Below are positions 1 through 64,000 of a stretch of DNA of 64,000 bases, piece after piece. The first letter of the stretch is position 1; every line of letters begins with the position of its first letter. Position numbers and translations under genes: made by a program. Source of the DNA: an uncultured Muribaculaceae bacterium (GTDB lineage Bacteria > Bacteroidota > Bacteroidia > Bacteroidales > UBA932); assembly GCA_964569595.1 (NCBI GenBank), contig CAZMTY010000001.1, positions 19,447-83,446 on the forward strand, in the 5' to 3' direction. The notes beneath the pieces are model-generated. The model saw only the letters and a list, made by a program, of their open reading frames with translations, was not told the DNA's origin and did not search any database.

Positions 1-980
1 AAGGGGAAACGGAATTCTATGTCCGTCGCGGCATTGGCATAGTGCGCGAGTTTGTCATGGTCGTGAAAACGATAGTTGTTCTCGCCCATGCCGAGGTTTA
101 CGTGCCACTTCATGCGGTTTTCCTTCCAGTGGCGGAACCACTCCATTTCGGTGCCGGGCCTGACGAAGAACTCCATCTCCATCTGCTCGAACTCCCTCAT
201 GCGGAAGATAAACTGGCGTGCCACAACCTCATTGCGGAATGCCTTGCCTATCTGCGCAATACCGAAAGGTATCTTCATGCGGCCTGTCTTCTGGACGTTT
301 ATATAGTCCACGAATATGCCCTGGGCGGTCTCCGGCCTGAGGTAAATCTTGTTGCTGTCATCGCTTACCGAGCCGAACTGGGTCGAGAACATAAGGTTGA
401 ACTGGCGCACGTCGGTCCAGTTCTTGGTTCCGCTGACGGGGCAGACTATGCCGCAGTCCTCAATTATCTGCCTGTATTCCGCGAGGTCATTTGCCTGTTC
501 CGCAGCCACGAAACGAGCGCGTACGGAATCATAACGGGCCTTCTCCCTGAGTACATTGGGATTGGTCTCACGGAACTTGGCCTCATCGAAGTTCTCTCCG
601 AAGCGTTTGCGGCCCTTCTGCACCTCTTTTTCTATCTTTTCCTCGATTTTCGAGAGATATTCTTCTATCAGAACATCGGCGCGATACCTCTTTTTTGAGT
701 CTTTGTTGTCTATGAGAGGGTCGTTGAATGCCGCCACGTGTCCCGATGCCACCCAGGTCTTGGGGTGCATGAAAATGCTTGCGTCAAGCCCCACGATGTT
801 CTCGTTGAGCTTGGTCATGGCGCTCCACCAGTACTGTTTGATATTGTTCTTGAGTTCAACCCCGAGTTGCCCGTAATCATACACCGCCGTAAGGCCGTCA
901 TATATTTCGCTGGACGGGAAAATGTAGCCGTACTCCTTGCAATGAGCTACCAGTACCTTGAAGAGTTCTTCCTGAGTCAT
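1..980 (-). CDS. glyQS: glycine--tRNA ligase (homodimeric class II GlyRS), N-terminal ~326 codons; C-terminus lies left of the window
   Basis: The minus-strand frame is open from ATG at 978-980 to the window edge, so it has no stop here and is absent from the ORF track. My translation is GlyRS-like throughout: MTQEELFKVLVAHCKEYGYIFPSSEIYDGLTAVYDYGQLGVELKNNIKQYWW...KIYLRPETAQGIFVDYINV...IAQIGKAFRNE...FRMREFEQMEMEFF. Listed + ORFs 42..698, 556..876 etc. are antisense shadows. Confidence 0.9.
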   Translation of the reverse strand, partial: MTQEELFKVLVAHCKEYGYIFPSSEIYDGLTAVYDYGQLGVELKNNIKQYWWSAMTKLNENIVGLDASIFMHPKTWVASGHVAAFNDPLIDNKDSKKRYRADVLIEEYLSKIEEKIEKEVQKGRKRFGENFDEAKFRETNPNVLREKARYDSVRARFVAAEQANDLAEYRQIIEDCGIVCPVSGTKNWTDVRQFNLMFSTQFGSVSDDSNKIYLRPETAQGIFVDYINVQKTGRMKIPFGIAQIGKAFRNEVVARQFIFRMREFEQMEMEFFVRPGTEMEWFRHWKENRMKWHVNLGMGENNYRFHDHDKLAHYANAATDIEFRFP

Positions 981-1019
981 AATTTCGTTTCTTTGATTGT
1001 GTTTAGCGTTCTGGCGAAC

Positions 1020-1460
1020 CTACAAATTTAAGTATTTTGAGTCGCATATTTCCATGAGCGGACGCATGACGAAGTCCCTTTCCTTCATGAGAGGATGGGG
1101 TATCTTCAGCTCGGGCGTGTCGATGTGCTCGTTACCGTACAGCAGTATATCTATGTCTATGGGCCTGTCGTGATATATCCTTCGGCCCCGCGAGTCATGT
1201 TCCACGCTCTCGTTCCGGCCCATTTCCTTTTCTATCTTTTTACAAATCAATAGAATATCTACGGCGGGAAGTTCGGTTTCATAACACACCGCGCAGTTAA
1301 GGAAGGGTTCGCCCTTGAAGCCCCAGGCCTCGGTTTCTATTATCCCGGACAAGGCCTTGCGTCTGCCTCCGAGTTCGGTGTCAAGCCTGCACAAGGCCAG
1401 TTCTATACCCCTTCTCCTGTCTCCCTGGTTCGCTCCTAACGAAAAATATACATCTTTCAT
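1020..1460 (-). CDS. folK: 2-amino-4-hydroxy-6-hydroxymethyldihydropteridine diphosphokinase (HPPK)
   Basis: 146 aa. LGANQGDR, ETEAWGF, DIDILLYG and IPHPLMKERDFVMRPL fit the HPPK family pattern. ATG at 1458-1460. Confidence 0.9.
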   Translation of the reverse strand: MKDVYFSLGANQGDRRRGIELALCRLDTELGGRRKALSGIIETEAWGFKGEPFLNCAVCYETELPAVDILLICKKIEKEMGRNESVEHDSRGRRIYHDRPIDIDILLYGNEHIDTPELKIPHPLMKERDFVMRPLMEICDSKYLNL

Positions 1461-1478
1461 ATTCCGTATTTTCTCCGC

Positions 1479-1853
1479 TCAGTCGAATTCAGGGTCCATT
1501 CCGAGGGCTATCCTCGCCTCATCCGAGAGCAGACTCCTGTCCCATACCGGGTCGAACACCAGGTCTATGGTACATTTGGATATTCCCGGCGTCATCTCCA
1601 CCGCCCTCTTGGCATCATCGACAAGCTGGTCGGCCATAGGGCAGTTCGGGGCCGTAAGGGTCATCTTTATATAGACCTCGTGTTTCTTGTCAATGTTGAG
1701 TTCGTAAATCAGTCCGAGGTCATAGATGTTTACCGGAATTTCCGGGTCGTACACCTGCTTGAGTGCCCTCACGACGTCCTCGTACAAAGGGGCGAGTTCC
1801 TTTACGTCCTGGGGTGTCAGAACCGTGCTTTCTTTAGTTTCCTCCCCGTTCAT
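1479..1853 (-). CDS. DUF59-type SUF system Fe-S cluster assembly protein (SufT/PaaD-like)
   Basis: 124 aa. VYDPEIPVNIYDLGLIY...TLTAPNCPMAD is the DUF59 core. Its ATG overlaps the sufE stop (ATGA at 1850-1853), implying translational coupling. Confidence 0.8.
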   Translation of the reverse strand: MNGEETKESTVLTPQDVKELAPLYEDVVRALKQVYDPEIPVNIYDLGLIYELNIDKKHEVYIKMTLTAPNCPMADQLVDDAKRAVEMTPGISKCTIDLVFDPVWDRSLLSDEARIALGMDPEFD

Positions 1854-2263
1854 AAATTATTCTTAGCTATGGTATTTATTGTCTGTATCATTGAAACGAG
1901 GCCGTTTGCCCTTGTCGGAGAAAGATTCTCCTTGAGGCCCAGCCTGTCGATAAAGGCGAAATCGTCAGCCGCAATCTCTGCCGGCGTACTGCCGGAATAT
2001 ACCGATATGAGCAACGAAATTATGCCTTTGGTGATTATAGCATCACTGTCAGCCCGGAAAATGACCCGTCCGTCCTTTATTTCCGCATCGAGCCACACTC
2101 GTGACTGACAACCCTTTATCAATCTGTCATCGGTCTTGAGTTCTTCGGGGAAGCCCTCAAGGTTCTTTCCGAGGTCTATCAGATATTCATATTTGTCGAG
2201 CCAGTCTTCGAACATCGAAAACTCGTCGATAATGCTTTCCTGTCTTTCCTTAATCGTAGTCAT
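1850..2263 (-). CDS. sufE: cysteine desulfuration protein SufE
   Basis: 137 aa. IKGCQSRVWLDAE...RADSDAIITKGIISLL matches the SufE active-site Cys region. It lies between sufS and the DUF59 gene. Confidence 0.85.
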   Translation of the reverse strand: MTTIKERQESIIDEFSMFEDWLDKYEYLIDLGKNLEGFPEELKTDDRLIKGCQSRVWLDAEIKDGRVIFRADSDAIITKGIISLLISVYSGSTPAEIAADDFAFIDRLGLKENLSPTRANGLVSMIQTINTIAKNNL

Positions 2264-2632
2264 TTGCCGCGTTTTATTGATTGGTATTGCCTGAGGGATT
2301 CTTCCGCTTGGGCAATGAGCCGCCTTTTTGTTTTCTCCTGCAAGGTCCTGTGCCTATTCTGCCTATGTCCATATCTTATAGCTATTGCGTCTAAATCTCT
2401 ACTGGATACATAGCAAACCTTGCTTTTCCCGTTAATCTGTATGCTCTTTGTTCTACCTTAATCCTTGTATAGTGTTTTTCGCTATTCTCTATTACTTGTT
2501 CCTGTCAAATTCCTCGTCCCGTTACGCCCAAAATCAGCTCAGTTATTCAGCCTCGCAAACTCAAATAACTGATATTGTTCTTGGCTTCCGGGCCATATCC
2601 CGAACTCTTTGTCAGTCATTCAACTTCTCCCC

Positions 2633-3871
2633 TTATATCGCGAGCATCTCTATTGCCTTCTTCAACGATTTCACGAAATATTCTGCCTCCTCTATCGTGT
2701 TGTACGGAGCAAAAGACGCCCTCAACATACCCGTAACCCCATATCTGTCCATAAGCGGTTCCGCACACATCTGCCCTGAACGCAGCGCAATTCCCATTTT
2801 ATCGAGAATGAGTGCCAAATCCTCATGGTGCACATGTTCCACGGAGAACGAAAAGAGCGGAATTTTACTGAACTCGTAGCCTTCGCGAACTCCCGGGTTC
2901 CCATAAAGCCTCAATCCCGGTATGGACTCTAATTGCCCGGTAAGGTAATCGATTAATTGTCCGGAATATTCCCGCATCCCGTCGCCCTCCATTTCCTCCA
3001 TGATTCCGAAAGCCTTGACGAGTGTAGGTATTGATGCAAAGTTTTGAGTACCAGCCTCATAGCGGTGAGGTACAGGGGCGTAAGTAGTTCCCTCCCACCT
3101 TACCGTTTCCACCATTTCGCCTCCTCCCATGTAGGGCGGCAGGGACTCAAGCAAGTCCTTACGTCCATAGAGAACCCCGGTTCCTGGTGCAGCGTACATC
3201 TTATGACCCGAAAACGCATAGAAATCGCAGCCCATAGCCCTCACATCTACAGCTGAATGAACTATACCCTGGGCACCATCTACAAACAGCAGCGAATCTT
3301 TGGCGTGTACAATCTCTGATATGCGAGCAATGGGATTCACGAGTCCGAGGACATTCGAGATATGCGCTACACAAACCATCCTGGTCTTCTCCCCTATCAT
3401 AGAACCCAACTTTTCCAGCTCCAGACGCCCGTCATCATCCACGGGCAGAACTTTCAAAACGGCGTTCTTCCGCTTACACATCATCTGCCATGGAACTATG
3501 TCCGAATGGTGCTCGCTCTGCGCAACGACGATTTCGTCGCCTTCCCTGACGAAAGCCTCTCCGAAGCTGAACGCTAAAAGATTAACAGACGCCGTAGTTC
3601 CTGAAGTAAATACTATTTCCTTAGGGGAATCGGCATTTATACGACGCGCTACTTCCTCTCTTGCAGCCTCATACTCATCTGTAGCCACAGTAGAAATATA
3701 ATGCACTGCCCTGTGTATGTTTGCGCTGTATTTTCCCGAAAGTTCGCTCCATTTGTTTATAACGCACAAAGGTCTGAGCGAAGTCGCGGCATTGTCAAGA
3801 TATACCAAAGGCTTTCCGTGGACTTGCTCCGACAATTGTGGAAATTCTTTCCTGAGCGATATAATATCCAT
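2633..3871 (-). CDS. sufS: cysteine desulfurase, SufS-type class V aminotransferase
   Basis: Contains YLDNAATS, HHSDIVPW, SGHKMYAPGTGVLYG (PLP lysine motif) and RSGQMCAEP (active-site Cys). The track ORF starts at a TTG (3931). I prefer the ATG at 3869-3871 (MDIISLRKEFPQL), the usual SufS N-terminus. Confidence 0.9.
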   Translation of the reverse strand: MDIISLRKEFPQLSEQVHGKPLVYLDNAATSLRPLCVINKWSELSGKYSANIHRAVHYISTVATDEYEAAREEVARRINADSPKEIVFTSGTTASVNLLAFSFGEAFVREGDEIVVAQSEHHSDIVPWQMMCKRKNAVLKVLPVDDDGRLELEKLGSMIGEKTRMVCVAHISNVLGLVNPIARISEIVHAKDSLLFVDGAQGIVHSAVDVRAMGCDFYAFSGHKMYAAPGTGVLYGRKDLLESLPPYMGGGEMVETVRWEGTTYAPVPHRYEAGTQNFASIPTLVKAFGIMEEMEGDGMREYSGQLIDYLTGQLESIPGLRLYGNPGVREGYEFSKIPLFSFSVEHVHHEDLALILDKMGIALRSGQMCAEPLMDRYGVTGMLRASFAPYNTIEEAEYFVKSLKKAIEMLAI

Positions 3872-4185
3872 ATTGAAATTTTCTAATTCCAAGACGGCAA
3901 AATTAACTTTTTTATCTCTATCTACGGTCAATTATTTCGCTTATTTGCTATACCTTGAAATTACACTACAAATCTTCCGGAAATGAACAATCCTTCTACT
4001 GGCTTGCCCTAAACACCGACAGGCCGGGCAGCTGAAACTTATCTCGGAAACGATCACTCTCCCCGGGTTTAAGGCAAAATTGCTGTATTTCCTGGATTTT
4101 CATATAAAGAAATACTCTCAAGAATAGTCTTTGCCCCAACTGAAGCGGTAAAAGAAAACGGAACTGTCTACTTTGGTCTTGAAAC

Positions 4186-4378
4186 CATAAGTGTCCACTA
4201 AAATTTCAGGGCATTCCTTCGAATAAACTGGTCTTCAGTTTGATACAAGCAATTTTATGGAAAACGGACTTAAACTTGACTTTATGGTCATAATCAGGCC
4301 ATTATGTATAGAGACCGGTTTATTTTCGCCCAATTATTAAAGTTTCTTGACTTAGTAAACTCTTAGTGGACACTACTA
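4186..4378 (+). mobile_element. 193-bp MITE-like internal-deletion derivative of an IS4-like insertion sequence with 9-bp target-site duplication
   Basis: Terminal inverted repeats are AGTGTCCACTAA (4190-4201) and TTAGTGGACACT (4363-4374). An identical 9-mer TCTTGAAAC lies immediately outside both ends (4177-4185 and 4379-4387). Inside, ATG 4304 opens a 20-codon stub, MYRDRFIFAQLLKFLDLVNS*. Its xxFAQLLxFL start resembles the DUF4372 N-terminus of IS4-family transposases. No DDE domain remains. Confidence 0.6.
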
Positions 4379-4632
4379 TCTTGAAACATCATTATTGTAC
4401 TTTATGAGCAATGGTGTTTACTTGATTTGAAAGGAGCAAGGCCACAATGAATAGTTTCCAAAGAAAAGGGTGTAATAAACTTCCAAACATCCGGTAACTT
4501 GAGATCTCAAAGATAACTTTTGCTTTCCCTGCTATCTTTTCAGATTATGTCCAGCCATAGACCGCGGATAAAACACTGTCGATACCTGTACTCCTCTTTC
4601 CAAAAATTGTTTAGCACAACTTGCCGCATCCT

Positions 4633-4850
4633 CTTCGGAAACCGCTTACTTCTCTTTAATAAAGCGACTGCTATTTTCCGGAAACCTGACGTATCTTCTC
4701 TAAAAACAGCTCGTATTAATATTCAGACTTGATATATCTTCCCTGAAAACTGCTCCCTTCCTTTTAGAATCTGACTGCTATTTTCCGGAAACCGGCTACT
4801 TCTTCGGAAGCGCTCGCATTTACTTTAAGACTTGAAGCATTTACATCCAA
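4633..4850 (+). repeat. degenerate direct repeats (period ~107 nt) in the sufS/ruvA spacer
   Basis: The exact 21-mer GACTGCTATTTTCCGGAAACC occurs at 4666-4686 and 4773-4793. The following ~60 nt are recognisably similar (..cagacttgatatatcttcc vs ..taagacttgaagcatttacatcc). A third partial unit, tcggaaaccgcttacttctc, sits at ~4635. Confidence 0.6.
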
Positions 4851-4900
4851 ATTCTCTCGCAACCGAGACAGCATTTACACGACATCATACATTTTCCTCC

Positions 4901-5089
4901 ACACGAATTTCATAAACCCGTCTTTGACACTTCATTTAAGAGAAAACGAGGCCTCAGATAACCATGATGGAGATTCTGGGGCTATTCGGATATTACGGGT
5001 ATGTAATGTAATGACGCGGATTTCGTTGTCGGGAGACGGTTCCGCTGAATTGGACTGAATATATTTTCAGCTACACGAATTTCATAAAC
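4901..5089 (+). repeat. pair of 17-nt direct repeats upstream of ruvA
   Basis: ACACGAATTTCATAAAC occurs at 4901-4917 and again at 5073-5089. The second copy sits just upstream of the ruvA -7 box. Confidence 0.6.
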
Positions 5090-5102
5090 TCTCTTTTTTC
5101 TG

Positions 5103-5110
5103 TAAGTTTG
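5103..5110 (+). promoter_or_regulatory. Bacteroidetes-type -7 promoter box (TAAGTTTG) for ruvA
   Basis: Matches the TAnnTTTG consensus and ends 4 nt before the ruvA ATG (5115). Confidence 0.5.
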
Positions 5111-5114
5111 CCCC

Positions 5115-5708
5115 ATGATAGAATACATTTCAGGAAAACTTGCGGAACTTACGCCAACCTCGGCTATCGTCGAAAACAACGGTATAGCTTACTTGCTGGA
5201 AATTTCAGTCCAGACCTACGAACAACTTAACGGAAAGAGCGATGTAAAAATCTTCGTTCAAAAGCAATTTAACCAACGCGACGGCCTGGAAACCGACTAC
5301 GGCTTCGCCACAAGAGAAGAAAGAAGCCTGTTCAGGGCTATCACGAGCGTCAGCGGGATGGGCGCATCCTCCGCCCGAATGATACTTTCCTCCATGAGTC
5401 CGGAAGAACTCCAGAACACAATACTCTCGGAAAACGTCGCAAAACTTAAAGCCATAAAGGGCATAGGTCTCAAAACAGCCCAGAGGCTTATACTTGAACT
5501 GAAGGATAAAATCGTCAAGGGCGGAGAGGGGACATTTGAATCCCTGCTTCACTCGACCACCAACGCTGAGGCGGAAGAAGCTGCAACGGCACTTCAAAAT
5601 CTTGGCTTCAGTAAGCCGAATATATCAAAAGCCATACAGACAATACTTAAAAATAACCCCGAATACAAGGTGGAGGACATCATAAAGGCAGCGCTGAAGA
5701 TGCTTTAA
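5115..5708 (+). CDS. ruvA: Holliday junction branch migration complex subunit RuvA
   Basis: 197 aa. MIEYISGKL...IVENNGIAY N-terminus, the helix-hairpin-helix region LKAIKGIGLKTAQRLILELK, and a C-terminal domain III. Confidence 0.9.
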   Translation: MIEYISGKLAELTPTSAIVENNGIAYLLEISVQTYEQLNGKSDVKIFVQKQFNQRDGLETDYGFATREERSLFRAITSVSGMGASSARMILSSMSPEELQNTILSENVAKLKAIKGIGLKTAQRLILELKDKIVKGGEGTFESLLHSTTNAEAEEAATALQNLGFSKPNISKAIQTILKNNPEYKVEDIIKAALKML

Positions 5709-6529
5709 TCAGAATCTCAACGCATCAATCAGTGAATATGTCTATGGTTCAAATGGAGACTATTTCACGAGCTCCGTCCATAATAAAGGGAGAATTGATT
5801 TCGTTGGCCACCATGATGCAAAATCACAGGAGCGAAATCAACTCCCTTAGTCCGACATCAAAACTAAACGGATTCCAAATCCTGTAAGAGCACAGTGAAG
5901 CAAATCTTCGCAACCGCGAGAATATCCGTTTACAGTAGGTCAGAAGTCTAAATACATCCCCGCCCGCCAATACTATTGACGGCGAAAAAACACACTTACC
6001 CTCACGTACAGGATTTCGATAAACAATTTTTCGCAAAATTATCAAGACCTTGACCCCCTCTACATTTAATTCCGGATTCAAAAGAGGCAAGAAACTATCC
6101 TCTCTGACTACTCCCTAAAATAACTCGAATCGCAGAAAGTGATAAAACACCTATAAGAGAAAATAAACACTTCCGCATATACAGAAACTAAACTCGCTCC
6201 CGATAGAATTTTTAAATAATCGAAAGAAACATTTTCTGTCCGTACAAGAACCGAGGACGCTCACTGAATTCATCCATAATTTTCGCTCGCCTGAATATTT
6301 CGCAGGATAAGAAATTGTGTAGTCTTCCAAATATGATACAACACAAAACACAGCCCCCGCATTTCTTCGAGCCAACGCTAAAAACTTCTATCGAAAACTT
6401 AAATAACCAGTCTACCGGCGAACATCAAGGCAGAAAAGGGGCTACAGGGAAACACGGCGGAAGTGAAAATCGTTTCATCAATAAACAAAACACGACTCAA
6501 AATAATCCGAGTTCAAAGACGAGAAACAA

Positions 6530-8392
6530 TCATCTACCGAAATAGACGAGCAAAACCGAAATATCCGACGGAGAAACTCCAGAGATTCTGGAAGCCTGAG
6601 CTATAGTTGCAGGCTTATACTTTTTCAATTTCTGCCTACACTCTATCGAAAGACCAGAGACCTTTTCAAAATCAAAATTTTCAGGTATAAGCAATCTCTC
6701 CAAGCTATGCAGTTTCTCTGCCGCCCGCAGTTCCCTGTCAATATACGACTTATAGCGTATGGAAATCTCGACACTCTCAATAATTTCCTCTGAAAGTGTT
6801 CCACGTGGAACGATTTTTAAGATTTCAGAAAGTTTAGTCTCATGTCTCTTTGCTAATTCGGCTATCTTTTTCGATTCCGAAATCTCAGCTGAACCTACTG
6901 ACTGAAGATAAGGATTTACCTTGTCAGAGGTAATAAGGGTTGAATGGCAATATTCCTCTAACTCATTGATTAAAGAATATTTATATTCCATTAAACGATA
7001 CCTTTCGTCAGTAGAAAGACCTATAGAATGAGAAATACCGGTAAGACGAAAATCGGCATTATCCTGCCGAAGAATTATCCTGTACTCCGCTCTCGAAGTA
7101 AACATACGGTACGGCTCATCCACGCCCTTAGTCACCAAATCGTCAATAAGAACTCCAATATATGACTGGTCCCTTCCTAAAACCAAAGGCTCCTTGTTAT
7201 GAAGTTTCAGATGCGCATTAATGCCCGCCATTATGCCTTGGGCAGCCGCTTCCTCATAGCCGGTAGTTCCATTCACCTGCCCTGCAAAATATAGATTTTC
7301 AATCGCTCTACTCTCAAGTGTTGCCCGCAGTTGGGTCGGTTCAAAATAATCATACTCTACAGCGTATGCAGGCTTATAAATCCTCACCTTCTCCATTCCA
7401 CTTATCGCATGGAGAGCATCGAGCTGAACCTGCAACGGCAAAGATGAAGAAAAGCCCTGGAGATAATACTCATTCGTATCCCTGCCTTCAGGCTCAAGGA
7501 AGAGCTGATGTGCATCATTATCGGGAAACATCCTCAGCTTATCTTCAATACTCGGACAATACCTCGGACCAATACCATTAATCATCCCGGTAAACAGTGG
7601 CGACTCAGAAAAACCCGTGCGTAAAATCTCATGCACATGCGGATTAGTATGCAAAATAAAACATGGCATCTGAGGATGCTCGCCCTGGACAGCGGAGGGT
7701 CGGTCAAGAAAAGAAAAGCGACCCGGGTTCTCATCACCGTACTGCTTGGGAAAAACAGAAGTATCAATTGAAGAAATATCTATACGCGGAGGAGTCCCCG
7801 TCTTCATTCTCCCCGACCTGATCCCAAAAGAATTTAACTGCTCAGTTATCCCGTAAGAGGCCATCTCACCCAGCCGGCCGCCTTCCATTTTGTGGCGTCC
7901 GATAAAAAGCGAGCCTGAAAGGAAGGTACCGGCGGTCAAAATAACCGCGCGAGATTTAAAAATCGCCCCTGTGGATGTACGTACACCGGAAATTTTTGAA
8001 TTCTCAACGAGAAAAGAAACAGCAGAATCCGCGAAAATATTTAAGTTACAATTAGTTTCAAGCAATTTACGCCATATCGCTGAAAACTGCACTTTATCGC
8101 ACTGAGCCCGGGGACTCCACATGGCTGGACCCTTGGATTTGTTGAGCATACGGAACTGTAAAGTGCAACTGTCCGTGACAATCCCTGTATACCCTCCAAG
8201 CGCATCTATTTCTCTTACTATCTGTCCTTTCGCTATACCCCCGACTGCAGGATTACACGACATTCTTGCAAAGCCTGTCATGTCCATGGACAGGAGAAGA
8301 ACTGAAGAACCCATATTGGCAGCAGCCATCGCAGCCTCACAACCGGCATGACCGCCACCTACGACTATTATATCATAAAACGTCCCGCTCAT
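6530..8392 (-). CDS. mnmG: tRNA uridine-5-carboxymethylaminomethyl modification enzyme MnmG (GidA)
   Basis: Contains FYDIIVVGGGHAGCEAA (FAD fold), NPAVGGIAKGQIVREIDALGG and GPRYCPSIEDK. The track starts at TTG 8398. ATG at 8390-8392 overlaps the ybeY stop (ATGA). Confidence 0.95.
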   Translation of the reverse strand: MSGTFYDIIVVGGGHAGCEAAMAAANMGSSVLLLSMDMTGFARMSCNPAVGGIAKGQIVREIDALGGYTGIVTDSCTLQFRMLNKSKGPAMWSPRAQCDKVQFSAIWRKLLETNCNLNIFADSAVSFLVENSKISGVRTSTGAIFKSRAVILTAGTFLSGSLFIGRHKMEGGRLGEMASYGITEQLNSFGIRSGRMKTGTPPRIDISSIDTSVFPKQYGDENPGRFSFLDRPSAVQGEHPQMPCFILHTNPHVHEILRTGFSESPLFTGMINGIGPRYCPSIEDKLRMFPDNDAHQLFLEPEGRDTNEYYLQGFSSSLPLQVQLDALHAISGMEKVRIYKPAYAVEYDYFEPTQLRATLESRAIENLYFAGQVNGTTGYEEAAAQGIMAGINAHLKLHNKEPLVLGRDQSYIGVLIDDLVTKGVDEPYRMFTSRAEYRIILRQDNADFRLTGISHSIGLSTDERYRLMEYKYSLINELEEYCHSTLITSDKVNPYLQSVGSAEISESKKIAELAKRHETKLSEILKIVPRGTLSEEIIESVEISIRYKSYIDRELRAAEKLHSLERLLIPENFDFEKVSGLSIECRQKLKKYKPATIAQASRISGVSPSDISVLLVYFGR

Positions 8393-8814
8393 CCGCAATA
8401 CTCTCCCCTTTTGGAAAGATAGAAATCTTCCTTCTCTCTCATTACCTTCTTCTCCTCATCCGTGAAATCACCATAACCTGCCAAATGAAGAATTCCATGA
8501 ACCATCACCCTGTCCAACTCATCCTCAAAATCCGTTTGATAAAAGCCAGAGTTATCCTTGACCGTATCAATACTTATAAAGAGGTCGCCGGAAATTTTGT
8601 TTCCAGAGCAGTAATCGAAGGTAATAATATCAGTAAAATAGTCATGCCCAAGATATTTACGGTTCACGTCAAGAATATAGTCATCAGAACAGAAAATTAT
8701 TGATACATCGCCAATTATCCTGCCTTCATCAGAAGCCACGGCACTCAGCCAGCGACGTCTCCACATCCTGCCTCTTAAAACAAAATCAATTTGCTCACTA
8801 AAATAACGGACCAT
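8389..8814 (-). CDS. ybeY: rRNA maturation endoribonuclease YbeY
   Basis: 141 aa with the zinc motif HGILHLAGYGD. It sits immediately upstream of mnmG and is coupled to it. Confidence 0.9.
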   Translation of the reverse strand: MVRYFSEQIDFVLRGRMWRRRWLSAVASDEGRIIGDVSIIFCSDDYILDVNRKYLGHDYFTDIITFDYCSGNKISGDLFISIDTVKDNSGFYQTDFEDELDRVMVHGILHLAGYGDFTDEEKKVMREKEDFYLSKRGEYCG

Positions 8815-8867
8815 AAATAAAATTTTGGCAAATCTACTAAAATATTGGAATTGAAATTAAATATTTC

Positions 8868-8875
8868 TATCTTTG
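8868..8875 (+). promoter_or_regulatory. -7 promoter box (TATCTTTG) for the TonB-family gene
   Basis: TAnnTTTG match 32 nt upstream of ATG 8907. Confidence 0.45.
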
Positions 8876-8906
8876 GCAATTGGAAGAAAATGTAAAACAA
8901 CGAGAT

Positions 8907-9599
8907 ATGGAAGTCAAAAAAACACCAAAAGCCGATCTTAAAAACAGAAGGATTCTGTATGTAGAAATCGGTTTCGTAGTTTCTCTTGGTCTTCTCCTCT
9001 TCGCATTCGAATGGACCAGCACAGAGAAAAAACAGGCGACCCTCGTCGCAGACAATGTAGAACTCATAGAGGAGGAAATTATTCCTATCACCCAGCAGGA
9101 AACTCCCCCTCCTCCCCCTGAAGTACCGAAAATCCCTGTACTTTCAGACCAGATCGAAATCGTGGACGATGACATTCACATTGAGGAAAGCTTCATCAAC
9201 CTCGAGTACGATGCAAACATTGGTGTAGAGATCATGGACTACGTTGAGCAGGTGGCAGAGGAGGCTATCGAAGAGGAAGCCATTCCTTTCATGCTCGTAG
9301 AGGTTAAGCCTACATTCATGGGCGGAGACGCCAACAGCTTCGCGGCTTGGGTAGGTAGAAATCTCGAATATCCTGAGATAGCAAAGGAGAACGGTGTTTC
9401 AGGTCGTGTGATGCTCGAATTTACGGTAATGCCCGACGGAAGCGTTACGAATGTAAGAGTTCTTCGTGGAGTTGACCCTTCACTCGATGCAGAGGCCGTA
9501 CGCGTTGTTTCCAGCTCACCCAAGTGGGAGCCCGGCCGCCAGAGAGACCGCGCAGTAAAGGTAACCTACACCTTCCCTGTAATCTTCCAGCTTAGGTAG
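8907..9599 (+). CDS. energy transducer TonB-family protein
   Basis: Has an N-terminal TM segment (ILYVEIGFVVSLGLLLFAF), a Pro-rich spacer (TPPPPPEVPKIP), and a C-terminal TonB fold (YPEIAKENGVSGRVMLEFTVMPDGSVTNVRVLRGV...AVRVV). The track start 8880 is a TTG, so I prefer ATG 8907 (MEVKKTPKADL). Confidence 0.8.
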   Translation: MEVKKTPKADLKNRRILYVEIGFVVSLGLLLFAFEWTSTEKKQATLVADNVELIEEEIIPITQQETPPPPPEVPKIPVLSDQIEIVDDDIHIEESFINLEYDANIGVEIMDYVEQVAEEAIEEEAIPFMLVEVKPTFMGGDANSFAAWVGRNLEYPEIAKENGVSGRVMLEFTVMPDGSVTNVRVLRGVDPSLDAEAVRVVSSSPKWEPGRQRDRAVKVTYTFPVIFQLR

Positions 9600-9626
9600 T
9601 AGAATCCTTACAAAAGTCATATAACG

Positions 9627-9662
9627 AGTGTCGCCCATGCAAAGGACGACACTTGTTGTATT
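9627..9662 (+). terminator. hairpin terminator after the TonB-family gene
   Basis: AGTGTCG (9627-9633) pairs with CGACACT (9647-9653), followed by TGTTGTATT. Confidence 0.55.
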
Positions 9663-9970
9663 ATAAAGGCATATAAATAAAATGCCTGGAAACTGAAACC
9701 AACAAAGAAAACCAATGACACGAGAAAGCAAGGGACGTAAAAGAAATTTAAACGGTATGTAAAAAACAGATAAACAGGGAGGCAGAAATCAAGCGCAATC
9801 TAAGATTTAAAGCCCGTTTGACAGCCTTATAAACAACTGTAGGGAGAAATTTAGAAGTAACACTAAAAAGCCTTTTGAAGCAAAAGAAACAGGGAAAGCA
9901 TTATAAAAACAGAAGCAAGAAAACAAGTAAAACGAACATACCCTTTCCACAATCAAGAGGGAATCAGCAG

Positions 9971-9978
9971 TATATTTG
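9971..9978 (+). promoter_or_regulatory. -7 promoter box (TATATTTG) for hflX
   Basis: Perfect TAnnTTTG about 50 nt upstream of the hflX ATG (10031). Confidence 0.5.
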
Positions 9979-10030
9979 GGAAATCTGTTCAAATGAAGTA
10001 ATTTTAGAATTCTAACAAGAATAATCCGAT

Positions 10031-11215
10031 ATGGATAATACAAAGAGCAAAAAAGCCGTATTCGTCGGGATTATAAAACAGTACGACGACGAAAGAAAAA
10101 TACTCGAATATCTCAACGAACTTGAATTTCTTGCCCACACAGCCGGGGCTGAAAGCGACAGAAAATTCATACAAAGGGTTGACAAGCCCGAAAAAGCCAC
10201 ATACATAAGGAGCGGAAAACTGGAAGAAATCGCTGCATACTGCGAAGAAAACGATATAGCATATATTATATTCGACGATGAGCTCACGGGTATGCAGCAA
10301 AGGAATATAGAAAAGGTAATCAAGACATCAAGCGTCATAGACAGGACAAGTCTCATCCTCGAAATCTTCTCTCAAAGAGCCAAAACCGCATACGCAAAGA
10401 CTCAGGTCGAACTCGCGAGATACAATTACCTGCTGCCGAGACTTGCAGGAATGTGGACTCATCTCGAAAGACAGCGCGGAGGTATAGGAACCCGTGGCGG
10501 CATGGGTGAAAGCCAGATAGAAATAGACAGGCGTATAGTTAGGGAGAGAATAACCAAACTGAAAGAGGAGCTCAAACGTATTGACAAACAAATGGCTACA
10601 CAAAGAAGCAACAGAGGCGGACTTGTGCGGCTATCCTTAGTCGGCTATACCAATGTAGGGAAATCAACCCTTATGAACCTGCTGTCAAAATCCGACGTTT
10701 TTGCGGAAAACAAACTTTTCGCTACGCTTGATACTACAGTCAGAAAGGTCGTAATAGGCAACGTGCCTTTCCTGCTGAGCGACACCGTGGGATTCATACG
10801 CAAACTGCCTACCCAACTGATAGAAGCCTTCAAAAGCACACTCGACGAGGTACGTGAGGCAGACATACTCATACACGTCGTGGACATCTCACATCCCGAC
10901 TATGAGGAACAAATGGAAGTAGTGGAAAAGACACTGAAAGACATTTCTGCATCCAACAAACCTGTCTATGTAGTATTCAACAAGACAGATGCTTACGCAC
11001 CCTTGGAGTATGATGAATTCTCAATGGAGCCCAGAACGGAGAGACATTTCAGCCTCGAGGAAGTGAAGAACAAATGGATAAAGGAAAAGAAAATACCCTG
11101 TATCTTCATCTCGGCGTTAAAAAAGGAAGGGATAGATAAACTGCGCGACGACATATACAAAATGGTTGCAGAGATACATGCAGGCCGCTACCCCTTTAAC
11201 AACTTCCTGTGGTAG
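10031..11215 (+). CDS. hflX: GTPase HflX
   Basis: 394 aa. HflX N-domain (ELEFLAHTAGA...), then LVGYTNVGKSTLMN (G1), DTVGFI (G3) and FNKTD (G4). Confidence 0.9.
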   Translation: MDNTKSKKAVFVGIIKQYDDERKILEYLNELEFLAHTAGAESDRKFIQRVDKPEKATYIRSGKLEEIAAYCEENDIAYIIFDDELTGMQQRNIEKVIKTSSVIDRTSLILEIFSQRAKTAYAKTQVELARYNYLLPRLAGMWTHLERQRGGIGTRGGMGESQIEIDRRIVRERITKLKEELKRIDKQMATQRSNRGGLVRLSLVGYTNVGKSTLMNLLSKSDVFAENKLFATLDTTVRKVVIGNVPFLLSDTVGFIRKLPTQLIEAFKSTLDEVREADILIHVVDISHPDYEEQMEVVEKTLKDISASNKPVYVVFNKTDAYAPLEYDEFSMEPRTERHFSLEEVKNKWIKEKKIPCIFISALKKEGIDKLRDDIYKMVAEIHAGRYPFNNFLW

Positions 11216-11236
11216 AAATACAAACGAAATTTATGT

Positions 11237-11425
11237 ATTAAGCCCAAATCGGTCGTTAGAATAGCTTATTTCGTAGTCTTGTTTGTAAAGTATTGAAAAC
11301 GAATACATTATAAGTCTAACTTTCAAATGGCAGCCATTAGAAATTAGACTTACAAATCGCTGTTTATCAGTATATTATAACAAGAAACGCAAATAATCAG
11401 CCTCTATTGACCGATTTAGGATTAT
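11237..11425 (+). repeat. ~190-bp nested-palindrome intergenic repeat, copy 1
   Basis: Termini ATTAAGCCCAAATCGGTC and GACCGATTTAGGATTAT are inverted repeats. The two ~90-nt arms are imperfect reverse complements, with an inner stem TAAGTCTAA / TTAGACTTA around AAATGGCAGCCATT. It recurs at 25031-25216 (inverted) and 54779-54855 (half copy). Confidence 0.8.
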
Positions 11426-11468
11426 ACTCCACCTCTGCAGGTAGTGAAGAACGGCGCAATCTAACAAG

Positions 11469-11509
11469 AAAAACGGAAAAGGGGCAGGTCAAAAGTCTCG
11501 ACCTGCCCC
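11469..11509 (-). terminator. rho-independent terminator of frdB/sdhB
   Basis: A perfect 10-bp stem, GGGGCAGGTC / GACCTGCCCC (11481-11490 / 11500-11509), is followed on the minus strand by TTTTCCGTTTTT. Confidence 0.8.
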
Positions 11510-11537
11510 CATAGAATAAACTATAACAGGAAAACTG

Positions 11538-12317
11538 CTACTGTGAGAACTTGGCCTTGAGGAACTCTCTGTTAAGCCTTGCAATGTGAGAAACTGTGAT
11601 ACCCTTAGGACACTCAAGCTCACAAGCACGGGTGTTGGTACAGTTACCGAAACCTAACTCATCCATCTTGGCAACCATAGAGCGGGCCCTCTTGGCAGCT
11701 TCGGGCCTACCCTGAGGCAGAAGAGCAAGAGAACTTACCCTTGCAGCCACGAAAAGCATCGCAGAACCGTTCTTGCAGGTAGCCACACATGCTCCGCAAC
11801 CTACGCAGGCCGCAGCATCCATACTCTCCTCCGCCTTATCGTGAGAAATGAGAATATTATTGGCATCCTGGGCAGCACCTGTACGCACGGAAATGAATCC
11901 GCCAGCCTGCAGAATCTTATCGAAGGCAGTACGGTCCACTACAAGGTCCTTGATTACCGGGAAAGCCGCACTTCTCCAGGGCTCGACAGTAATAGTTGCT
12001 CCGTCCTTGAAATGCCTCATGAAAAGCTGGCAGGTGGTCACATGATCATCCGGACCATGGGCACGCCCGTCAATATAAAGCGAACAGGCACCGCAAATGC
12101 CCTCGCGGCAGTCATGGTCGAAGGAAACGGGACCGCTGCTCTTGCATCCACGTTCCACTGCAACGGGGTCGCAACCTTCCCGAATCAACTGCTCGTTAAG
12201 TATATCAAGCATTTCCAGAAAGGAGGCGTCCTCCTCTATACCTGAAATCTGGTATGTTTCAAAATGGCCCTTGGCCTTGGCGTTCTTCTGGCGCCATATC
12301 TTTAAAGTGAAATGCAT
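11538..12317 (-). CDS. sdhB: succinate dehydrogenase / fumarate reductase iron-sulfur subunit
   Basis: Three Cys clusters: [20 protein letters not shown] and [12 protein letters not shown]. The track start is upstream and overlaps frdA. I prefer ATG 12315-12317 ([10 protein letters not shown]), 4 nt after the flavoprotein stop. Confidence 0.9.
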
Positions 12318-12321
12318 CTGA

Positions 12322-14268
12322 TTAGTCTTTGTAGTTTCTGGTTGCAACCTTAATGAACTCATACTTCAAGGGTTCCTTATGAAGCTCGGGTTCCTTGCCC
12401 TCTCCCTTGTACTCCCAGGCGGCAACGTACATGAAGTTCTTATCATCGCGCTTTGCCTCGCCTTCCTCGGTCTGGCTCTCCACGCGGAAATGTCCTCCGC
12501 AGGACTCCTCCCTGTGCAGGGCATCACGGGCCATAAGTTCGCCAATCTCAAAGAAATCCTCGAGTCTGAGAGCCTTTTCAAGTTCCTGGTTGAACTCATA
12601 CTGGCTTCCGGGTACCTTCACATCCTTGTAGAATTCCTCCTTCAACTCGCGTATCTCCTTAATGGCAGTCTTGAGTCCGGACTCCTCACGGGCCATACCG
12701 ACGTACTCCCACATTATGTTGCCGAGCTTCTTGTGCAAAGAATCCACAGTCTTGGTGCCGTTGATAGCGAACAGCCTGTCAATACGGTCCTGAACAGCCT
12801 TCTCAGCCTCATCGAACTCCTTAGTATTCACATCGGTCTTGGGCTCCGCGAACTTATTGGAAAGATAATCACCTATAGTCACAGGAAGAATAAAGTAGCC
12901 GTCAGCCAGACCCTGCATGAGCGCAGATGCACCGAGGCGGTTTCCACCATGGTCGGAGAAGTTTGCCTCTCCTATGGCGAACAGGCCGGGAATAGTAGTC
13001 TGAAGGTCGTAATCAACCCAAATACCTCCCATAGTATAGTGAATGGCGGGATAAATCATCATAGGCTCTTTCCAGGGTGAGGAATCGGTTATCTTCTCAT
13101 ACATCTCGAAGAGATTGCCGTAACGCTCCTCTACCCTCTTGTGTCCCAAACGCCTGATAGCATCCGAGAAGTCAAGGAATACCGCCTTTCCTGTCTCATT
13201 CACACCGAAACCGGCATCACAGCGCTCCTTTGCAGCACGTGAAGCTACATCACGGGGAACGAGGTTACCGAAAGCCGGATAGCGGCGCTCGAGATAGTAA
13301 TCCCTTTCCTCCTCCGGAATCTCAGAAGGCTTGACCTCATGATTCCTCAGCCTCTTTACATCCTCAAGTTTCTTGGGCACCCATATACGTCCGTCATTAC
13401 GCAGAGACTCACTCATGAGCGTAAGCTTGCACTGCTGGTCTCCGTGAACGGGAATACAGGTAGGATGTATCTGGGCGAAGCAGGGATTAGCGAAATAAGC
13501 ACCCTTCTTGAAGCACTGCAAGGCGGCTGAACCATTGCTGTTCATGGCGTTGGTCGAAAGGAAGTAGGCATTGCCATAGCCACCGGTAGCAATAACCACG
13601 GCGTGTGCTCCGAAGCGCTCGAGCTCACCTGTAACGAGATTGCGGGCGATGATACCCTTGGCCTGACCGTTTACAATTACAAGGTCAAGCATCTCGTGAC
13701 GAGGATAGGACTTCACGGTCCCGTTGGCAATCTCCTTGTTGAGAGAAGCGTAGGCACCGAGAAGGAGCTGCTGTCCGGTTTGTCCACGGGCATAGAAAGT
13801 GCGGCTTACCTGCACTCCGCCGAATGAGCGGTTGGCGAGGTATCCGCCGTACTCACGGGCAAATGGAATACCCTGGGCAACACACTGGTCGATAATGGCT
13901 GCACTCACCTCTGCAAGACGGTAAACATTCGCCTCACGGGCACGGTAGTCACCACCCTTGATGGTGTCGTAGAACAGACGATAGACCGAGTCATTGTCGT
14001 TCTGGTAGTTCTTCGCAGCATTGATACCTCCCTGTGCGGCAATGGAATGCGCGCGACGAGGTGAATCGCTGATGCAGAAAATTTTAACGTTGTAGCCCAG
14101 TTCACCGAGTGAAGCGGCGGCAGATGCGCCTCCGAGACCCGTTCCCACTACAATGATTTCAAGTTTTCTCTTGTTATTGGGACTCACAAGATGGATTTCA
14201 GCCTTGCGCTTTTTCCATTTGCTCTCCAGAGGTCCCTCAGGGATTTTGGAAATTAACTTGTCAGACAT
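12322..14268 (-). CDS. sdhA: succinate dehydrogenase / fumarate reductase flavoprotein subunit
   Basis: 648 aa. [13 protein letters not shown] (FAD fold), [15 protein letters not shown] (covalent-FAD His region), HYTMGG. Closely resembles the Bacteroides FrdA type. Confidence 0.95.
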
Positions 14269-14302
14269 TAGAATATTGTTTCCTTAAATTGTTATAGTTT
14301 CA

Positions 14303-15328
14303 TTAAAATAAACTGTTCTCAGCCAAACTGCCTGAGGCGGGGTCTATTCCTAAATGACCGTAAGAAAGGTCGGTCGCTACCCTGCCCCTCTGCGTACGTA
14401 CTATGAAACCCTCCTTGATCAGGAAAGGCTCGTAAACTTCCTCGTAGGTACCCTGATCCTCCCCTATTGCCGTGGCAATGGTATTCGCTCCGACGGGTCC
14501 TCCCTTGAAATTGGTAATAATAGTCCTGAGTATCCTGTTGTCAATGGAATCCAGCCCCCTCGTGTCTATCCTCAGCCTGTCCAATGCGTACTTCGCAATC
14601 TTGAGGTCTATTTTTCCGTTACCTTCCACCTGGGCGAAGTCCCTTACCCTTTTGAGCAGGGAGTTGGCAATACGCGGAGTCCCGCGGCTTCTCAGGGCTA
14701 TTTCCCTCGCCGCATCGCTGTCTATCTCCACTTTCAGTATGCGCGCGCTGCGTCGTACAATCCTCTCAAGGTCGTCAGTATCATAATATTCGAGAGCGAA
14801 GGTAATATTGAACCTCGCTCTGAGCGGAGCCGTAAGCAAGCCGGAACGTGTGGTCGCCCCTACAAGGGTGAAGGGATTCAAGCCTATCCTCACCGACCTG
14901 GCCCCGGGCCCCTTGTCTATCATTATGTCAATCGCATAATCTTCCATAGCCGAATAGAGATACTCCTCCACGTCCGCGGGAAGGCGGTGTATTTCATCTA
15001 TAAAAAGGACGTCACCGCTGTCGAGCGAAGTCAGAAGGCCCGCAAGGTCGCCGGGTCTTGTAAGTACGGGTCCGGAAGTAATCTTGATGTTGGCCCCCAT
15101 CTCGTTAGCTATGATATGTGCGAGAGTGGTCTTGCCCAAGCCGGGAGGGCCGTGGAAAAGAGTATGGTCAAGCGCCTCGCCACGCATTTTCGCGGCCGTG
15201 ACATATATCAAAAGATTGGACACAATCTCCTTTTGGCCAGTGAAATCATGAAGTTCCTGTGGCCGGATAATTCCATCCAAATCCTTATCTTTGCCCTCGT
15301 TTGTGTTATGAGGATTGAATTCTGACAT
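14303..15328 (-). CDS. ruvB: Holliday junction DNA helicase RuvB
   Basis: [11 protein letters not shown] (Walker A), LFIDEIHRL (Walker B), sensor and winged-helix regions. The track start 15343 is TTG, so I prefer ATG 15326-15328 (MSEFNPHN). Confidence 0.95.
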
Positions 15329-15351
15329 AGCGCGCTTAGACAATCGGGCTA

Positions 15352-15359
15352 CAAATATA
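15352..15359 (-). promoter_or_regulatory. -7 promoter box (TATATTTG on minus strand) for ruvB
   Basis: CAAATATA on the + strand is TATATTTG on the minus strand, 23 nt upstream of ATG 15328. Confidence 0.45.
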
Positions 15360-15594
15360 GTCTTTTATTTATAATTTTTGTTGTTTATGTTGGGCCTGTT
15401 GAAATGTTGATGACTCTATTAAGTCTTTATATTTCAATTAATTAGGCAGGATGACAATAGTTGATAAATATGTTGAAAACCTGTGTACGGCGATGTTGAA
15501 AACTTCTGCTCACGGAATTTTGAACAGTCATACCCCGGTTATCAACATACTTATCAACAGGTTTTCAATAATATTTTCGGCTAAATGTTGATAA
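15355..15594. other. cluster of DnaA-box-like 9-mers (TTWTCAACA) with adjacent AT-rich tract; candidate oriC or iteron operator
   Basis: Perfect copies lie at 15471-79 and 15494-502 (TGTTGAAAA), 15539-47 and 15551-59 (TTATCAACA), and 15586-94 (TGTTGATAA). One-mismatch copies lie at 15398-406, 15405-13, 15459-67 and 15562-70. The AT-rich stretch tcttttatttataatttttgttgtttatg lies at ~15361-15390. Confidence 0.45.
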
Positions 15595-18500
15595 GTTCAA
15601 ACAGCTGCGGCATACTGGCGGAGAAGGCGGGAAGGCTGCAGAAAGTGTATTGCCGCGGACTCTTTCTGTCTGCAAAGTGGTTCACGTTAAGCCAGGTGGC
15701 AGAGAAAGGACTGCAACTTGTGATACTCCCCGACAAAGAGAGTGCGGAATACTGTACTTCCGACCTTTACAGTCTCATCGAGGGCGACAGGGTCTTCTTT
15801 CTGCCGGAATCGGGCAAGAATGTGGAGAGGAGCAACTACAAGTCCTCCCTGTCCGTGCAGCGCACCGCCGCCATAGCGAGTATCATGTCGGAAGACGAGG
15901 GTATGCGGGTGGTTGTCAGCTATCCCGAAGCCCTGAGCGAAAGCGTTCCTCCGGTTTCCACCATGAAGGAATCGGTCTTGAAACTGCGTCCCGGCGACGA
16001 AATATCCCATGACGAGATAGTAAGGATACTCTCGTCCGCACGCTTCGAAAGGGCGGATTTCGTATCCGAACCCGGACAATACGCAATCAGAGGCTCTATA
16101 GTCGACATATTCTCGTATTCCAATAATCGCCCGTACCGTATTTCATTCTGGGGCAACGAAATAGAGAAGATAAACCTTTTCGACTGCAATACCCAGCTCT
16201 CCATATCCCAGGAGAACGAAATGAAAATAGTGCCCGACGTCAACAGCTCCGAAGAAGATGATTCCGTCAGTATTTTCAGCATACTCCCCCGTGATACGCT
16301 TGTCTGGTTCGACTCTTTCGACATGTACAGGGATGCGGATTTCATTCCTCTGAGCTCAAAGTTCAAGGCTGTTTACTTCGACACCCCCCTTTCGGAGGAG
16401 GTCAGCGAAGACGGGCAGGTACAGTTCCGTATAGCCCCCCAGCCCTCCTTCAACAAGAATTTCGAAATATTGACCGAAGATATACGCAGCCACCTTGAAC
16501 ACGGCTACAAGGTGAGGATATACGGAGACAAGGAGACGCAGCTCGAAAGGATAAAGTCCATACTTTTCCAGAACGGAGGTCTGATGCCGGAGTTCGTGAA
16601 GGGGAAGACCATACACCGCGGCTTCGTAGACCACGAGAACAGGGTCTGCTGCTATTCCGACCACGAAATCTTCGACCGTTTCCAGAGGGTCAGCATAAGG
16701 CGCAGCGTGGAGAAGAGCGAACAATTGACTATCAACGACCTCAACTCCTTCAATATAGGCGACTATGTGGTGCATATAGACCACGGCGTAGGCGTGTTCG
16801 GAGGGCTCGTGAGGATGAGGGACGACAAGAACCGCATCCACGAAGTCGTGAAAATAACCTACAAGGACGGTGATGTGGTATTCGTGTCCGTACACGCGCT
16901 GAACAAGATTTCCCGTTTCAGGTCCAAGGACGGCGAGCCTCCCCGTATCAACAAGTTAGGTTCCAAGTCATGGAGCACGCTCAAGGCCAGCGCCAAGTCC
17001 AAGGTCAAGGACATAGCCAAGGAACTCATAATGCTTTACGCCAAGCGCCGTGCTTCCAAGGGTTTCGCCTTTTCTCCGGATACCTATCTGCAGGAGGAAC
17101 TTGAATCTTCTTTCATGTACGAGGATACTCCCGACCAGGAAAGTGCTACGGCGGCTGTGAAAAGGGATATGGAGGACGACTGCCCCATGGACAGGCTGGT
17201 CTGCGGAGACGTGGGCTTCGGAAAGACGGAAATAGCCATAAGAGCTGCGTTCAAGGCCGTTACTGACGGCAAGCAGGTGGCGGTGCTCGTACCCACTACC
17301 ATACTTTCACTGCAGCACTACAACACCTTCAGACAGCGCCTGCAGAACCTTGCCTGCAATTTGGAATACGTCAGCCGTCTCAGGACCGCCAAGGAAATCA
17401 AGGACATAAAGCAGCGTTTGCTCTCGGGAGAGATAGACGTGCTCATAGGTACGCACAAGATACTCAGCAAGGAATTCGTGTTCAAGGACCTGGGATTGCT
17501 CATAATAGACGAGGAACAGAAATTCGGTGTCTCCGCCAAGGAAAAGCTCAGGACACTGAAGGCTTCGGTGGACACCCTTACCCTTACCGCCACCCCCATA
17601 CCCAGAACCCTGCAGTTTTCCCTGCTGGGTGCAAGGGACCTCAGCATTATCAACACTCCCCCGCCCAACCGCATTCCAGTCCAGACAGAAATCATACTCT
17701 TCGATGAAAAGGAAATCAGAAGCATCATAAACTACGAGCTCAACCGTGGAGGGCAGCTGTTCTTCCTGCACAACAGGGTTGATGAGCTGGATTCCATATA
17801 TGAAATACTCCACAGGTTGGTGCCGGACATGAAAATAGCCGTGGCCCACGGCCAGATGGAGGCCCGCAAACTCGAAAACATCATGCTGGAGTTCATGCGG
17901 GGCGACTTCGATATGCTTCTCTGCACTACCCTGATAGAGAACGGCCTGGATATACCCAACGCCAATACTATAATAATAAACCAGGCGCAGAAGTTCGGCC
18001 TCAGCGACCTTCACCAGTTGAGGGGACGCGTGGGCAGGTCCAACTTGAAGGCCTTCTGTTACCTCATAGTTCCCCCTCTCGCCAGCATAACCGATGACGC
18101 CCGCAGAAGGCTCAAGGCGATTGAGGAATTTTCTGACCTCGGCAGCGGCTTCAACATAGCCATGCAGGACCTGGATATACGAGGAGCAGGAAATCTTTTG
18201 GGAGCCGAACAGAGCGGTTTCATAACCGAAATGGGCTTCGAGACCTATCAGAAGATACTTTCCGAGGCTATGGAGGAATTGGGAGTGGAGACGGGTATGA
18301 CTACAAGGAACGAGCGGGGCCACTACGTATCCGATTGTACCGTGGAGACCGACCAGCCCGCCCTGATTCCTGACGAATATATAGACGTTACTGCCGAGAA
18401 GATACGTATATACAGGGCCATAGACTCCATGAATTCCGACAGGGAGACCGACAACTACGCCCGCAGGTTGGAGGACAGATTCGGCAAGATGCCTGCCGAA

Positions 18501-18776
18501 CTGGAGAATCTGCTCTACGTCGTAAGGATAAGGAATGCCGGTGCGTCAATGGGCTTCGAGAAGGTTATAGTCAAGAACGGCCTGCTGATAGCTTTCTTTG
18601 TCTCCAACCCCATGTCGCCTTACTATAAGTCGGAGAGCTTCGGGAAACTCGTGACGAAAATCTCCGCCTCGCCCGGCAGCCTGGAAATGAAGCAGAGCGG
18701 CACCCAGCTGAAGCTGATAGCCAGAAATGTGAAATCCCTGAAACAGGCTTACGACATTTTGGATAACTTAAGATGA
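15585..18776 (+). CDS. mfd: transcription-repair coupling factor Mfd
   Basis: 1063 aa. UvrB-homology N-region, RNAP-interaction domain (DYVVHIDHGVGVFGGL), helicase motifs GDVGFGKTE and IIDEEQKFG, and a TRG/relay region. Confidence 0.95.
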   Translation: MLISSNSCGILAEKAGRLQKVYCRGLFLSAKWFTLSQVAEKGLQLVILPDKESAEYCTSDLYSLIEGDRVFFLPESGKNVERSNYKSSLSVQRTAAIASIMSEDEGMRVVVSYPEALSESVPPVSTMKESVLKLRPGDEISHDEIVRILSSARFERADFVSEPGQYAIRGSIVDIFSYSNNRPYRISFWGNEIEKINLFDCNTQLSISQENEMKIVPDVNSSEEDDSVSIFSILPRDTLVWFDSFDMYRDADFIPLSSKFKAVYFDTPLSEEVSEDGQVQFRIAPQPSFNKNFEILTEDIRSHLEHGYKVRIYGDKETQLERIKSILFQNGGLMPEFVKGKTIHRGFVDHENRVCCYSDHEIFDRFQRVSIRRSVEKSEQLTINDLNSFNIGDYVVHIDHGVGVFGGLVRMRDDKNRIHEVVKITYKDGDVVFVSVHALNKISRFRSKDGEPPRINKLGSKSWSTLKASAKSKVKDIAKELIMLYAKRRASKGFAFSPDTYLQEELESSFMYEDTPDQESATAAVKRDMEDDCPMDRLVCGDVGFGKTEIAIRAAFKAVTDGKQVAVLVPTTILSLQHYNTFRQRLQNLACNLEYVSRLRTAKEIKDIKQRLLSGEIDVLIGTHKILSKEFVFKDLGLLIIDEEQKFGVSAKEKLRTLKASVDTLTLTATPIPRTLQFSLLGARDLSIINTPPPNRIPVQTEIILFDEKEIRSIINYELNRGGQLFFLHNRVDELDSIYEILHRLVPDMKIAVAHGQMEARKLENIMLEFMRGDFDMLLCTTLIENGLDIPNANTIIINQAQKFGLSDLHQLRGRVGRSNLKAFCYLIVPPLASITDDARRRLKAIEEFSDLGSGFNIAMQDLDIRGAGNLLGAEQSGFITEMGFETYQKILSEAMEELGVETGMTTRNERGHYVSDCTVETDQPALIPDEYIDVTAEKIRIYRAIDSMNSDRETDNYARRLEDRFGKMPAELENLLYVVRIRNAGASMGFEKVIVKNGLLIAFFVSNPMSPYYKSESFGKLVTKISASPGSLEMKQSGTQLKLIARNVKSLKQAYDILDNLR

Positions 18777-18814
18777 AAATTTCGTAAATTCGCGAGTTTT
18801 CAACTGATTCAATA

Positions 18815-19543
18815 ATGGCGAACCTTCTCGTTTTGACAGGAAACACGGCTATCAAGGCTGCCTGGTCTGACGGTACGACACTCGGAAAGACTTTCCGCTA
18901 TCAGGGAGAAAAGAGGATGGAATACCTCCTGTCCCTGACGGAAAAGGAGAAGCCCGAAGTCCTCACGATTGCTTCCGTATATCCCATATCGGAGGAGGAA
19001 GAACGCTTATTCAGAGCCGAGTGCGGGCATCTTCTGATACTTGACAGCAACCACACCAACTACCTGCTCAAGTACGATTTTCCCGAATATCTTTCCTGCG
19101 ACAGGGCTGCGGGACTGATAGCTGCGAGATTCCTGTTCAAGGGCAAGAGCTGCACCGTGTTCGACTTCGGCACTACCCTGACCGTGGATTTCCTGAATTC
19201 TGACGGAAGGTATATGGGTGGCAACATCTCCCCCGGATGCCGGACGAGGTTCAAGGCGCTGAACCGCTATTCCAAGGCCCTGCCCCTTGTGGATACGCCG
19301 GAGAACATATTGCCCGAGGGGAACTCCGTAACCTCGTCGATTGAGACGGGGGTGATTTTGGGCATAATGTTTGAAACGGAGGGCTACATTCGCCAAAAAC
19401 CGGATAATATTGTGATTTTTACCGGTGGAGATGCCATTTATTTTGCCAAGAAGATGAAAAACTCCATTTTTGTGGTTTGTAATCTGGAATTGATGGGTCT
19501 TGCCCTGATAACTGATGGATATGTCAACAAAAACATCAAGTAG
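18815..19543 (+). CDS. coaX: type III pantothenate kinase
   Basis: 242 aa. LVLTGNTAIK start, FDFGTTLTVD and GGNISPG, the ASKHA-fold motifs of CoaX. Confidence 0.85.
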   Translation: MANLLVLTGNTAIKAAWSDGTTLGKTFRYQGEKRMEYLLSLTEKEKPEVLTIASVYPISEEEERLFRAECGHLLILDSNHTNYLLKYDFPEYLSCDRAAGLIAARFLFKGKSCTVFDFGTTLTVDFLNSDGRYMGGNISPGCRTRFKALNRYSKALPLVDTPENILPEGNSVTSSIETGVILGIMFETEGYIRQKPDNIVIFTGGDAIYFAKKMKNSIFVVCNLELMGLALITDGYVNKNIK

Positions 19544-20831
19544 ATTTTTGATATCCGTCATTGCATTGTTGTGCAGTGCGGTTTTTGCTGAGGCTCAGGA
19601 AGCCTATGGCGGTTATTCACCTTATTCTATTGTAGGAATCGGAGACCTCAGCACCCCTGGGTCGGCATACAACAAAACGATGGGCGGGGTAGGAATAGCA
19701 ACGAGAAACAGAAGGTATCTGAACATGTTGAACCCTGCATCGGTTACGGCAAGGGATTCTCTCTCATTCATGGCTGACTTCTCTCTCAGTAACAAGAATA
19801 CTTATTTCCGTCAGGACGGGATGCTTTCAGCGAATAACATCTTTAATATGGGTGATTTCGCGATTTCTTTCCCCATTCAGCGCAGGTCTGCCATGATGCT
19901 GGGCATAAACTCGTACAGCAACACCGGATTCGACTACCTTATCCCCTACGATGACGTATATATCAATTCCTTGGGTGGTGCATCGACCCAGGCGAGCGGA
20001 ATCGGAGGTGTGTACAAGATTTTTGCGGCAGCTGGAGTCACATTCTTCAACAGGCTGTCACTCGGAGCGCAGGTGGACTATTATTTCGGCAGCATAGAGA
20101 AAGAGTACCGTACATCCTTCAGTGATTCCGCCTACAGGAGCATGGTGAGCACTGACAACCTTGAGATAAGCGGAGTCGGAGGAACCTTCGGTTTACAGTA
20201 CGAGCAACCTATAGGCAGACTGGTTCTCGGTTTGGGCGCCACGTATTCCACCGGAGCCAAACTGAAAGGCTATTATGATGCCACACGGTACTCCTCGAGT
20301 TCGACGACCGCCGATACGCTCTATTACAAGGCGGACACCATAGGGCTCACCCGCAATGCGAGGATAGCCGGGGAAATAGGTGTGGGATTGAGTTTGAAGA
20401 GGAACAACAAGTGGATGGTCGAAGTGAACTACACCAGGGCGGACTGGACAGGCTCCGGCATAGAGGGGCTCAGCGGATACAACGCATCTACAAATCCTTT
20501 TACCACAACTCTTTGCGAGGCGTACAGGGTAGGATTCGAGTATATACCCAACATTACCGACATCAGGTATTACATGAAAAGGGTTGCGTACCGGGCCGGT
20601 GCGTACTACAAGACGGACTATTATACAATGAACGGCGCTCTCGTGCCGTCGGTCGGAGTCACCTTTGGAATGACGCTTCCGATATACAGATGGTACAACG
20701 GATTGAGTGTGGGAGTAGAGATAGGACAACGCGGTTCACTTTCCAACAATATTTTACGCGAAAGATATATCAATTTTTCAATAGGAATTAATATCTTTGA
20801 CATCTGGTTCCAGAAGACCCTCTATGATTAA
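19515..20831 (+). CDS. predicted outer-membrane beta-barrel protein (porin/FadL-like, function unknown)
   Basis: 438 aa. Signal peptide (LISVIALLCSAVFAEAQE) followed by alternating aromatic/Gly-rich beta-strand pattern to the C-terminus. Overlaps the coaX end by 29 nt (alternative ATG at 19521). Confidence 0.55.
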   Translation: MDMSTKTSSRFLISVIALLCSAVFAEAQEAYGGYSPYSIVGIGDLSTPGSAYNKTMGGVGIATRNRRYLNMLNPASVTARDSLSFMADFSLSNKNTYFRQDGMLSANNIFNMGDFAISFPIQRRSAMMLGINSYSNTGFDYLIPYDDVYINSLGGASTQASGIGGVYKIFAAAGVTFFNRLSLGAQVDYYFGSIEKEYRTSFSDSAYRSMVSTDNLEISGVGGTFGLQYEQPIGRLVLGLGATYSTGAKLKGYYDATRYSSSSTTADTLYYKADTIGLTRNARIAGEIGVGLSLKRNNKWMVEVNYTRADWTGSGIEGLSGYNASTNPFTTTLCEAYRVGFEYIPNITDIRYYMKRVAYRAGAYYKTDYYTMNGALVPSVGVTFGMTLPIYRWYNGLSVGVEIGQRGSLSNNILRERYINFSIGINIFDIWFQKTLYD

Positions 20832-20850
20832 TCAATTTTATAAAACAAAC

Positions 20851-22179
20851 ATGAGAAAGTTAGCTTTTGTGATTTTGTCTGTTGCCGTTGCGTTCATCGG
20901 CAACATTGATGCCTCCGCACAGGGAAAATGGGGTCCAGACAGCGCTGAATGCATCAAGTACCTCTCCTACTACAGGGAGTACTACAAGCAGAATGCGTAT
21001 GACGAGGCGACCCCCAATTGGAGAAAGGCCTATGAGCTCTGCCCTGCCACCGCAAGCCAGAACATGCTTATCGAGGGAGCAGCCCTCGTTCGCAGACTTA
21101 TTGTTGCAAACCAGAACAATCCCGAGTACAGGGATGCCCTCGTGGACACTCTCCTCACTCTTCACGACACCAGGGCTGAGTACTATCCCAATTACGCCGT
21201 TGCTGCATTGAACAACAAGGGTACCGACATTTCAAATTACTTGAAGAATGATTATCGCAAACAGTACGACGGATTCGAAGATATTATCAGCAAGAACGGG
21301 GAGCAGACCAAGAACACTCTCCTCCTGTTCGACCTTCAGGCGGCAATCAACCTTTTCCAGTCCGGAGCCATAGACGCAGAAGAAGTCATAGGGGTTTACC
21401 AGAGGAATGCGGAACTCATCGAGAAGCTCGCAGCGAGGAACGATGACGAGAAGACTCAGAACGAGAACATCAAGAACGACATGGGAAGTCTCTTTGCCGC
21501 GAGCAAGGTGGCAAGTTGCGACAACCTCATACAAATCCTTACTCCGAGGTATGAGGCCGACCCCAATAATCTTGATGTCGCCACCAACATCGTGCAGACC
21601 ATGACCATGACCGAGGGATGTACTGACAACGACCTCTATCTGAATGCTGTCACCACGATGAACAACCTCAATCCTACAGCAAATTCAGCCTACTATCTGT
21701 TCAAGCTCCATTCTTCCAGGAACAACGTGGATGAAGCTGTCAAGTACCTGGAGACTGCCATTGCCGCCGAGGATTCAGACGCCGCTACCGATGCCGAGTG
21801 GCAGTACGAGCTCGCGGTGTACTGCTTCAAGAACGGACAGAACACCAAGGCTTACCAGTGCGCAAACAAGGTTGTCGAGACTTCCGACGAACTCAAGGGA
21901 AAGGCTTACTTCCTTATCGGAACTATCTGGGCATCATCTACTTGCGGAACGGACGACATCTCCAGGCGTGCTCCTTTCTGGGTTGCCTGCGATTACATGA
22001 ACAGGGCCAAGAGCGCTGATTCATCGCTCACCGAGGAAGCCAACAGGTACATCAGCCAGTACAGCGTGTACTTCCCTGAGGCCGCCGAGGCGTTCATGTA
22101 TGACCTTGTCGACGGACAGTCCTACACTGTGGTTTGCAATGGATTGAGAACCACCACCACTGTACGCACCAACAAGTAA
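20851..22179 (+). CDS. secreted helical-repeat (TPR-like) protein, function unknown
   Basis: I prefer ATG 20851 (MRKLAFVILSVAVAFIGNIDASAQ, a signal peptide) over the upstream track start. The sequence is Ala/Tyr/Asn-rich and helical-repeat-like. It sits between the barrel gene and lptC. Confidence 0.5.
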   Translation: MRKLAFVILSVAVAFIGNIDASAQGKWGPDSAECIKYLSYYREYYKQNAYDEATPNWRKAYELCPATASQNMLIEGAALVRRLIVANQNNPEYRDALVDTLLTLHDTRAEYYPNYAVAALNNKGTDISNYLKNDYRKQYDGFEDIISKNGEQTKNTLLLFDLQAAINLFQSGAIDAEEVIGVYQRNAELIEKLAARNDDEKTQNENIKNDMGSLFAASKVASCDNLIQILTPRYEADPNNLDVATNIVQTMTMTEGCTDNDLYLNAVTTMNNLNPTANSAYYLFKLHSSRNNVDEAVKYLETAIAAEDSDAATDAEWQYELAVYCFKNGQNTKAYQCANKVVETSDELKGKAYFLIGTIWASSTCGTDDISRRAPFWVACDYMNRAKSADSSLTEEANRYISQYSVYFPEAAEAFMYDLVDGQSYTVVCNGLRTTTTVRTNK

Positions 22180-22182
22180 TTT

Positions 22183-22821
22183 TTGGACAGACATCCTAAT
22201 ATAGTCGAGTCACTGGCAGTCACTATTGTGATTGCCAGTGCTTTAGTTTCCTGCGGTGGAAAGATTGGAGAGGCCGAGAGACTGGACCTGTCCCAGACTC
22301 CCATGCAGACCATTGACGACATGTTTGCGGTCCGGACCAAGAACGGTTCAGTGGAGTTGCGGCTCGAGGCAAGGGTGATGGAGCATTACGAGGGAAGCGA
22401 GGCGAGTTACGACTATTTTCCCAGTGGAATCTCGGTTTTCGGCTATGACGATGAAGGCCTGTTGGAGTCGGTTATAGTGGCCGACTATGCACGGCATACC
22501 CTCCCCAAGGGCAACGACCCGGAGAAAGAAGAACTTTGGGAGGCCTTCGGCAATGTCATTCTGCATAATGTGTTGAAGCAGGAAACCATGGAGACTGACA
22601 CAGTCTACTGGGACCAGACCAACAAGGAGATATATACCGACTGCTATGTCAAGCTTTACTCTCCCGACGGTTTTACCCAGGGCTACGGTATGCGTTCGGA
22701 TGACCGCATGCGTAACTCAAAACTTTTCAATCCCTTTGACAGTTATATGCTTACTGTAAAGGATACGACTGCGGTAATCATTGATTCTGTGAATTTTATT
22801 GGCCCTTTTCCAAAAAAATAA
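22183..22821 (+). CDS. lptC: LPS export ABC transporter periplasmic protein LptC-like
   Basis: 212 aa. N-terminal anchor or lipobox-like LVSCGG, then an OstA/LptC-like beta-jellyroll pattern (VELRLEARVMEHYE...VYWDQTNKEIYTD). The only in-frame start before the hydrophobic segment is TTG 22183. Confidence 0.65.
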   Translation: MDRHPNIVESLAVTIVIASALVSCGGKIGEAERLDLSQTPMQTIDDMFAVRTKNGSVELRLEARVMEHYEGSEASYDYFPSGISVFGYDDEGLLESVIVADYARHTLPKGNDPEKEELWEAFGNVILHNVLKQETMETDTVYWDQTNKEIYTDCYVKLYSPDGFTQGYGMRSDDRMRNSKLFNPFDSYMLTVKDTTAVIIDSVNFIGPFPKK

Positions 22822-22865
22822 TTAAATTCGCAGCCTTGTTTGAAATAATATAATAAAGCATTAAT

Positions 22866-24950
22866 ATGGCGGTACTTGAAAAAATACGCGTTAAGTTCGG
22901 CGTCGTGATTTCCGTGATTATCGCGCTCGCCCTCCTCTCGTTCATCATCGACCCCGGTACTTTGGAGTCGGCCTTGAACTCCATGTCGTCGAAGTATGAC
23001 ATAGGAAAAATTGACGGAAAGAGGATTTCTTATACAGAATTTCAGGAAGAGGTGGATAGGTTCACGGCTATCAACGAATTGATGACCGGTTCTTCTGTCC
23101 AGAGCGAGCAGATGCAGCAGCAGATAAGGGATGCCGCATGGCAGAACCTCCTGGACAAGTACATGTTCATTAACAATGCCAAGGACGCGGGAATCAATGT
23201 CGGGGACAAGGAACTTGTGGACCTCGTTTCGGGTGAGTCGCTTTCGCCTCTGATGTACCAGAATCCCATTTTCATGGACGAGTCCGGCTACTTCTCCGTT
23301 GACATGCTGAATGCCTTTATCGACAATGTCAATGCTGACCAGACGGGCATGCTCCGCACCTATTGGAACTATCTGCAGACCAGTATCTACAACCAGCAGT
23401 ATTATGCGAAATACGGCGCTCTCTTCGCTGCGTCGAACTATGAGAATGCGCTTCAGTTGGCAGATGCACTTGCCCTCAACAACACTTCCGCCGATGTAGA
23501 CTACTGTCTGACTATGTATCCCGTAGTCAGGGACACCACGGTAACTGTCAGTCAGGCGGAAATCAAGGACTACTACAAGAAGCACAAGAACTTCTTCAAG
23601 CAGGGAGCGAGCCGCGAGATAGAGTACGTGGTATTCGAAGTCGTTCCTTCAGAGGCCGATGTGCTTGCCACCTCGGATGAGATGAATACGGCTTACGACG
23701 AATTCGCAACGACTGACAATATGAGGAACTTCCTCCTGCGCAACTCCGACCAGTCCTATTCAGAATACTGGTACAAGGCCGGTGAATTGAATACTGTCAA
23801 CAGGCAACTCAACGAATACGTGTTCGGTGACGCCGCTAATGAGGTGAGCCCTATCGTAAGGTCAGGAAACACCTTCCTTGCGGCCCGCGTAATGGATTCC
23901 AGGATGTTGCCGGATTCAGTGTACGTGAAGCACATCCTGCTTCAGGGGAGTAATGCCAGAGAGCTTGCAGACAGTCTTGTGGGTGTAGTCAACAGGGGAG
24001 CAAACTTCTCCAACCTTGTCGCGAGCTATTCCGCAGACGTGGCAAGTGCTGCTGACGGTGAACTTGGAAGCATAGGCTGGATGACCCAGACCTATATGAT
24101 TCCCGGATTCGAGTCGGTAATCGAGGCCGATGTCAACCGTCCTTTCGTGCTGAATACCCAGTACGGCTCGCACGTGGTTCTCGTGACCGAAAAGACCCGT
24201 CCCGTACTTAAGAAGCAGGTGGCCATACTTGAGAAGACCGCCCTCGCAAGCAGGGAGACTTACAACAACTACTATTCACAGGCAAATACCTTCGCTTCCA
24301 TAGCAAAGAACTCTTATGAGGGCTACAGAAGGGCTGTTGACTCTACTCACGTGTATTCTCATCCCCTTACCATAACCGAGGCTACGTCCAATTTCGGCGG
24401 AATCACAAATGCCAAGGAGGTTACGAGGTGGGCATTTGACAGCAAGGCGGGCAAGGCCTCCGATATAATCACCGTGAACAACAATTACTTCTTCATTGCT
24501 ACGGTCAAGAAAGTCAATAAGGAGGGCTATATTCCCATAGAGGACGTTTCTACGGCAATCAGCCAGAGGATTTATACTATGAAGGTCAGGGACAAGGTTT
24601 TGGCTGAGGTCAGCGAGAAGCTCCAGGGTGTGAGCACGCTTGAGGATGCCGCTACGGCTCTCGGAGTGGAGGTGAGCAGTTACGAAGGCCTGTCATTCGC
24701 CACTACCAACGTGGATTCAGGACTCATCGGAGGAGCCATGGTTGCTGCCGAGGGCCTGATGTACGGACCGGTTCCCGGAGGAATGGGAGTGTATGTACTG
24801 AATGTGTCCAACAGGGAGACAGGAAGTTTCTACACTGAGGACGACGCCAGGAATCTCGCGGCGCAGAAGTCCCAGTACATGACTCAGATGATTTCTTCAG
24901 TAATGGCGGAATACGACGAGGTTGTCGATAACAGGGCGCGCTTCTTCTAA
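22866..24950 (+). CDS. ppiD: periplasmic chaperone / peptidyl-prolyl isomerase PpiD-like
   Basis: 694 aa. MAVLEKIRVKFGVVISVIIALALLSFII N-terminal anchor typical of PpiD, a SurA-N-like region, and a parvulin-like segment (VKHILLQG...GELGSIGWMTQ). Confidence 0.8.
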   Translation: MAVLEKIRVKFGVVISVIIALALLSFIIDPGTLESALNSMSSKYDIGKIDGKRISYTEFQEEVDRFTAINELMTGSSVQSEQMQQQIRDAAWQNLLDKYMFINNAKDAGINVGDKELVDLVSGESLSPLMYQNPIFMDESGYFSVDMLNAFIDNVNADQTGMLRTYWNYLQTSIYNQQYYAKYGALFAASNYENALQLADALALNNTSADVDYCLTMYPVVRDTTVTVSQAEIKDYYKKHKNFFKQGASREIEYVVFEVVPSEADVLATSDEMNTAYDEFATTDNMRNFLLRNSDQSYSEYWYKAGELNTVNRQLNEYVFGDAANEVSPIVRSGNTFLAARVMDSRMLPDSVYVKHILLQGSNARELADSLVGVVNRGANFSNLVASYSADVASAADGELGSIGWMTQTYMIPGFESVIEADVNRPFVLNTQYGSHVVLVTEKTRPVLKKQVAILEKTALASRETYNNYYSQANTFASIAKNSYEGYRRAVDSTHVYSHPLTITEATSNFGGITNAKEVTRWAFDSKAGKASDIITVNNNYFFIATVKKVNKEGYIPIEDVSTAISQRIYTMKVRDKVLAEVSEKLQGVSTLEDAATALGVEVSSYEGLSFATTNVDSGLIGGAMVAAEGLMYGPVPGGMGVYVLNVSNRETGSFYTEDDARNLAAQKSQYMTQMISSVMAEYDEVVDNRARFF

Positions 24951-24990
24951 TGGTCGCGTTCCCTTAGGAACTTTTCCGCTTAGATATAGA

Positions 24991-25024
24991 ACTTGCGTAC
25001 TCATTCCGGGTGCGCAAGTTTTTC
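24991..25024 (+). terminator. rho-independent terminator of ppiD
   Basis: ACTTGCGTAC / GTGCGCAAGT form a 10-bp stem (one G-U), with a 9-nt loop, then TTTT. Confidence 0.7.
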
Positions 25025-25030
25025 ATATCC

Positions 25031-25216
25031 ATTAAACCAAATCGCTCAATAGAGGCTGATTATTTGTTATTTCGTTATAATATGCTGATAAACAGCGATT
25101 TGTAAATTTATTTTCTAATGACGGCCATCAGAAAATCAGACTTGCAAGGACTTGTTTTCAATACTTTACAAGCAAGACCACGAAATAGGGTATTCTAACG
25201 ACCGATTTGGGATTAA
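25031..25216 (-). repeat. ~190-bp nested-palindrome intergenic repeat, copy 2 (inverted relative to copy 1)
   Basis: The reverse complement of its right arm is ttaatcccaaatcggtcgttagaataccctatttcgtggtcttgcttgtaaagtattgaaaac. This aligns base for base, with few mismatches, to the copy 1 left arm attaagcccaaatcggtcgttagaatagcttatttcgtagtcttgtttgtaaagtattgaaaac. Confidence 0.8.
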
Positions 25217-26160
25217 GCCGGAAAGCTACGGTCGCAGAGTTCGTCACTGAATTATGAGCTTTAAATTTGCCGTTGCTTGTGTTGCAGTGGTCGCGAATTG
25301 TCAGGCTGACATAGCGACTGTCGTTGTTGACGCGCCAGAAGACGGATGCTTCTCAATAATTCAACTGTAATGACATTGGAAGAGGCTCAAAATGTCACAG
25401 AGGGCCCGAGATCGATAAGACCGGTTGAAGTTTTTAGCAAACGTGTGCTTGGGAGCACGCGTATCAAAATACCAAAATTTTAAAATTTATCCCTGCTGCA
25501 AATATCTGCGGTTGCTGTCAATTCCTCAAATGCGACATTTTGATACGCCCCAACGATCGGAGGTCGCTAAATCTCCCTGGCCAAGGTGTGCAGTGGGCTG
25601 CGAGGGATATAGAGGGGTCGCTTTTGGGTCATTCCTGTGCTGTTTCATTGAAATTATCAGGTCCCGCTGTATGACGATTGATTTGCACAAGTGTATTATG
25701 GATGAATTTTTCTTTATAACATTTTTGTTTATGCTGTCAATTAATCGATTACATAAATAGAATTTGGGGAAATTCTAACAGAAACAGCTTTACGGGGCTG
25801 ACAACTGCCGTCTTAAAAGCTGCGACGGAAGAAAGAACCTGAGTCCGCCGCCTTGCAAACAAATTTGTTATAAGCACTCAATACCAAATCGATAGAAGAA
25901 TAATGGCGGATTTCTGTAAAATTGCACTTGTTGCTTGGCTCTGCCCGGGTTTTTGTAAACAATCATGCATTGCTGAGCAATCTTTGTATGTCTGCGTTGC
26001 AGAAACCCGCCACGCCTCTCGCGGTGCTATTTCGGGAGTCGTCGACAGGGTAGACCTGGATTTCGGCAGTTATCTTATCATCAACCAACGTGAGTCCTGT
26101 CTCAATTAAGACTTGCGCGGGCAGCCCGCCGGGGTTATCCGTCAAAATGCAGTTTTTGCG

Positions 26161-26168
26161 TATATTTG
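26161..26168 (+). promoter_or_regulatory. -7 promoter box (TATATTTG) for ychF
   Basis: Perfect TAnnTTTG 20 nt upstream of ATG 26189. Confidence 0.5.
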
Positions 26169-26188
26169 CGTTCCAAAAGAGAATAGTC

Positions 26189-27289
26189 ATGTCACTCAAA
26201 TGCGGAATTGTAGGTCTTCCCAACGTAGGTAAATCCACCCTTTTCAATTGCATCAGTTCAGGCAAGGCCCAGAGCGCAAATTTCCCGTTCTGCACCATAG
26301 ACCCCAATCTCGGCTCCACCAACGTGCCGGACAGGCGCCTCGACGTGCTTAGCGAGATATGCCAGCCGAAACGCACCATCCCCGCTACCGTGGATATAGT
26401 CGATATTGCCGGACTCGTGAAGGGCGCCAGTCACGGGGAAGGTCTCGGAAACCAGTTTCTTGCCAACATCCGTGAATGCGACGCCATACTGCACGTGTTA
26501 CGCTGCTTCGATGATGGCAACGTCGTCCACGTAGACGGCTCGGTCGATCCCGTGAGGGACAAGGAGGTAGTGGACCTCGAACTGCAGATAAAGGACCTCG
26601 AGACCGTGGAGTCACGTCTTGCCAAGGCTGAAAAGGCGGGCAAGGCCGGAGACAAGGAAGCAAAGAAACTCGCGGACCTGCTGCTCCGTTACAAGGCGGC
26701 CCTGCAACAGGGGAAGTCCTGCCGCAGCGTAGCCCCGGCAAACGAGGAGGAGGCCGCGTTGGCAAAGGACCTTTTCCTGCTAACGAATAAGCCGGTGATG
26801 TATGTCTGCAATGTGGATGACTCATCGGCCGTAGACGGGAATCCTTACGTGGATGCGGTCAGGGAGGCTGTGAAGGAGGAGAATGCGGAGATACTGATAA
26901 TTTCAGCCAAGACGGAAGCGGAGATTGCGGAATTGCAGGACTATGAGGACAGAAAGCTTTTTCTTGAAGAGTTGGGGCTTGAAGAATCCGGTGCGGTGCG
27001 TCTTATACAGGGTGCATATCACTTGCTCGGCCTCCAGACTTTCTTTACCGCTGGAGCCGATGAATGCCGCGCCTGGACCATTCACAAGGGCGACAAGGCC
27101 CCAAAAGCAGCCGGAGTGATACATTCTGACTTCGAGAAAGGGTTTATCCGTGCCGAGGTTATCAAATACGAGGATTTCGTCAAATACAGGACGGAAGCCG
27201 CCGTCAGAGGGGCTGGTAAGCTCGCGATAGAAGGCAAGGAATACATAGTCGAGGACGGAGATATAATGCATTTCCTGTTTAATGTTTAG
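26189..27289 (+). CDS. ychF: redox-regulated ATPase YchF
   Basis: [20 protein letters not shown] start at ATG 26189 (the track ORF extends upstream to 26090), plus a TGS-like C-terminus ([18 protein letters not shown]). Confidence 0.95.
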
Positions 27290-27322
27290 AGGGTAAAATA
27301 ATCACAGTGTAACTATTGATAT

Positions 27323-27370
27323 GGGGGTGAATTCAAAAGCTACTTTTGGTCACCCCTTAAGTCTTTCTTC
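27323..27370 (+). terminator. rho-independent terminator of ychF
   Basis: GGGGTGA..TCAAAAGCTACTTTTGG..TCACCCC hairpin (27324-27356) followed by TTAAGTCTTTCTTC. Confidence 0.7.
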
Positions 27371-27504
27371 TAAAGGCCGGGCCCGTCTCAACCTTCGCGG
27401 CTGCGCCCAACGGAAACAGACACAAACCCGAACTCGAAAGGCGGGGTGGATATATTTCATCACCCGAAATGTCCAGGTGACCAAAAATCGCTATATTCAC
27501 CATA

Positions 27505-28341
27505 ATGAAACGAACTATGATTATACTTCAACTGCTGCTGTTCATGGCAGTTCCGGCCGGCGCATCAGAGCTTCTGGCCGTTTTTTGGAATGTCGAGAAT
27601 TTCTTCGACTACCGCTCGGATGCAGGCCCCAAGTATTGGACACGGGGCAGATTCTACACAAAATGCGATGCTGTCGCCAAGACCCTTCTCAAAATCGCGG
27701 ACGAATACGGGCGTATTCCCGATATAATAGGCTTTGCGGAGCTTGAGAACGGCTTTGTACTGCATTCCATAGTAAACTCCACCCAGTTGCGGAGGCTTGG
27801 CTATAAGGCCGTGCATTTCGATTCTCCTGACCATCGCGGCATAGACTGCGGACTGCTCTATAAGCCCGGTCTCGACCTGGTGGAGGCCTTCCCTGTGCAC
27901 GTATATGATTCTACGGGGACGGTGATGGCGACGAGGGACATTCTTGTGGCCGTATTCGACTCCTTAGCGGTGCTCGTGAATCATCATCCCTCCAAGATAG
28001 GCGGGAAGAGCGACAGGCGCGAGGCGGCTATGGCGAGGATGAACGCGGTGGCGGATTCCCTATTGACTGCGGGCAATGTGAGGGTGATAGCCATGGGGGA
28101 TTTCAACGAAGTCCTTTGGGAAGGGGAGGGGACCCTGAAATACAACGGGCGCTGGGAAAAAATCGACGGCTGTTTCACTTTCGGAGATATAAGCGTTGAG
28201 GACAGGCCTTTTGCCGACCCGCTCCTGCTTACCCGGGACAAGGCCTTTGGCGGCACCAAGCCTCGGCGTACCTTCATAGGACCCCGTTACGAAGGGGGAG
28301 TCAGCGACCACCTGCCGCTTGTCATGCTTATTAATTTTTGA
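27505..28341 (+). CDS. endonuclease/exonuclease/phosphatase (EEP) family protein, secreted
   Basis: 278 aa. Signal peptide, then FWNVENFFD near the N-terminus and GVSDHLPLV at the C-terminus, the bracketing EEP motifs. Confidence 0.75.
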   Translation: MKRTMIILQLLLFMAVPAGASELLAVFWNVENFFDYRSDAGPKYWTRGRFYTKCDAVAKTLLKIADEYGRIPDIIGFAELENGFVLHSIVNSTQLRRLGYKAVHFDSPDHRGIDCGLLYKPGLDLVEAFPVHVYDSTGTVMATRDILVAVFDSLAVLVNHHPSKIGGKSDRREAAMARMNAVADSLLTAGNVRVIAMGDFNEVLWEGEGTLKYNGRWEKIDGCFTFGDISVEDRPFADPLLLTRDKAFGGTKPRRTFIGPRYEGGVSDHLPLVMLINF

Positions 28342-28397
28342 CTTGACCTTCAAAATTGGTATATTGTTGAGGTTTTACCCACATAATTTCAATAAAG

Positions 28398-29540
28398 ATG
28401 GTCAATAAAATTCATTCAAAATTCACGGAATTGTACGGAGAAGGCGGAACGCTTTACGCTGCAGCCGGACGTATCAACCTTATCGGAGAGCATACAGACT
28501 ATAATGGAGGATATGTGTTCCCCGGAGCTATCGACAAGGGAATTACAGCAGAAATCAAACTCAACGGCCTTGATGAGGTGAGGCTGTACTCGCTTGATTA
28601 TGATGCCCAGTCGGTTTTCGGACTTCAGGAGGAGGACAAGCCGGAGCAGGCATGGGCGAGGTATGTTTTCGGAGTGTGTCGCGAGACTCTCAAGAGGGGA
28701 GGAAAGGTGGCCGGCTTCGACGCCGTATTCGCAGGTGATGTGCCGCTCGGAGCCGGACTCTCGTCATCCGCAGCACTCGAGAGTTGTTTTGCATTTGCCA
28801 TCAATGACCTGATGGGCAACAATATAGACAAGTTCGAGCTTGCCCGTATTGGCCAGTCTACTGAGCATAACTATTGCGGCGTGAACTGCGGTATTATGGA
28901 CCAGTTCGCCTCATGTTTCGGCAAGAAGGGGAGCCTGATGCTTCTCAACTGCAAGACGCTGGAACATAAGTATTTTCCTTTTGACCCCGTGGGTTATAAA
29001 CTCGTGCTGCTGGATTCCTGCGTGAAGCACGAACTCGCATCGTCGGCCTACAATGACAGGCGCAGGTCCTGCGAGAATGCAGCTGCAGCGATACGGAAGC
29101 GTCACCCCGAGGTGGAGTTCCTGAGTGACAGCAAGCGTCTGTGGCTTGAAGAAGTGCGCGGCGAAATTCCCGAAGAAGATTTCCTTCGTGCGGAGTATGT
29201 CATAGGAGAGGTTCAGAGGGTTCTTGACGTGTGCGACGCCCTTGAAAGGGGTGACTACGTTACGGTGGGAGAGATGATGTACCAGACCCACTTCGGACTC
29301 AGCCGTCTGTATGAGGTGAGTTGCGAGGAACTCGATTTCCTGAACGCTTTAGCCCGCAAGATGGACGTGACCGGCTCGCGCGTAATGGGCGGAGGCTTCG
29401 GCGGATGTACTATCAACCTCGTGAAAGAGGAGCTCTACGAGCCCTTCATTGCCGCCGCAAAAGAGCAGTTTGCAGAGCGCTTCGGCCATGAACCCAAGGT
29501 ATATGAGGTCGTGATTTCCGATGGAGCACGCAGACTCTGA
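28398..29540 (+). CDS. galK: galactokinase
   Basis: GRINLIGEHTDYNGGYVFP (galactokinase signature) and PLGAGLSSSAALE (GHMP ATP motif). Confidence 0.95.
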   Translation: MVNKIHSKFTELYGEGGTLYAAAGRINLIGEHTDYNGGYVFPGAIDKGITAEIKLNGLDEVRLYSLDYDAQSVFGLQEEDKPEQAWARYVFGVCRETLKRGGKVAGFDAVFAGDVPLGAGLSSSAALESCFAFAINDLMGNNIDKFELARIGQSTEHNYCGVNCGIMDQFASCFGKKGSLMLLNCKTLEHKYFPFDPVGYKLVLLDSCVKHELASSAYNDRRRSCENAAAAIRKRHPEVEFLSDSKRLWLEEVRGEIPEEDFLRAEYVIGEVQRVLDVCDALERGDYVTVGEMMYQTHFGLSRLYEVSCEELDFLNALARKMDVTGSRVMGGGFGGCTINLVKEELYEPFIAAAKEQFAERFGHEPKVYEVVISDGARRL

Positions 29541-29618
29541 TTGGGAATATCAGGCACTCAGGTTCCTGAGAACCGGTAAAAACACAATATCAGTCTGAGT
29601 GCTTTGTGCATAAGAAAA

Positions 29619-29657
29619 GGGACCGATGATAGCTGTCGGTCCCTCGTTATTTCTTTC
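29619..29657 (+). terminator. rho-independent terminator of galK
   Basis: GGGACCGA...TCGGTCCC hairpin (29619-29643) followed by TCGTTATTTCTTTC. Confidence 0.7.
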
Positions 29658-29750
29658 ATAAATCTTTGTCTCTGCTTGTCTCTCCGGATTCTCTCCCGCC
29701 TGTTTAGCCCGAATCATCGTTCCGGTTTCGGGAGGACCTGGTGAAACTTC

Positions 29751-30341
29751 CTATGCGAAGAACTGTGAAAGCCAGTCGGAATCCACTGAGGCGAGTCCCT
29801 GCACGGATTCCCTTATACCGGGATTGCGCATCACTAATGCGGCGCAGTCTTCATAGACCCTGAATCCCACTTCCACCAGTTCCATGTTTCCGTTTTCGGG
29901 ATAGGCAAGCGTTATTTCCGAATCCGCTCCGTTCAGCCTGTAGAACTTCATCTTCACGTCCTTGTGTATCTCGTGGCAACTGACGTACTTGCAGACCTCT
30001 ATCACCACGTCGTCAAGGCCGGAGTCGAAAATCTTTATCTTCTCGATGAGTTCTCCCGTACTGCGGACCAGTCTGCCGGTATAGCCTTCAGGCAGTTCTT
30101 CTCCCTTGACTTTAGACTCGGTAAGCAGAATCAGAAGTTTCCCATCCGGGTCGTGATAGAGAAAGGGTCCGGAATCCAGATTGCCGGCTCCGCAGTGCGG
30201 ACAGGTCCAGAGAAAAAGTTCACCGTTGAGGACGGATTCCTTAAGCTCCGGCTTCTCCGCAACGTTGACGGAGGTCAGGAAATGCTGTTCCGAACTCCTG
30301 CCACAGCTACGGCAGATTACTTCTTTCTCTTGTCCACCCAC
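29751..30341 (-). CDS. CpXC domain-containing protein (function unknown)
   Basis: 196 aa with two CxxC knuckles (ICRSCG and TCPHCG) spaced as in the CpXC family. Its start overlaps the upstream small membrane ORF by 25 nt. Confidence 0.6.
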   Translation of the reverse strand: MGGQEKEVICRSCGRSSEQHFLTSVNVAEKPELKESVLNGELFLWTCPHCGAGNLDSGPFLYHDPDGKLLILLTESKVKGEELPEGYTGRLVRSTGELIEKIKIFDSGLDDVVIEVCKYVSCHEIHKDVKMKFYRLNGADSEITLAYPENGNMELVEVGFRVYEDCAALVMRNPGIRESVQGLASVDSDWLSQFFA

Positions 30342-30607
30342 ACCCAGAATTTATAGACTATGAAACCCCAGACGAAGAAGATAGCCAGGTAAAGAAGATA
30401 CGGCAGAGTGGTACTGAACGCGTCCCATGCAAGATATTTCTCGAAGTCGGGAATATCAGCATAATAATAGGCCCCGGCCCCGAAATCCAGTTCTTCCTGG
30501 AGTCCGAGACCGTTGGCCATAATGTAGACAAGGGCTATGAGACTGATCGCGCATACTATTATGCTCGACAGTGCCCAGCCTGAAATATGTCTTCTCTTTC
30601 GTATCAA
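30317..30607 (-). CDS. small two-TM membrane protein (function unknown)
   Basis: 96 aa. Two hydrophobic segments (WALSSIIVCAISLIALVYIM and LPYLLYLAIFFVWGFIVYKFWVW) and a basic tail. It is wedged 12 nt after the transporter gene. Confidence 0.45.
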   Translation of the reverse strand: MIRKRRHISGWALSSIIVCAISLIALVYIMANGLGLQEELDFGAGAYYYADIPDFEKYLAWDAFSTTLPYLLYLAIFFVWGFIVYKFWVWVDKRKK

Positions 30608-30619
30608 AGTGACTGTTCC

Positions 30620-31981
30620 TTAGCTAAGTGTAGGAATGGGGAAAATTACGCCGGAGAGCAGCAGCCATACCATGAACATAGTGAGCACGACATTGAACAG
30701 CTGTCCTACGATATACAGCCATACGACCTTTCCGCCGTGAAGCTGCTTGATAATCTCCCTGAAGTTCGTGTCGAGACCGATGCTGACGAACGCAAGCACG
30801 AATGCCCAGTTCTTGTACTCGTCAAGCACTTTGTTGACAGCATTTACCTGGCCTGCCCCGAAGACGGGCTGGAGTACGAAAGATGCAATGAGTGATGCAG
30901 CGAAGAAGCCGAGGATGAACTTCGGGAAGCGTCTCCATATTTCTATGGCTCCGACTTTTTCGACGCGTTCGCCGTTTTCATTGGGCTCTACCCTCGTAGC
31001 GAAGAAGAGAGACACGAAGAATGCCACGAAGCCGATAAGGATGTTCTGAATCGACTTGACGAGCACTGCAGAGGTCTGAGCTGCTTCCTCTCCGAGAGCT
31101 GTTCCTGCAACTACAACTGCACCGGTACTGTCCACCGTACCTCCGATGAGGGCACCTCCCATGATAGGAGACAGTCCCACAGCCTTGATAAGCGGCGGCA
31201 TTCCGACCATCATAAGCACAGTGAAAATAACGGAAATTGACACTGCCACGGTCAGATCGGTCTTCTTGCACTTTGCGGCGGCTCCAGTAGCGATTGCAGC
31301 TGATGTACCGCAGACACTGGTAGCCGAAGCGAGCGTAATCACAAGGGGCTTGTTGTCAATCTTGAGTACCTTGACTCCGAACCACCACATGAAGATGATA
31401 CAGAGGGGAACTACCACCCAGGAAATACCGAGTCCGTAAAGGCCGAATTTGGCAATGTTTGAGAAGAGTACCGAAAATCCCATAATCACCAGGCCGGTCT
31501 TAATGTAGAACTCTGTCCTCACGGCAGGTTTGAGCCAGTTGGGGACACCGACAGTGTTGGAAACGAGAAGTCCTACGATAAGAGCCCAGAAAGCCCACTC
31601 GAGATAGCGGTTAAGCGTGAATTCCGCACTGATGAGCCTTACGATAACTCCGAGGATGAATAATCCAACGAAAGCGGGGATGTACTTCTTTGCAGTCTCT
31701 CCCATGAGTTTTGCTCCTATCGTGAAGAGGACGCAAAGAACGGCAAAGGTTTTTAGTAGCCTCGTCCAAAATGTGAACGAACTCATCTGCACTCCAAGAG
31801 ATGTGGCGTTGGTAGCTGCAGCCTCGCCCCATGACCAAGTCTTGAAGTTAAATGCAGAGAAATCAAATAAGCCGGAAAAAACGGAAACACAGCCTATGAC
31901 AATGACTGCGAATCCAATCCACACGGCAAGCCAATCCTCTGTCTTGTAGAGTGTTGACCACGAATTTGACTTGTTACTCAT
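30620..31981 (-). CDS. YeiH/UPF0324-like (putative sulfate exporter family) integral membrane transporter
   Basis: Polytopic membrane protein. I prefer ATG 31979-31981 (MSNKSNSWSTLYKTEDWLAVWIGF), since -7 boxes lie just upstream. The 61 upstream codons of the track ORF look non-coding. Confidence 0.55.
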   Translation of the reverse strand: MSNKSNSWSTLYKTEDWLAVWIGFAVIVIGCVSVFSGLFDFSAFNFKTWSWGEAAATNATSLGVQMSSFTFWTRLLKTFAVLCVLFTIGAKLMGETAKKYIPAFVGLFILGVIVRLISAEFTLNRYLEWAFWALIVGLLVSNTVGVPNWLKPAVRTEFYIKTGLVIMGFSVLFSNIAKFGLYGLGISWVVVPLCIIFMWWFGVKVLKIDNKPLVITLASATSVCGTSAAIATGAAAKCKKTDLTVAVSISVIFTVLMMVGMPPLIKAVGLSPIMGGALIGGTVDSTGAVVVAGTALGEEAAQTSAVLVKSIQNILIGFVAFFVSLFFATRVEPNENGERVEKVGAIEIWRRFPKFILGFFAASLIASFVLQPVFGAGQVNAVNKVLDEYKNWAFVLAFVSIGLDTNFREIIKQLHGGKVVWLYIVGQLFNVVLTMFMVWLLLSGVIFPIPTLS

Positions 31982-32007
31982 TACTTGAAGTGTAAATGAT
32001 TTGCCCG

Positions 32008-32025
32008 CAAATTTAAGCAAACTTA
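32008..32025 (-). promoter_or_regulatory. tandem -7 promoter boxes (TAAGTTTG, TAAATTTG on minus strand) for the YeiH-like gene
   Basis: CAAATTTA (32008-15) and CAAACTTA (32018-25) on the + strand are both TAnnTTTG on the minus strand, 27-44 nt upstream of ATG 31981. Confidence 0.45.
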
Positions 32026-32219
32026 AAAGTATTAGCAAATTAGCCGTTCCGCGGGGCACGGGACAGGGGAGAGTCTGAAGGTCAAAAGTCCTGAAGGGGG
32101 ACCGCAACCGTAGGAAGCGAGATCCCCCTGACAGGGGCTTGAGACGGCCCCAGAGTGAAAGCACCCCCGTACGGGCGACACGGGAGGGCCGGGAAAAGAC
32201 CGGAGAGGAAGGCCGTATT

Positions 32220-35180
32220 TTACATGTCTACGCTGAATACGAGACTGATGCTGTGCGGAGATTTCTCGTACCCTATTGAGCCAAGATAAGAGAATAATCC
32301 GCCGCCCTTGTAGTTGTAGGAGATGCCTATGCGCGTGTCGTAGGGAATCCATACGAGGTTGCCCAGACGGACACTGAAATCCGCTCCGGCGCTGTAGAGG
32401 GACCCTGAACTCGTCTCACTGATTCCCGAACACAGGTCGGCGTGCAGGGTAAGTTCGAAATTCCTGATGTATGCGAGGGGCCCGAGCCAGCTCCAGTCGA
32501 CGGGGAACAGGGGCATAGCATAGTCTATGGAGAGTTTGTTCCTGTTAGGGAACAGGGATACGAGTGCCGAGGTCGAAGCCGTGGTGAATCCCCGGGGGGC
32601 TATGGAGAGATAGGGTTCGCAGAAAGTGCTCGAGGTATTGCGGTTTTCATACATGAACCTCAGTCTAATGCCGTGGGTCTGCCATACTCCGGGTACGTAG
32701 GCGTAGGCGTAAAGGTAGAAATTGGGGGAAATCACGTCGCTGACGTAGGGTCTGGAGTAATAACCGCCCTCCGCACCTATGCCCCATCTCGGATAGATTC
32801 TCGACGAAGGAGTGTTTTCCATTATGTAGCCCCTCACGCTGGCAACCATGGAGGACATGTAGCCCGAACTTTCGCTGTCCACCTGGATGTCATTGGTGGC
32901 ATTGAAACTGAACTGGGGGATTATACCCCTGGTCAGGCCTCCGCGGGTAAAGATGAGGGGAACGTATGCCACGAAATTGGCCCTGAAAAGGGGGCGGGAA
33001 GTGTAGACCGATGACAGGGATATGGTGCCTCCGTTTCCCGTAAAACGATAGCCTGTAGTATACACTACCGAGTTCCTTTCGTTCAGATGCAGGCTGGCTT
33101 CCAGCACGGGATACAGGCCCGAGTAGGACAAGGTCAGATGTCCGCTGTGGTTCCAGCCGGAGTAGGAATCAAATCCTGCATGATATGCGACCGAGCCCCA
33201 GGTATCCCCGAGGTCGTTCTGGAAAAAGGCGGTGGCTCCGAGACCGGCCACGGAAGTTATATTCGAGAAACTCAGGCTGCCTATGGAGTCATAGTCCACG
33301 AACAGGGGTACCCAGGAGTGGAACCTGATGAGGTGGGTGAGTTTGGAATATCTCCTGGGTGCGCTGACCGAGTCGGCCATTTCGAGCGTATATGAAACCT
33401 TCTCCGCTTCGCCTGCAGCCAGGGCCTCCACGAAGGGATAGTCCGGCGTCTGCGAGAAATCCGCCTTCACGGGCATGAGCGAGCTGGCCGTAGTGGTATG
33501 GACCGTCCTGCCATCGGGCTTGAGTACGGTGAAGTAAAGAGTGTCTCTCTGGGGGTCGAAACAGAAGTCTCCGCCTCCGTGCGGGGTGGATGTCAGGCGG
33601 AACAGGCTGCCGTCCGAAGGATTCAGGGAGTAGAGTTCGTGTACTCCGCTGAGGTCGCAGGCAAAGAGTATATTTCCCCCGGATGAGAACGGCTGCTTTA
33701 TGGTCACGTACCGGGGACCGAGGACGCAGCTGAAGTCACGTACCCTGTAGATTCCATAGCCTCCGTCGCTCAGGGCCGTTGTATAGAGTTCATTGCCCAC
33801 CCATACGGGCTCCAAGACCTGCAGACCGTCGGGAGCGCTGTAACTGCTTATGACTCTTCCGTCCGATGCATCGAGCACCACTATGTTGCTCCCTCCCTGC
33901 ATGGGATATTCGCTGACTGCAATCAGGGCCGATTCCTCTGCCGCTGCGGGGTGGTAATAGCGCTTCCCCTTGGTGAGGTTGTGGCGCCTGCCGTCGGTAT
34001 CCATATACCTGAGGTTCGAATAGGAACGCATCTCCCAGCGCGGGTCGCGGACATACTCGGTCCAGTATAGATTCCCGGTTATCTTGCTGTATGTCAGTCC
34101 CGTGTAGCTCGAAGCGAAACTCCCCATTGACCTTTCAGAGCCGTCCTTTTCTATGCTCACGAGCTGCGGGGCCCTGGTCAGGCCGTCCCTTACGGCATAC
34201 ATCCGCTCTCCGGCAAATCCGAGGCGGTTCAGTTGCGTGAAACGTGAGTGGGTACGGGTAAACTGCCGTGAATCCATGAAAGGGGCTCTCCGGGCCTCGT
34301 CTTCAGCCCACCAGGTCGCCAGACTGTCGCTTATTTCCGTAAATGCCTGCTTGAAAGACTTTCCTGAAACCTCCCTGAGCGTTTTGCCGAAGTTGTTGAA
34401 AACCACTCCGCGGTGGGAGGCGATACGCTCGAAGTAACGTGCCGTGAAGTCGGGGACATCGTAGAGACTGCGTATTCCGGCCATGGTGACATAGCCTGCC
34501 CTGTAATAGTCGGGGGTGTAGTGGCGCTGGGAGCCGTATCTCCATTTCCAGTAGTTGCGGAAATCGCCTTCGGCAAAGCTTACCCTGTAATATTCAAGGA
34601 AATCGGCTGACCTTCCGCGTCCTCCTTCAGTAAGTGCCGTTTCCGCAGTCACGGCATCACCCTCGAGAAAGGCCGGCCCGCAGTACACTGCAGAAAGGGC
34701 TCCGGCAACAAGCTGTCCTGTCACATAGTTCCAGCCGCGGAAGGGCGAGGCCGCGGTGAACTGCATCTGGGCTGCATGACGCGACTCGTGGAGTGTCAGC
34801 TGGGTCACCCAGGGCGTCGGTTCGGGATAGTCGGAGTCCGGAAGCGTCATGAGTTCTATTCTGCGCGGAGACCAGGTGACGACCCCGTTGGCGTACGCGG
34901 TGTGGGTGTGCAGAATCACCGGCATACGTTTGCTGTAACTCTGGTTGGGTCTGAATCCGGCCGTGTTCCCGACTATATCGGCCATGTGTTCCAGTCTTGA
35001 GGCGTAGACTAAGGCGAGGGAGTCGAGCCCCGAGGGATAGATGATCCTGTAGGTTCCGGTATCCATATACTTCCAGCGGACGGAAGCGGGCTCGGAGCCG
35101 AGGGTGTAGAACTGGGCGTGGGATTCGGCGGCCGTGAAAAGGGCCACTATGCTGAACAGTAACAGTTTAATCTTCTTCAT
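32220..35180 (-). CDS. 986-aa secreted protein: N-terminal HExxH metallopeptidase-like region, central beta-propeller-like repeats, C-terminal barrel-like region; function unknown
   Basis: Signal peptide MKKIKLLLFSIVALFTAAESHAQ. HESRH at aa 131-135 (34776-34790). The middle carries TolB/WD-like motifs (LYWTEY.., ELYSLNPSDGSL, TLYFTV). The last ~330 aa show an alternating aromatic/Gly/Ser strand pattern. Confidence 0.6.
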   Translation of the reverse strand: MKKIKLLLFSIVALFTAAESHAQFYTLGSEPASVRWKYMDTGTYRIIYPSGLDSLALVYASRLEHMADIVGNTAGFRPNQSYSKRMPVILHTHTAYANGVVTWSPRRIELMTLPDSDYPEPTPWVTQLTLHESRHAAQMQFTAASPFRGWNYVTGQLVAGALSAVYCGPAFLEGDAVTAETALTEGGRGRSADFLEYYRVSFAEGDFRNYWKWRYGSQRHYTPDYYRAGYVTMAGIRSLYDVPDFTARYFERIASHRGVVFNNFGKTLREVSGKSFKQAFTEISDSLATWWAEDEARRAPFMDSRQFTRTHSRFTQLNRLGFAGERMYAVRDGLTRAPQLVSIEKDGSERSMGSFASSYTGLTYSKITGNLYWTEYVRDPRWEMRSYSNLRYMDTDGRRHNLTKGKRYYHPAAAEESALIAVSEYPMQGGSNIVVLDASDGRVISSYSAPDGLQVLEPVWVGNELYTTALSDGGYGIYRVRDFSCVLGPRYVTIKQPFSSGGNILFACDLSGVHELYSLNPSDGSLFRLTSTPHGGGDFCFDPQRDTLYFTVLKPDGRTVHTTTASSLMPVKADFSQTPDYPFVEALAAGEAEKVSYTLEMADSVSAPRRYSKLTHLIRFHSWVPLFVDYDSIGSLSFSNITSVAGLGATAFFQNDLGDTWGSVAYHAGFDSYSGWNHSGHLTLSYSGLYPVLEASLHLNERNSVVYTTGYRFTGNGGTISLSSVYTSRPLFRANFVAYVPLIFTRGGLTRGIIPQFSFNATNDIQVDSESSGYMSSMVASVRGYIMENTPSSRIYPRWGIGAEGGYYSRPYVSDVISPNFYLYAYAYVPGVWQTHGIRLRFMYENRNTSSTFCEPYLSIAPRGFTTASTSALVSLFPNRNKLSIDYAMPLFPVDWSWLGPLAYIRNFELTLHADLCSGISETSSGSLYSAGADFSVRLGNLVWIPYDTRIGISYNYKGGGLFSYLGSIGYEKSPHSISLVFSVDM

Positions 35181-35184
35181 CGAA

Positions 35185-35192
35185 CAAATGTA
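35185..35192 (-). promoter_or_regulatory. -7 promoter box (TACATTTG on minus strand) for the 986-aa gene
   Basis: CAAATGTA on the + strand; only 4 nt separate it from ATG 35180. Confidence 0.45.
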
Positions 35193-35233
35193 ACATTTTT
35201 TGCATAACTTTACCGACCAACTCTGTGCGGCAG

Positions 35234-36205
35234 ATGAAAAAAGTCCTGATATACGCTATCCTACTTGTCTGTCTCGTGTCATGCGGAAGCCGTTCGGGCA
35301 ATGCTGCCGGGAACGCCGCCCCGGCCACGAGAAATTTTCCGTTTCCCGATATTCCGGTGATGCTCACTGACCAAAAAGAGAGGCAGGAATACCTGGTCTC
35401 GCATTTTTGGGACGCCTTTTTCACGGAGGGATGGCGGACGGATTCGTCCATGGTGCTCGGGGTCAGAGACGCGGAACTCGAACGCAGTCTCGCTTCCTAC
35501 ATAGTCATGCTGCAAAACATGCCCATGGATGAGGCTCAGGCCAGCGTGGCCGGACTCTTTTCGGCAATAGAGTCGCGGCAGGCCGCCGATACTTCCTCAC
35601 TTGTCTATCTCAGGATGACGGAGATCGTCGCCAAATACCTCTACGACCCCAATTCGCCCTTCCGCAGCGAGGACCTTTTCCTCCCTTTCGTCGAAGGTCT
35701 GGCAGCTTCGCCTTTCACCGACGATGCCCGAAGGCCCGGGTATCGCTTCGAACTGGAGATGTGCCGGCTCAACCCCTACGGCAGCACGGCTCCGGACTTC
35801 AGTTTCACGGATGCCGGAGGGAGAATCATGTCGCTGCACGGCATCAAGGCGGAATATACCATGCTGTTTTTCAGCAATCCGGGCTGTTCGTCCTGCCGGG
35901 AAATAGTCGATGCTATAGAAGCGAAAGCGTACACGGACGAAATGATAGCCGACGGGAGGCTCGCGGTGCTGAACATCTACATAGACGAAGACCTCGCCAA
36001 GTGGCGCGAATACCTTTCCTCCTATCCTGCGGAGTGGATAAATGCCTATGACCACGCCCAGAGGATAGTCTGGGAGCAGCTGTATTACGTCAGGGCCATA
36101 CCTTCGCTCTATTTGCTCGACTCGCAGAAGCGCATAATATTCAAGGACGCCCCCGTCGAAAGGGTGCTTGAATTCCTTGGCAGACTTGAAGATAACGTAC
36201 ATTAA
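35234..36205 (+). CDS. lipoprotein with C-terminal thioredoxin-like (TlpA/ResA-type) domain
   Basis: Lipobox LLVCLVSCGS, with CSSC in FFSNPGCSSCRE in the position of the thioredoxin CxxC. The N-terminal half has no motif I recognise (DUF5106-like by recollection only). The track start 35225 is GTG, so I prefer ATG 35234. Confidence 0.6.
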   Translation: MKKVLIYAILLVCLVSCGSRSGNAAGNAAPATRNFPFPDIPVMLTDQKERQEYLVSHFWDAFFTEGWRTDSSMVLGVRDAELERSLASYIVMLQNMPMDEAQASVAGLFSAIESRQAADTSSLVYLRMTEIVAKYLYDPNSPFRSEDLFLPFVEGLAASPFTDDARRPGYRFELEMCRLNPYGSTAPDFSFTDAGGRIMSLHGIKAEYTMLFFSNPGCSSCREIVDAIEAKAYTDEMIADGRLAVLNIYIDEDLAKWREYLSSYPAEWINAYDHAQRIVWEQLYYVRAIPSLYLLDSQKRIIFKDAPVERVLEFLGRLEDNVH

Positions 36206-36225
36206 CCATAATAAACAAGAACGCT

Positions 36226-37275
36226 ATGGCTGTAAAGAGAAAAATTTGGGGCAGGTCCGCAGACGGGCAAGCCATTTACAAGTACACGATTACCAATTCT
36301 TCCGGAGCTTCCGTGACCCTTTGCAATATCGGGGCTGCGATAGTCTCCGTGAACGTGCCCGACAAAAACGGCAGACTTGCGGATGTGGTTCTCGGCTACA
36401 GCAAGCCCGAAAGTTATTTCGGAGACGGCCCCTGTGCGGGCAAGTGCCCCGGACGTTACGCCAACCGCATAGCCGCCGGCAAGTTCACTTTGGACGGAAA
36501 GGAGTACAGTCTACCTGTCAATAACGGGCCCAACCACCTGCACGGAGGTCCCGAGGGCTTCCAGAACAAGGTCTGGACGTCTCGCAAGCACAATGGGGGA
36601 GTGGAATTCAAGTATGTCTCCCCGGACGGCGAGATGGGCTACCCGGGAAATATGGTCACTGTGGTACGTTACGACTGGAGCGAGAACAACGAACTGCGCA
36701 TGACCTTCAGCGCCAGGACGGATGCCCCCACGGTGGTGAACCTGACGAACCATTGCTACTTCAACCTGAACGGCAAGGGCAGCGTGCTGCGCCACTATCT
36801 CAGGCTCAATGCTTCGGAATACCTCCCCACGGACGAGACTCTGATACCGACAGGAGACAGCGAGCCTGTAGCCGGCACTCCCATGGACTTCCTGACACCG
36901 AAGACCCTCGGCAGGGACATAAAGAAGGATTTCCCCGCGCTCAACTACGGCAAGGGCTACGATGCCTGCTGGGTGATTGACGGCTATGTGCCCGGTCAGC
37001 TGCAGGAGGCGGCGGAACTCTTTTCGCGTCAGAGCGGACGCACGCTCAAGGTCTACACCACCCAGCCCGGAGTGCAGGTCTACACCGGAAACTGGATTGA
37101 CGGCTGCCCGGAAGGCAAGCGCGGCAGGATATATCACGACTATTGCGCCGTGGCCCTCGAGTGCCAGCACTTCCCCGACAGCCCCAACAATCCCGACTAT
37201 CCCACGACCGTACTCAGACCGGGCAAGAGGTTCAACGAGGCCATAATCTTCGAGTTCGGCGTATTGGCTGACTGA
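36226..37275 (+). CDS. galM: aldose 1-epimerase (mutarotase)
   Basis: 349 aa. [24 protein letters not shown] and the catalytic-Glu region [12 protein letters not shown]. The stop overlaps the thyA ATG (TGATG). Confidence 0.9.
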
Positions 37276-38069
37276 TGAGACAGTATTTGGAGCTCCTCAG
37301 GGAGATTATGGACACGGGGACGGTCAAGGCCGACCGTACAGGAGAGGGGACCAGGAGCATTTTCGGCCACCAGATGCGTTTCGACCTTTCGGAAGGCTTT
37401 CCCCTGCTGACCACGAAAAAGGTTCATCTGAAGTCGATAATATACGAGTTGCTGTGGTTTATATGCGGTGACACCAATGTCCGCTATCTTCAGGAACACA
37501 AGGTTACAATCTGGGACGAATGGGCCGATGAAAACGGCGACCTCGGCCCCGTGTACGGCCGTCAATGGCGAAGTTGGCCGGCTCCCGATGGGAGGAAAAT
37601 CGACCAGCTTGCAGAACTCATAGAGCAGATACGCAATAATCCCGATTCGCGGCGCCTGCTCGTCTGTGCGTGGAATCCAGGGGAAATTGAAAAAATGGCC
37701 CTGCCTCCCTGCCATTGCCTTTTCCAGTTCTACGTGGCGGGAGGCAAACTGTCCTGCCAACTGTACCAGCGTAGTGCCGACAGCTTCCTCGGCCTGCCCT
37801 TCAATATTGCGTCCTACTCCCTCCTGACCATGATGATAGCCCAGTGCTGCGGCCTTGAACCCGGAGAATTCATACACACCACCGGCGACACGCATATCTA
37901 CCTGAACCATACGGACCAGGTGAGGGAGCAGCTTTCACGGGAGCCCCGGCCCCTGCCGAAAATGGTGCTCAATCCGGAGATACGCAGCGTGTTCGATTTC
38001 AGATACGAGGACTTCACCTTGGAGGACTACGACCCCTGGCCTGCAATCAAGGCCCCGGTTGCGGTCTGA
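37275..38069 (+). CDS. thyA: thymidylate synthase
   Basis: 264 aa. MRQYLELL..., [24 protein letters not shown] (active-site Cys), [17 protein letters not shown]. Confidence 0.95.
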
Positions 38070-38094
38070 ACCTGCAGTAAACAAACTCTTGTCC

Positions 38095-38622
38095 ATGCTT
38101 AAATGTCTGATAGTGGCGGCGGCCGAGGACGGGGCGATAGGTCTCGAAGGCAGAATGCCCTGGCATATTCCGGCGGACCTGAAGTATTTCAAGTCCACGA
38201 CCCTCGGCTTTCCTGTCATCATGGGTCGCCGCACCTTTGAATCGCTTGGAAAGCCCTTGCCGGGACGGAAAAACATAGTGTTGAGCCGTTCCGGCTTTCC
38301 CCGTGCCGCAAGCCTGCCCGGACAGTTGCAGGCGGAATACAAGGCGGATTCTATAGTGGGGGCGGCATCATTGGAGGAGGCCTACAGGGCTGCCGGAGAT
38401 GCGGAAAAGTGCTTCGTAATAGGGGGCGGGACCGTCTACCTTCAGGCCATGGGCGATGCAGACCTGATATACCTGACCCGGGTACACACTAAGGTTGAGG
38501 ATGCGGATGCTTTTTTCCCGGAGATTGACCCGGAACTCTGGAAGCTTGATTCCCGTTCTGAAACCCTGACTGACCCGGCCTCGGGCCTTGAATTCGAATT
38601 TGAACTGTATTCCCGCCGCTGA
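38095..38622 (+). CDS. folA: dihydrofolate reductase
   Basis: I prefer ATG 38095 (MLKCLIVAAAEDGAIGLEGRMPWHIPADLKYFK), plus VIMGRRTFESLG and VIGGGTVY. Confidence 0.9.
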   Translation: MLKCLIVAAAEDGAIGLEGRMPWHIPADLKYFKSTTLGFPVIMGRRTFESLGKPLPGRKNIVLSRSGFPRAASLPGQLQAEYKADSIVGAASLEEAYRAAGDAEKCFVIGGGTVYLQAMGDADLIYLTRVHTKVEDADAFFPEIDPELWKLDSRSETLTDPASGLEFEFELYSRR

Positions 38623-38641
38623 GCGGAACTTCCGAAAGGAC

Positions 38642-41233
38642 TCAGACCTCCAAACCGAGTTCCTGCTTCATTTTCCTCAGAAGGTCGAAGGCCTGAAGGG
38701 GAGTGATGCTGTTGAGTTCCGTGTCCTCAAGCTGGCGGCGTATTGAAGAAAGTGTAGGGTCATCTAATTGGAAGAGCGAGAGTTGTACGCTTCCATCCTC
38801 GTTGAGGTCCATATTGCTCGCGTGCTTTTCCCTGAGTTCGAGTTCTCTCAGGGTGCGCTCCGCCGACTCTATCACCTCCCTCGGCATCCCGGCGAGTCTT
38901 GCCACGTGAATACCGAAGCTGTGGGCCACTCCTCCCGGCAACATCTTTCTCAGGAAAATCACGTTCTTCCCCTCCTCCTTTACCGAGATATGGAAGTTCT
39001 TGACCCTCGGGTAAGCCGCTTCGAGGTCGTTCAGTTCGTGATAGTGCGTGGCGAAGAGGGTCTTTGCCCCCTTGCCGAATTTGTGGATATACTCCACGAG
39101 GGCCCGGGCTATGGACATGCCGTCGTAGGTCGAGGTTCCGCGGCCGATTTCATCGAGCAGCACCAATGACCTGGCCGACAGGTTGTGCATTATCATCGAG
39201 GTCTCGAGCATCTCGACCATGAAGGTGGATTCGCCCCGGGAGATATTGTCCGAGGCCCCGACCCGGGTGAAAAGTTTGTCGAAGTAGCCCAGTCTTGCCG
39301 ATGAGGCGGGAACGAAGGAACCGATTTGGGCCAAGAGTACTATCAGGGCAGTCTGGCGCAGCAGGGCCGATTTTCCGGACATATTTGGACCGGTGAGGAT
39401 TATTATCTGGTCGCCCCGGCTGTCCATACTTATGTCGTTGGGCACATATTCCTCTCCGGGCCTCATCATGCACTCTATCACGGGATGTCTTCCGTCCTTG
39501 ATTTCGAGCACGCAGGACTTGTCCACCACGGGGCGGCAGTAATTCCTTTCGGAAGCCTGTAGCGCAAAGGACTGGAGCAGGTCGAGCCTTGCGATGAGTC
39601 CGCAGTTCTCCTGAATCTCATGTATCTTCGACCTCACCTCGTCTATAAGTCCGGCGTACAGGCGGCCTTCGGTCTCGTATATGACGGCTTCGGCATTCAG
39701 TATCTTCTCCTCGTATTCCTTGAGTTCCGGGGTTATGTATCTCTCTGCACTGACGAGGGTCTGCTTGCGTATCCATTCCGCCGGCACCTTGTCCTTGAAG
39801 GTATTGCGCACCTCGATATAATAGCCGAAGACGTTGTTATAACTGATTTTCAGCGAAGTTATTCCGGTCTTTGCTATCTCTCGCTGCTGCATGTCCTGGA
39901 GATAGCGCTTCCCGCCCCGGGAAATTTCCCTGTATTCGTCGAGTTCCTTGCTTACCCCCGGAGCAATCACGTCACCCTTGCCAAGCGAGGGAGCGGGTTC
40001 GTCAGCGAGGGTGCAGAGTATGGTTCTGGAGATGCTGTCCGTGTCGTTCATGGAGTTTCCGAGCCTGACTACCTCCTCCGCCCCGCTTTCGCGACACAGT
40101 TTAGCGACAGGTTTCATATTCCCGAGAGCCCGGCCGAGATGCAGCATTTCACGGGGTTGGATTTTGCCGGCGGCCACCCTTGCAAGTATGCGCTCGAGGT
40201 CGCCGGTGGAACCGAGCAGGCTGCGGACTTCCTCTGACTTTCCGGGCTCTTCCACGAAGTACTGCACGGTCTCGTAGCGGCGTTCGAGCTCCTTTATGTC
40301 CATTATAGGCATGGCGAGCCATTGGCGCAGGAGGCGGGAACCCATGGGCGTGCAACAGCGGTCTATGGTGTCTACGAGCGATTTGCCGTCGTTGCTGCGG
40401 AAGACCTCGAGATTGCGCAGGGTGAACTGGTCCATCCATACGAATTTCTCCTCGTCTATGCGGGAAAGCGAACATATATTGCCGAGTCCCGAATGACGGG
40501 TCTGTTCCAGGTACACCAGGAGCGCTCCGGCGGCACAGAGGGCGAGCGGATAGCGGTCTGCGGCAAAGCCCTTCAGGCTGTTCACCTGGAACTGTCTGCA
40601 AAGTTTTTCCACGGCCGATTCGTACACGAAGGCCCATTCGTCCATAACCGTGATATAGTAATCCCCGAAACGCTCACGCACCGCCTTGGCCACATCCCGC
40701 TGCACCAGGACTTCCTTGGGTGAAAAGCTCGACAGCAGCGAGGAAATGTAGTCTATGCTACCCTGTGCCACCTGAAAAGTCCCCGTTGAAACGTCGAGAA
40801 AGGCGGCGCCGCACTGATTGCCCTCGAAATGCAGTCCGGCGAGGAAGTTGTGTTCCTTCTGGTCGAGCATGTTCTCTCCGAGGGCTATTCCGGGAGTAAG
40901 GATTTCCGTGACGCCCCGTTTTACGAGCTTGTTCTTGCACAGGGCCGGGTCTTCGAGCTGGTCGCAGATAGCCACCTTATAGCCGGCACGGACGAGTTTC
41001 TGCAGATAACCGTCTATGGAATGGTGGGGAAAGCCGGCCATCTCCACGTACCCCTTGTCTCCATTGCTCCTTTTCGTGAGCACCAGGCCCAGGACCTTGC
41101 TCGCAAGTACGGCATCGTCGGAGTAGGTTTCGTAGAAGTCGCCCACCCTGTACAGCAGCAGGGCATCAGGATTTTGCGCCTTGATGCTGAAATAATGCTT
41201 GAGCATTGGAGTGTCTTCTCCCCGTTTTGCCAT
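38642..41233 (-). CDS. mutS: DNA mismatch repair protein MutS
   Basis: 863 aa. TPMLKHYF..., mismatch-binding GDFYETY, Walker A GPNMSGKSALLRQ, DEIGRGTSTYDG. Confidence 0.95.
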   Translation of the reverse strand: MAKRGEDTPMLKHYFSIKAQNPDALLLYRVGDFYETYSDDAVLASKVLGLVLTKRSNGDKGYVEMAGFPHHSIDGYLQKLVRAGYKVAICDQLEDPALCKNKLVKRGVTEILTPGIALGENMLDQKEHNFLAGLHFEGNQCGAAFLDVSTGTFQVAQGSIDYISSLLSSFSPKEVLVQRDVAKAVRERFGDYYITVMDEWAFVYESAVEKLCRQFQVNSLKGFAADRYPLALCAAGALLVYLEQTRHSGLGNICSLSRIDEEKFVWMDQFTLRNLEVFRSNDGKSLVDTIDRCCTPMGSRLLRQWLAMPIMDIKELERRYETVQYFVEEPGKSEEVRSLLGSTGDLERILARVAAGKIQPREMLHLGRALGNMKPVAKLCRESGAEEVVRLGNSMNDTDSISRTILCTLADEPAPSLGKGDVIAPGVSKELDEYREISRGGKRYLQDMQQREIAKTGITSLKISYNNVFGYYIEVRNTFKDKVPAEWIRKQTLVSAERYITPELKEYEEKILNAEAVIYETEGRLYAGLIDEVRSKIHEIQENCGLIARLDLLQSFALQASERNYCRPVVDKSCVLEIKDGRHPVIECMMRPGEEYVPNDISMDSRGDQIIILTGPNMSGKSALLRQTALIVLLAQIGSFVPASSARLGYFDKLFTRVGASDNISRGESTFMVEMLETSMIMHNLSARSLVLLDEIGRGTSTYDGMSIARALVEYIHKFGKGAKTLFATHYHELNDLEAAYPRVKNFHISVKEEGKNVIFLRKMLPGGVAHSFGIHVARLAGMPREVIESAERTLRELELREKHASNMDLNEDGSVQLSLFQLDDPTLSSIRRQLEDTELNSITPLQAFDLLRKMKQELGLEV

Positions 41234-41348
41234 TTTATCAAAGTTCGATGAATGTCATATTCAATATTTGCCCTTAATGACCGGAATTTGCCGGATTCCC
41301 GCCCCTGTTCCCGCTTTGTTTCTCCTGAACAAGAGGCCTCCCGGTGAC

Positions 41349-43289
41349 TTATTCCATGATAATGGCTTTCCCTCCCTCGGGCAGGCTTATCCTTATGCCG
41401 TCAAAATTGCGCTGCTTCACATTCATGAGCACGAGTCCGCTCTCGGCCTGGATGTCACAGTCTTCGAAGATGAAACTGCCCTCGGGTATGGGTGCTTCAG
41501 GGTCGCCCGTGATGTTTCCGACCGACCTTACCGTGCCCTTTATCCCGCTTACCCTGATGTTACGGAGTACCGTCCTCGGGAAATAGGGGTCGTAATCCTC
41601 AACCATGCGCCACATGAGATTGGCATCGATGAAAGTGCCGCAGCCATTGAGGCTCATGTTCCTGAAAGTTATGTTCTCGACCGTGCCTCCCCTCGAGGGT
41701 TGGGACTTGAAACGCACGGGAGCCCTGTTTTCCGGTCCGCAGACGCAGTCTTCGATGAGTACATTGCGTATGTCTCCTGAAATCTCGCTGCCTATGGCTA
41801 CACCGTGCCCGCCGTCGAAGTTGCAGTTGCGCACCACTATGTTCATGCTCGGCCGTCCTACCCGGCGCCCGTCCTCGTTCTTGCCGCTCTTGATAGAAAG
41901 GCAATCGTCGGTGACATTCGTATAGACCTCGCTCATGAATACATTGCAAGATGAATCTATGTCCACCCCGTCGGAACTCGGCACGTAGGAACTTACGCTT
42001 ATATTCAGCCCCTTTATGGTAAATCCGTCGGTATAAAGCACATGCAGGCACCACGAGGCATGGTCGCGCAGGGTCAGCCCCTCTATGCTGCCGCCCGGAC
42101 AGTCGGTAAAGCATATCATTCTCGGTCGCCCCCACAGTCCGTCCATGTTCCGGTTGACGGACCACTCGGGACCCTTTCCGTCTATGCTGCCCTCGCCGTA
42201 GACCCGTACATTGCGCGAATGGTCGAAGTTCAGCAGGGCGCTGCGCCAGTGTTTCTCCGTCCCCTCGAAGCGGGTGGGAATCTGGGGAAAGTCATCGGAA
42301 TCCACGGTGGAAATCAGGGTCGCGTCCTTTTCTATCTTCAGGTCAACCCCGTTCCTGAAAAATAGCGCCCCGGTAAGATATTGTCCGGCAGGGATTACCA
42401 CAGTACCTCCACCGGCTTCGTATGCCGCGTCGGCAGCTGCCTGTATGGCCCGGGTATCCTTTCCCTCGCCATTTCCCACGGCACCGTAGTCCCTGACATT
42501 GTATGTTCCCGTGTTCCTGCGCACTACATAGCAGGCGCTTTCTCCGGGCTCAAGCGTGATTTCGGCCGTGGCCCTGCCGTCCTCCATCCTCGAAGTCACG
42601 GTGCTGAGGCCCTTGCCCTCTGTCCTGTAGACCCTGCCTGCCGCATCAAAGCGGGCGGTGAACTTGAGGCTGATGTCGCGGGTGTTCGTGAGGGTGAACC
42701 TGTCCTCTTTGGGAAATATGCTGCGGCTGTATTCAAGGCTGCCCACGGGGATGTGGCCGCGTATCTCGATTTCCCTCTCCGGCATGGCTTCGTCAACTGT
42801 TCTCGTCCATTCGTTAATGGACTCATAGTCTGCGCGGAATGTGCTCCCTCCGTTGTCAGGCGCAATGTCCGTCGGACGTACTCCCCAAAGGAGGACCCTG
42901 CCTCCGAATCTCGAGAAGTCGAGGATTTCCTGCCTTGCCTTTTCGCTGAGCCCTTCGGCATAAGGTATCACGAGAGTCAGGTACTTTTCTCCGCCAGGAC
43001 CTTCAAGATAAGCGGGGCCGGCCTTGACCGTATTCCCCAGGAAGGAGTCGTAGATGATATTGCAGTCGATAAAATGACCCTTGATAAGGGAGACGGCGGC
43101 ATTCACCCTGGCATCGGCTGTGCTGTCAATGCAGTTTTTGCCGAGTGTGGACGAATCGGGGCAGTACACGGCAACCCTCACACCGGGAATACCTTCATTC
43201 GTATTTTCCGGGACGCCTGAGGAAAAAGCGGCTGGACAGGACATCAGCCAGGCCGTGGCAAACAATAGGGAAAGCAGGGACTTATTCAT
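41349..43289 (-). CDS. secreted glycoside hydrolase family 28 (polygalacturonase-like beta-helix) with ~270-aa N-terminal extra domain
   Basis: Signal peptide, then YNVRDYGAVGNGEGKDT. The four GH28 blocks are present: SSDGVDI, VTDDCLSIKSG, GGHGVAIGSE and RFKSQ. Confidence 0.8.
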   Translation of the reverse strand: MNKSLLSLLFATAWLMSCPAAFSSGVPENTNEGIPGVRVAVYCPDSSTLGKNCIDSTADARVNAAVSLIKGHFIDCNIIYDSFLGNTVKAGPAYLEGPGGEKYLTLVIPYAEGLSEKARQEILDFSRFGGRVLLWGVRPTDIAPDNGGSTFRADYESINEWTRTVDEAMPEREIEIRGHIPVGSLEYSRSIFPKEDRFTLTNTRDISLKFTARFDAAGRVYRTEGKGLSTVTSRMEDGRATAEITLEPGESACYVVRRNTGTYNVRDYGAVGNGEGKDTRAIQAAADAAYEAGGGTVVIPAGQYLTGALFFRNGVDLKIEKDATLISTVDSDDFPQIPTRFEGTEKHWRSALLNFDHSRNVRVYGEGSIDGKGPEWSVNRNMDGLWGRPRMICFTDCPGGSIEGLTLRDHASWCLHVLYTDGFTIKGLNISVSSYVPSSDGVDIDSSCNVFMSEVYTNVTDDCLSIKSGKNEDGRRVGRPSMNIVVRNCNFDGGHGVAIGSEISGDIRNVLIEDCVCGPENRAPVRFKSQPSRGGTVENITFRNMSLNGCGTFIDANLMWRMVEDYDPYFPRTVLRNIRVSGIKGTVRSVGNITGDPEAPIPEGSFIFEDCDIQAESGLVLMNVKQRNFDGIRISLPEGGKAIIME

Positions 43290-43311
43290 AGGGAAAAACG
43301 CTGGTAAGGCA

Positions 43312-43319
43312 CAAATTTA
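43312..43319 (-). promoter_or_regulatory. -7 promoter box (TAAATTTG on minus strand) for the GH28 gene
   Basis: CAAATTTA on the + strand, 22 nt upstream of ATG 43289. It lies back-to-back with the GT4 box. Confidence 0.45.
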
Positions 43320-43340
43320 CAATTTTTGGCAAATAATCCT

Positions 43341-43348
43341 TACCTTTG
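43341..43348 (+). promoter_or_regulatory. -7 promoter box (TACCTTTG) for the GT4 gene
   Basis: TAnnTTTG match ending 8 nt before ATG 43357. Confidence 0.45.
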
Positions 43349-43356
43349 AAATCCGT

Positions 43357-44607
43357 ATGAAAAGGTTGCTGATAATCACTTACTACTGGCCGCCGACCGG
43401 AGGTTCCGGGGTACAGCGATGGGTGAAGTTCTGCAAGTATCTGCCGCAGTACGGTTGGCAGCCGATAGTCTACACCCCTGAAAATCCCGAAAGGATAGCC
43501 GTCGACGAAAGCCTGCTCGGCGACATCCCCGAATGTGCCGAAGTATTGCGCCGCCGTATATGCGAGCCCTACGGAATCTACCGGAAACTTGCGGGCAGGC
43601 GTGCAAGTCAGGACGTGAACCCGGTGAGCGGAGAGAAAAAGGGGCCGGCAGCCAAACTGTCTCTGTGGATACGCGGCAACTTCTTCATACCGGATCCGAG
43701 GGTGTCGTGGGTGCGCCCCTCGCTGCGTTTTCTGAAGAAATATCTGAAGGAACACCCCGTGGACGCCATAGTCACCACAGGCCCTCCCCAGTCCATGCAC
43801 CTCATAGGTTTGGGACTGAAAAAGGCTTTGGGTGTCAAGTGGATAGCCGATTTTCGCGACCCGTGGACGGAGATGTTCTACTACAAGCACCTTGCGGTAA
43901 GCCCCTGGGCTGACCGGCGTCACCACAGGCTTGAGCAGCAGGTACTTGACGTGGCTGACACCGTGATAGCGGTGACGCCTTACGTGGCGGAGGATTTCCG
44001 GCGGAAGACAGCCACTCCCGTTGCCATGATTACCAACGGTTACGACGAGGATGACTTTGCGTCGGCCGTTCCCGTCCGTCACGAAGACAAATTCACCATA
44101 GTCCATACGGGTCTCTTTTCGGCCGAGGGCAATCCCTTGAATCTTTGGGATGTGCTTGCCGGGGCCTGCGCCGGGGACGCCGCTTTCGCTTCGAGGCTGC
44201 AGATAAGGCTGATTGGCAAGACTGACAGGGCCGTTGTCGATTCCATAAAGGAGCGTGGTCTCGGAGACAAGCTCGTGGATTTGGCCTATCTTCCGCATCC
44301 CGAGGCTGTGGCGGAACAACTCGGGGCCGACATTCTTATACTTCCGCTGCGCCGTGAGCCGGAATATGCCAAGGTCCTCCCCGGAAAGATTTTCGAATAC
44401 ATCGCCTCGGGGCGTCCGGTGCTCGGAATTGGCCAGGAAGACGGGGCTGCGGCATGGCTGCTCAGGGAGTCCGGGGCGGGGGAGATGTTCGGATGGGACA
44501 GAAAAGAGGGTATGCTGGACTTCATCAAGGCCGGTCACCGGACCTCAGCGGCGAGCCGCAAGTATTCGCGCCGCGTGCTGACTGAAAAACTGCTTGAATT
44601 GTTATGA
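43357..44607 (+). CDS. glycosyltransferase family 4 (GT-B) protein
   Basis: I prefer ATG 43357 (MKRLLIITYYWPPTGGSGVQRW). The C-terminal EX7E-type block is LPLRREPEYAKVLPGKIFEYIASGRPVL. The track ORF extends upstream through the divergent promoter region. Confidence 0.8.
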   Translation: MKRLLIITYYWPPTGGSGVQRWVKFCKYLPQYGWQPIVYTPENPERIAVDESLLGDIPECAEVLRRRICEPYGIYRKLAGRRASQDVNPVSGEKKGPAAKLSLWIRGNFFIPDPRVSWVRPSLRFLKKYLKEHPVDAIVTTGPPQSMHLIGLGLKKALGVKWIADFRDPWTEMFYYKHLAVSPWADRRHHRLEQQVLDVADTVIAVTPYVAEDFRRKTATPVAMITNGYDEDDFASAVPVRHEDKFTIVHTGLFSAEGNPLNLWDVLAGACAGDAAFASRLQIRLIGKTDRAVVDSIKERGLGDKLVDLAYLPHPEAVAEQLGADILILPLRREPEYAKVLPGKIFEYIASGRPVLGIGQEDGAAAWLLRESGAGEMFGWDRKEGMLDFIKAGHRTSAASRKYSRRVLTEKLLELL

Positions 44608-47066
44608 AAAAGAAAATATTGTATCTAATCTGCATCGTTTTAGGACTGCTCGTCCTTTCGTATGCATACGTGCCTGAGGTACTTGAGGGGAAAATCGTCA
44701 ATCAGAGCGATATATCCGGATGGCAGGGGATGTCGCACGAGATGATGGAGTGGAATTCGGAACATCCCGATGACAGGACAGCCTGGACGGGCTCGATGTT
44801 CAGCGGTATGCCCACAGTGACCATTCACGCTCCGACCGACGGAGACTGGACCCAGAAGTTATATGACCTGCTGCTCACGGGAAAGCGCCCCGCCACCTAT
44901 CTCTTCATCTCGCTTTTGGGCGCATGGCTGATGTTCTTGGCCTTCGGGGTGCATCCTCTGATTGCCGTGGGAGGAGCGATAGCCGTGACTTTCTGCTCCT
45001 ACAATCTGCAGATTATACAGGTAGGCCATAACACGAAAATGCAGGCCCTGGCCTTCCTGCCCTGGGTCATGGCCGCCCTCGTATTCACTTACAGGTCAGC
45101 CATAGAACGGAAGAAGTGGCTGCCTTACACCGCTCTCGGAGCCGCGCTTTTCGCACTTTTCGTCAGCTTCCAGGTCAAGGCGAACCATCCCCAGATTACC
45201 TATTATCTGGCAATAATGATATTGGTCTATGCTATTGCCCTGCTGGTATGGCTGCTGCGCGATGCCGGGAGAAGGGCGAAACTGAGCAGGTTCTTTGCGG
45301 CCTCGGGCATGCTGCTCGTGCTGGGCTGCGTGGGCATCGCGACCAATTCGATAAAACTGCTTCCCACTTTCGAATATACTCCCTATTCCATGAGGGGCGG
45401 AAGTTCAGCGTCCGCTGACGGAAGCAAGGAGAGCAAGGGCCTCGACATAGACTACGCCACTGCCTGGTCCTATGGCTGGGAGGAACTGCCCAACATGATG
45501 ATACCCAATTTCAACGGAGGTTCGTCGGCCGGGTCTGTCAATCCGGACAAGTCCCAGACCGTAGCCCTGCTCGAATCCGTGGGGCAGCCGGGAGCAAGGC
45601 AGCTTGCCGGAAGTCTTCCCATGTATTGGGGTCCCCAGCCCTTCACGGCCGGGCCCATGTATATGGGTGCGGTGACGATTTTCCTTTTCGTTCTCGCCCT
45701 GTTGATGTATAAGGGCAGGGACAAGTGGTGGATACTCGCAGTTACGATTCTGGCCATATTCCTGGCCCTCGGCAGCCACTTCATCTGGTTCACAAAGCTG
45801 TTCTACAACTACGTCCCCCTATATAACAAGTTCAGGACGGTGTCCATGGCCCTCGTGGTGCTCCAGTTCACCCTGCCGCTGCTTGCATTCCTGCTGCTCG
45901 ACCGTATAATCAAAGATGAAGACCACGCCCGCGCGTTCCGGAAGAAGGGAACTATAGCCCTCGCGATTACCGGAATCTTCTGCGGCCTGTTCCTGCTTAT
46001 ACCTTCATTGGCCGGAACCTTTACGGGCAGTGTGGATGCCGGCCAGCCTGACATTCTCGTGAGGGCACTTCAGGCAGACAGGCGCAAACTGCTGATGGAC
46101 GATGCCTTGCGTTCGCTCTTGCTGATTGTGGCTGCCTACGTGCTCTTGCTCTGGGGCTGCGCTTCCAACGCAAAGCGACGCCGGACTTCCGCGCTCCTTG
46201 TCTGTCTTCTCGTGATGTTCGACCTGTGCTTTATAGGCAAACGTTACCTCAATCATGACGATTTCGTTACGCCGCGCTCCTTCCAGAGCCAGTTCGACAA
46301 GAGGCTTGTGGACGAGATTATTCTGGCCGACACCGATCCTTCATACCGCGTGCTTGACCTGACCGTGAACGTCTTCAACGACTCGCATCCCTCATACTGG
46401 CACAAGAACATAGGCGGATATTCTCCGGCCAAGCTCCAGCGTTATCAGGAATATATCGACAGTCATCTGATTTCTGAAATCAACAGTCTCTATTCGGTTA
46501 TCTCCTCCGCAGCTACGGTTCAGGAGGCCGAGGAGGCACTGCCTTATTTGGAGGGACTCTCGAAGCTGAACTGCCGCTACATAATAGTTGGCGACAATGT
46601 GAAGCCGTTGAGGTACAGATACGCCGCCGGAAATGCCTGGTTTGAGAATGAATCGGGGGCAGGCGAATGCGCCGACACCATAGTCATGACTTCATACGCC
46701 CCGAACGAACTCCGCTACAGCTACAGTTCTGCCGAAGGTGGCAGGGTGGTCTTCAGTGAGGTGTATTATCCTGAGGGGTGGACGCTTACGTTAGATGATA
46801 CCGGCGAAGAACTCGAGATAGAACTCACAGACGGGCTGTTCCGCAGTGCCGTGGTGCCTGCAGGCGAACATGAACTCAAGATGCGCTTCGCTCCGGTATC
46901 CTACAAAACGGGGGAAACAGTGTCGAGGGCATGTTCCATTGCAATACTGCTGATAGTCCTGGCCGCCATAGCCGGAGCCGTGGTCACCGGGCGGCGCGAC
47001 GATGATGACAAACAGCACCCGCTCTCCGGAAGTCCTTTGCTGACGGGACAGACAGAGCTTGTGTGA
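44604..47066 (+). CDS. YfhO-family polytopic membrane protein (putative glycan/lipid-linked sugar transferase)
   Basis: 820 aa. More than 10 TM segments in the N-terminal two thirds and a large C-terminal soluble domain with a final TM. The N-terminus YVPEVLEGKIVNQSDISGWQGMSHEM...GSMFSGMPT is typical of YfhO proteins. The start overlaps the GT4 stop (ATGA). Confidence 0.7.
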   Translation: MKKKILYLICIVLGLLVLSYAYVPEVLEGKIVNQSDISGWQGMSHEMMEWNSEHPDDRTAWTGSMFSGMPTVTIHAPTDGDWTQKLYDLLLTGKRPATYLFISLLGAWLMFLAFGVHPLIAVGGAIAVTFCSYNLQIIQVGHNTKMQALAFLPWVMAALVFTYRSAIERKKWLPYTALGAALFALFVSFQVKANHPQITYYLAIMILVYAIALLVWLLRDAGRRAKLSRFFAASGMLLVLGCVGIATNSIKLLPTFEYTPYSMRGGSSASADGSKESKGLDIDYATAWSYGWEELPNMMIPNFNGGSSAGSVNPDKSQTVALLESVGQPGARQLAGSLPMYWGPQPFTAGPMYMGAVTIFLFVLALLMYKGRDKWWILAVTILAIFLALGSHFIWFTKLFYNYVPLYNKFRTVSMALVVLQFTLPLLAFLLLDRIIKDEDHARAFRKKGTIALAITGIFCGLFLLIPSLAGTFTGSVDAGQPDILVRALQADRRKLLMDDALRSLLLIVAAYVLLLWGCASNAKRRRTSALLVCLLVMFDLCFIGKRYLNHDDFVTPRSFQSQFDKRLVDEIILADTDPSYRVLDLTVNVFNDSHPSYWHKNIGGYSPAKLQRYQEYIDSHLISEINSLYSVISSAATVQEAEEALPYLEGLSKLNCRYIIVGDNVKPLRYRYAAGNAWFENESGAGECADTIVMTSYAPNELRYSYSSAEGGRVVFSEVYYPEGWTLTLDDTGEELEIELTDGLFRSAVVPAGEHELKMRFAPVSYKTGETVSRACSIAILLIVLAAIAGAVVTGRRDDDDKQHPLSGSPLLTGQTELV

Positions 47067-47076
47067 TAGCGTAATT

Positions 47077-47847
47077 TCACTCGCCCAGCATTGCGCCGAG
47101 ACGTATGAAGTCCTCCACCGACAGTTTCTCGGCCCTGAGGTCAAATACAGGGTCGGAACTGTCGAAGCCTTCGGGCAACATGGGCTTCAGCGCATTCCTC
47201 AAAGTCTTGCGTCTCTGGTTGAAGGCTGTCTTCACGGTGCGGCGGAACATGGCCTCGTCGCAGCCGAGTTCTGTCCTTGAATTTCGCCTGAGCCGTATGA
47301 CCGCAGAACGCACCTTTGGCGGCGGGGCAAAGGCACCGGGCTCCACGGAAATTATATACTCTATGTCGTACCAGGCTTGAAGCAGGACTGAAAGTATGCC
47401 GTATGTCCGGCTCCCCGGAGCTTCGGCAATGCGGTCAGCCACCTCTTTCTGTATCATGCACACCATCTCCGGAACCCTCTCCCTGTCGTCCAGAAGCTTG
47501 AAGAAGATTTGCGAGGAAATATTGTAGGGCAGGTTGCCTATTATCCTGTATTGCCCGGGGAAGATTTTGTGCGTGTCCAATTTGAGGAAGTCTGCCTGTA
47601 GAAGCCGGCCCTGCATACCCGGGAAATGCTCTGTCAGCCAGCCCACGGCCTCGGGGTCAAGTTCGACGAGTTTCAGGTCTATATCCTCACGTTCGAGAAG
47701 ATAACGTGTAAGCACCCCCATGCCCGGGCCGATTTCGAGTACATCGCGCACCCCGCCGTGGCTCAGGCTGTCCACGATAGTCCTCGCTACCCTCTGGTCG
47801 GTCAGGAAATGCTGTCCGAGTGATTTCTTTGCCCTAACGTCCATCAT
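47077..47847 (-). CDS. rsmA: 16S rRNA (adenine1518/1519-N6)-dimethyltransferase
   Basis: 256 aa. KSLGQHFL, VLEIGPGMGVLT (SAM motif), IGNLPYNISS. Confidence 0.9.
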   Translation of the reverse strand: MMDVRAKKSLGQHFLTDQRVARTIVDSLSHGGVRDVLEIGPGMGVLTRYLLEREDIDLKLVELDPEAVGWLTEHFPGMQGRLLQADFLKLDTHKIFPGQYRIIGNLPYNISSQIFFKLLDDRERVPEMVCMIQKEVADRIAEAPGSRTYGILSVLLQAWYDIEYIISVEPGAFAPPPKVRSAVIRLRRNSRTELGCDEAMFRRTVKTAFNQRRKTLRNALKPMLPEGFDSSDPVFDLRAEKLSVEDFIRLGAMLGE

Positions 47848-48914
47848 GCTGTCTTTTCGGCAAGTCTCGTTGCCAGTTCAAGGAAGGCCAGGCCGTCCGA
47901 ACCCGAACCCATGGCGGCTGGTTCGCCGGAATCACCGCTTTCCCGTACGCTCTGCACGAGGGGAATGCGTCCCAGCAGTTCCACGCCGAACTGTTCTGCC
48001 AGTTTCGCTCCACCGTCCTTGCCGAAGATATAGTATTTCTCGTCAGGGTGCTCGGCGGGAGTGAACCAGGCCATATTCTCCACCAAACCATAGATAGGCC
48101 GGTTGATATTCTTGTTGCGGAACATGTCTATTCCCTTTTCCACATCCGCAAGGGCCACATTCTGGGGTGTAGTCACGATAATGGCCCCGCCAAGGGGAAT
48201 GTCCTGAAGCAGGCTTATGTGTATGTCGCCCGTTCCCGGAGGCATATCCACGAGGAGGAAGTCGAGTTCCCCCCATTTGACCTGGAGTATTATCTGCTTG
48301 AGCGCATTGCTGGCCATGGGGCCGCGCCATATCAGGGCCTGTCCCTTCTGGGCGAAGTAGCCTATGGACATCCATTTGACCCCGTATTTCTCAATGGGGA
48401 GAATAAGTTCCTGACCCTCGTTCTCCTCCGCAAGGGGAGTCACGCCCTCGGTGCCTGTCATGGTAGGAACCGAAGGACCGTACACGTCGGCATCCGCAAG
48501 CCCTACCTTGTAGCCCAAGCGTGCCAGAGCGCAGGCGAGATTGACGGCTACCGTGGATTTCCCCACGCCTCCCTTGCCCGAGGCTATCCCTATCAAATGC
48601 TTCACCCCGGCAATCTGGTCGAGACCCAGGTCGTTGATGTTCTGCTTGTGGGTCTTCGGGGCCTCGTCCACGACTTTCGAGCGCACCTCGGACTTTATCT
48701 CCGAAGGCAGATGACGGATTAGTGCCGCCCTGGAGCTGCCTATGAGGTATTCGGCAAGGGGGTCACGGTGGCGGGGAAATCCGAGCGTCACCACGACCTC
48801 CCCCTCATTTATCTCGATAGAGTCCACCATGCCGAGGTCCACTATATCCCTGTCCTGCTTCCCGGGGTGGCGGACTTCCCTTAGAGCTGCAAGTATTTCG
48901 TCTCTGTTTATCAT
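47844..48914 (-). CDS. apbC: Mrp/NBP35-family Fe-S cluster carrier ATPase (ApbC-like) with N-terminal DUF59
   Basis: 356 aa. IASGKGGVGKSTVAVNLA (deviant Walker A), a DMPPGTGD segment. Confidence 0.9.
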   Translation of the reverse strand: MINRDEILAALREVRHPGKQDRDIVDLGMVDSIEINEGEVVVTLGFPRHRDPLAEYLIGSSRAALIRHLPSEIKSEVRSKVVDEAPKTHKQNINDLGLDQIAGVKHLIGIASGKGGVGKSTVAVNLACALARLGYKVGLADADVYGPSVPTMTGTEGVTPLAEENEGQELILPIEKYGVKWMSIGYFAQKGQALIWRGPMASNALKQIILQVKWGELDFLLVDMPPGTGDIHISLLQDIPLGGAIIVTTPQNVALADVEKGIDMFRNKNINRPIYGLVENMAWFTPAEHPDEKYYIFGKDGGAKLAEQFGVELLGRIPLVQSVRESGDSGEPAAMGSGSDGLAFLELATRLAEKTA

Positions 48915-48998
48915 TATGAGCCAATAATTTCAGTTTTTACAAGTCCGGAAATCATCCCCTTTTAAAGATTCATTCCGGACTTTCTTCTGCACCTTCTT

Positions 48999-50984
48999 TC
49001 AGTTTCTTACGATATTCATTTCGTCGAGCAGATAGCCTGCGCCTCCGAACTTGTCCATAATCATCAGCACATAGCGTATATCCACGCAAATGCAGCGCTG
49101 GAGTTCAGGCTCGAAGAGCACATCGCTGCTCATGGCTTCCCAGTTCCCGTCGAAGGCGAGGCCTATGAGATTGCCGTCAGCATCGAGCACGGGACTGCCG
49201 GAATTGCCTCCGGTGATGTCGAGATTGGTCAGGAAACAGGTCACGAGCTCCCCGTTCTCATTGGCATACTGACCGTAATCCCCGTTGTAGTAGATTTCCT
49301 TGAGCCTGTCAGGCACGCGGAACTCGTAATTCCCGGGCTGTTCCTTCTCTATCACGCCCTTGAGGGTGGTGTAGTACTTGTAAATGACCCCGTCCTTGGG
49401 TTCATATCCTTTCACGTTTCCGTAGGTCACGCGGCAGGTCATGTTGGCATCCGGATAGCTCGGCGTGTCGGAATCCCATTCGAGCAGGGCTGCCGCGTAG
49501 GTCTTCGTGGGTTCCTTGAGGGCATCATCGGCATCGCTTGTAACCGAATAGAACTCCATAGCCTTGCCGGCAATTTCGATGTAGAGCTTCATTGCCGGGT
49601 CCTGGCTGAGGTCCTTGCCCTCCTCTATGGCCCGGGCAAGTTTCTCCTCGGAAGTGTAGTAACTTTCCCTGAACATTTCCTCTATCCTGAGGGAATCCAC
49701 GTCTATTCTGTCGGCCGGCTCCACGTTCTTGAGGTAATGGTCCACAAGGGCAAGGGCAACCTCCCTGTCGAGTTCGGCGTTATAGTTGGCGTAGTCCCTG
49801 TTCTCATTCCGGGACATGTTGACGAGTTCGATACGCAGCAGGGTCTCGCTCAGCAGGGTAAAGGACTTCTGTGCCGGGAGACTGGCCTCCTTGATGGCCT
49901 CTATGGCCTGGATTGCGCCGCCATACTTCTTCGTGCGGCTCCTTTTCTCCGAAATCCAGGTCTCGAGTCCAGTCTCTTTCTCAAGCTGGCGCCCTATCAC
50001 ATCGAGTTTGTCGAAGGCTTCCTTCATGCCTATCCACTTCTTCCAGCCGTTGGAGGAATTTGCGTACTTATTGGCGTACTGCAGGCTGATTTTCTCATCG
50101 GCACGCATGGCTTTACGCAGCACGTCCTGACGTATTCCGCGGGCAGCAATCCTGATGTCGTTGGTCTCGAGCATGGCTTCGAGCTGGGCGGCGGTCTGAT
50201 AGCGCTGGGTGTAGCCCGGGTAGCCCATAATCAAGGCGAAATCCCCCTCCTGCACGCCTGCGAGCGAGATGCTCAGGAACTGGCGGGGCTCAAAGGGCAC
50301 ATTGTCCTCGGAATAGTCGGCCGGTTCATTGTCGGGCCCGGCATAGACGCGGAACATGGAGAAATCGCAGGTATGGCGGGGCCACATCCAGTTGTCCGTA
50401 TCCCCTCCGAACTTGCCGAGGGCAGCGGGAGGTGCTCCCACGAAGCGCACGTCCCTGTATATCTTGTACACCACGAGATAATGGACATTCTCGTTGAAGA
50501 AGCTGACTATCTGCGCGGAACAGTTGGGGTTCTCCTTTTCGGCCGCCTCGATGAGGGCCTTCTCCGCCTTTTCGTTCTTTACCTTTCCGCTCACATCCGT
50601 CATTGATTGCAGGAACTTGACGGTGAGTCCGGGCACGGGCAGCTCCTCCTCCCGGTTCATGGCCCAGTAACCGTCCTCCAGATAGTTGTGATCTTCGGTC
50701 GAGAGAGCCTGTATGCTCGCATATCCGCAGTGGTGATTCGTGACGAGCAGACCGCTCCCGGAAATGATTTCACCGGTACATCCGCCTCCGAACTGCACTA
50801 TGGCGTCCTTGATCGAGGAGTTGTTCACGCTGTATATCTGTTCGGGAGTGAGCCTCGAGCCGAGATTGCTCATGGCGTCGCTGTTGATTTTCTCGAGCAG
50901 TGGCAGGAGCCACATACCCTCGTCGGCCTTCATGACCGGGGTGAGCAGCATTACGGCTGCAAGGGAAACGAAGAATCTTTTCAT
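48999..50984 (-). CDS. S46 family dipeptidyl-peptidase (DPP7/DPP11-like)
   Basis: 661 aa. Signal peptide then DEGMWLLP, catalytic TNHHCGY (His) and [11 protein letters not shown] (Ser). Confidence 0.9.
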
Positions 50985-51598
50985 ATATCGAACAATGTTG
51001 GTTCAAGTTCTTTTGGCCGGAACGTCCTCCTGTGTTCCGGGGTCAGTCCGAGTCTGCGTATGGCGTCAATGTGTTCTTTGGTGGGATAGCCCATGTTATG
51101 CTCCCAGCCGTAACCGGGATATTCGAGGGCAAGCTGCCGCATATAACTGTCGCGCGCGGTCTTGGCGAGTACCGACGCGGCCGCAATGCTGGCGTAGGTG
51201 GCATCGCCGTGTACGACGGTGGCGTAGGGTATGCCGTTGAAAGCCGTGAAACGGTTGCCGTCCACGAGCAGGAATTCAGGCTTCAGTCTGAGCCCTCCGA
51301 GCGCCCTGTGCATGGCGGTAATGGATGCCCGGAGTATGTTGAGTCCGTCGATTTCCGCCGCGCTGACTGAGGCCACCGCCCACGCAAGCGCTTCCTTCTC
51401 GATTACGGAGCGCAGAAGTTCGCGGGCTTTCCGGCTCATCTTCTTGGAGTCGTCGAGCAGAGGGTGGCTGAATCCTTCGGGGAGAATCACGGCGGCCGCG
51501 AACACCGGTCCTGCAAGCGGGCCGCGTCCGGCTTCATCGCATCCGGCCTCCACGAGCCCGGGATTCATGAAGGCTGACAGGTGGCTTTCATGTGGCAT
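50981..51598 (-). CDS. rnhB: ribonuclease HII
   Basis: [14 protein letters not shown] catalytic motif. The track start 51607 is TTG, so I prefer ATG 51596-51598 (MPHESH..). An ATG further in (MNPGLVEAG) is also possible. Confidence 0.9.
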
Positions 51599-51609
51599 AA
51601 GCCACAAAA

Positions 51610-52014
51610 TTAGTCATTTTTGCGAAGTTGATTCAACAGAAATTTATTGGTTTCAGTAAGGGAGCTGACGAGACCCTCGTACTTTTTCAGAACATTTTCC
51701 AAAGAACTGATTTTCTCGCGCAACTGGCCGAGCCTGTCTTCGTAGTCGTTGACGATAGCCCTTGTTCTCTCTTTCTCGTCCCTCCTTTTCTCCTCGAGCA
51801 GGCTTTCTTCCCGTCCGCCAAGCACGTCCTTGGGGTCGACACCGAAGTGATCAACGATTTTCATCAAAGTTTTGCAGTAAAGATTGGTCTTTCCGGTCTC
51901 GAAATTGATATAGGTTGTCCGCCCGATGCCGAGTTCATAAGCCATGTCCGCCTGGGACAGACCAAGTCTCTCCCTGAAGCTGCGGATATTGGCGTATGTA
52001 TTGTCTTGGCTCAT
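51610..52014 (-). CDS. XRE-family helix-turn-helix transcriptional regulator with C-terminal coiled coil
   Basis: 134 aa. [33 protein letters not shown] is an HTH_3 motif. The C-terminal 60 aa are heptad-like and charged ([23 protein letters not shown]). It ends 11 nt before the preferred rnhB ATG (51598). Confidence 0.75.
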
Positions 52015-52216
52015 CCTTTGTTCGGCTCGTCCCGAGCGGTAAAACTATAAATAGAAGGGATTACAGCCGGTATCGTTTTTCTGTACTGTGTTCATAAAAA
52101 TGATACAAAAGACATAAGAAAAAGAAAATATTTACTTCAAACTTTTCAAAAGATGTCAATCGGTATTGTTTATATGAACAGGGAACGACAATTTTGACAA
52201 TGAAAAATCCAGAGTT

Positions 52217-52420
52217 ATGGAGAAGCTTTTTAGCGTTTACGCTGAATTTGAGAAAATGGTAGTTGAGGACAGGATTTACGAGGACGACACCGTGGATTTC
52301 GCTTCCATCTGCGGTGCGCTTGGTGTAAGTCCCGAGGAACTCGACAAGTTGCTCGTCGAGGAGCTGGGATATACGGGAGAGGAGTATCTCGCGGAGTTGC
52401 GCCGTGATTGCGTCCTGTAG
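52217..52420 (+). CDS. 67-aa highly acidic protein (possible single AraC-like HTH repeat); hypothetical
   Basis: ATG start, divergent from the XRE gene and 90 nt upstream of the EF-G paralog. ICGALGVSPEELDKLLVEELGYTGEEYLAELR resembles one HTH_18 repeat. No other support. Confidence 0.4.
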   Translation: MEKLFSVYAEFEKMVVEDRIYEDDTVDFASICGALGVSPEELDKLLVEELGYTGEEYLAELRRDCVL

Positions 52421-52510
52421 CCCTTGATATTGGTATTTATTTTATTAGTTTTGCAAGACTTGCCTTTTCGGCAGGAAAGCGAAGAAAACTAAGTTATATA
52501 ACCAATAGCG

Positions 52511-54625
52511 ATGAAAGAATATACAACCAAAGAAATCCGCAACGTGGTCCTTCTCGGTGCAACGAAGTCCGGCAAGACCACGTTGTCTGAAGCCATGCTC
52601 TTCGAGGGCAAGGTAATTGACAGACGAGGCAGCATTGAGGAGAAGAATACGGTATCCGACAATTCGGAACTCGAAAAACTCAATCAGCGCTCCATTTACG
52701 CAACCCCTCTCTATGCCGAGTTCCTCGGTGCAAAGGTGAATGTTATCGACGCTCCCGGTTCCGATGACTTCATAGGAGGCACCTATTCGGCAATGAAGGT
52801 ATGCGAAAGCGGGGTGCTTGTCATCAATGCCCAGCATGGCGTGGAAGTGGGGACAGAGAATGTCCTTCGCCTGGCGGAGAGCAAGAATTTCCCTTTGGTA
52901 CTGGCCGTCAACCAGCTTGATACCGACAAGGCGGACTGGGATGCGGTGCAGGCCTCTATCAATGAAGCAGTAGGACAGAAAGCTGTCTATATCCAGTTCC
53001 CCGTGAATCCCGGCACCTCATTCGACGGTTTCGTGGATGTCTTGATGATGAAGTACTACCACTTCAAGGATGCCAACGGAACGAGGGAGGACCTCGAGAT
53101 TCCCGCCGAGTTGCGTGACCAGGCAGAGGAACTGCGCCAGAAACTCATCGAGAAGGCAGCCGAGTACGACGATACCCTCATGGAGAAGTTCTTCGAGACC
53201 GGAGACCTCACTGAGGACGAAATACGCAAGGGTCTGAACCTTGGAATAATTGCCGGAGAGGCATATCCCGTTTTCTGCGTAAGCGCGAAGAAGGACATAG
53301 GCACCAAGCGTCTGCTTGAGTTCACCAAGAACGTGGTTCCCGCCCCTTCATGCGATCCCGCAGGCCCTGCCTCCCTGTTCATCTACAAGAACGACGTTGA
53401 GGCACATCTTGGGGAAGTGTCTTTCTTCAAGGTTATGAGCGGCTCTATCACCGCCGGAATGGACCTCGAAGACCCCGTTACGGGCAACAAGGAGCGCCTT
53501 TCAGCCCTGTACGCGGTTGCCGGCCTGAAGAAGGAGCCCGTCAGCGTGCTCAATGCCGGAGACCTCGGATGTACTGTGAAGCTCAAGAACGGAAAGAGCA
53601 ACACCACGCTGTCACTCCCCGGCTCGGGACAGGCATGGGACAAGATAGTGTACCCGGAGCCCAAGTACCGTTGCGCAATCAAGGCCAAGGTGCAGCAGGA
53701 CGAGCAGAAACTCGGCGACGCCCTCAAGAAGATTTCCTCACAGGATCCTACCGTGGTGGTGGAATATTCCAAGGAACTGCGCCAGACCATACTCAGCGGC
53801 AACGGCGAGCAGCATATCAATATAGTGAAGTGGAGACTCAACAACGAGTACAAGCTCGAAGTGGAACTCTTCGCACCCAAGATTCCTTATCGTGAGACCA
53901 TTACCAAAATGGCCACCGCCACCTACCGCCACAAGAAGCAGTCTGGAGGCGCCGGACAGTTCGGAGAGGTTACGATGCTGATTTGCCCTTACGAGGAAGG
54001 AACCGAGGCTCCCAGGACTTTCAAGATAAGCGGCAAGGAGCAGGCCATGAATATCAAGACCCAGGAGTCCTACGACCTCGAATGGGGCGGAAAATTAGAG
54101 TTCTACAACTGCGTGGTCGGTGGTGCTATCGATGCGAGGTTTATGCCCGCAATTCTCAAGGGTATCAATGAGAAGATGACGGAAGGACCGCTTACCGGTT
54201 CATACGCCCGCGATATACGCGTGTATGTATATGACGGAAAGATGCACCCCGTGGATTCCAATGAAATCTCCTTCGTGCTCGCGGCCCGCAATGCCTTCAA
54301 GGAGGCTTTCCGCAATGCAGGACCCAAGATTATGGAGCCTATATACAATGTCGAGGTTATGACTCCGGCGGAGTATCAGGGAGCGGTTATGTCCGACCTG
54401 CAGAACCGTCGCGGAATACTCGGCGACCTTGGGGCAGACAAGGGATTCTCAGTGCTTAAGGCCCGTGTTCCCCTTGCGGAACTCTACCGCTATTCAACCG
54501 CGCTGAGTTCGCTGACTTCAGGTTCCGCTACTTTCACGATGGCGTTCGCTGATTACCAGCCCGTTCCTGCTGACGTACAGACCAAGCTTCTGGAGGCTTA
54601 CGCCGCTGCCGAGGGGACTGAATAA
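52511..54625 (+). CDS. elongation factor G paralog with degenerate GTPase motifs (EF-G2 type)
   Basis: 704 aa, colinear with EF-G through domains I-V. G1 is GATKSGKTT, G3 is DAPGSDDF (Ser84, codon 52760-62, replaces the catalytic His) and G4 is NQLD. The canonical fusA at 55344..57458 has [17 protein letters not shown] and NKMD. Confidence 0.8.
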   Translation: MKEYTTKEIRNVVLLGATKSGKTTLSEAMLFEGKVIDRRGSIEEKNTVSDNSELEKLNQRSIYATPLYAEFLGAKVNVIDAPGSDDFIGGTYSAMKVCESGVLVINAQHGVEVGTENVLRLAESKNFPLVLAVNQLDTDKADWDAVQASINEAVGQKAVYIQFPVNPGTSFDGFVDVLMMKYYHFKDANGTREDLEIPAELRDQAEELRQKLIEKAAEYDDTLMEKFFETGDLTEDEIRKGLNLGIIAGEAYPVFCVSAKKDIGTKRLLEFTKNVVPAPSCDPAGPASLFIYKNDVEAHLGEVSFFKVMSGSITAGMDLEDPVTGNKERLSALYAVAGLKKEPVSVLNAGDLGCTVKLKNGKSNTTLSLPGSGQAWDKIVYPEPKYRCAIKAKVQQDEQKLGDALKKISSQDPTVVVEYSKELRQTILSGNGEQHINIVKWRLNNEYKLEVELFAPKIPYRETITKMATATYRHKKQSGGAGQFGEVTMLICPYEEGTEAPRTFKISGKEQAMNIKTQESYDLEWGGKLEFYNCVVGGAIDARFMPAILKGINEKMTEGPLTGSYARDIRVYVYDGKMHPVDSNEISFVLAARNAFKEAFRNAGPKIMEPIYNVEVMTPAEYQGAVMSDLQNRRGILGDLGADKGFSVLKARVPLAELYRYSTALSSLTSGSATFTMAFADYQPVPADVQTKLLEAYAAAEGTE

Positions 54626-54652
54626 GTGTGAATAAATAAAGTGTTTTCATGG

Positions 54653-54689
54653 GAGGGTGGCCCGAGTTTGGGTCGCCCTCAGTTCTTTT
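54653..54689 (+). terminator. rho-independent terminator of the EF-G paralog
   Basis: GAGGGTGGC (54653-61) pairs with GTCGCCCTC (54672-80), including two G-U pairs, then AGTTCTTTT. Confidence 0.65.
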
Positions 54690-54778
54690 GTCCAAGCCCC
54701 CCCGCGTGCCCGTCAGGGGATTTTGTGCCTGCCCCGATTTTTCTCGTGATTTCTCTCCCTTGGTGAGCATTTGACGCC

Positions 54779-54855
54779 TTAAACCCAATGGGTCGTTAGA
54801 ATACTCTGTTTTCGTAGTCTTGCTTGTAAAACATTGAAAACAAGTCATTACATGT
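54779..54855 (+). repeat. half copy (left arm only) of the nested-palindrome repeat
   Basis: ttaaacccaatgggtcgttagaatactctgttttcgtagtcttgcttgtaaaacattgaaaac aligns with the left arm of copy 1 (11237-). The right arm is absent. Confidence 0.7.
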
Positions 54856-54860
54856 TTTTA

Positions 54861-54904
54861 GAAAAAAAACTTAGGGGCGCCCAAAAGTAACTTTTGGACA
54901 CCCC
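54861..54904 (-). terminator. rho-independent terminator after tRNA(CAU), ending the str transcription unit
   Basis: On the minus strand: GGGGTGTCCAAAAGTTACTTTTGGGCGCCCC hairpin (54874-54904), then TAAGTTTTTTTTC. Confidence 0.8.
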
Positions 54905-54912
54905 TTCGAATG

Positions 54913-54986
54913 TGGTCCCTGTAGGGCTTGAACCTACGACTCCCTGATTATGAGTCAGGTGCTCTAACCAACTGAGCTAAGGGACC
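54913..54986 (-). tRNA. tRNA with CAU anticodon; resembles tRNA-Ile2 (lysidine) more than initiator; elongator Met not excluded
   Basis: 74-nt cloverleaf: GGTCCCT-TA-GCTC-AGTTGGTTA-GAGC-A-CCTGA-CTCATAA-TCAGG-GAGTC-GTAGG-TTCAAGC-CCTAC-AGGGACC-A. It has a 1:72 G-C pair and lacks the three G-C anticodon-stem pairs, so it is not an initiator. C4-G69/C5-G68 and overall similarity match E. coli ileX. CCA is not encoded. Confidence 0.9.
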
Positions 54987-55012
54987 TTAGGCGGCCTTGA
55001 TACCGCCCGATA

Positions 55013-55318
55013 TCACACTTTGATTCCCACTTCGACTCCGGAAGGAAGCTCAAGCTTCATCAGGGCATCAATCGTCTTTGCGTTTGAATCCTCGATGTCG
55101 AGCAACCTGCGGTAGGAATCAAGCTCGAACTGCTCGCGTGACTTCTTGTTTACGAAAGTCGAGCGGTTCACCGTGAAAATCTTCTTGTTGGTAGGAAGGG
55201 GAATGGGTCCGTTCACCTTCGCACCGGTAGACTTCACTGTCTCAACGATCTTGCTGGCGGACTTGTCCACGAGCATGTGGTCGAAAGACTTGAGTTTAAT
55301 TCTTATTCTCTGTCTCAT
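55013..55318 (-). CDS. rpsJ: 30S ribosomal protein S10
   Basis: 101 aa. [14 protein letters not shown]...RLLDI pattern of S10. Confidence 0.95.
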
Positions 55319-55343
55319 ATCAGTTATTTTTCTATTCTTTTAA

Positions 55344-57458
55344 CTATTCGTCCTCAGGAACCTTGTATCCGCTCTTCTCGATGATGTCTTTTGCCATTGT
55401 GGCAGGAACTTCGGCATAGTGGTCGAACGACATCGTACTCGTGGCGCGTCCTGATGACAGGGTGCGGAGGACAGTGACATAACCGAACTGCTCTGAAAGC
55501 GGAACGTAAGCCTTGACTATCCTTGCTCCGTTGGCCGTGGAATCCATAGCAATAATCTGGCCACGACGACGGTTAAGGTCACCGACAATGTCTCCCATGT
55601 AATCTTCCGGAGTAACAACCTCGAGATTCATGATAGGCTCGAGAAGTACGGGGTGACACTTGGGGCAGGCGTGGCGGAAAGCCATGCGGGCGGCAAGTTC
55701 GAATGAGAGCTGGTCGGAATCCACAGGGTGGAAGGAACCGTCGATGAGAGTAACCTTGAGTGAAGGAACCTCGTAACCTGCGAGCACACCGTTGGCCATT
55801 GCTGCCTCGAAGCCCTTCTGCACGCTGGGAACATATTCCTTGGGCACATTTCCGCCCTTGACGATGTTCTCGAACTGCAGGCCCTGAACTCCCTCGTCGG
55901 CAGGTCCGATTTCGACGATAATGTCGGCGAACTTACCGCGACCGCCAGTCTGCTTCTTGAAGACTTCACGGTGCTGGAAGCTGGAAGTAATGGCTTCCTT
56001 GTAGTTAACCTGAGGTGCTCCCTGGTTGATTTCGACTCCGAATTCACGACGCAGACGGTCCACGATAATGTCGAGGTGGAGCTCACCCATACCGCTGATG
56101 ACGGTCTGGCCGGTATCATGGTCGGTCTTGACAGTGAAAGTCGGGTCCTCCTCCGCCAGTTTGGACAGAGCTATTCCGAGTTTGTCAAGGTCTTTCTGGG
56201 TCTTGGGCTCCACTGCGATTCCGATAACGGGATCGGGGAACTCCATGGACTCAAGGGCAAGGTTGCTTCCTTCGGCACAGATAGTATCTCCGGTGCGCAG
56301 GTCCTTGAAACCTACAGCCGCGCATATATCTCCGGCCTCAACGAACTCTATGGGGTTCTGATGATTGGAGTGCATCTGATACAGACGCGCAACCCTTTCC
56401 TTCTTGCCGGATCTCGAGTTGAACACATAGGTGCCGGCATCGAGATGTCCCGAATATACCCTGGCGTAAGCCAGACGTCCCACGAAGGGGTCGGTAGCAA
56501 TCTTGAATACGAGAGCGCTGAAAGGCTCGGTGGCGGAAGGTTTCAGGCCGACCTCAACGTCCTTGCTGAGGTCCTTGGCCGTAGTCTCGCCGATGTCAAG
56601 GGGTGAAGGCAGGAACCTCATCACCGCATCGAGAAGGAACTGCACGCCCTTGTTCTTGAAGGAAGAACCGCAGCAGGCGGGAACTATCTGCATGGAGATG
56701 GTGCCTTTGCGCAGGGCAACGATGATTTCCTCTTCGGTGATTGATTCAGGATCCTCGAAATATTTGTCCATAAGGGCGTCGTCGCACTCGGCGGCTGCCT
56801 CTACAAGCTTGTCTCTCCAGAGCGAAACGGCATCCTGCATGTCGGCGGGGACGTCCTTGATTTCGTAATTGACCAGTTCCTCGCCGGAATCGTAGTAGAT
56901 TGCCTTTTTGGAAATCAGGTCAACTATTCCCTGGAATTTCTCCTCCGCACCTATGGGCAGGCAGAGGGGAACTGCTGTGGCTCCGAGCTTGGTCTTGATT
57001 TCCTCTACACAGGCAAGGAAATCAGCACCCACACGGTCCATCTTGTTTACATAGGCTATCTTAGGGACATGGTACTTGTCAGCCTGGCGCCACACAGTCT
57101 CTGACTGGGGCTGTACGCGGCCGACGGCACAGAAAGTGGCAATTGTTCCGTCAAGGACACGAAGAGAACGCTCTACCTCCACGGTGAAATCCACGTGACC
57201 CGGAGTGTCAATCAGGTTAATCTGATAGGTGTTTCCGTTGTAGCGCCAAAAAGCGGTAGTGGCGGCAGATGTGATGGTAATACCCCTCTCCTGCTCCTGA
57301 ACCATCCAGTCCATGGTAGCCGCACCCTCATGTACTTCACCGATTTTGTGAGTCTTTCCGGTGTAGTAGAGGATACGTTCGGAAGTGGTGGTCTTACCGG
57401 CATCGATGTGAGCCATGATGCCGATGTTTCTCGTGTACTTTAAATCTCTTTTTGACAT
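55344..57458 (-). CDS. fusA: elongation factor G (canonical)
   Basis: 704 aa. [45 protein letters not shown]. Positioned between rpsG and rpsJ. Confidence 0.95.
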
Positions 57459-57471
57459 CCTCAGAAATTAA

Positions 57472-57948
57472 CTAAAAACGGAAGTGCGCGAATGCCTTGT
57501 TCGCTTCAGCCATCTTGTGCATGTCCTCCTTGCGCTTGAATGCGCCGCCTTCGTTGTTGTAAGCGGCAATAATTTCGGCGCAAAGTTTTTCTGCCATGGA
57601 GTGTCCTGAGCGCTTGCGGGCGAAATTAATCATGTTCTTCATCGAGAGTGAAATCTTTCTTTCCGGGCGCAACTCCGTAGGCACCTGGAAGTTGGCACCA
57701 CCGATACGGCGTGACTTCACCTCAATCTGGGGGGTCACGTTCTCGAGAGCCTTCCTCCAAATATCGAGAGGAGCCTTGTCAGAATCTTTCATCTTCTCGC
57801 CTACCAAATCAATGGCATCGTAAAAAATAGAATAAGCGATACTCTTCTTTCCCTTCAACATAAGATTGTTCACAAAACGCGTTACCTGCGTATCGTGATA
57901 CTTGGGGTCAGGAAGTAGAATCCTCTTCTTAGGCTTTGCTTTTCTCAT
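57472..57948 (-). CDS. rpsG: 30S ribosomal protein S7
   Basis: 158 aa. [26 protein letters not shown]... is S7-like. Confidence 0.95.
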
Positions 57949-57991
57949 TTGTTAATAAAAATTAAAAGGTTTTAACCATCCAGCGGGGCAA

Positions 57992-58363
57992 TTACTTTGG
58001 CCTCTTAGCGCCGTAAAGTGAACGTGACTGAGTGCGTCCTTCAACACCGGCGGTATCCAAAGCGCCTCTGAGGATGTGGTAACGTACACCCGGAAGGTCC
58101 TTTACACGACCGCCGCGAACAAGCACGATTGAGTGCTCCTGCAGGTTGTGACCTTCGCCGGGAATGTAGGCATTTACCTCCTTGGAATTCGTGAGACGTA
58201 CACGGGCAACCTTACGCATTGCTGAGTTAGGCTTCTTGGGGGTCGTGGTGTAGACCCTGACGCATACGCCACGCTTCTGGGGGCAAGCATCCAAGGCACG
58301 GGATTTTGACTTTACCTCAATAACCTCGCGTCCTTTGCGAACCAATTGTTGAATTGTGGGCAT
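57992..58363 (-). CDS. rpsL: 30S ribosomal protein S12
   Basis: 123 aa. [13 protein letters not shown]...[18 protein letters not shown]...[13 protein letters not shown]. Confidence 0.95.
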
Positions 58364-58382
58364 AAATGGTTTTTAAAATAAC

Positions 58383-58412
58383 ATTATAAAAGCCCCCAAA
58401 AAATTGGGGGCT
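58383..58412 (-). terminator. hairpin between the upstream lipoprotein gene and rpsL (terminator and/or rpsL 5' leader stem)
   Basis: On the minus strand: AGCCCCCAATTTTTTGGGGGCT (58391-58412) followed by TTTATAATG. It lies downstream of the candidate rpsL -7 box, so it may sit in the rpsL leader rather than act only as a terminator. Confidence 0.5.
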
Positions 58413-58413
58413 G

Positions 58414-58421
58414 CAAATATA
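58414..58421 (-). promoter_or_regulatory. -7 promoter box (TATATTTG on minus strand) for the str operon
   Basis: CAAATATA on the + strand. A second match, TACTTTTG, lies at 58441-58448. Confidence 0.45.
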
Positions 58422-58448
58422 GTCAAAATTGAACAATTTGCAAAAGTA

Positions 58449-60089
58449 TTATCTATAGTTTGCAAATTCTACGTCCTTTTCTGCCTTTGCCATGAGTTCG
58501 GGAGATGCAGCGGCCACCTTCTCGAGATAAGCTGCAACATCATCGGCCTTGCCCTGACGGGCTGCGATAACGGCCCTGAGGTAGTTGCTCTTGGGGCAGT
58601 CGCAGGTCAGCAGTGAGGATGCCTTGTCGTAGTTGCCTACGAGCACGTTGGCAAGAGCCTCATAGTATCCGCCGGTTCCGGAGAGAGTGTTGACGGCGGC
58701 AGCGTAGTCGCCCTTGAGAATCTGAACGATACCGAGGTTAACCTTTGCATCGGGGGTTCCGGCCTGGCTGAAGAGGGTCTCGGCTGCGTCAAGATTGCCC
58801 TTCTGGAGTTCGCATACACCCTTCGCGTTGGTAACGTCTGCATCGGGTTCCTTCACGGCGTTGAGATATCCGGCTGCCTTGTCGGCGTCCTTCTCGTTGA
58901 GAGCGAGAACAGCAAGATTGAACCTTGCCCTGTCGGAATCGAACTTGTTCACGGCAAGCTCATAGATCTCAACCTTGCGGCTGTCGTCAACCAGAGTGGC
59001 GACTCTGAGCAGAGCTTCCTCGTCGAAGAGTTCAACAGAGGAGTTTACAAGCTCGGTGAGTTCCTCGTTGGAGTAGTTCTGGAAGTCGAGGTCAGCGATG
59101 AACCTTGCGCGGCGCAGACCGGGGAATATGTCCTTGGCAATCTCCTGATATACCTGTGACATGTTGCGGATTTCGCTTTCACGCACTGCAGGGTCGCTGT
59201 ACATTGAGAGCACACGGAGAATCAGTTCCTTGTCCTCGAGGTCAGAGTTGCTTACGGCCTCCTGGAAACCTTCCCAGTCCTGACCTACGCTCTGTACCTG
59301 GATTTCATTGGCTTCCATTCCGTTGGTAACCTTGTCCCATACCTTCTCGGCAGAAGCTGCACGCCTGTCGGAAAGCTTGGCATTGTACTCCTGGCCTCCC
59401 TCGGGAGATGCGTAGGAAACGATTCTGGTTCCGGCAACGGTGTAGCGGGGATTCTCGGCGATTTCGGCAAGTGACTCCTGGAGAGACTGAACGGATGCTG
59501 ACCTCAGCTCGCTGTTCTTCACTACGGCTGAATTGTAGTCATACATTACCTGTCCTTCGGTGCTCTCGCGGATAACATCCTGGTATGCGTCTGCCTTGAA
59601 GCTGTATACGCCACGCTTGCCGGCGAGCATCTGGGTAACGTTGAGTCCGTCAGCAGCCTTCATGGCGGGAACTTCAACCTCGGTGGTCTTGTAGGAAGCC
59701 ACGCTGCGCAGTTCCAGATAGCACTTCTCCATTCCGGGAACATACTCGTAGCTTACCTTCATGGTCACTGAACCGCCGGAATATGAAACAACGGGATAGT
59801 TGTCCTTAACCTTCTCTCCCTGATAGGTGAAAGTCTGGGCAGCCACCTCGCCGCCCTCATAAACCAGCACGGGGGTAACCTTGAGGAGAGCCTTGGTGTA
59901 GAAATACTTGGCCGGGAAGGTAACCGTAACCTCAGCGTCAACCTTGTTGCCTACGAGCGTAAGCACCTCGGGAGTACAGGAGACATCAACGTTCTCCGCA
60001 AGTTTCATCTGTTCGGTCCTGGACTTTGCGCAGGATACAGACAAGACGGCTATTGCACAAACCGCCAAAAGATTCAGAATTTTTTTCAT
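58449..60089 (-). CDS. lipoprotein with central OmpA-like peptidoglycan-binding motif and C-terminal TPR-like repeats
   Basis: 546 aa. Lipobox LSVSCAK. SYASPEGGQEYNAKLSDRRAASAEKV resembles the OmpA_C core. The last ~200 aa are Ala/Leu/Asn helical repeats. Confidence 0.5.
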   Translation of the reverse strand: MKKILNLLAVCAIAVLSVSCAKSRTEQMKLAENVDVSCTPEVLTLVGNKVDAEVTVTFPAKYFYTKALLKVTPVLVYEGGEVAAQTFTYQGEKVKDNYPVVSYSGGSVTMKVSYEYVPGMEKCYLELRSVASYKTTEVEVPAMKAADGLNVTQMLAGKRGVYSFKADAYQDVIRESTEGQVMYDYNSAVVKNSELRSASVQSLQESLAEIAENPRYTVAGTRIVSYASPEGGQEYNAKLSDRRAASAEKVWDKVTNGMEANEIQVQSVGQDWEGFQEAVSNSDLEDKELILRVLSMYSDPAVRESEIRNMSQVYQEIAKDIFPGLRRARFIADLDFQNYSNEELTELVNSSVELFDEEALLRVATLVDDSRKVEIYELAVNKFDSDRARFNLAVLALNEKDADKAAGYLNAVKEPDADVTNAKGVCELQKGNLDAAETLFSQAGTPDAKVNLGIVQILKGDYAAAVNTLSGTGGYYEALANVLVGNYDKASSLLTCDCPKSNYLRAVIAARQGKADDVAAYLEKVAAASPELMAKAEKDVEFANYR

Positions 60090-60155
60090 ATGCTCACTAT
60101 TAGTAAAACAATGTCTTGATATTTTGGTCCGGAAGCAAAAATAAAGAAATTTAGT

Positions 60156-60163
60156 TAACTTTG
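60156..60163 (+). promoter_or_regulatory. -7 promoter box (TAACTTTG) for the sigma-54 activator gene
   Basis: TAnnTTTG match ending 5 nt before ATG 60169. Confidence 0.45.
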
Positions 60164-60168
60164 TTTAC

Positions 60169-61437
60169 ATGGATGCACAAGAACTGCAGAAACTGAAAAA
60201 TAAATTTGATATAGTCGGTAACGACACCGGTCTGAACCGGGCGATAGAGACGGCGGTCGCTGTCGCGCCCACCGATTTGACCGTGCTGATTACGGGGGAA
60301 AGCGGCGTAGGAAAAGAGAACATACCTCGTATTATTCACCAAAGCAGCAGGCGTCGTACCGGCAAATTTCTTGCCGTAAACTGCGGTGCAATTCCGGAAG
60401 GAACCATAAATGCCGAACTTTTCGGACACGAGAAAGGGGCCTTTACCGGGGCTATAGGGGAGCGTAAGGGATATTTTGAAGAAGCCAACGGCGGCACCCT
60501 GTTTCTCGACGAGATAGGGGAACTGCCGAAAGAGACCCAGGCCCTGCTGTTGCGGGTGCTTCAGGACGGAGAATATATAAGGGTAGGTTCATCGAAAGTC
60601 GAGAAGACGGACGTGCGGGTGATAGCGGCGACCAACGTGAATCTGGCGTACGCCGTGGCCACTGGAAAATTCCGCGAGGACCTGTATTACAGGCTCACCG
60701 GCATACAGATAATGATGCCCGCGTTGCGGGAAAGGAACAAGGACGACATTTACCTGCTCTTCCGCAAGTTCTCCTCGGATTTCGCAGAGAAATACGGACT
60801 GACGAAGGTGACCCTCGACCACAATGCCATAAACCTGCTGACTTCCTACAGGTGGCCGGGCAATATAAGGCAGCTCAAGAACATAGCGGAAACCGTGACC
60901 GCGCTCGAGTCGCATCCGCTGGTCCAGGGGTCGGAGAGGATAGAGATAGGCTCCATTACCCTCAGGGGCTATCTTCCCGAAGAGACGGGAGCCATGGTTG
61001 CCGCAAACACTAACGCGGCCAAACTCTCCGATGATGACATCCAGCGTATTGTAAGGGCTCTGTACGGGCTCAAACAGGAGGTGGATGAACTCCGCGGCAT
61101 TGTAATGTCCAAGGACTACCGCGCAGTGGCTTCGGAGAACGGCGGGTCAAGGATGTTGGGGCAGGGAGAAAGTTCCGTCCCGGTTCCATGGACTCCGCAA
61201 GTGCAAATCCAGCCCCAGGTGGGGCCCTCCGTACAGCCGCATGTACACGATGACGACGTTAACGAGGAAATTGAAGCCGAGCCGGAGCCCACGTCCCTGC
61301 GCAAACATAACGATGACCTTATATTGAAGTGCCTCGAGAAGCATGACGGTAACATCAAGGCCGCCGCCGCCGAACTTGGAATATCGGAAAGGACAATATA
61401 CCGCAGAAAAGCCGAAGTAAAGAATCTGAAGAAATGA
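60169..61437 (+). CDS. sigma-54-dependent transcriptional activator (bEBP) lacking an N-terminal sensory/receiver domain
   Basis: 422 aa. The AAA+ core starts near residue 12 (IVGNDTGL...ITGESGVGKE) and includes the GAFTGA loop (ELFGHEKGAFTGA). A Pro/Gln/Val-rich linker follows, then a C-terminal Fis-type HTH (AAAELGISERTIYRR). Confidence 0.85.
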   Translation: MDAQELQKLKNKFDIVGNDTGLNRAIETAVAVAPTDLTVLITGESGVGKENIPRIIHQSSRRRTGKFLAVNCGAIPEGTINAELFGHEKGAFTGAIGERKGYFEEANGGTLFLDEIGELPKETQALLLRVLQDGEYIRVGSSKVEKTDVRVIAATNVNLAYAVATGKFREDLYYRLTGIQIMMPALRERNKDDIYLLFRKFSSDFAEKYGLTKVTLDHNAINLLTSYRWPGNIRQLKNIAETVTALESHPLVQGSERIEIGSITLRGYLPEETGAMVAANTNAAKLSDDDIQRIVRALYGLKQEVDELRGIVMSKDYRAVASENGGSRMLGQGESSVPVPWTPQVQIQPQVGPSVQPHVHDDDVNEEIEAEPEPTSLRKHNDDLILKCLEKHDGNIKAAAAELGISERTIYRRKAEVKNLKK

Positions 61438-61958
61438 AAAGTACGATAACAAGAATCCTGTCCCTGTGCGCGGGAGTGGCCGCCATACTCATGACGGTGT
61501 CGTCCTGCGGCATATACACGTTCAGCGGAACCTCCATCCAGCCTGACGTGAGGACCATCACCATCAACTATTTCGAGTACAGGGCCCTGACGGTGAACCC
61601 GAGCCTGAGCAATGACCTGACCGAGGCAGTGCGCCAGAGGTTCAGGCAGATGACCAGCCTCGAGCAGGTCGATATGGACGGCGACCTCGAAATCGTCGGA
61701 GAGGTGACGGGCTACAACGTGTCGGCTTCTTCCGTGACGGCCAACGATTCGGCGGCGCAGAACAGGCTCACCGTTACGGTCAGAGTCAGTTTCACCAACA
61801 GGAAGTATCCCGAGGACGATTTCTCTAACAAGACTTTCTCGGCCTACTCTGACTACGACTCCACGCTGTCGCTTGATTCCGTGCAGGATACCCTCGTCGA
61901 CGAAATCATAGACACCATAGTGGAGGACATCTTCAACGCAACGGTAGCGCAATGGTAA
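61434..61958 (+). CDS. lptE: LPS-assembly lipoprotein LptE-like
   Basis: 174 aa. Lipobox MTVSSCG followed by IYTFSG...TITINYFEY. Size and position (before secG) match Bacteroidetes LptE. The start overlaps the activator stop (ATGA). Confidence 0.65.
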   Translation: MKSTITRILSLCAGVAAILMTVSSCGIYTFSGTSIQPDVRTITINYFEYRALTVNPSLSNDLTEAVRQRFRQMTSLEQVDMDGDLEIVGEVTGYNVSASSVTANDSAAQNRLTVTVRVSFTNRKYPEDDFSNKTFSAYSDYDSTLSLDSVQDTLVDEIIDTIVEDIFNATVAQW

Positions 61959-62530
61959 ACTTTATGGACATAAGCAAGCTCTCTTTGGAGGAGCTTGCCG
62001 GCGTGGTGGATATATATCCGTGGTATAGCGGCGCGAGAATGGAACTCTGCCGCAGAATGGCTTCGCTCGGGGCGCTCTCCGACAGCCAGATTTCCCGGAC
62101 GGCGATGTACATAGCCTCGCGGGAGCTGCTCTTTGAACTCGTGCATTCGGGCAAGAGGCCGGACTGTTCCGATGCGGAAGCCCGGAAACTTATAGGATCC
62201 TATCTGAAAGGGACCTCTAAAAACTCCTCAAGAAGAAGACCTTACGTCCCGGGAGGCGACTATTTCTCGCCGGAACAGTACGAACAGGTACGCGAACCCG
62301 ATGATGCGGCGCTCTCGAAATTCAAGGAACGTACTGTGGACCCCGCCTACTACTCGCCCCGTGAGGAAAGCAACGAGGAATTATATACCGAAACTCTCGC
62401 AAGAATCTATCTTGAACAGGATTACAGGGAAAAGGCCATAGAGATTTATTATAATCTAAGTTTGCGATATCCGGGAAAAAGTGTTTACTTTGCATCCCTG
62501 ATTGAAAAGATAAAACAAAAAGAGCAATAA
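61952..62530 (+). CDS. hypothetical protein (192 aa), C-terminal single TPR-like helix pair
   Basis: ATG 61952 overlaps the lptE stop region. No motif recognised other than EQDYREKAIEIYYNLSLRYPGKS. Coding potential is judged from length, operon context and codon pattern. Confidence 0.45.
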   Translation: MVNFMDISKLSLEELAGVVDIYPWYSGARMELCRRMASLGALSDSQISRTAMYIASRELLFELVHSGKRPDCSDAEARKLIGSYLKGTSKNSSRRRPYVPGGDYFSPEQYEQVREPDDAALSKFKERTVDPAYYSPREESNEELYTETLARIYLEQDYREKAIEIYYNLSLRYPGKSVYFASLIEKIKQKEQ

Positions 62531-62533
62531 CAA

Positions 62534-62902
62534 ATGAACGTTCTGTTTATAATTCTGACCGTTTTAATCGTTCTCGCAGCCATTCTTCTTATTATGGTAG
62601 TGCTGCTTCAGAGCGGTAAGGGCGCGGGTATGGCCAGCAATTTTGTGGCGGGAAACCAGACCCTCGGCGTGCGCCAGACCGCTGATATTCTTGAGAAGAT
62701 TACCTGGGGTCTTGTGTCATTTATCGTAGTGGTTTCCGTGGCCGCATCATTCACCCTCCGTTCCGGCAATGTAGGCACAGGCGTGGATGTTACCGATATG
62801 ATAGAGAATTCCGCGACCAACGCCCAGCCGGCCTTCCCTTCCGCACCCATACAGCAGGAAGCGCCCACTACGGAGACTCCCATTGAACTTTCCGCAGAAT
62901 AA
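62534..62902 (+). CDS. secG: preprotein translocase subunit SecG
   Basis: 122 aa. TM1, then LLQSGKGAGM (the SecG signature loop), TM2, and a Pro/Ala/Thr-rich tail. Confidence 0.85.
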   Translation: MNVLFIILTVLIVLAAILLIMVVLLQSGKGAGMASNFVAGNQTLGVRQTADILEKITWGLVSFIVVVSVAASFTLRSGNVGTGVDVTDMIENSATNAQPAFPSAPIQQEAPTTETPIELSAE

Positions 62903-62997
62903 GGCCTGTTTGAAAGCCTGAAGTGCTGACATTTTGTCAGTGGAATATGATTTGAACAGTTGTCGCCGGTCCACAAAAAGGACTGGTGATAATTGTT

Positions 62998-64000
62998 ATG
63001 GAAAACAGCAAATACGAATACCTAAGCAAGTATGCCATAGACCTCAACGAGTCTGCGGCGAAAGGAAAACTTGATCCCGTAATAGGCAGGGATGAAGAGA
63101 TAAGGAGGGTTCTCCAGATTCTCAGCAGGAGGACCAAGAACAATCCCATACTCGTCGGTGAGCCCGGAGTGGGCAAGACGGCGATATCTGAAGGCATAGC
63201 ACAGAAAATAGTCAACGGACAGGTGCCCGAGAACCTCAAGAACCGCAAGGTGTTCTCCCTCGACATGGGTGCGCTGATTGCCGGCGCCAAATATCAGGGC
63301 GAATTCGAGGAAAGGCTCAAGGGCGTGGTCAAGGAGGTGGTCGACAGCGAGGGGCAGATTATCCTGTTCATAGACGAGATACACACGCTGGTGGGTGCGG
63401 GCAGGTCTTCCGGGGCCATGGACGCTTCCAATATCCTCAAGCCGGCCCTGGCAAGGGGGGAACTGCGCACCATAGGTTCCACTACCCTCGACGAGTACCA
63501 GAAATATTTCGAGCAGGACAAGGCCCTCGAACGCCGTTTCCAGAAGGTTATGGTGGACGAGCCGACCCCGGCGCAGTCAATAGCGATACTCAGGGGCCTC
63601 AAGGAGAAATACGAGAACCACCACAAGGTGAGCATCGAGGATGATGCCCTCATTGCGGCGGTCAATCTAAGCCACCGTTATATCACCAACCGTTTTCTGC
63701 CTGACAAGGCCATAGACCTCGTGGATGAGGCCGCGTCAAAACTGCGTTTGGAGATGAATTCCGTTCCGGAACCCATTGCCGGGCTGAACAGCAAGATACG
63801 CCAGCTGGAAATCGAGCGTGAGGCCATTAAGCGCGAGGGTGTCAGCTTGAAGTCGGAGAAAATCGACGAGGAGCTCAAGAAGGCCAAGGAGGAGAGGGAT
63901 GCCCTTACCCGGCGCTGGGATGAGGAAAAGAGCATAGTTACTGAACTCAACAAGCTCAGGCAGAGCATGGAGGATTACAAGAGGGACGCTGAAATAGCCG
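62998..64000 (+). CDS. clpB: ATP-dependent chaperone ClpB lacking the N-terminal domain; first ~334 codons, continues right of the window
   Basis: The frame is open from ATG 62998 to the window end. My translation is [63 protein letters not shown]...[13 protein letters not shown]...ALERRFQKV..., followed by an M-domain coiled coil. An in-frame TGA at 62953-55 and the secG stop at 62902 leave no room for the ~145-aa N-domain. Confidence 0.9.

Follow-up and report, generated by a model that had tools for sequence, protein, structure and literature searches.

The 256-bp spacer between the divergent genes ruvB and mfd, contained in a 64,000-nt stretch of DNA (the window, numbered from its first letter), is probably the chromosomal replication origin (oriC) of a Cryptobacteroides-like Bacteroidales lineage. 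A candidate oriC at this place was the original prediction, and it is supported, but not proven, by the conservation of a box array, canonical DnaA boxes in one relative, a tandem box pair shared with dnaA-dnaN spacers, a geometry like that of E. coli oriC, a nearby skew switch and a parS-like site. The spacer, its flanking genes and the parS-like site show the following features:

6797-6812, no strand assigned: parS-like palindrome TGTTCCACGTGGAACG inside mnmG; 0.01 matches expected by chance; context, outside the array
14303-15328, minus strand: ruvB, read to the left, away from the array; matches the NCBIfam RuvB equivalog at 491 bits (cut-off 282)
15350-15359, minus strand: TACAAATATA (reverse complement TATATTTGTA), presumed promoter of ruvB, whose ATG is about 24 nt downstream; invariant in 14 of 14 aligned spacers
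15360-15391, plus strand: T-rich, nearly C-free AT tract, candidate DNA-unwinding element, 5' of the tandem boxes on the same strand; column conservation 0.70
15392-15396, no strand assigned: GGGCC junction from the AT tract to the first box, as read from the sequence
15397-15413, plus strand: tandem DnaA-box pair TGTTGAAAT / TGTTGATGA, one-mismatch copies at 15397-405 and 15405-13 with a 1-nt overlap; nearest to the candidate unwinding element
15459-15467, plus strand: DnaA box AGTTGATAA, one mismatch; conservation 0.77
15471-15479, plus strand: DnaA box TGTTGAAAA, exact; the least conserved box, 0.60
15494-15502, plus strand: DnaA box TGTTGAAAA, exact; conservation 0.88
15518-15526, minus strand: weak DnaA box TGTTCAAAA, one mismatch, first of the leftward set; conservation 0.65
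15539-15547, minus strand: DnaA box TGTTGATAA, exact; TGTGGATAA in L009 at the aligned position
15551-15559, minus strand: DnaA box TGTTGATAA, exact, 12 nt from the preceding box; TGTGGATAA in L009 at the aligned position
15562-15570, minus strand: DnaA box TATTGAAAA, one mismatch, 11 nt from the preceding box; conservation 0.86
15586-15594, plus strand: DnaA box TGTTGATAA over the mfd start codon, exact; ATGTTGATAAG encodes M-L-I-S; conservation 0.90
15585-18776, plus strand: mfd, read to the right, away from the array; matches the NCBIfam Mfd equivalog at 924 bits (cut-off 800)

The exact motif TGTTGAWAA/TTWTCAACA shows five copies in 124 bp of the spacer, against seven in the entire 64-kb window. 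Dinucleotide shuffles of the window gave a mean of 1.06 exact copies and a maximum of four, and seven copies were reached by none of 100 shuffles. When one mismatch is allowed, the spacer contains 10 boxes in 198 bp (five exact and five with one mismatch) and the remaining 63.8 kb contains 32 matches, which gives the spacer a density about 100 times that of the background. Five rightward boxes (15397-15502) are followed by four leftward boxes (15518-15570), and the spacing in the array is roughly one helical turn, 11-12 bp. The spacer motif is one base from the canonical TTATCCACA, and the 11-mer ATGTTGAAAAC is present in two copies, 23 nt apart. Most of this had been described in the original prediction, which located all five exact copies (15471-79, 15494-502, 15539-47, 15551-59 and 15586-94), the repeated 11-mer and a motif density unmatched elsewhere in the window, five of the seven exact copies being in the spacer. 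It also listed four one-mismatch copies: three were placed correctly, the first lies at 15397-405 instead of 15398-406, and a fifth, at 15518-26, was overlooked.

The array was compared in 14 genome loci of relatives, with RuvB identities of 72-87% and 13-21 kb for each locus; one relative's RuvB (P0025) is on contigs of 1.4-2.2 Mb, covered 10 kb to each side. The divergent ruvB-mfd synteny is kept in all of them (L001-L013 and L084), the array is present in the ruvB-mfd spacer of these 14 loci and of six metagenome loci, and in each of the 14 the best 300-bp box cluster of the 13-21 kb read is this spacer. Counted from the ruvB ATG, boxes are found at about 72>, 80>, 134>, 169>, 193<, 214<, 226<, 237< and 261> (> rightward, < leftward) in nearly all 14, so that the check proposed with the original prediction, whether related Bacteroidales keep the array in this spacer, came out in its favour for positions and orientations alike. 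Column conservation is 0.81 for the boxes and 0.52 for the other spacer positions (Mann-Whitney p = 2e-19). The tandem pair at 15397-15413 shows the most conserved boxes, 0.91 each, and is present in 14 of 14 relatives. The start-codon box of L002 and L007 is ATGTTGAAAAC, in which the W degeneracy is respected and residue 3 of mfd changes from I to K; the alignment of the mfd N-terminus to its relatives begins at residue 1. Position 4 of the box is T in 89 of 98 cases and G in eight, and the lineage consensus is TGT[T>G]GAWAA. The ruvB loci of other Bacteroidota (L014-L016) do not show such boxes, which indicates that the array is not a general ruvB operator.

By their sequence, the spacer boxes are the equivalent of canonical DnaA boxes, and DnaA presumably binds them. 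Three observations lead to this identification: the boxes are kept at the same positions and in the same orientations in 14 relatives while the DNA between them drifts, L009 shows the canonical TGTGGATAA at aligned box positions, and the tandem pair recurs between dnaA and dnaN in two other bacteria, L099 and L114. The 17-mer tandem pair of the family is TGTTGAAAWGTTGATAA, from which the window copy differs at one base. Both L099 and L114 carry the exact 17-mer in their dnaA-dnaN spacer, close by the start of dnaN; DnaA and DnaN were confirmed at these loci, and neither ruvB nor mfd is present. L114 is a Patescibacterium, and both are unrelated to the lineage of the window. Their boxes are arranged rightward and then leftward, as in the spacer, and L099 also contains TAG-TAG-TAA-TAG trios 5' of the pair (TAGTAGTAATAG). 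The 17-mer gave 80 metagenome matches, most of which are isolated chance matches in AT-rich DNA.

Next to the tandem pair, nearest-neighbour energy places the fragment 15349-15389 among the two least stable 40-mers of the window. The AT-rich stretch that the original prediction placed beside the array is real by stability, though not distinctive by AT content alone, since 14 window regions equal its 30-bp value. The length of the tract is constant at about 37 nt in the 14 relatives, and it consists of about 52% T versus about 30% A, with almost no C. The junction between tract and first box is variable in the relatives, of 4-6 nt and G/C-richer, and L114 shows GGGTC at the equivalent place. 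On the other side of the tract, the invariant TATATTTGTA fits TAnnTTTG, presumably the Bacteroidetes -7 promoter motif, and the tandem pair is about 45 nt upstream of this ruvB element. The tract is also the upstream region of the ruvB promoter, which is an ordinary alternative explanation for its AT richness. A sigma-70 promoter and terminator scan, ill-suited to Bacteroidetes promoters, performed no better than shuffles, and no mfd promoter was identified. Rfam showed no structured RNA in the spacer; its sole match in the whole window is one tRNA. The criterion for DnaA-trios was three or more 3'-NAN-5' repeats, ideally 3'-GAT-5', no more than 16 bp from a box and on its strand (PMC8287927). 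Classical trios of 3'-NAN-5' repeats are absent from the box strand, on which A does not recur with a 3-nt period in the 14 sequences compared. 5' of the tandem pair, this strand reads ...TTGTTGTTTATGTTGGGCC and is T-rich, with TT[A/G]T motifs.

The gene context agrees with the original prediction for the identities of ruvB and mfd, both well above their NCBIfam cut-offs, for the 256-bp spacer, for mnmG at about 7 kb and for a flip of gene orientation at the spacer, which the gene strands on both sides bear out. To the left, the minus strand carries folK, two Fe-S genes, a sufS-like gene, mnmG, ybeY, frdB, frdA and ruvB, with ruvA, tonB and hflX as the only plus-strand genes; to the right, every gene from mfd through galK reads on the plus strand. 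mnmG occupies 6530-8398, and this gene and its parS-like site, both taken as markers of a nearby origin, are 7-9 kb from the spacer. A 21-nt stretch at the site is identical in L084, although DNA identity between the two mnmG genes is only 73.5%. No match to dnaA was found in the window or in loci L001-L086 (tblastn with an E. coli DnaA query), which is consistent with the published separation of oriC and dnaA, commonly distant from each other in Bacteroidetes (PMC4755523).

Strand composition points to the same part of the window. On both sides of the spacer, the genes that read away from it are richer in G than those that read towards it. On the left side, the coding-strand GC skew is 0.118 for genes reading away from the spacer versus 0.011 for those reading towards it; on the right side the values are 0.028 and -0.006, respectively. 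The fit gets better when a breakpoint of origin polarity is allowed (permutation p = 1/2000 for total skew, 11/2000 for GC3). The best-fit breakpoint is at 8.8 kb, with a residual sum of squares (RSS) of 46.5 for total skew and 147.8 for GC3; the next local RSS minimum, at 15.46 kb, gives 51.6 and 170.6, against 76.3 for total skew under the null model. The gene-direction-corrected switch of origin polarity is thus located only to about 8-19 kb in the 64-kb window, and the cumulative skew minimum of the window is at 14-18 kb. An alternative origin at the 8.8-kb breakpoint or in the spacer at 9.6-10.0 kb was rejected, as neither holds box clusters. No other box cluster was found in the 8-19 kb switch zone or in the 14 related loci.

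If the spacer acts as an origin, DnaA would bind the ten boxes of consensus TGT[T>G]GAWAA, and the five rightward and four leftward boxes would organise two DnaA sub-complexes facing each other. The T-rich, C-free tract of 37 nt (15360-15396) abutting the tandem pair would melt; the DnaA oligomer would keep hold of its T-rich strand, which is also the box strand, in the way known from E. coli, and helicase loading would follow. The invariant ruvB promoter element is on the far side of the tract, so leftward ruvB transcription would add negative supercoiling and help melting, as has been proposed for gidA at E. coli oriC. DnaA occupancy of the tenth box, on the mfd start codon, may damp mfd expression, as for mioC in E. 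coli. A more specific version, offered tentatively and rather doubtful, is a Bacteroidales-type origin without DnaA-trios, in which the single-strand ligand would be the T-rich strand, C-free and of fixed length, and the boxes, with their preference for T rather than G at position 4, would double as ruvB/mfd operators, coupling initiation to the supply of RuvB and Mfd. In such an origin the mfd start codon incorporates one of the boxes, and the unwinding tract forms a unit with the ruvB promoter; RuvB would take part as a fork-reversal helicase and Mfd would resolve transcription-replication conflicts.

The rival reading that fares best is a DnaA-box cluster that is not an origin, that is, a titrating or recharging locus or a DnaA-dependent operator of ruvB and mfd, with the true oriC elsewhere, perhaps within about 10 kb. 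In its operator version, ruvB and mfd transcription would be tied to the initiation cycle. This reading is unlikely, although it accepts that the boxes are DnaA boxes, and non-origin DnaA-box clusters of similar size are present in other bacteria (E. coli datA and the B. subtilis DnaA-box clusters). The box over the mfd start codon and the pair about 45 nt upstream of the ruvB -7 element are at typical control positions, but the ruvB loci L014-L016 lack such boxes, and the arrangement seen here, two opposed sets with ten boxes in all and, outside the tandem pair, a conserved tract of low stability, is the architecture of an origin. The absence of DnaA-trios and the best fit of the skew breakpoint at 8.8 kb and not at 15.4 kb favour a cluster of the non-origin kind, whereas elsewhere, in dnaA-dnaN origins, the 17-mer pair is found on the unwinding side. 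No second cluster appears in the 8-19 kb zone or in the 14 related loci, in a box census that spans only 64 kb here and 13-21 kb per relative.

An iterated operator for a non-DnaA regulator, such as a repressor that responds to DNA damage or stress and acts on both repair genes, is very improbable. Both neighbours, ruvB and mfd, act in DNA repair, but the tandem pair is found in dnaA-dnaN spacers of unrelated phyla without either gene, and a single base separates the motif from the canonical DnaA box, which L009 shows at the same positions. Some boxes form inverted pairs, such as ACTTATCAACA (15549-59) with TGTTGATAAGT (15586-96), but ten sites over 200 bp far exceed usual repressor operators. 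The Bacteroidetes SOS motifs described are CTAA-N5-TTAG and GGA-N5-TCC, palindromes upstream of repair genes, and the order Bacteroidales reportedly lacks their regulators (PMC8565304). CTAA-N5-TTAG was not found in 15329-15594 even when one mismatch was allowed, and GGA-N5-TCC was not found in the spacer by reading its sequence. The DNA-damage operator, given as an alternative in the original prediction, consequently finds no support, the motif being a DnaA box and the published SOS motifs being missing from the spacer. A chance product of AT-rich, low-complexity intergenic DNA, suggested by an AT-rich spacer and an A/T-rich motif, is refuted by the 100 shuffles, none of which reached seven exact copies, and by box positions and orientations kept across 14 species in which the intervening DNA is 52% conserved. 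Plasmid-type iterons, which are direct repeats of 17-22 bp in one orientation by a rep gene, were also discarded: the units here are 9-mers in both orientations. The window proteins scanned include no Rep, and the array neighbours are ruvB and mfd.

The replication origin proposed here would belong to a well-known class of elements that has yet to be mapped in this Bacteroidales group. Literature searches, with the Ori-Finder 2022 and DoriC 12 papers among the sources, found nothing specific on ruvB and mfd as the gene context of a Bacteroidales oriC, and a full-text literature search for TTATCAACA gave no relevant match. If the reading is correct, it locates the origin of replication in a group of gut and rumen Bacteroidales that is abundant but uncultured, it gives a landmark for orienting and closing metagenome-assembled genomes and for growth-rate estimates from peak-to-trough read depth, and it provides origin finders with the lineage-specific consensus TGT[T>G]GAWAA. 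The E. coli box that these programs use by default, with one mismatch, detects only part of the array. The spacer would be a well-conserved addition to the poorly described Bacteroidales origins, away from dnaA and apparently without classical DnaA-trios, and it leaves the general understanding of origins unchanged.

Compared with E. coli oriC (mnmG/gidA-mioC), whose sequence and flanks were verified, the spacer shows the same left gene transcribed away and a T-rich strand 5' of a same-strand, TGTGGATAA-oriented R1 box. In both cases the box array follows and its box farthest to the right is inverted (R4), the right-hand neighbour gene is in contact with a DnaA box as well, and mnmG is nearby, here at 7 kb. 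The spacer differs in a box consensus with T and not G at position 4, in the absence of GATC clusters and 13-mer repeats, and in its flanks, ruvB and mfd, where the right gene reads away from the array and not into it. The B. subtilis-type basal unwinding system (boxes 6/7, GC spacer, DnaA-trios and AT-rich region; PMC8287927) shares with the spacer a tandem pair at the edge, a GC-richer junction and an AT tract, in the same orientation, and the L099 and L114 loci, of the basal-unwinding type, share the tandem 17-mer pair with the spacer family, the window copy being one base off. However, the box strand of the spacer is T-rich instead of showing a 3'-NAN-5' periodicity, and the array is not beside dnaA or dnaN. 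The predicted Bacteroidales origins (DoriC/Ori-Finder: Prevotella intermedia OMA14, PMC4755523; P. gingivalis W83, PMC8287927) resemble the spacer in multiple DnaA boxes, a GC-skew transition, located in the window only to about 8-19 kb, and a position far from dnaA, except that the predicted oriC of P. gingivalis is placed next to dnaA. The predicted oriC of P. gingivalis W83 carries 5'-TGTTGAAAA-3' (PMC8287927 supplement), and the DnaA-trio calls in the predicted P. intermedia and P. gingivalis origins are weak. The datA and DARS1/2 loci of E. coli and the DnaA-box clusters of B. subtilis are similar to the spacer in having several intergenic DnaA boxes, able to bind many DnaA molecules and to influence nearby promoters. 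These are loci of the DnaA-titrating or -recharging type. They have no adjacent unwinding element and are away from the strand-composition switch, whereas the ruvB-mfd spacer has an unwinding-type tract, which is also the upstream region of the ruvB promoter, and a switch nearby, placed only to about 8-19 kb.

The genes ruvB and mfd diverge from a 256-bp spacer, read directly from the sequence, which probably is the oriC of this uncultured Bacteroidales lineage. The region shows, from left to right:

14303-15328, minus strand: ruvB (NCBIfam equivalog model, well above the cut-off)
15350-59: TACAAATATA, invariant across the aligned spacers, 24 nt upstream of the ruvB ATG
GGGCC: short GC-richer junction between the T-rich tract and the tandem box pair
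15585-18776, plus strand: mfd (NCBIfam equivalog model, well above the cut-off)

The 64-kb window contains seven exact matches to TGTTGAWAA, against a mean of 1.06 and a maximum of four in dinucleotide-preserving shuffles of the window, and five of the seven are in the array (15471, 15494, 15539, 15551 and 15586). Five one-mismatch copies are located at 15397, 15405, 15459, 15518 and 15562, and all boxes lie within 198 bp. The remaining 63.8 kb show 32 matches with up to one mismatch, so that the array is about 100 times denser than the background. The five perfect copies of the original prediction were all recovered by pattern search, as were its repeated 11-mer and inverted pairs; its four one-mismatch copies are present, one of them at 15397 instead of 15398, and the copy at 15518 had been overlooked.

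At the left edge of the array region, ruvB is transcribed leftwards, and TATATTTG, the reverse complement of TACAAATATA, fits TAnnTTTG, which we take to be the Bacteroidetes -7 promoter motif. To the right of TACAAATATA there is a tract of constant length, about 37 nt, whose plus strand nearly lacks C in 14 species (T about 52%, A about 30%). This AT-rich tract also forms the DNA upstream of the ruvB promoter, and 15349-15389 ranks among the two least stable 40-mers in the whole window. Beyond the junction, the boxes are ordered as the tandem pair, three further rightward boxes, four leftward boxes at 11-12 nt spacing and a final rightward box, which is fused with the mfd start codon (ATGTTGATAAG). 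In two relatives (L002 and L007) this last box reads ATGTTGAAAAC; the variation stays within the box degeneracy but replaces I by K in the protein, which suggests selection on the start-codon box as a DNA site.

Relatives were sought by a RuvB scan, with one genome per species. The closest, with 72-85% RuvB identity, are uncultured Bacteroidales labelled Candidatus Cryptobacteroides, a genus placed in Bacteroidales incertae sedis, or just Bacteroidales. The divergent ruvB-mfd order is kept in all of the relatives' loci L001-L013 and, with the same neighbours on either side, in L084, on a 1.4-Mb contig. In every relative locus (13-21 kb each) the best-scoring 300-bp window of DnaA-like boxes is the ruvB-mfd spacer; the same scoring showed no box cluster in the ruvB loci of other Bacteroidota and other phyla. 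Counted from the ruvB start codon, the boxes recur at about 72>, 80>, 134>, (146>), 169>, 193<, 214<, 226<, 237< and 261> (> rightward, < leftward), with identical orientations in nearly all species. Box columns of the spacer alignment have a conservation of 0.81 and other spacer columns of 0.52 (Mann-Whitney p = 2e-19), a clear phylogenetic footprint at the boxes. The original prediction had named the orthologous spacers as a check, and the array is retained in these Bacteroidales.

The array motif differs by one base from the canonical DnaA box. In the alignment, the relative L009 shows canonical TGTGGATAA/TTATCCACA at exactly the positions of TGTTGATAA/TTATCAACA in the window. The 98 boxes of the 14 spacers have T at position 4 in 89 cases and G in eight, with A and T about equally frequent at position 7, giving the family consensus TGT[T>G]GAWAA. 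In Porphyromonas gingivalis W83, the predicted box beside the putative unwinding site is 5'-TGTTGAAAA-3' (PMC8287927 supplement). Metagenomes were scanned for exact matches to the relatives' tandem pair, TGTTGAAAWGTTGATAA, a 17-mer. Further ruvB-mfd spacers were found in L088, L089, L098, L146, L150 and L163. In L099 and L114, the latter belonging to Patescibacteria, the 17-mer is inside the dnaA-dnaN spacer and directly adjoins the dnaN start (DnaA and DnaN verified with NCBIfam). Both show rightward and then leftward boxes, like the window array, and in L099 classical DnaA-trios, TAG-TAG-TAA-TAG, precede the pair. In other bacteria, this tandem pair is thus the DnaA-box pair on the unwinding side of origins at the textbook position, and these matches are the strongest evidence that the array motif is a DnaA box. 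In L114 (1783-1840) the junction 5' of the 17-mer, GTTTATTATGGGTC, resembles GTTTATGTTGGGCC of the window, from a different phylum, a likeness that may stem from convergence or from an ancient module common to both. Several unrelated metagenome contigs (L140 361-386, L158 474-499, L160 and L123) carry three box-like 9-mers in tandem, TGTTGAAAGTGTTGAAATGTTGATAAC, after a T-rich run and beside the end of a putative IS3-like transposase gene (judged by eye from the translated ORF); this may be a mobile-element end carrying DnaA boxes.

The conserved boxes, the canonical boxes of L009, the dnaA-dnaN tandem pair and the low-stability tract support the original candidate oriC as a probable one. The same boxes could form a cluster that is not an origin and titrates DnaA or regulates ruvB and mfd, which we consider unlikely. 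The operator of a damage regulator, originally offered as the alternative, finds no support: known Bacteroidetes SOS motifs are missing from the spacer, Bacteroidales are reported to lack the regulators of these motifs (PMC8565304), and the motif pair occurs in L099 and L114 without repair genes nearby.

Cumulative GC skew is lowest at 14-18 kb. Since raw skew tracks gene direction, per-gene skew was regressed on orientation and on the side of a breakpoint. Including a breakpoint with origin polarity strongly improves the regression (total GC skew, permutation p = 1/2000; third-codon-position skew, 11/2000). Its profile is flat over about 8.4-18.8 kb, with the best residual sum of squares (46.5; ruvB-mfd spacer 51.6, null model 76.3) at 8.8 kb, in the ybeY-tonB spacer, so that skew alone does not fix the origin at the ruvB-mfd spacer. 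On both sides of the ruvB-mfd spacer, genes directed away from it have a G-richer coding strand (left, 0.118 versus 0.011 for genes reading towards it; right, 0.028 versus -0.006). No box cluster was found at 8.8 kb or elsewhere in the switch zone outside the array. The other least stable 40-mer (8830-8871) is exactly at the best-fit breakpoint, lacks DnaA-like boxes and probably represents no more than a divergent promoter region. G+C is 42-48% at 3000-12000 and 55-57% at 32000-51000, with housekeeping genes throughout, a step which may distort the skew analysis.

Two origin-proximal markers, mnmG and a parS-like palindrome, are 7-9 kb left of the spacer:

6797-6812, inside mnmG: parS-like palindrome TGTTCCACGTGGAACG (0.01 chance matches expected)

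This is one base off the ParB-site consensus TGTTNCACGTGNAACA. The 21-nt stretch containing it is identical in L084 (palindrome at 19111-19124), synonymous positions included, at an mnmG DNA identity of 73.5%, which suggests a functional ParB site within the coding sequence. No dnaA was found in the window or in loci L001-L086, in agreement with the Bacteroidetes oriC being commonly far from dnaA (PMC4755523); the Prevotella intermedia origin was located from skew and DnaA boxes (PMC4755523). In the window, as in L084, ruvA (5115-5708) and ruvB are 9 kb apart on opposite strands, not in the usual ruvAB operon. Two ORF-poor gaps, 3932-5114 (1.18 kb) and 5709-6529 (0.82 kb), contain no convincing reading frame and match no Rfam family. 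Nor do they resemble the syntenic stretch of L084, in which only 2 bp separate mnmG from ruvA; an unknown RNA, decayed genes or non-coding DNA specific to the lineage may account for them. A tRNA-Met (54912-54986) is flanked by two 704-aa GTPase genes of the EF-G family (52511-54625 and 55344-57458), which lie on opposite strands.

The spacer would provide a landmark for genomes of this lineage, and its box consensus a correction to the one used in predicting origins. The candidate is probably an oriC with E. coli-like geometry and a T-at-position-4 box variant, located between ruvB and mfd and not beside dnaA; an oriC of this type is in principle unsurprising. The Bacillus-type basal unwinding system needs 3'-NAN-5' trios on the box strand (PMC8287927), whereas the box strand of the window, ...TTGTTGTTTATGTT-GGGCC, shows no 3-nt periodicity of A across 14 sequences and so no classical DnaA-trios; published trio calls in other Bacteroidales are likewise weak (PMC8287927 supplement). 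All but one of 5,426 E. coli genomes (5,425) contain the E. coli oriC sequence, as a rule once per chromosome and in at most two places, the best-matching records at 100% identity; it is flanked by mioC and by mnmG, which is transcribed away from it. There, the strand that carries R1 (TGTGGATAA) has T-rich 13-mers 5' of this box and the far-end R4 is inverted, and the window array follows the same polarity logic.
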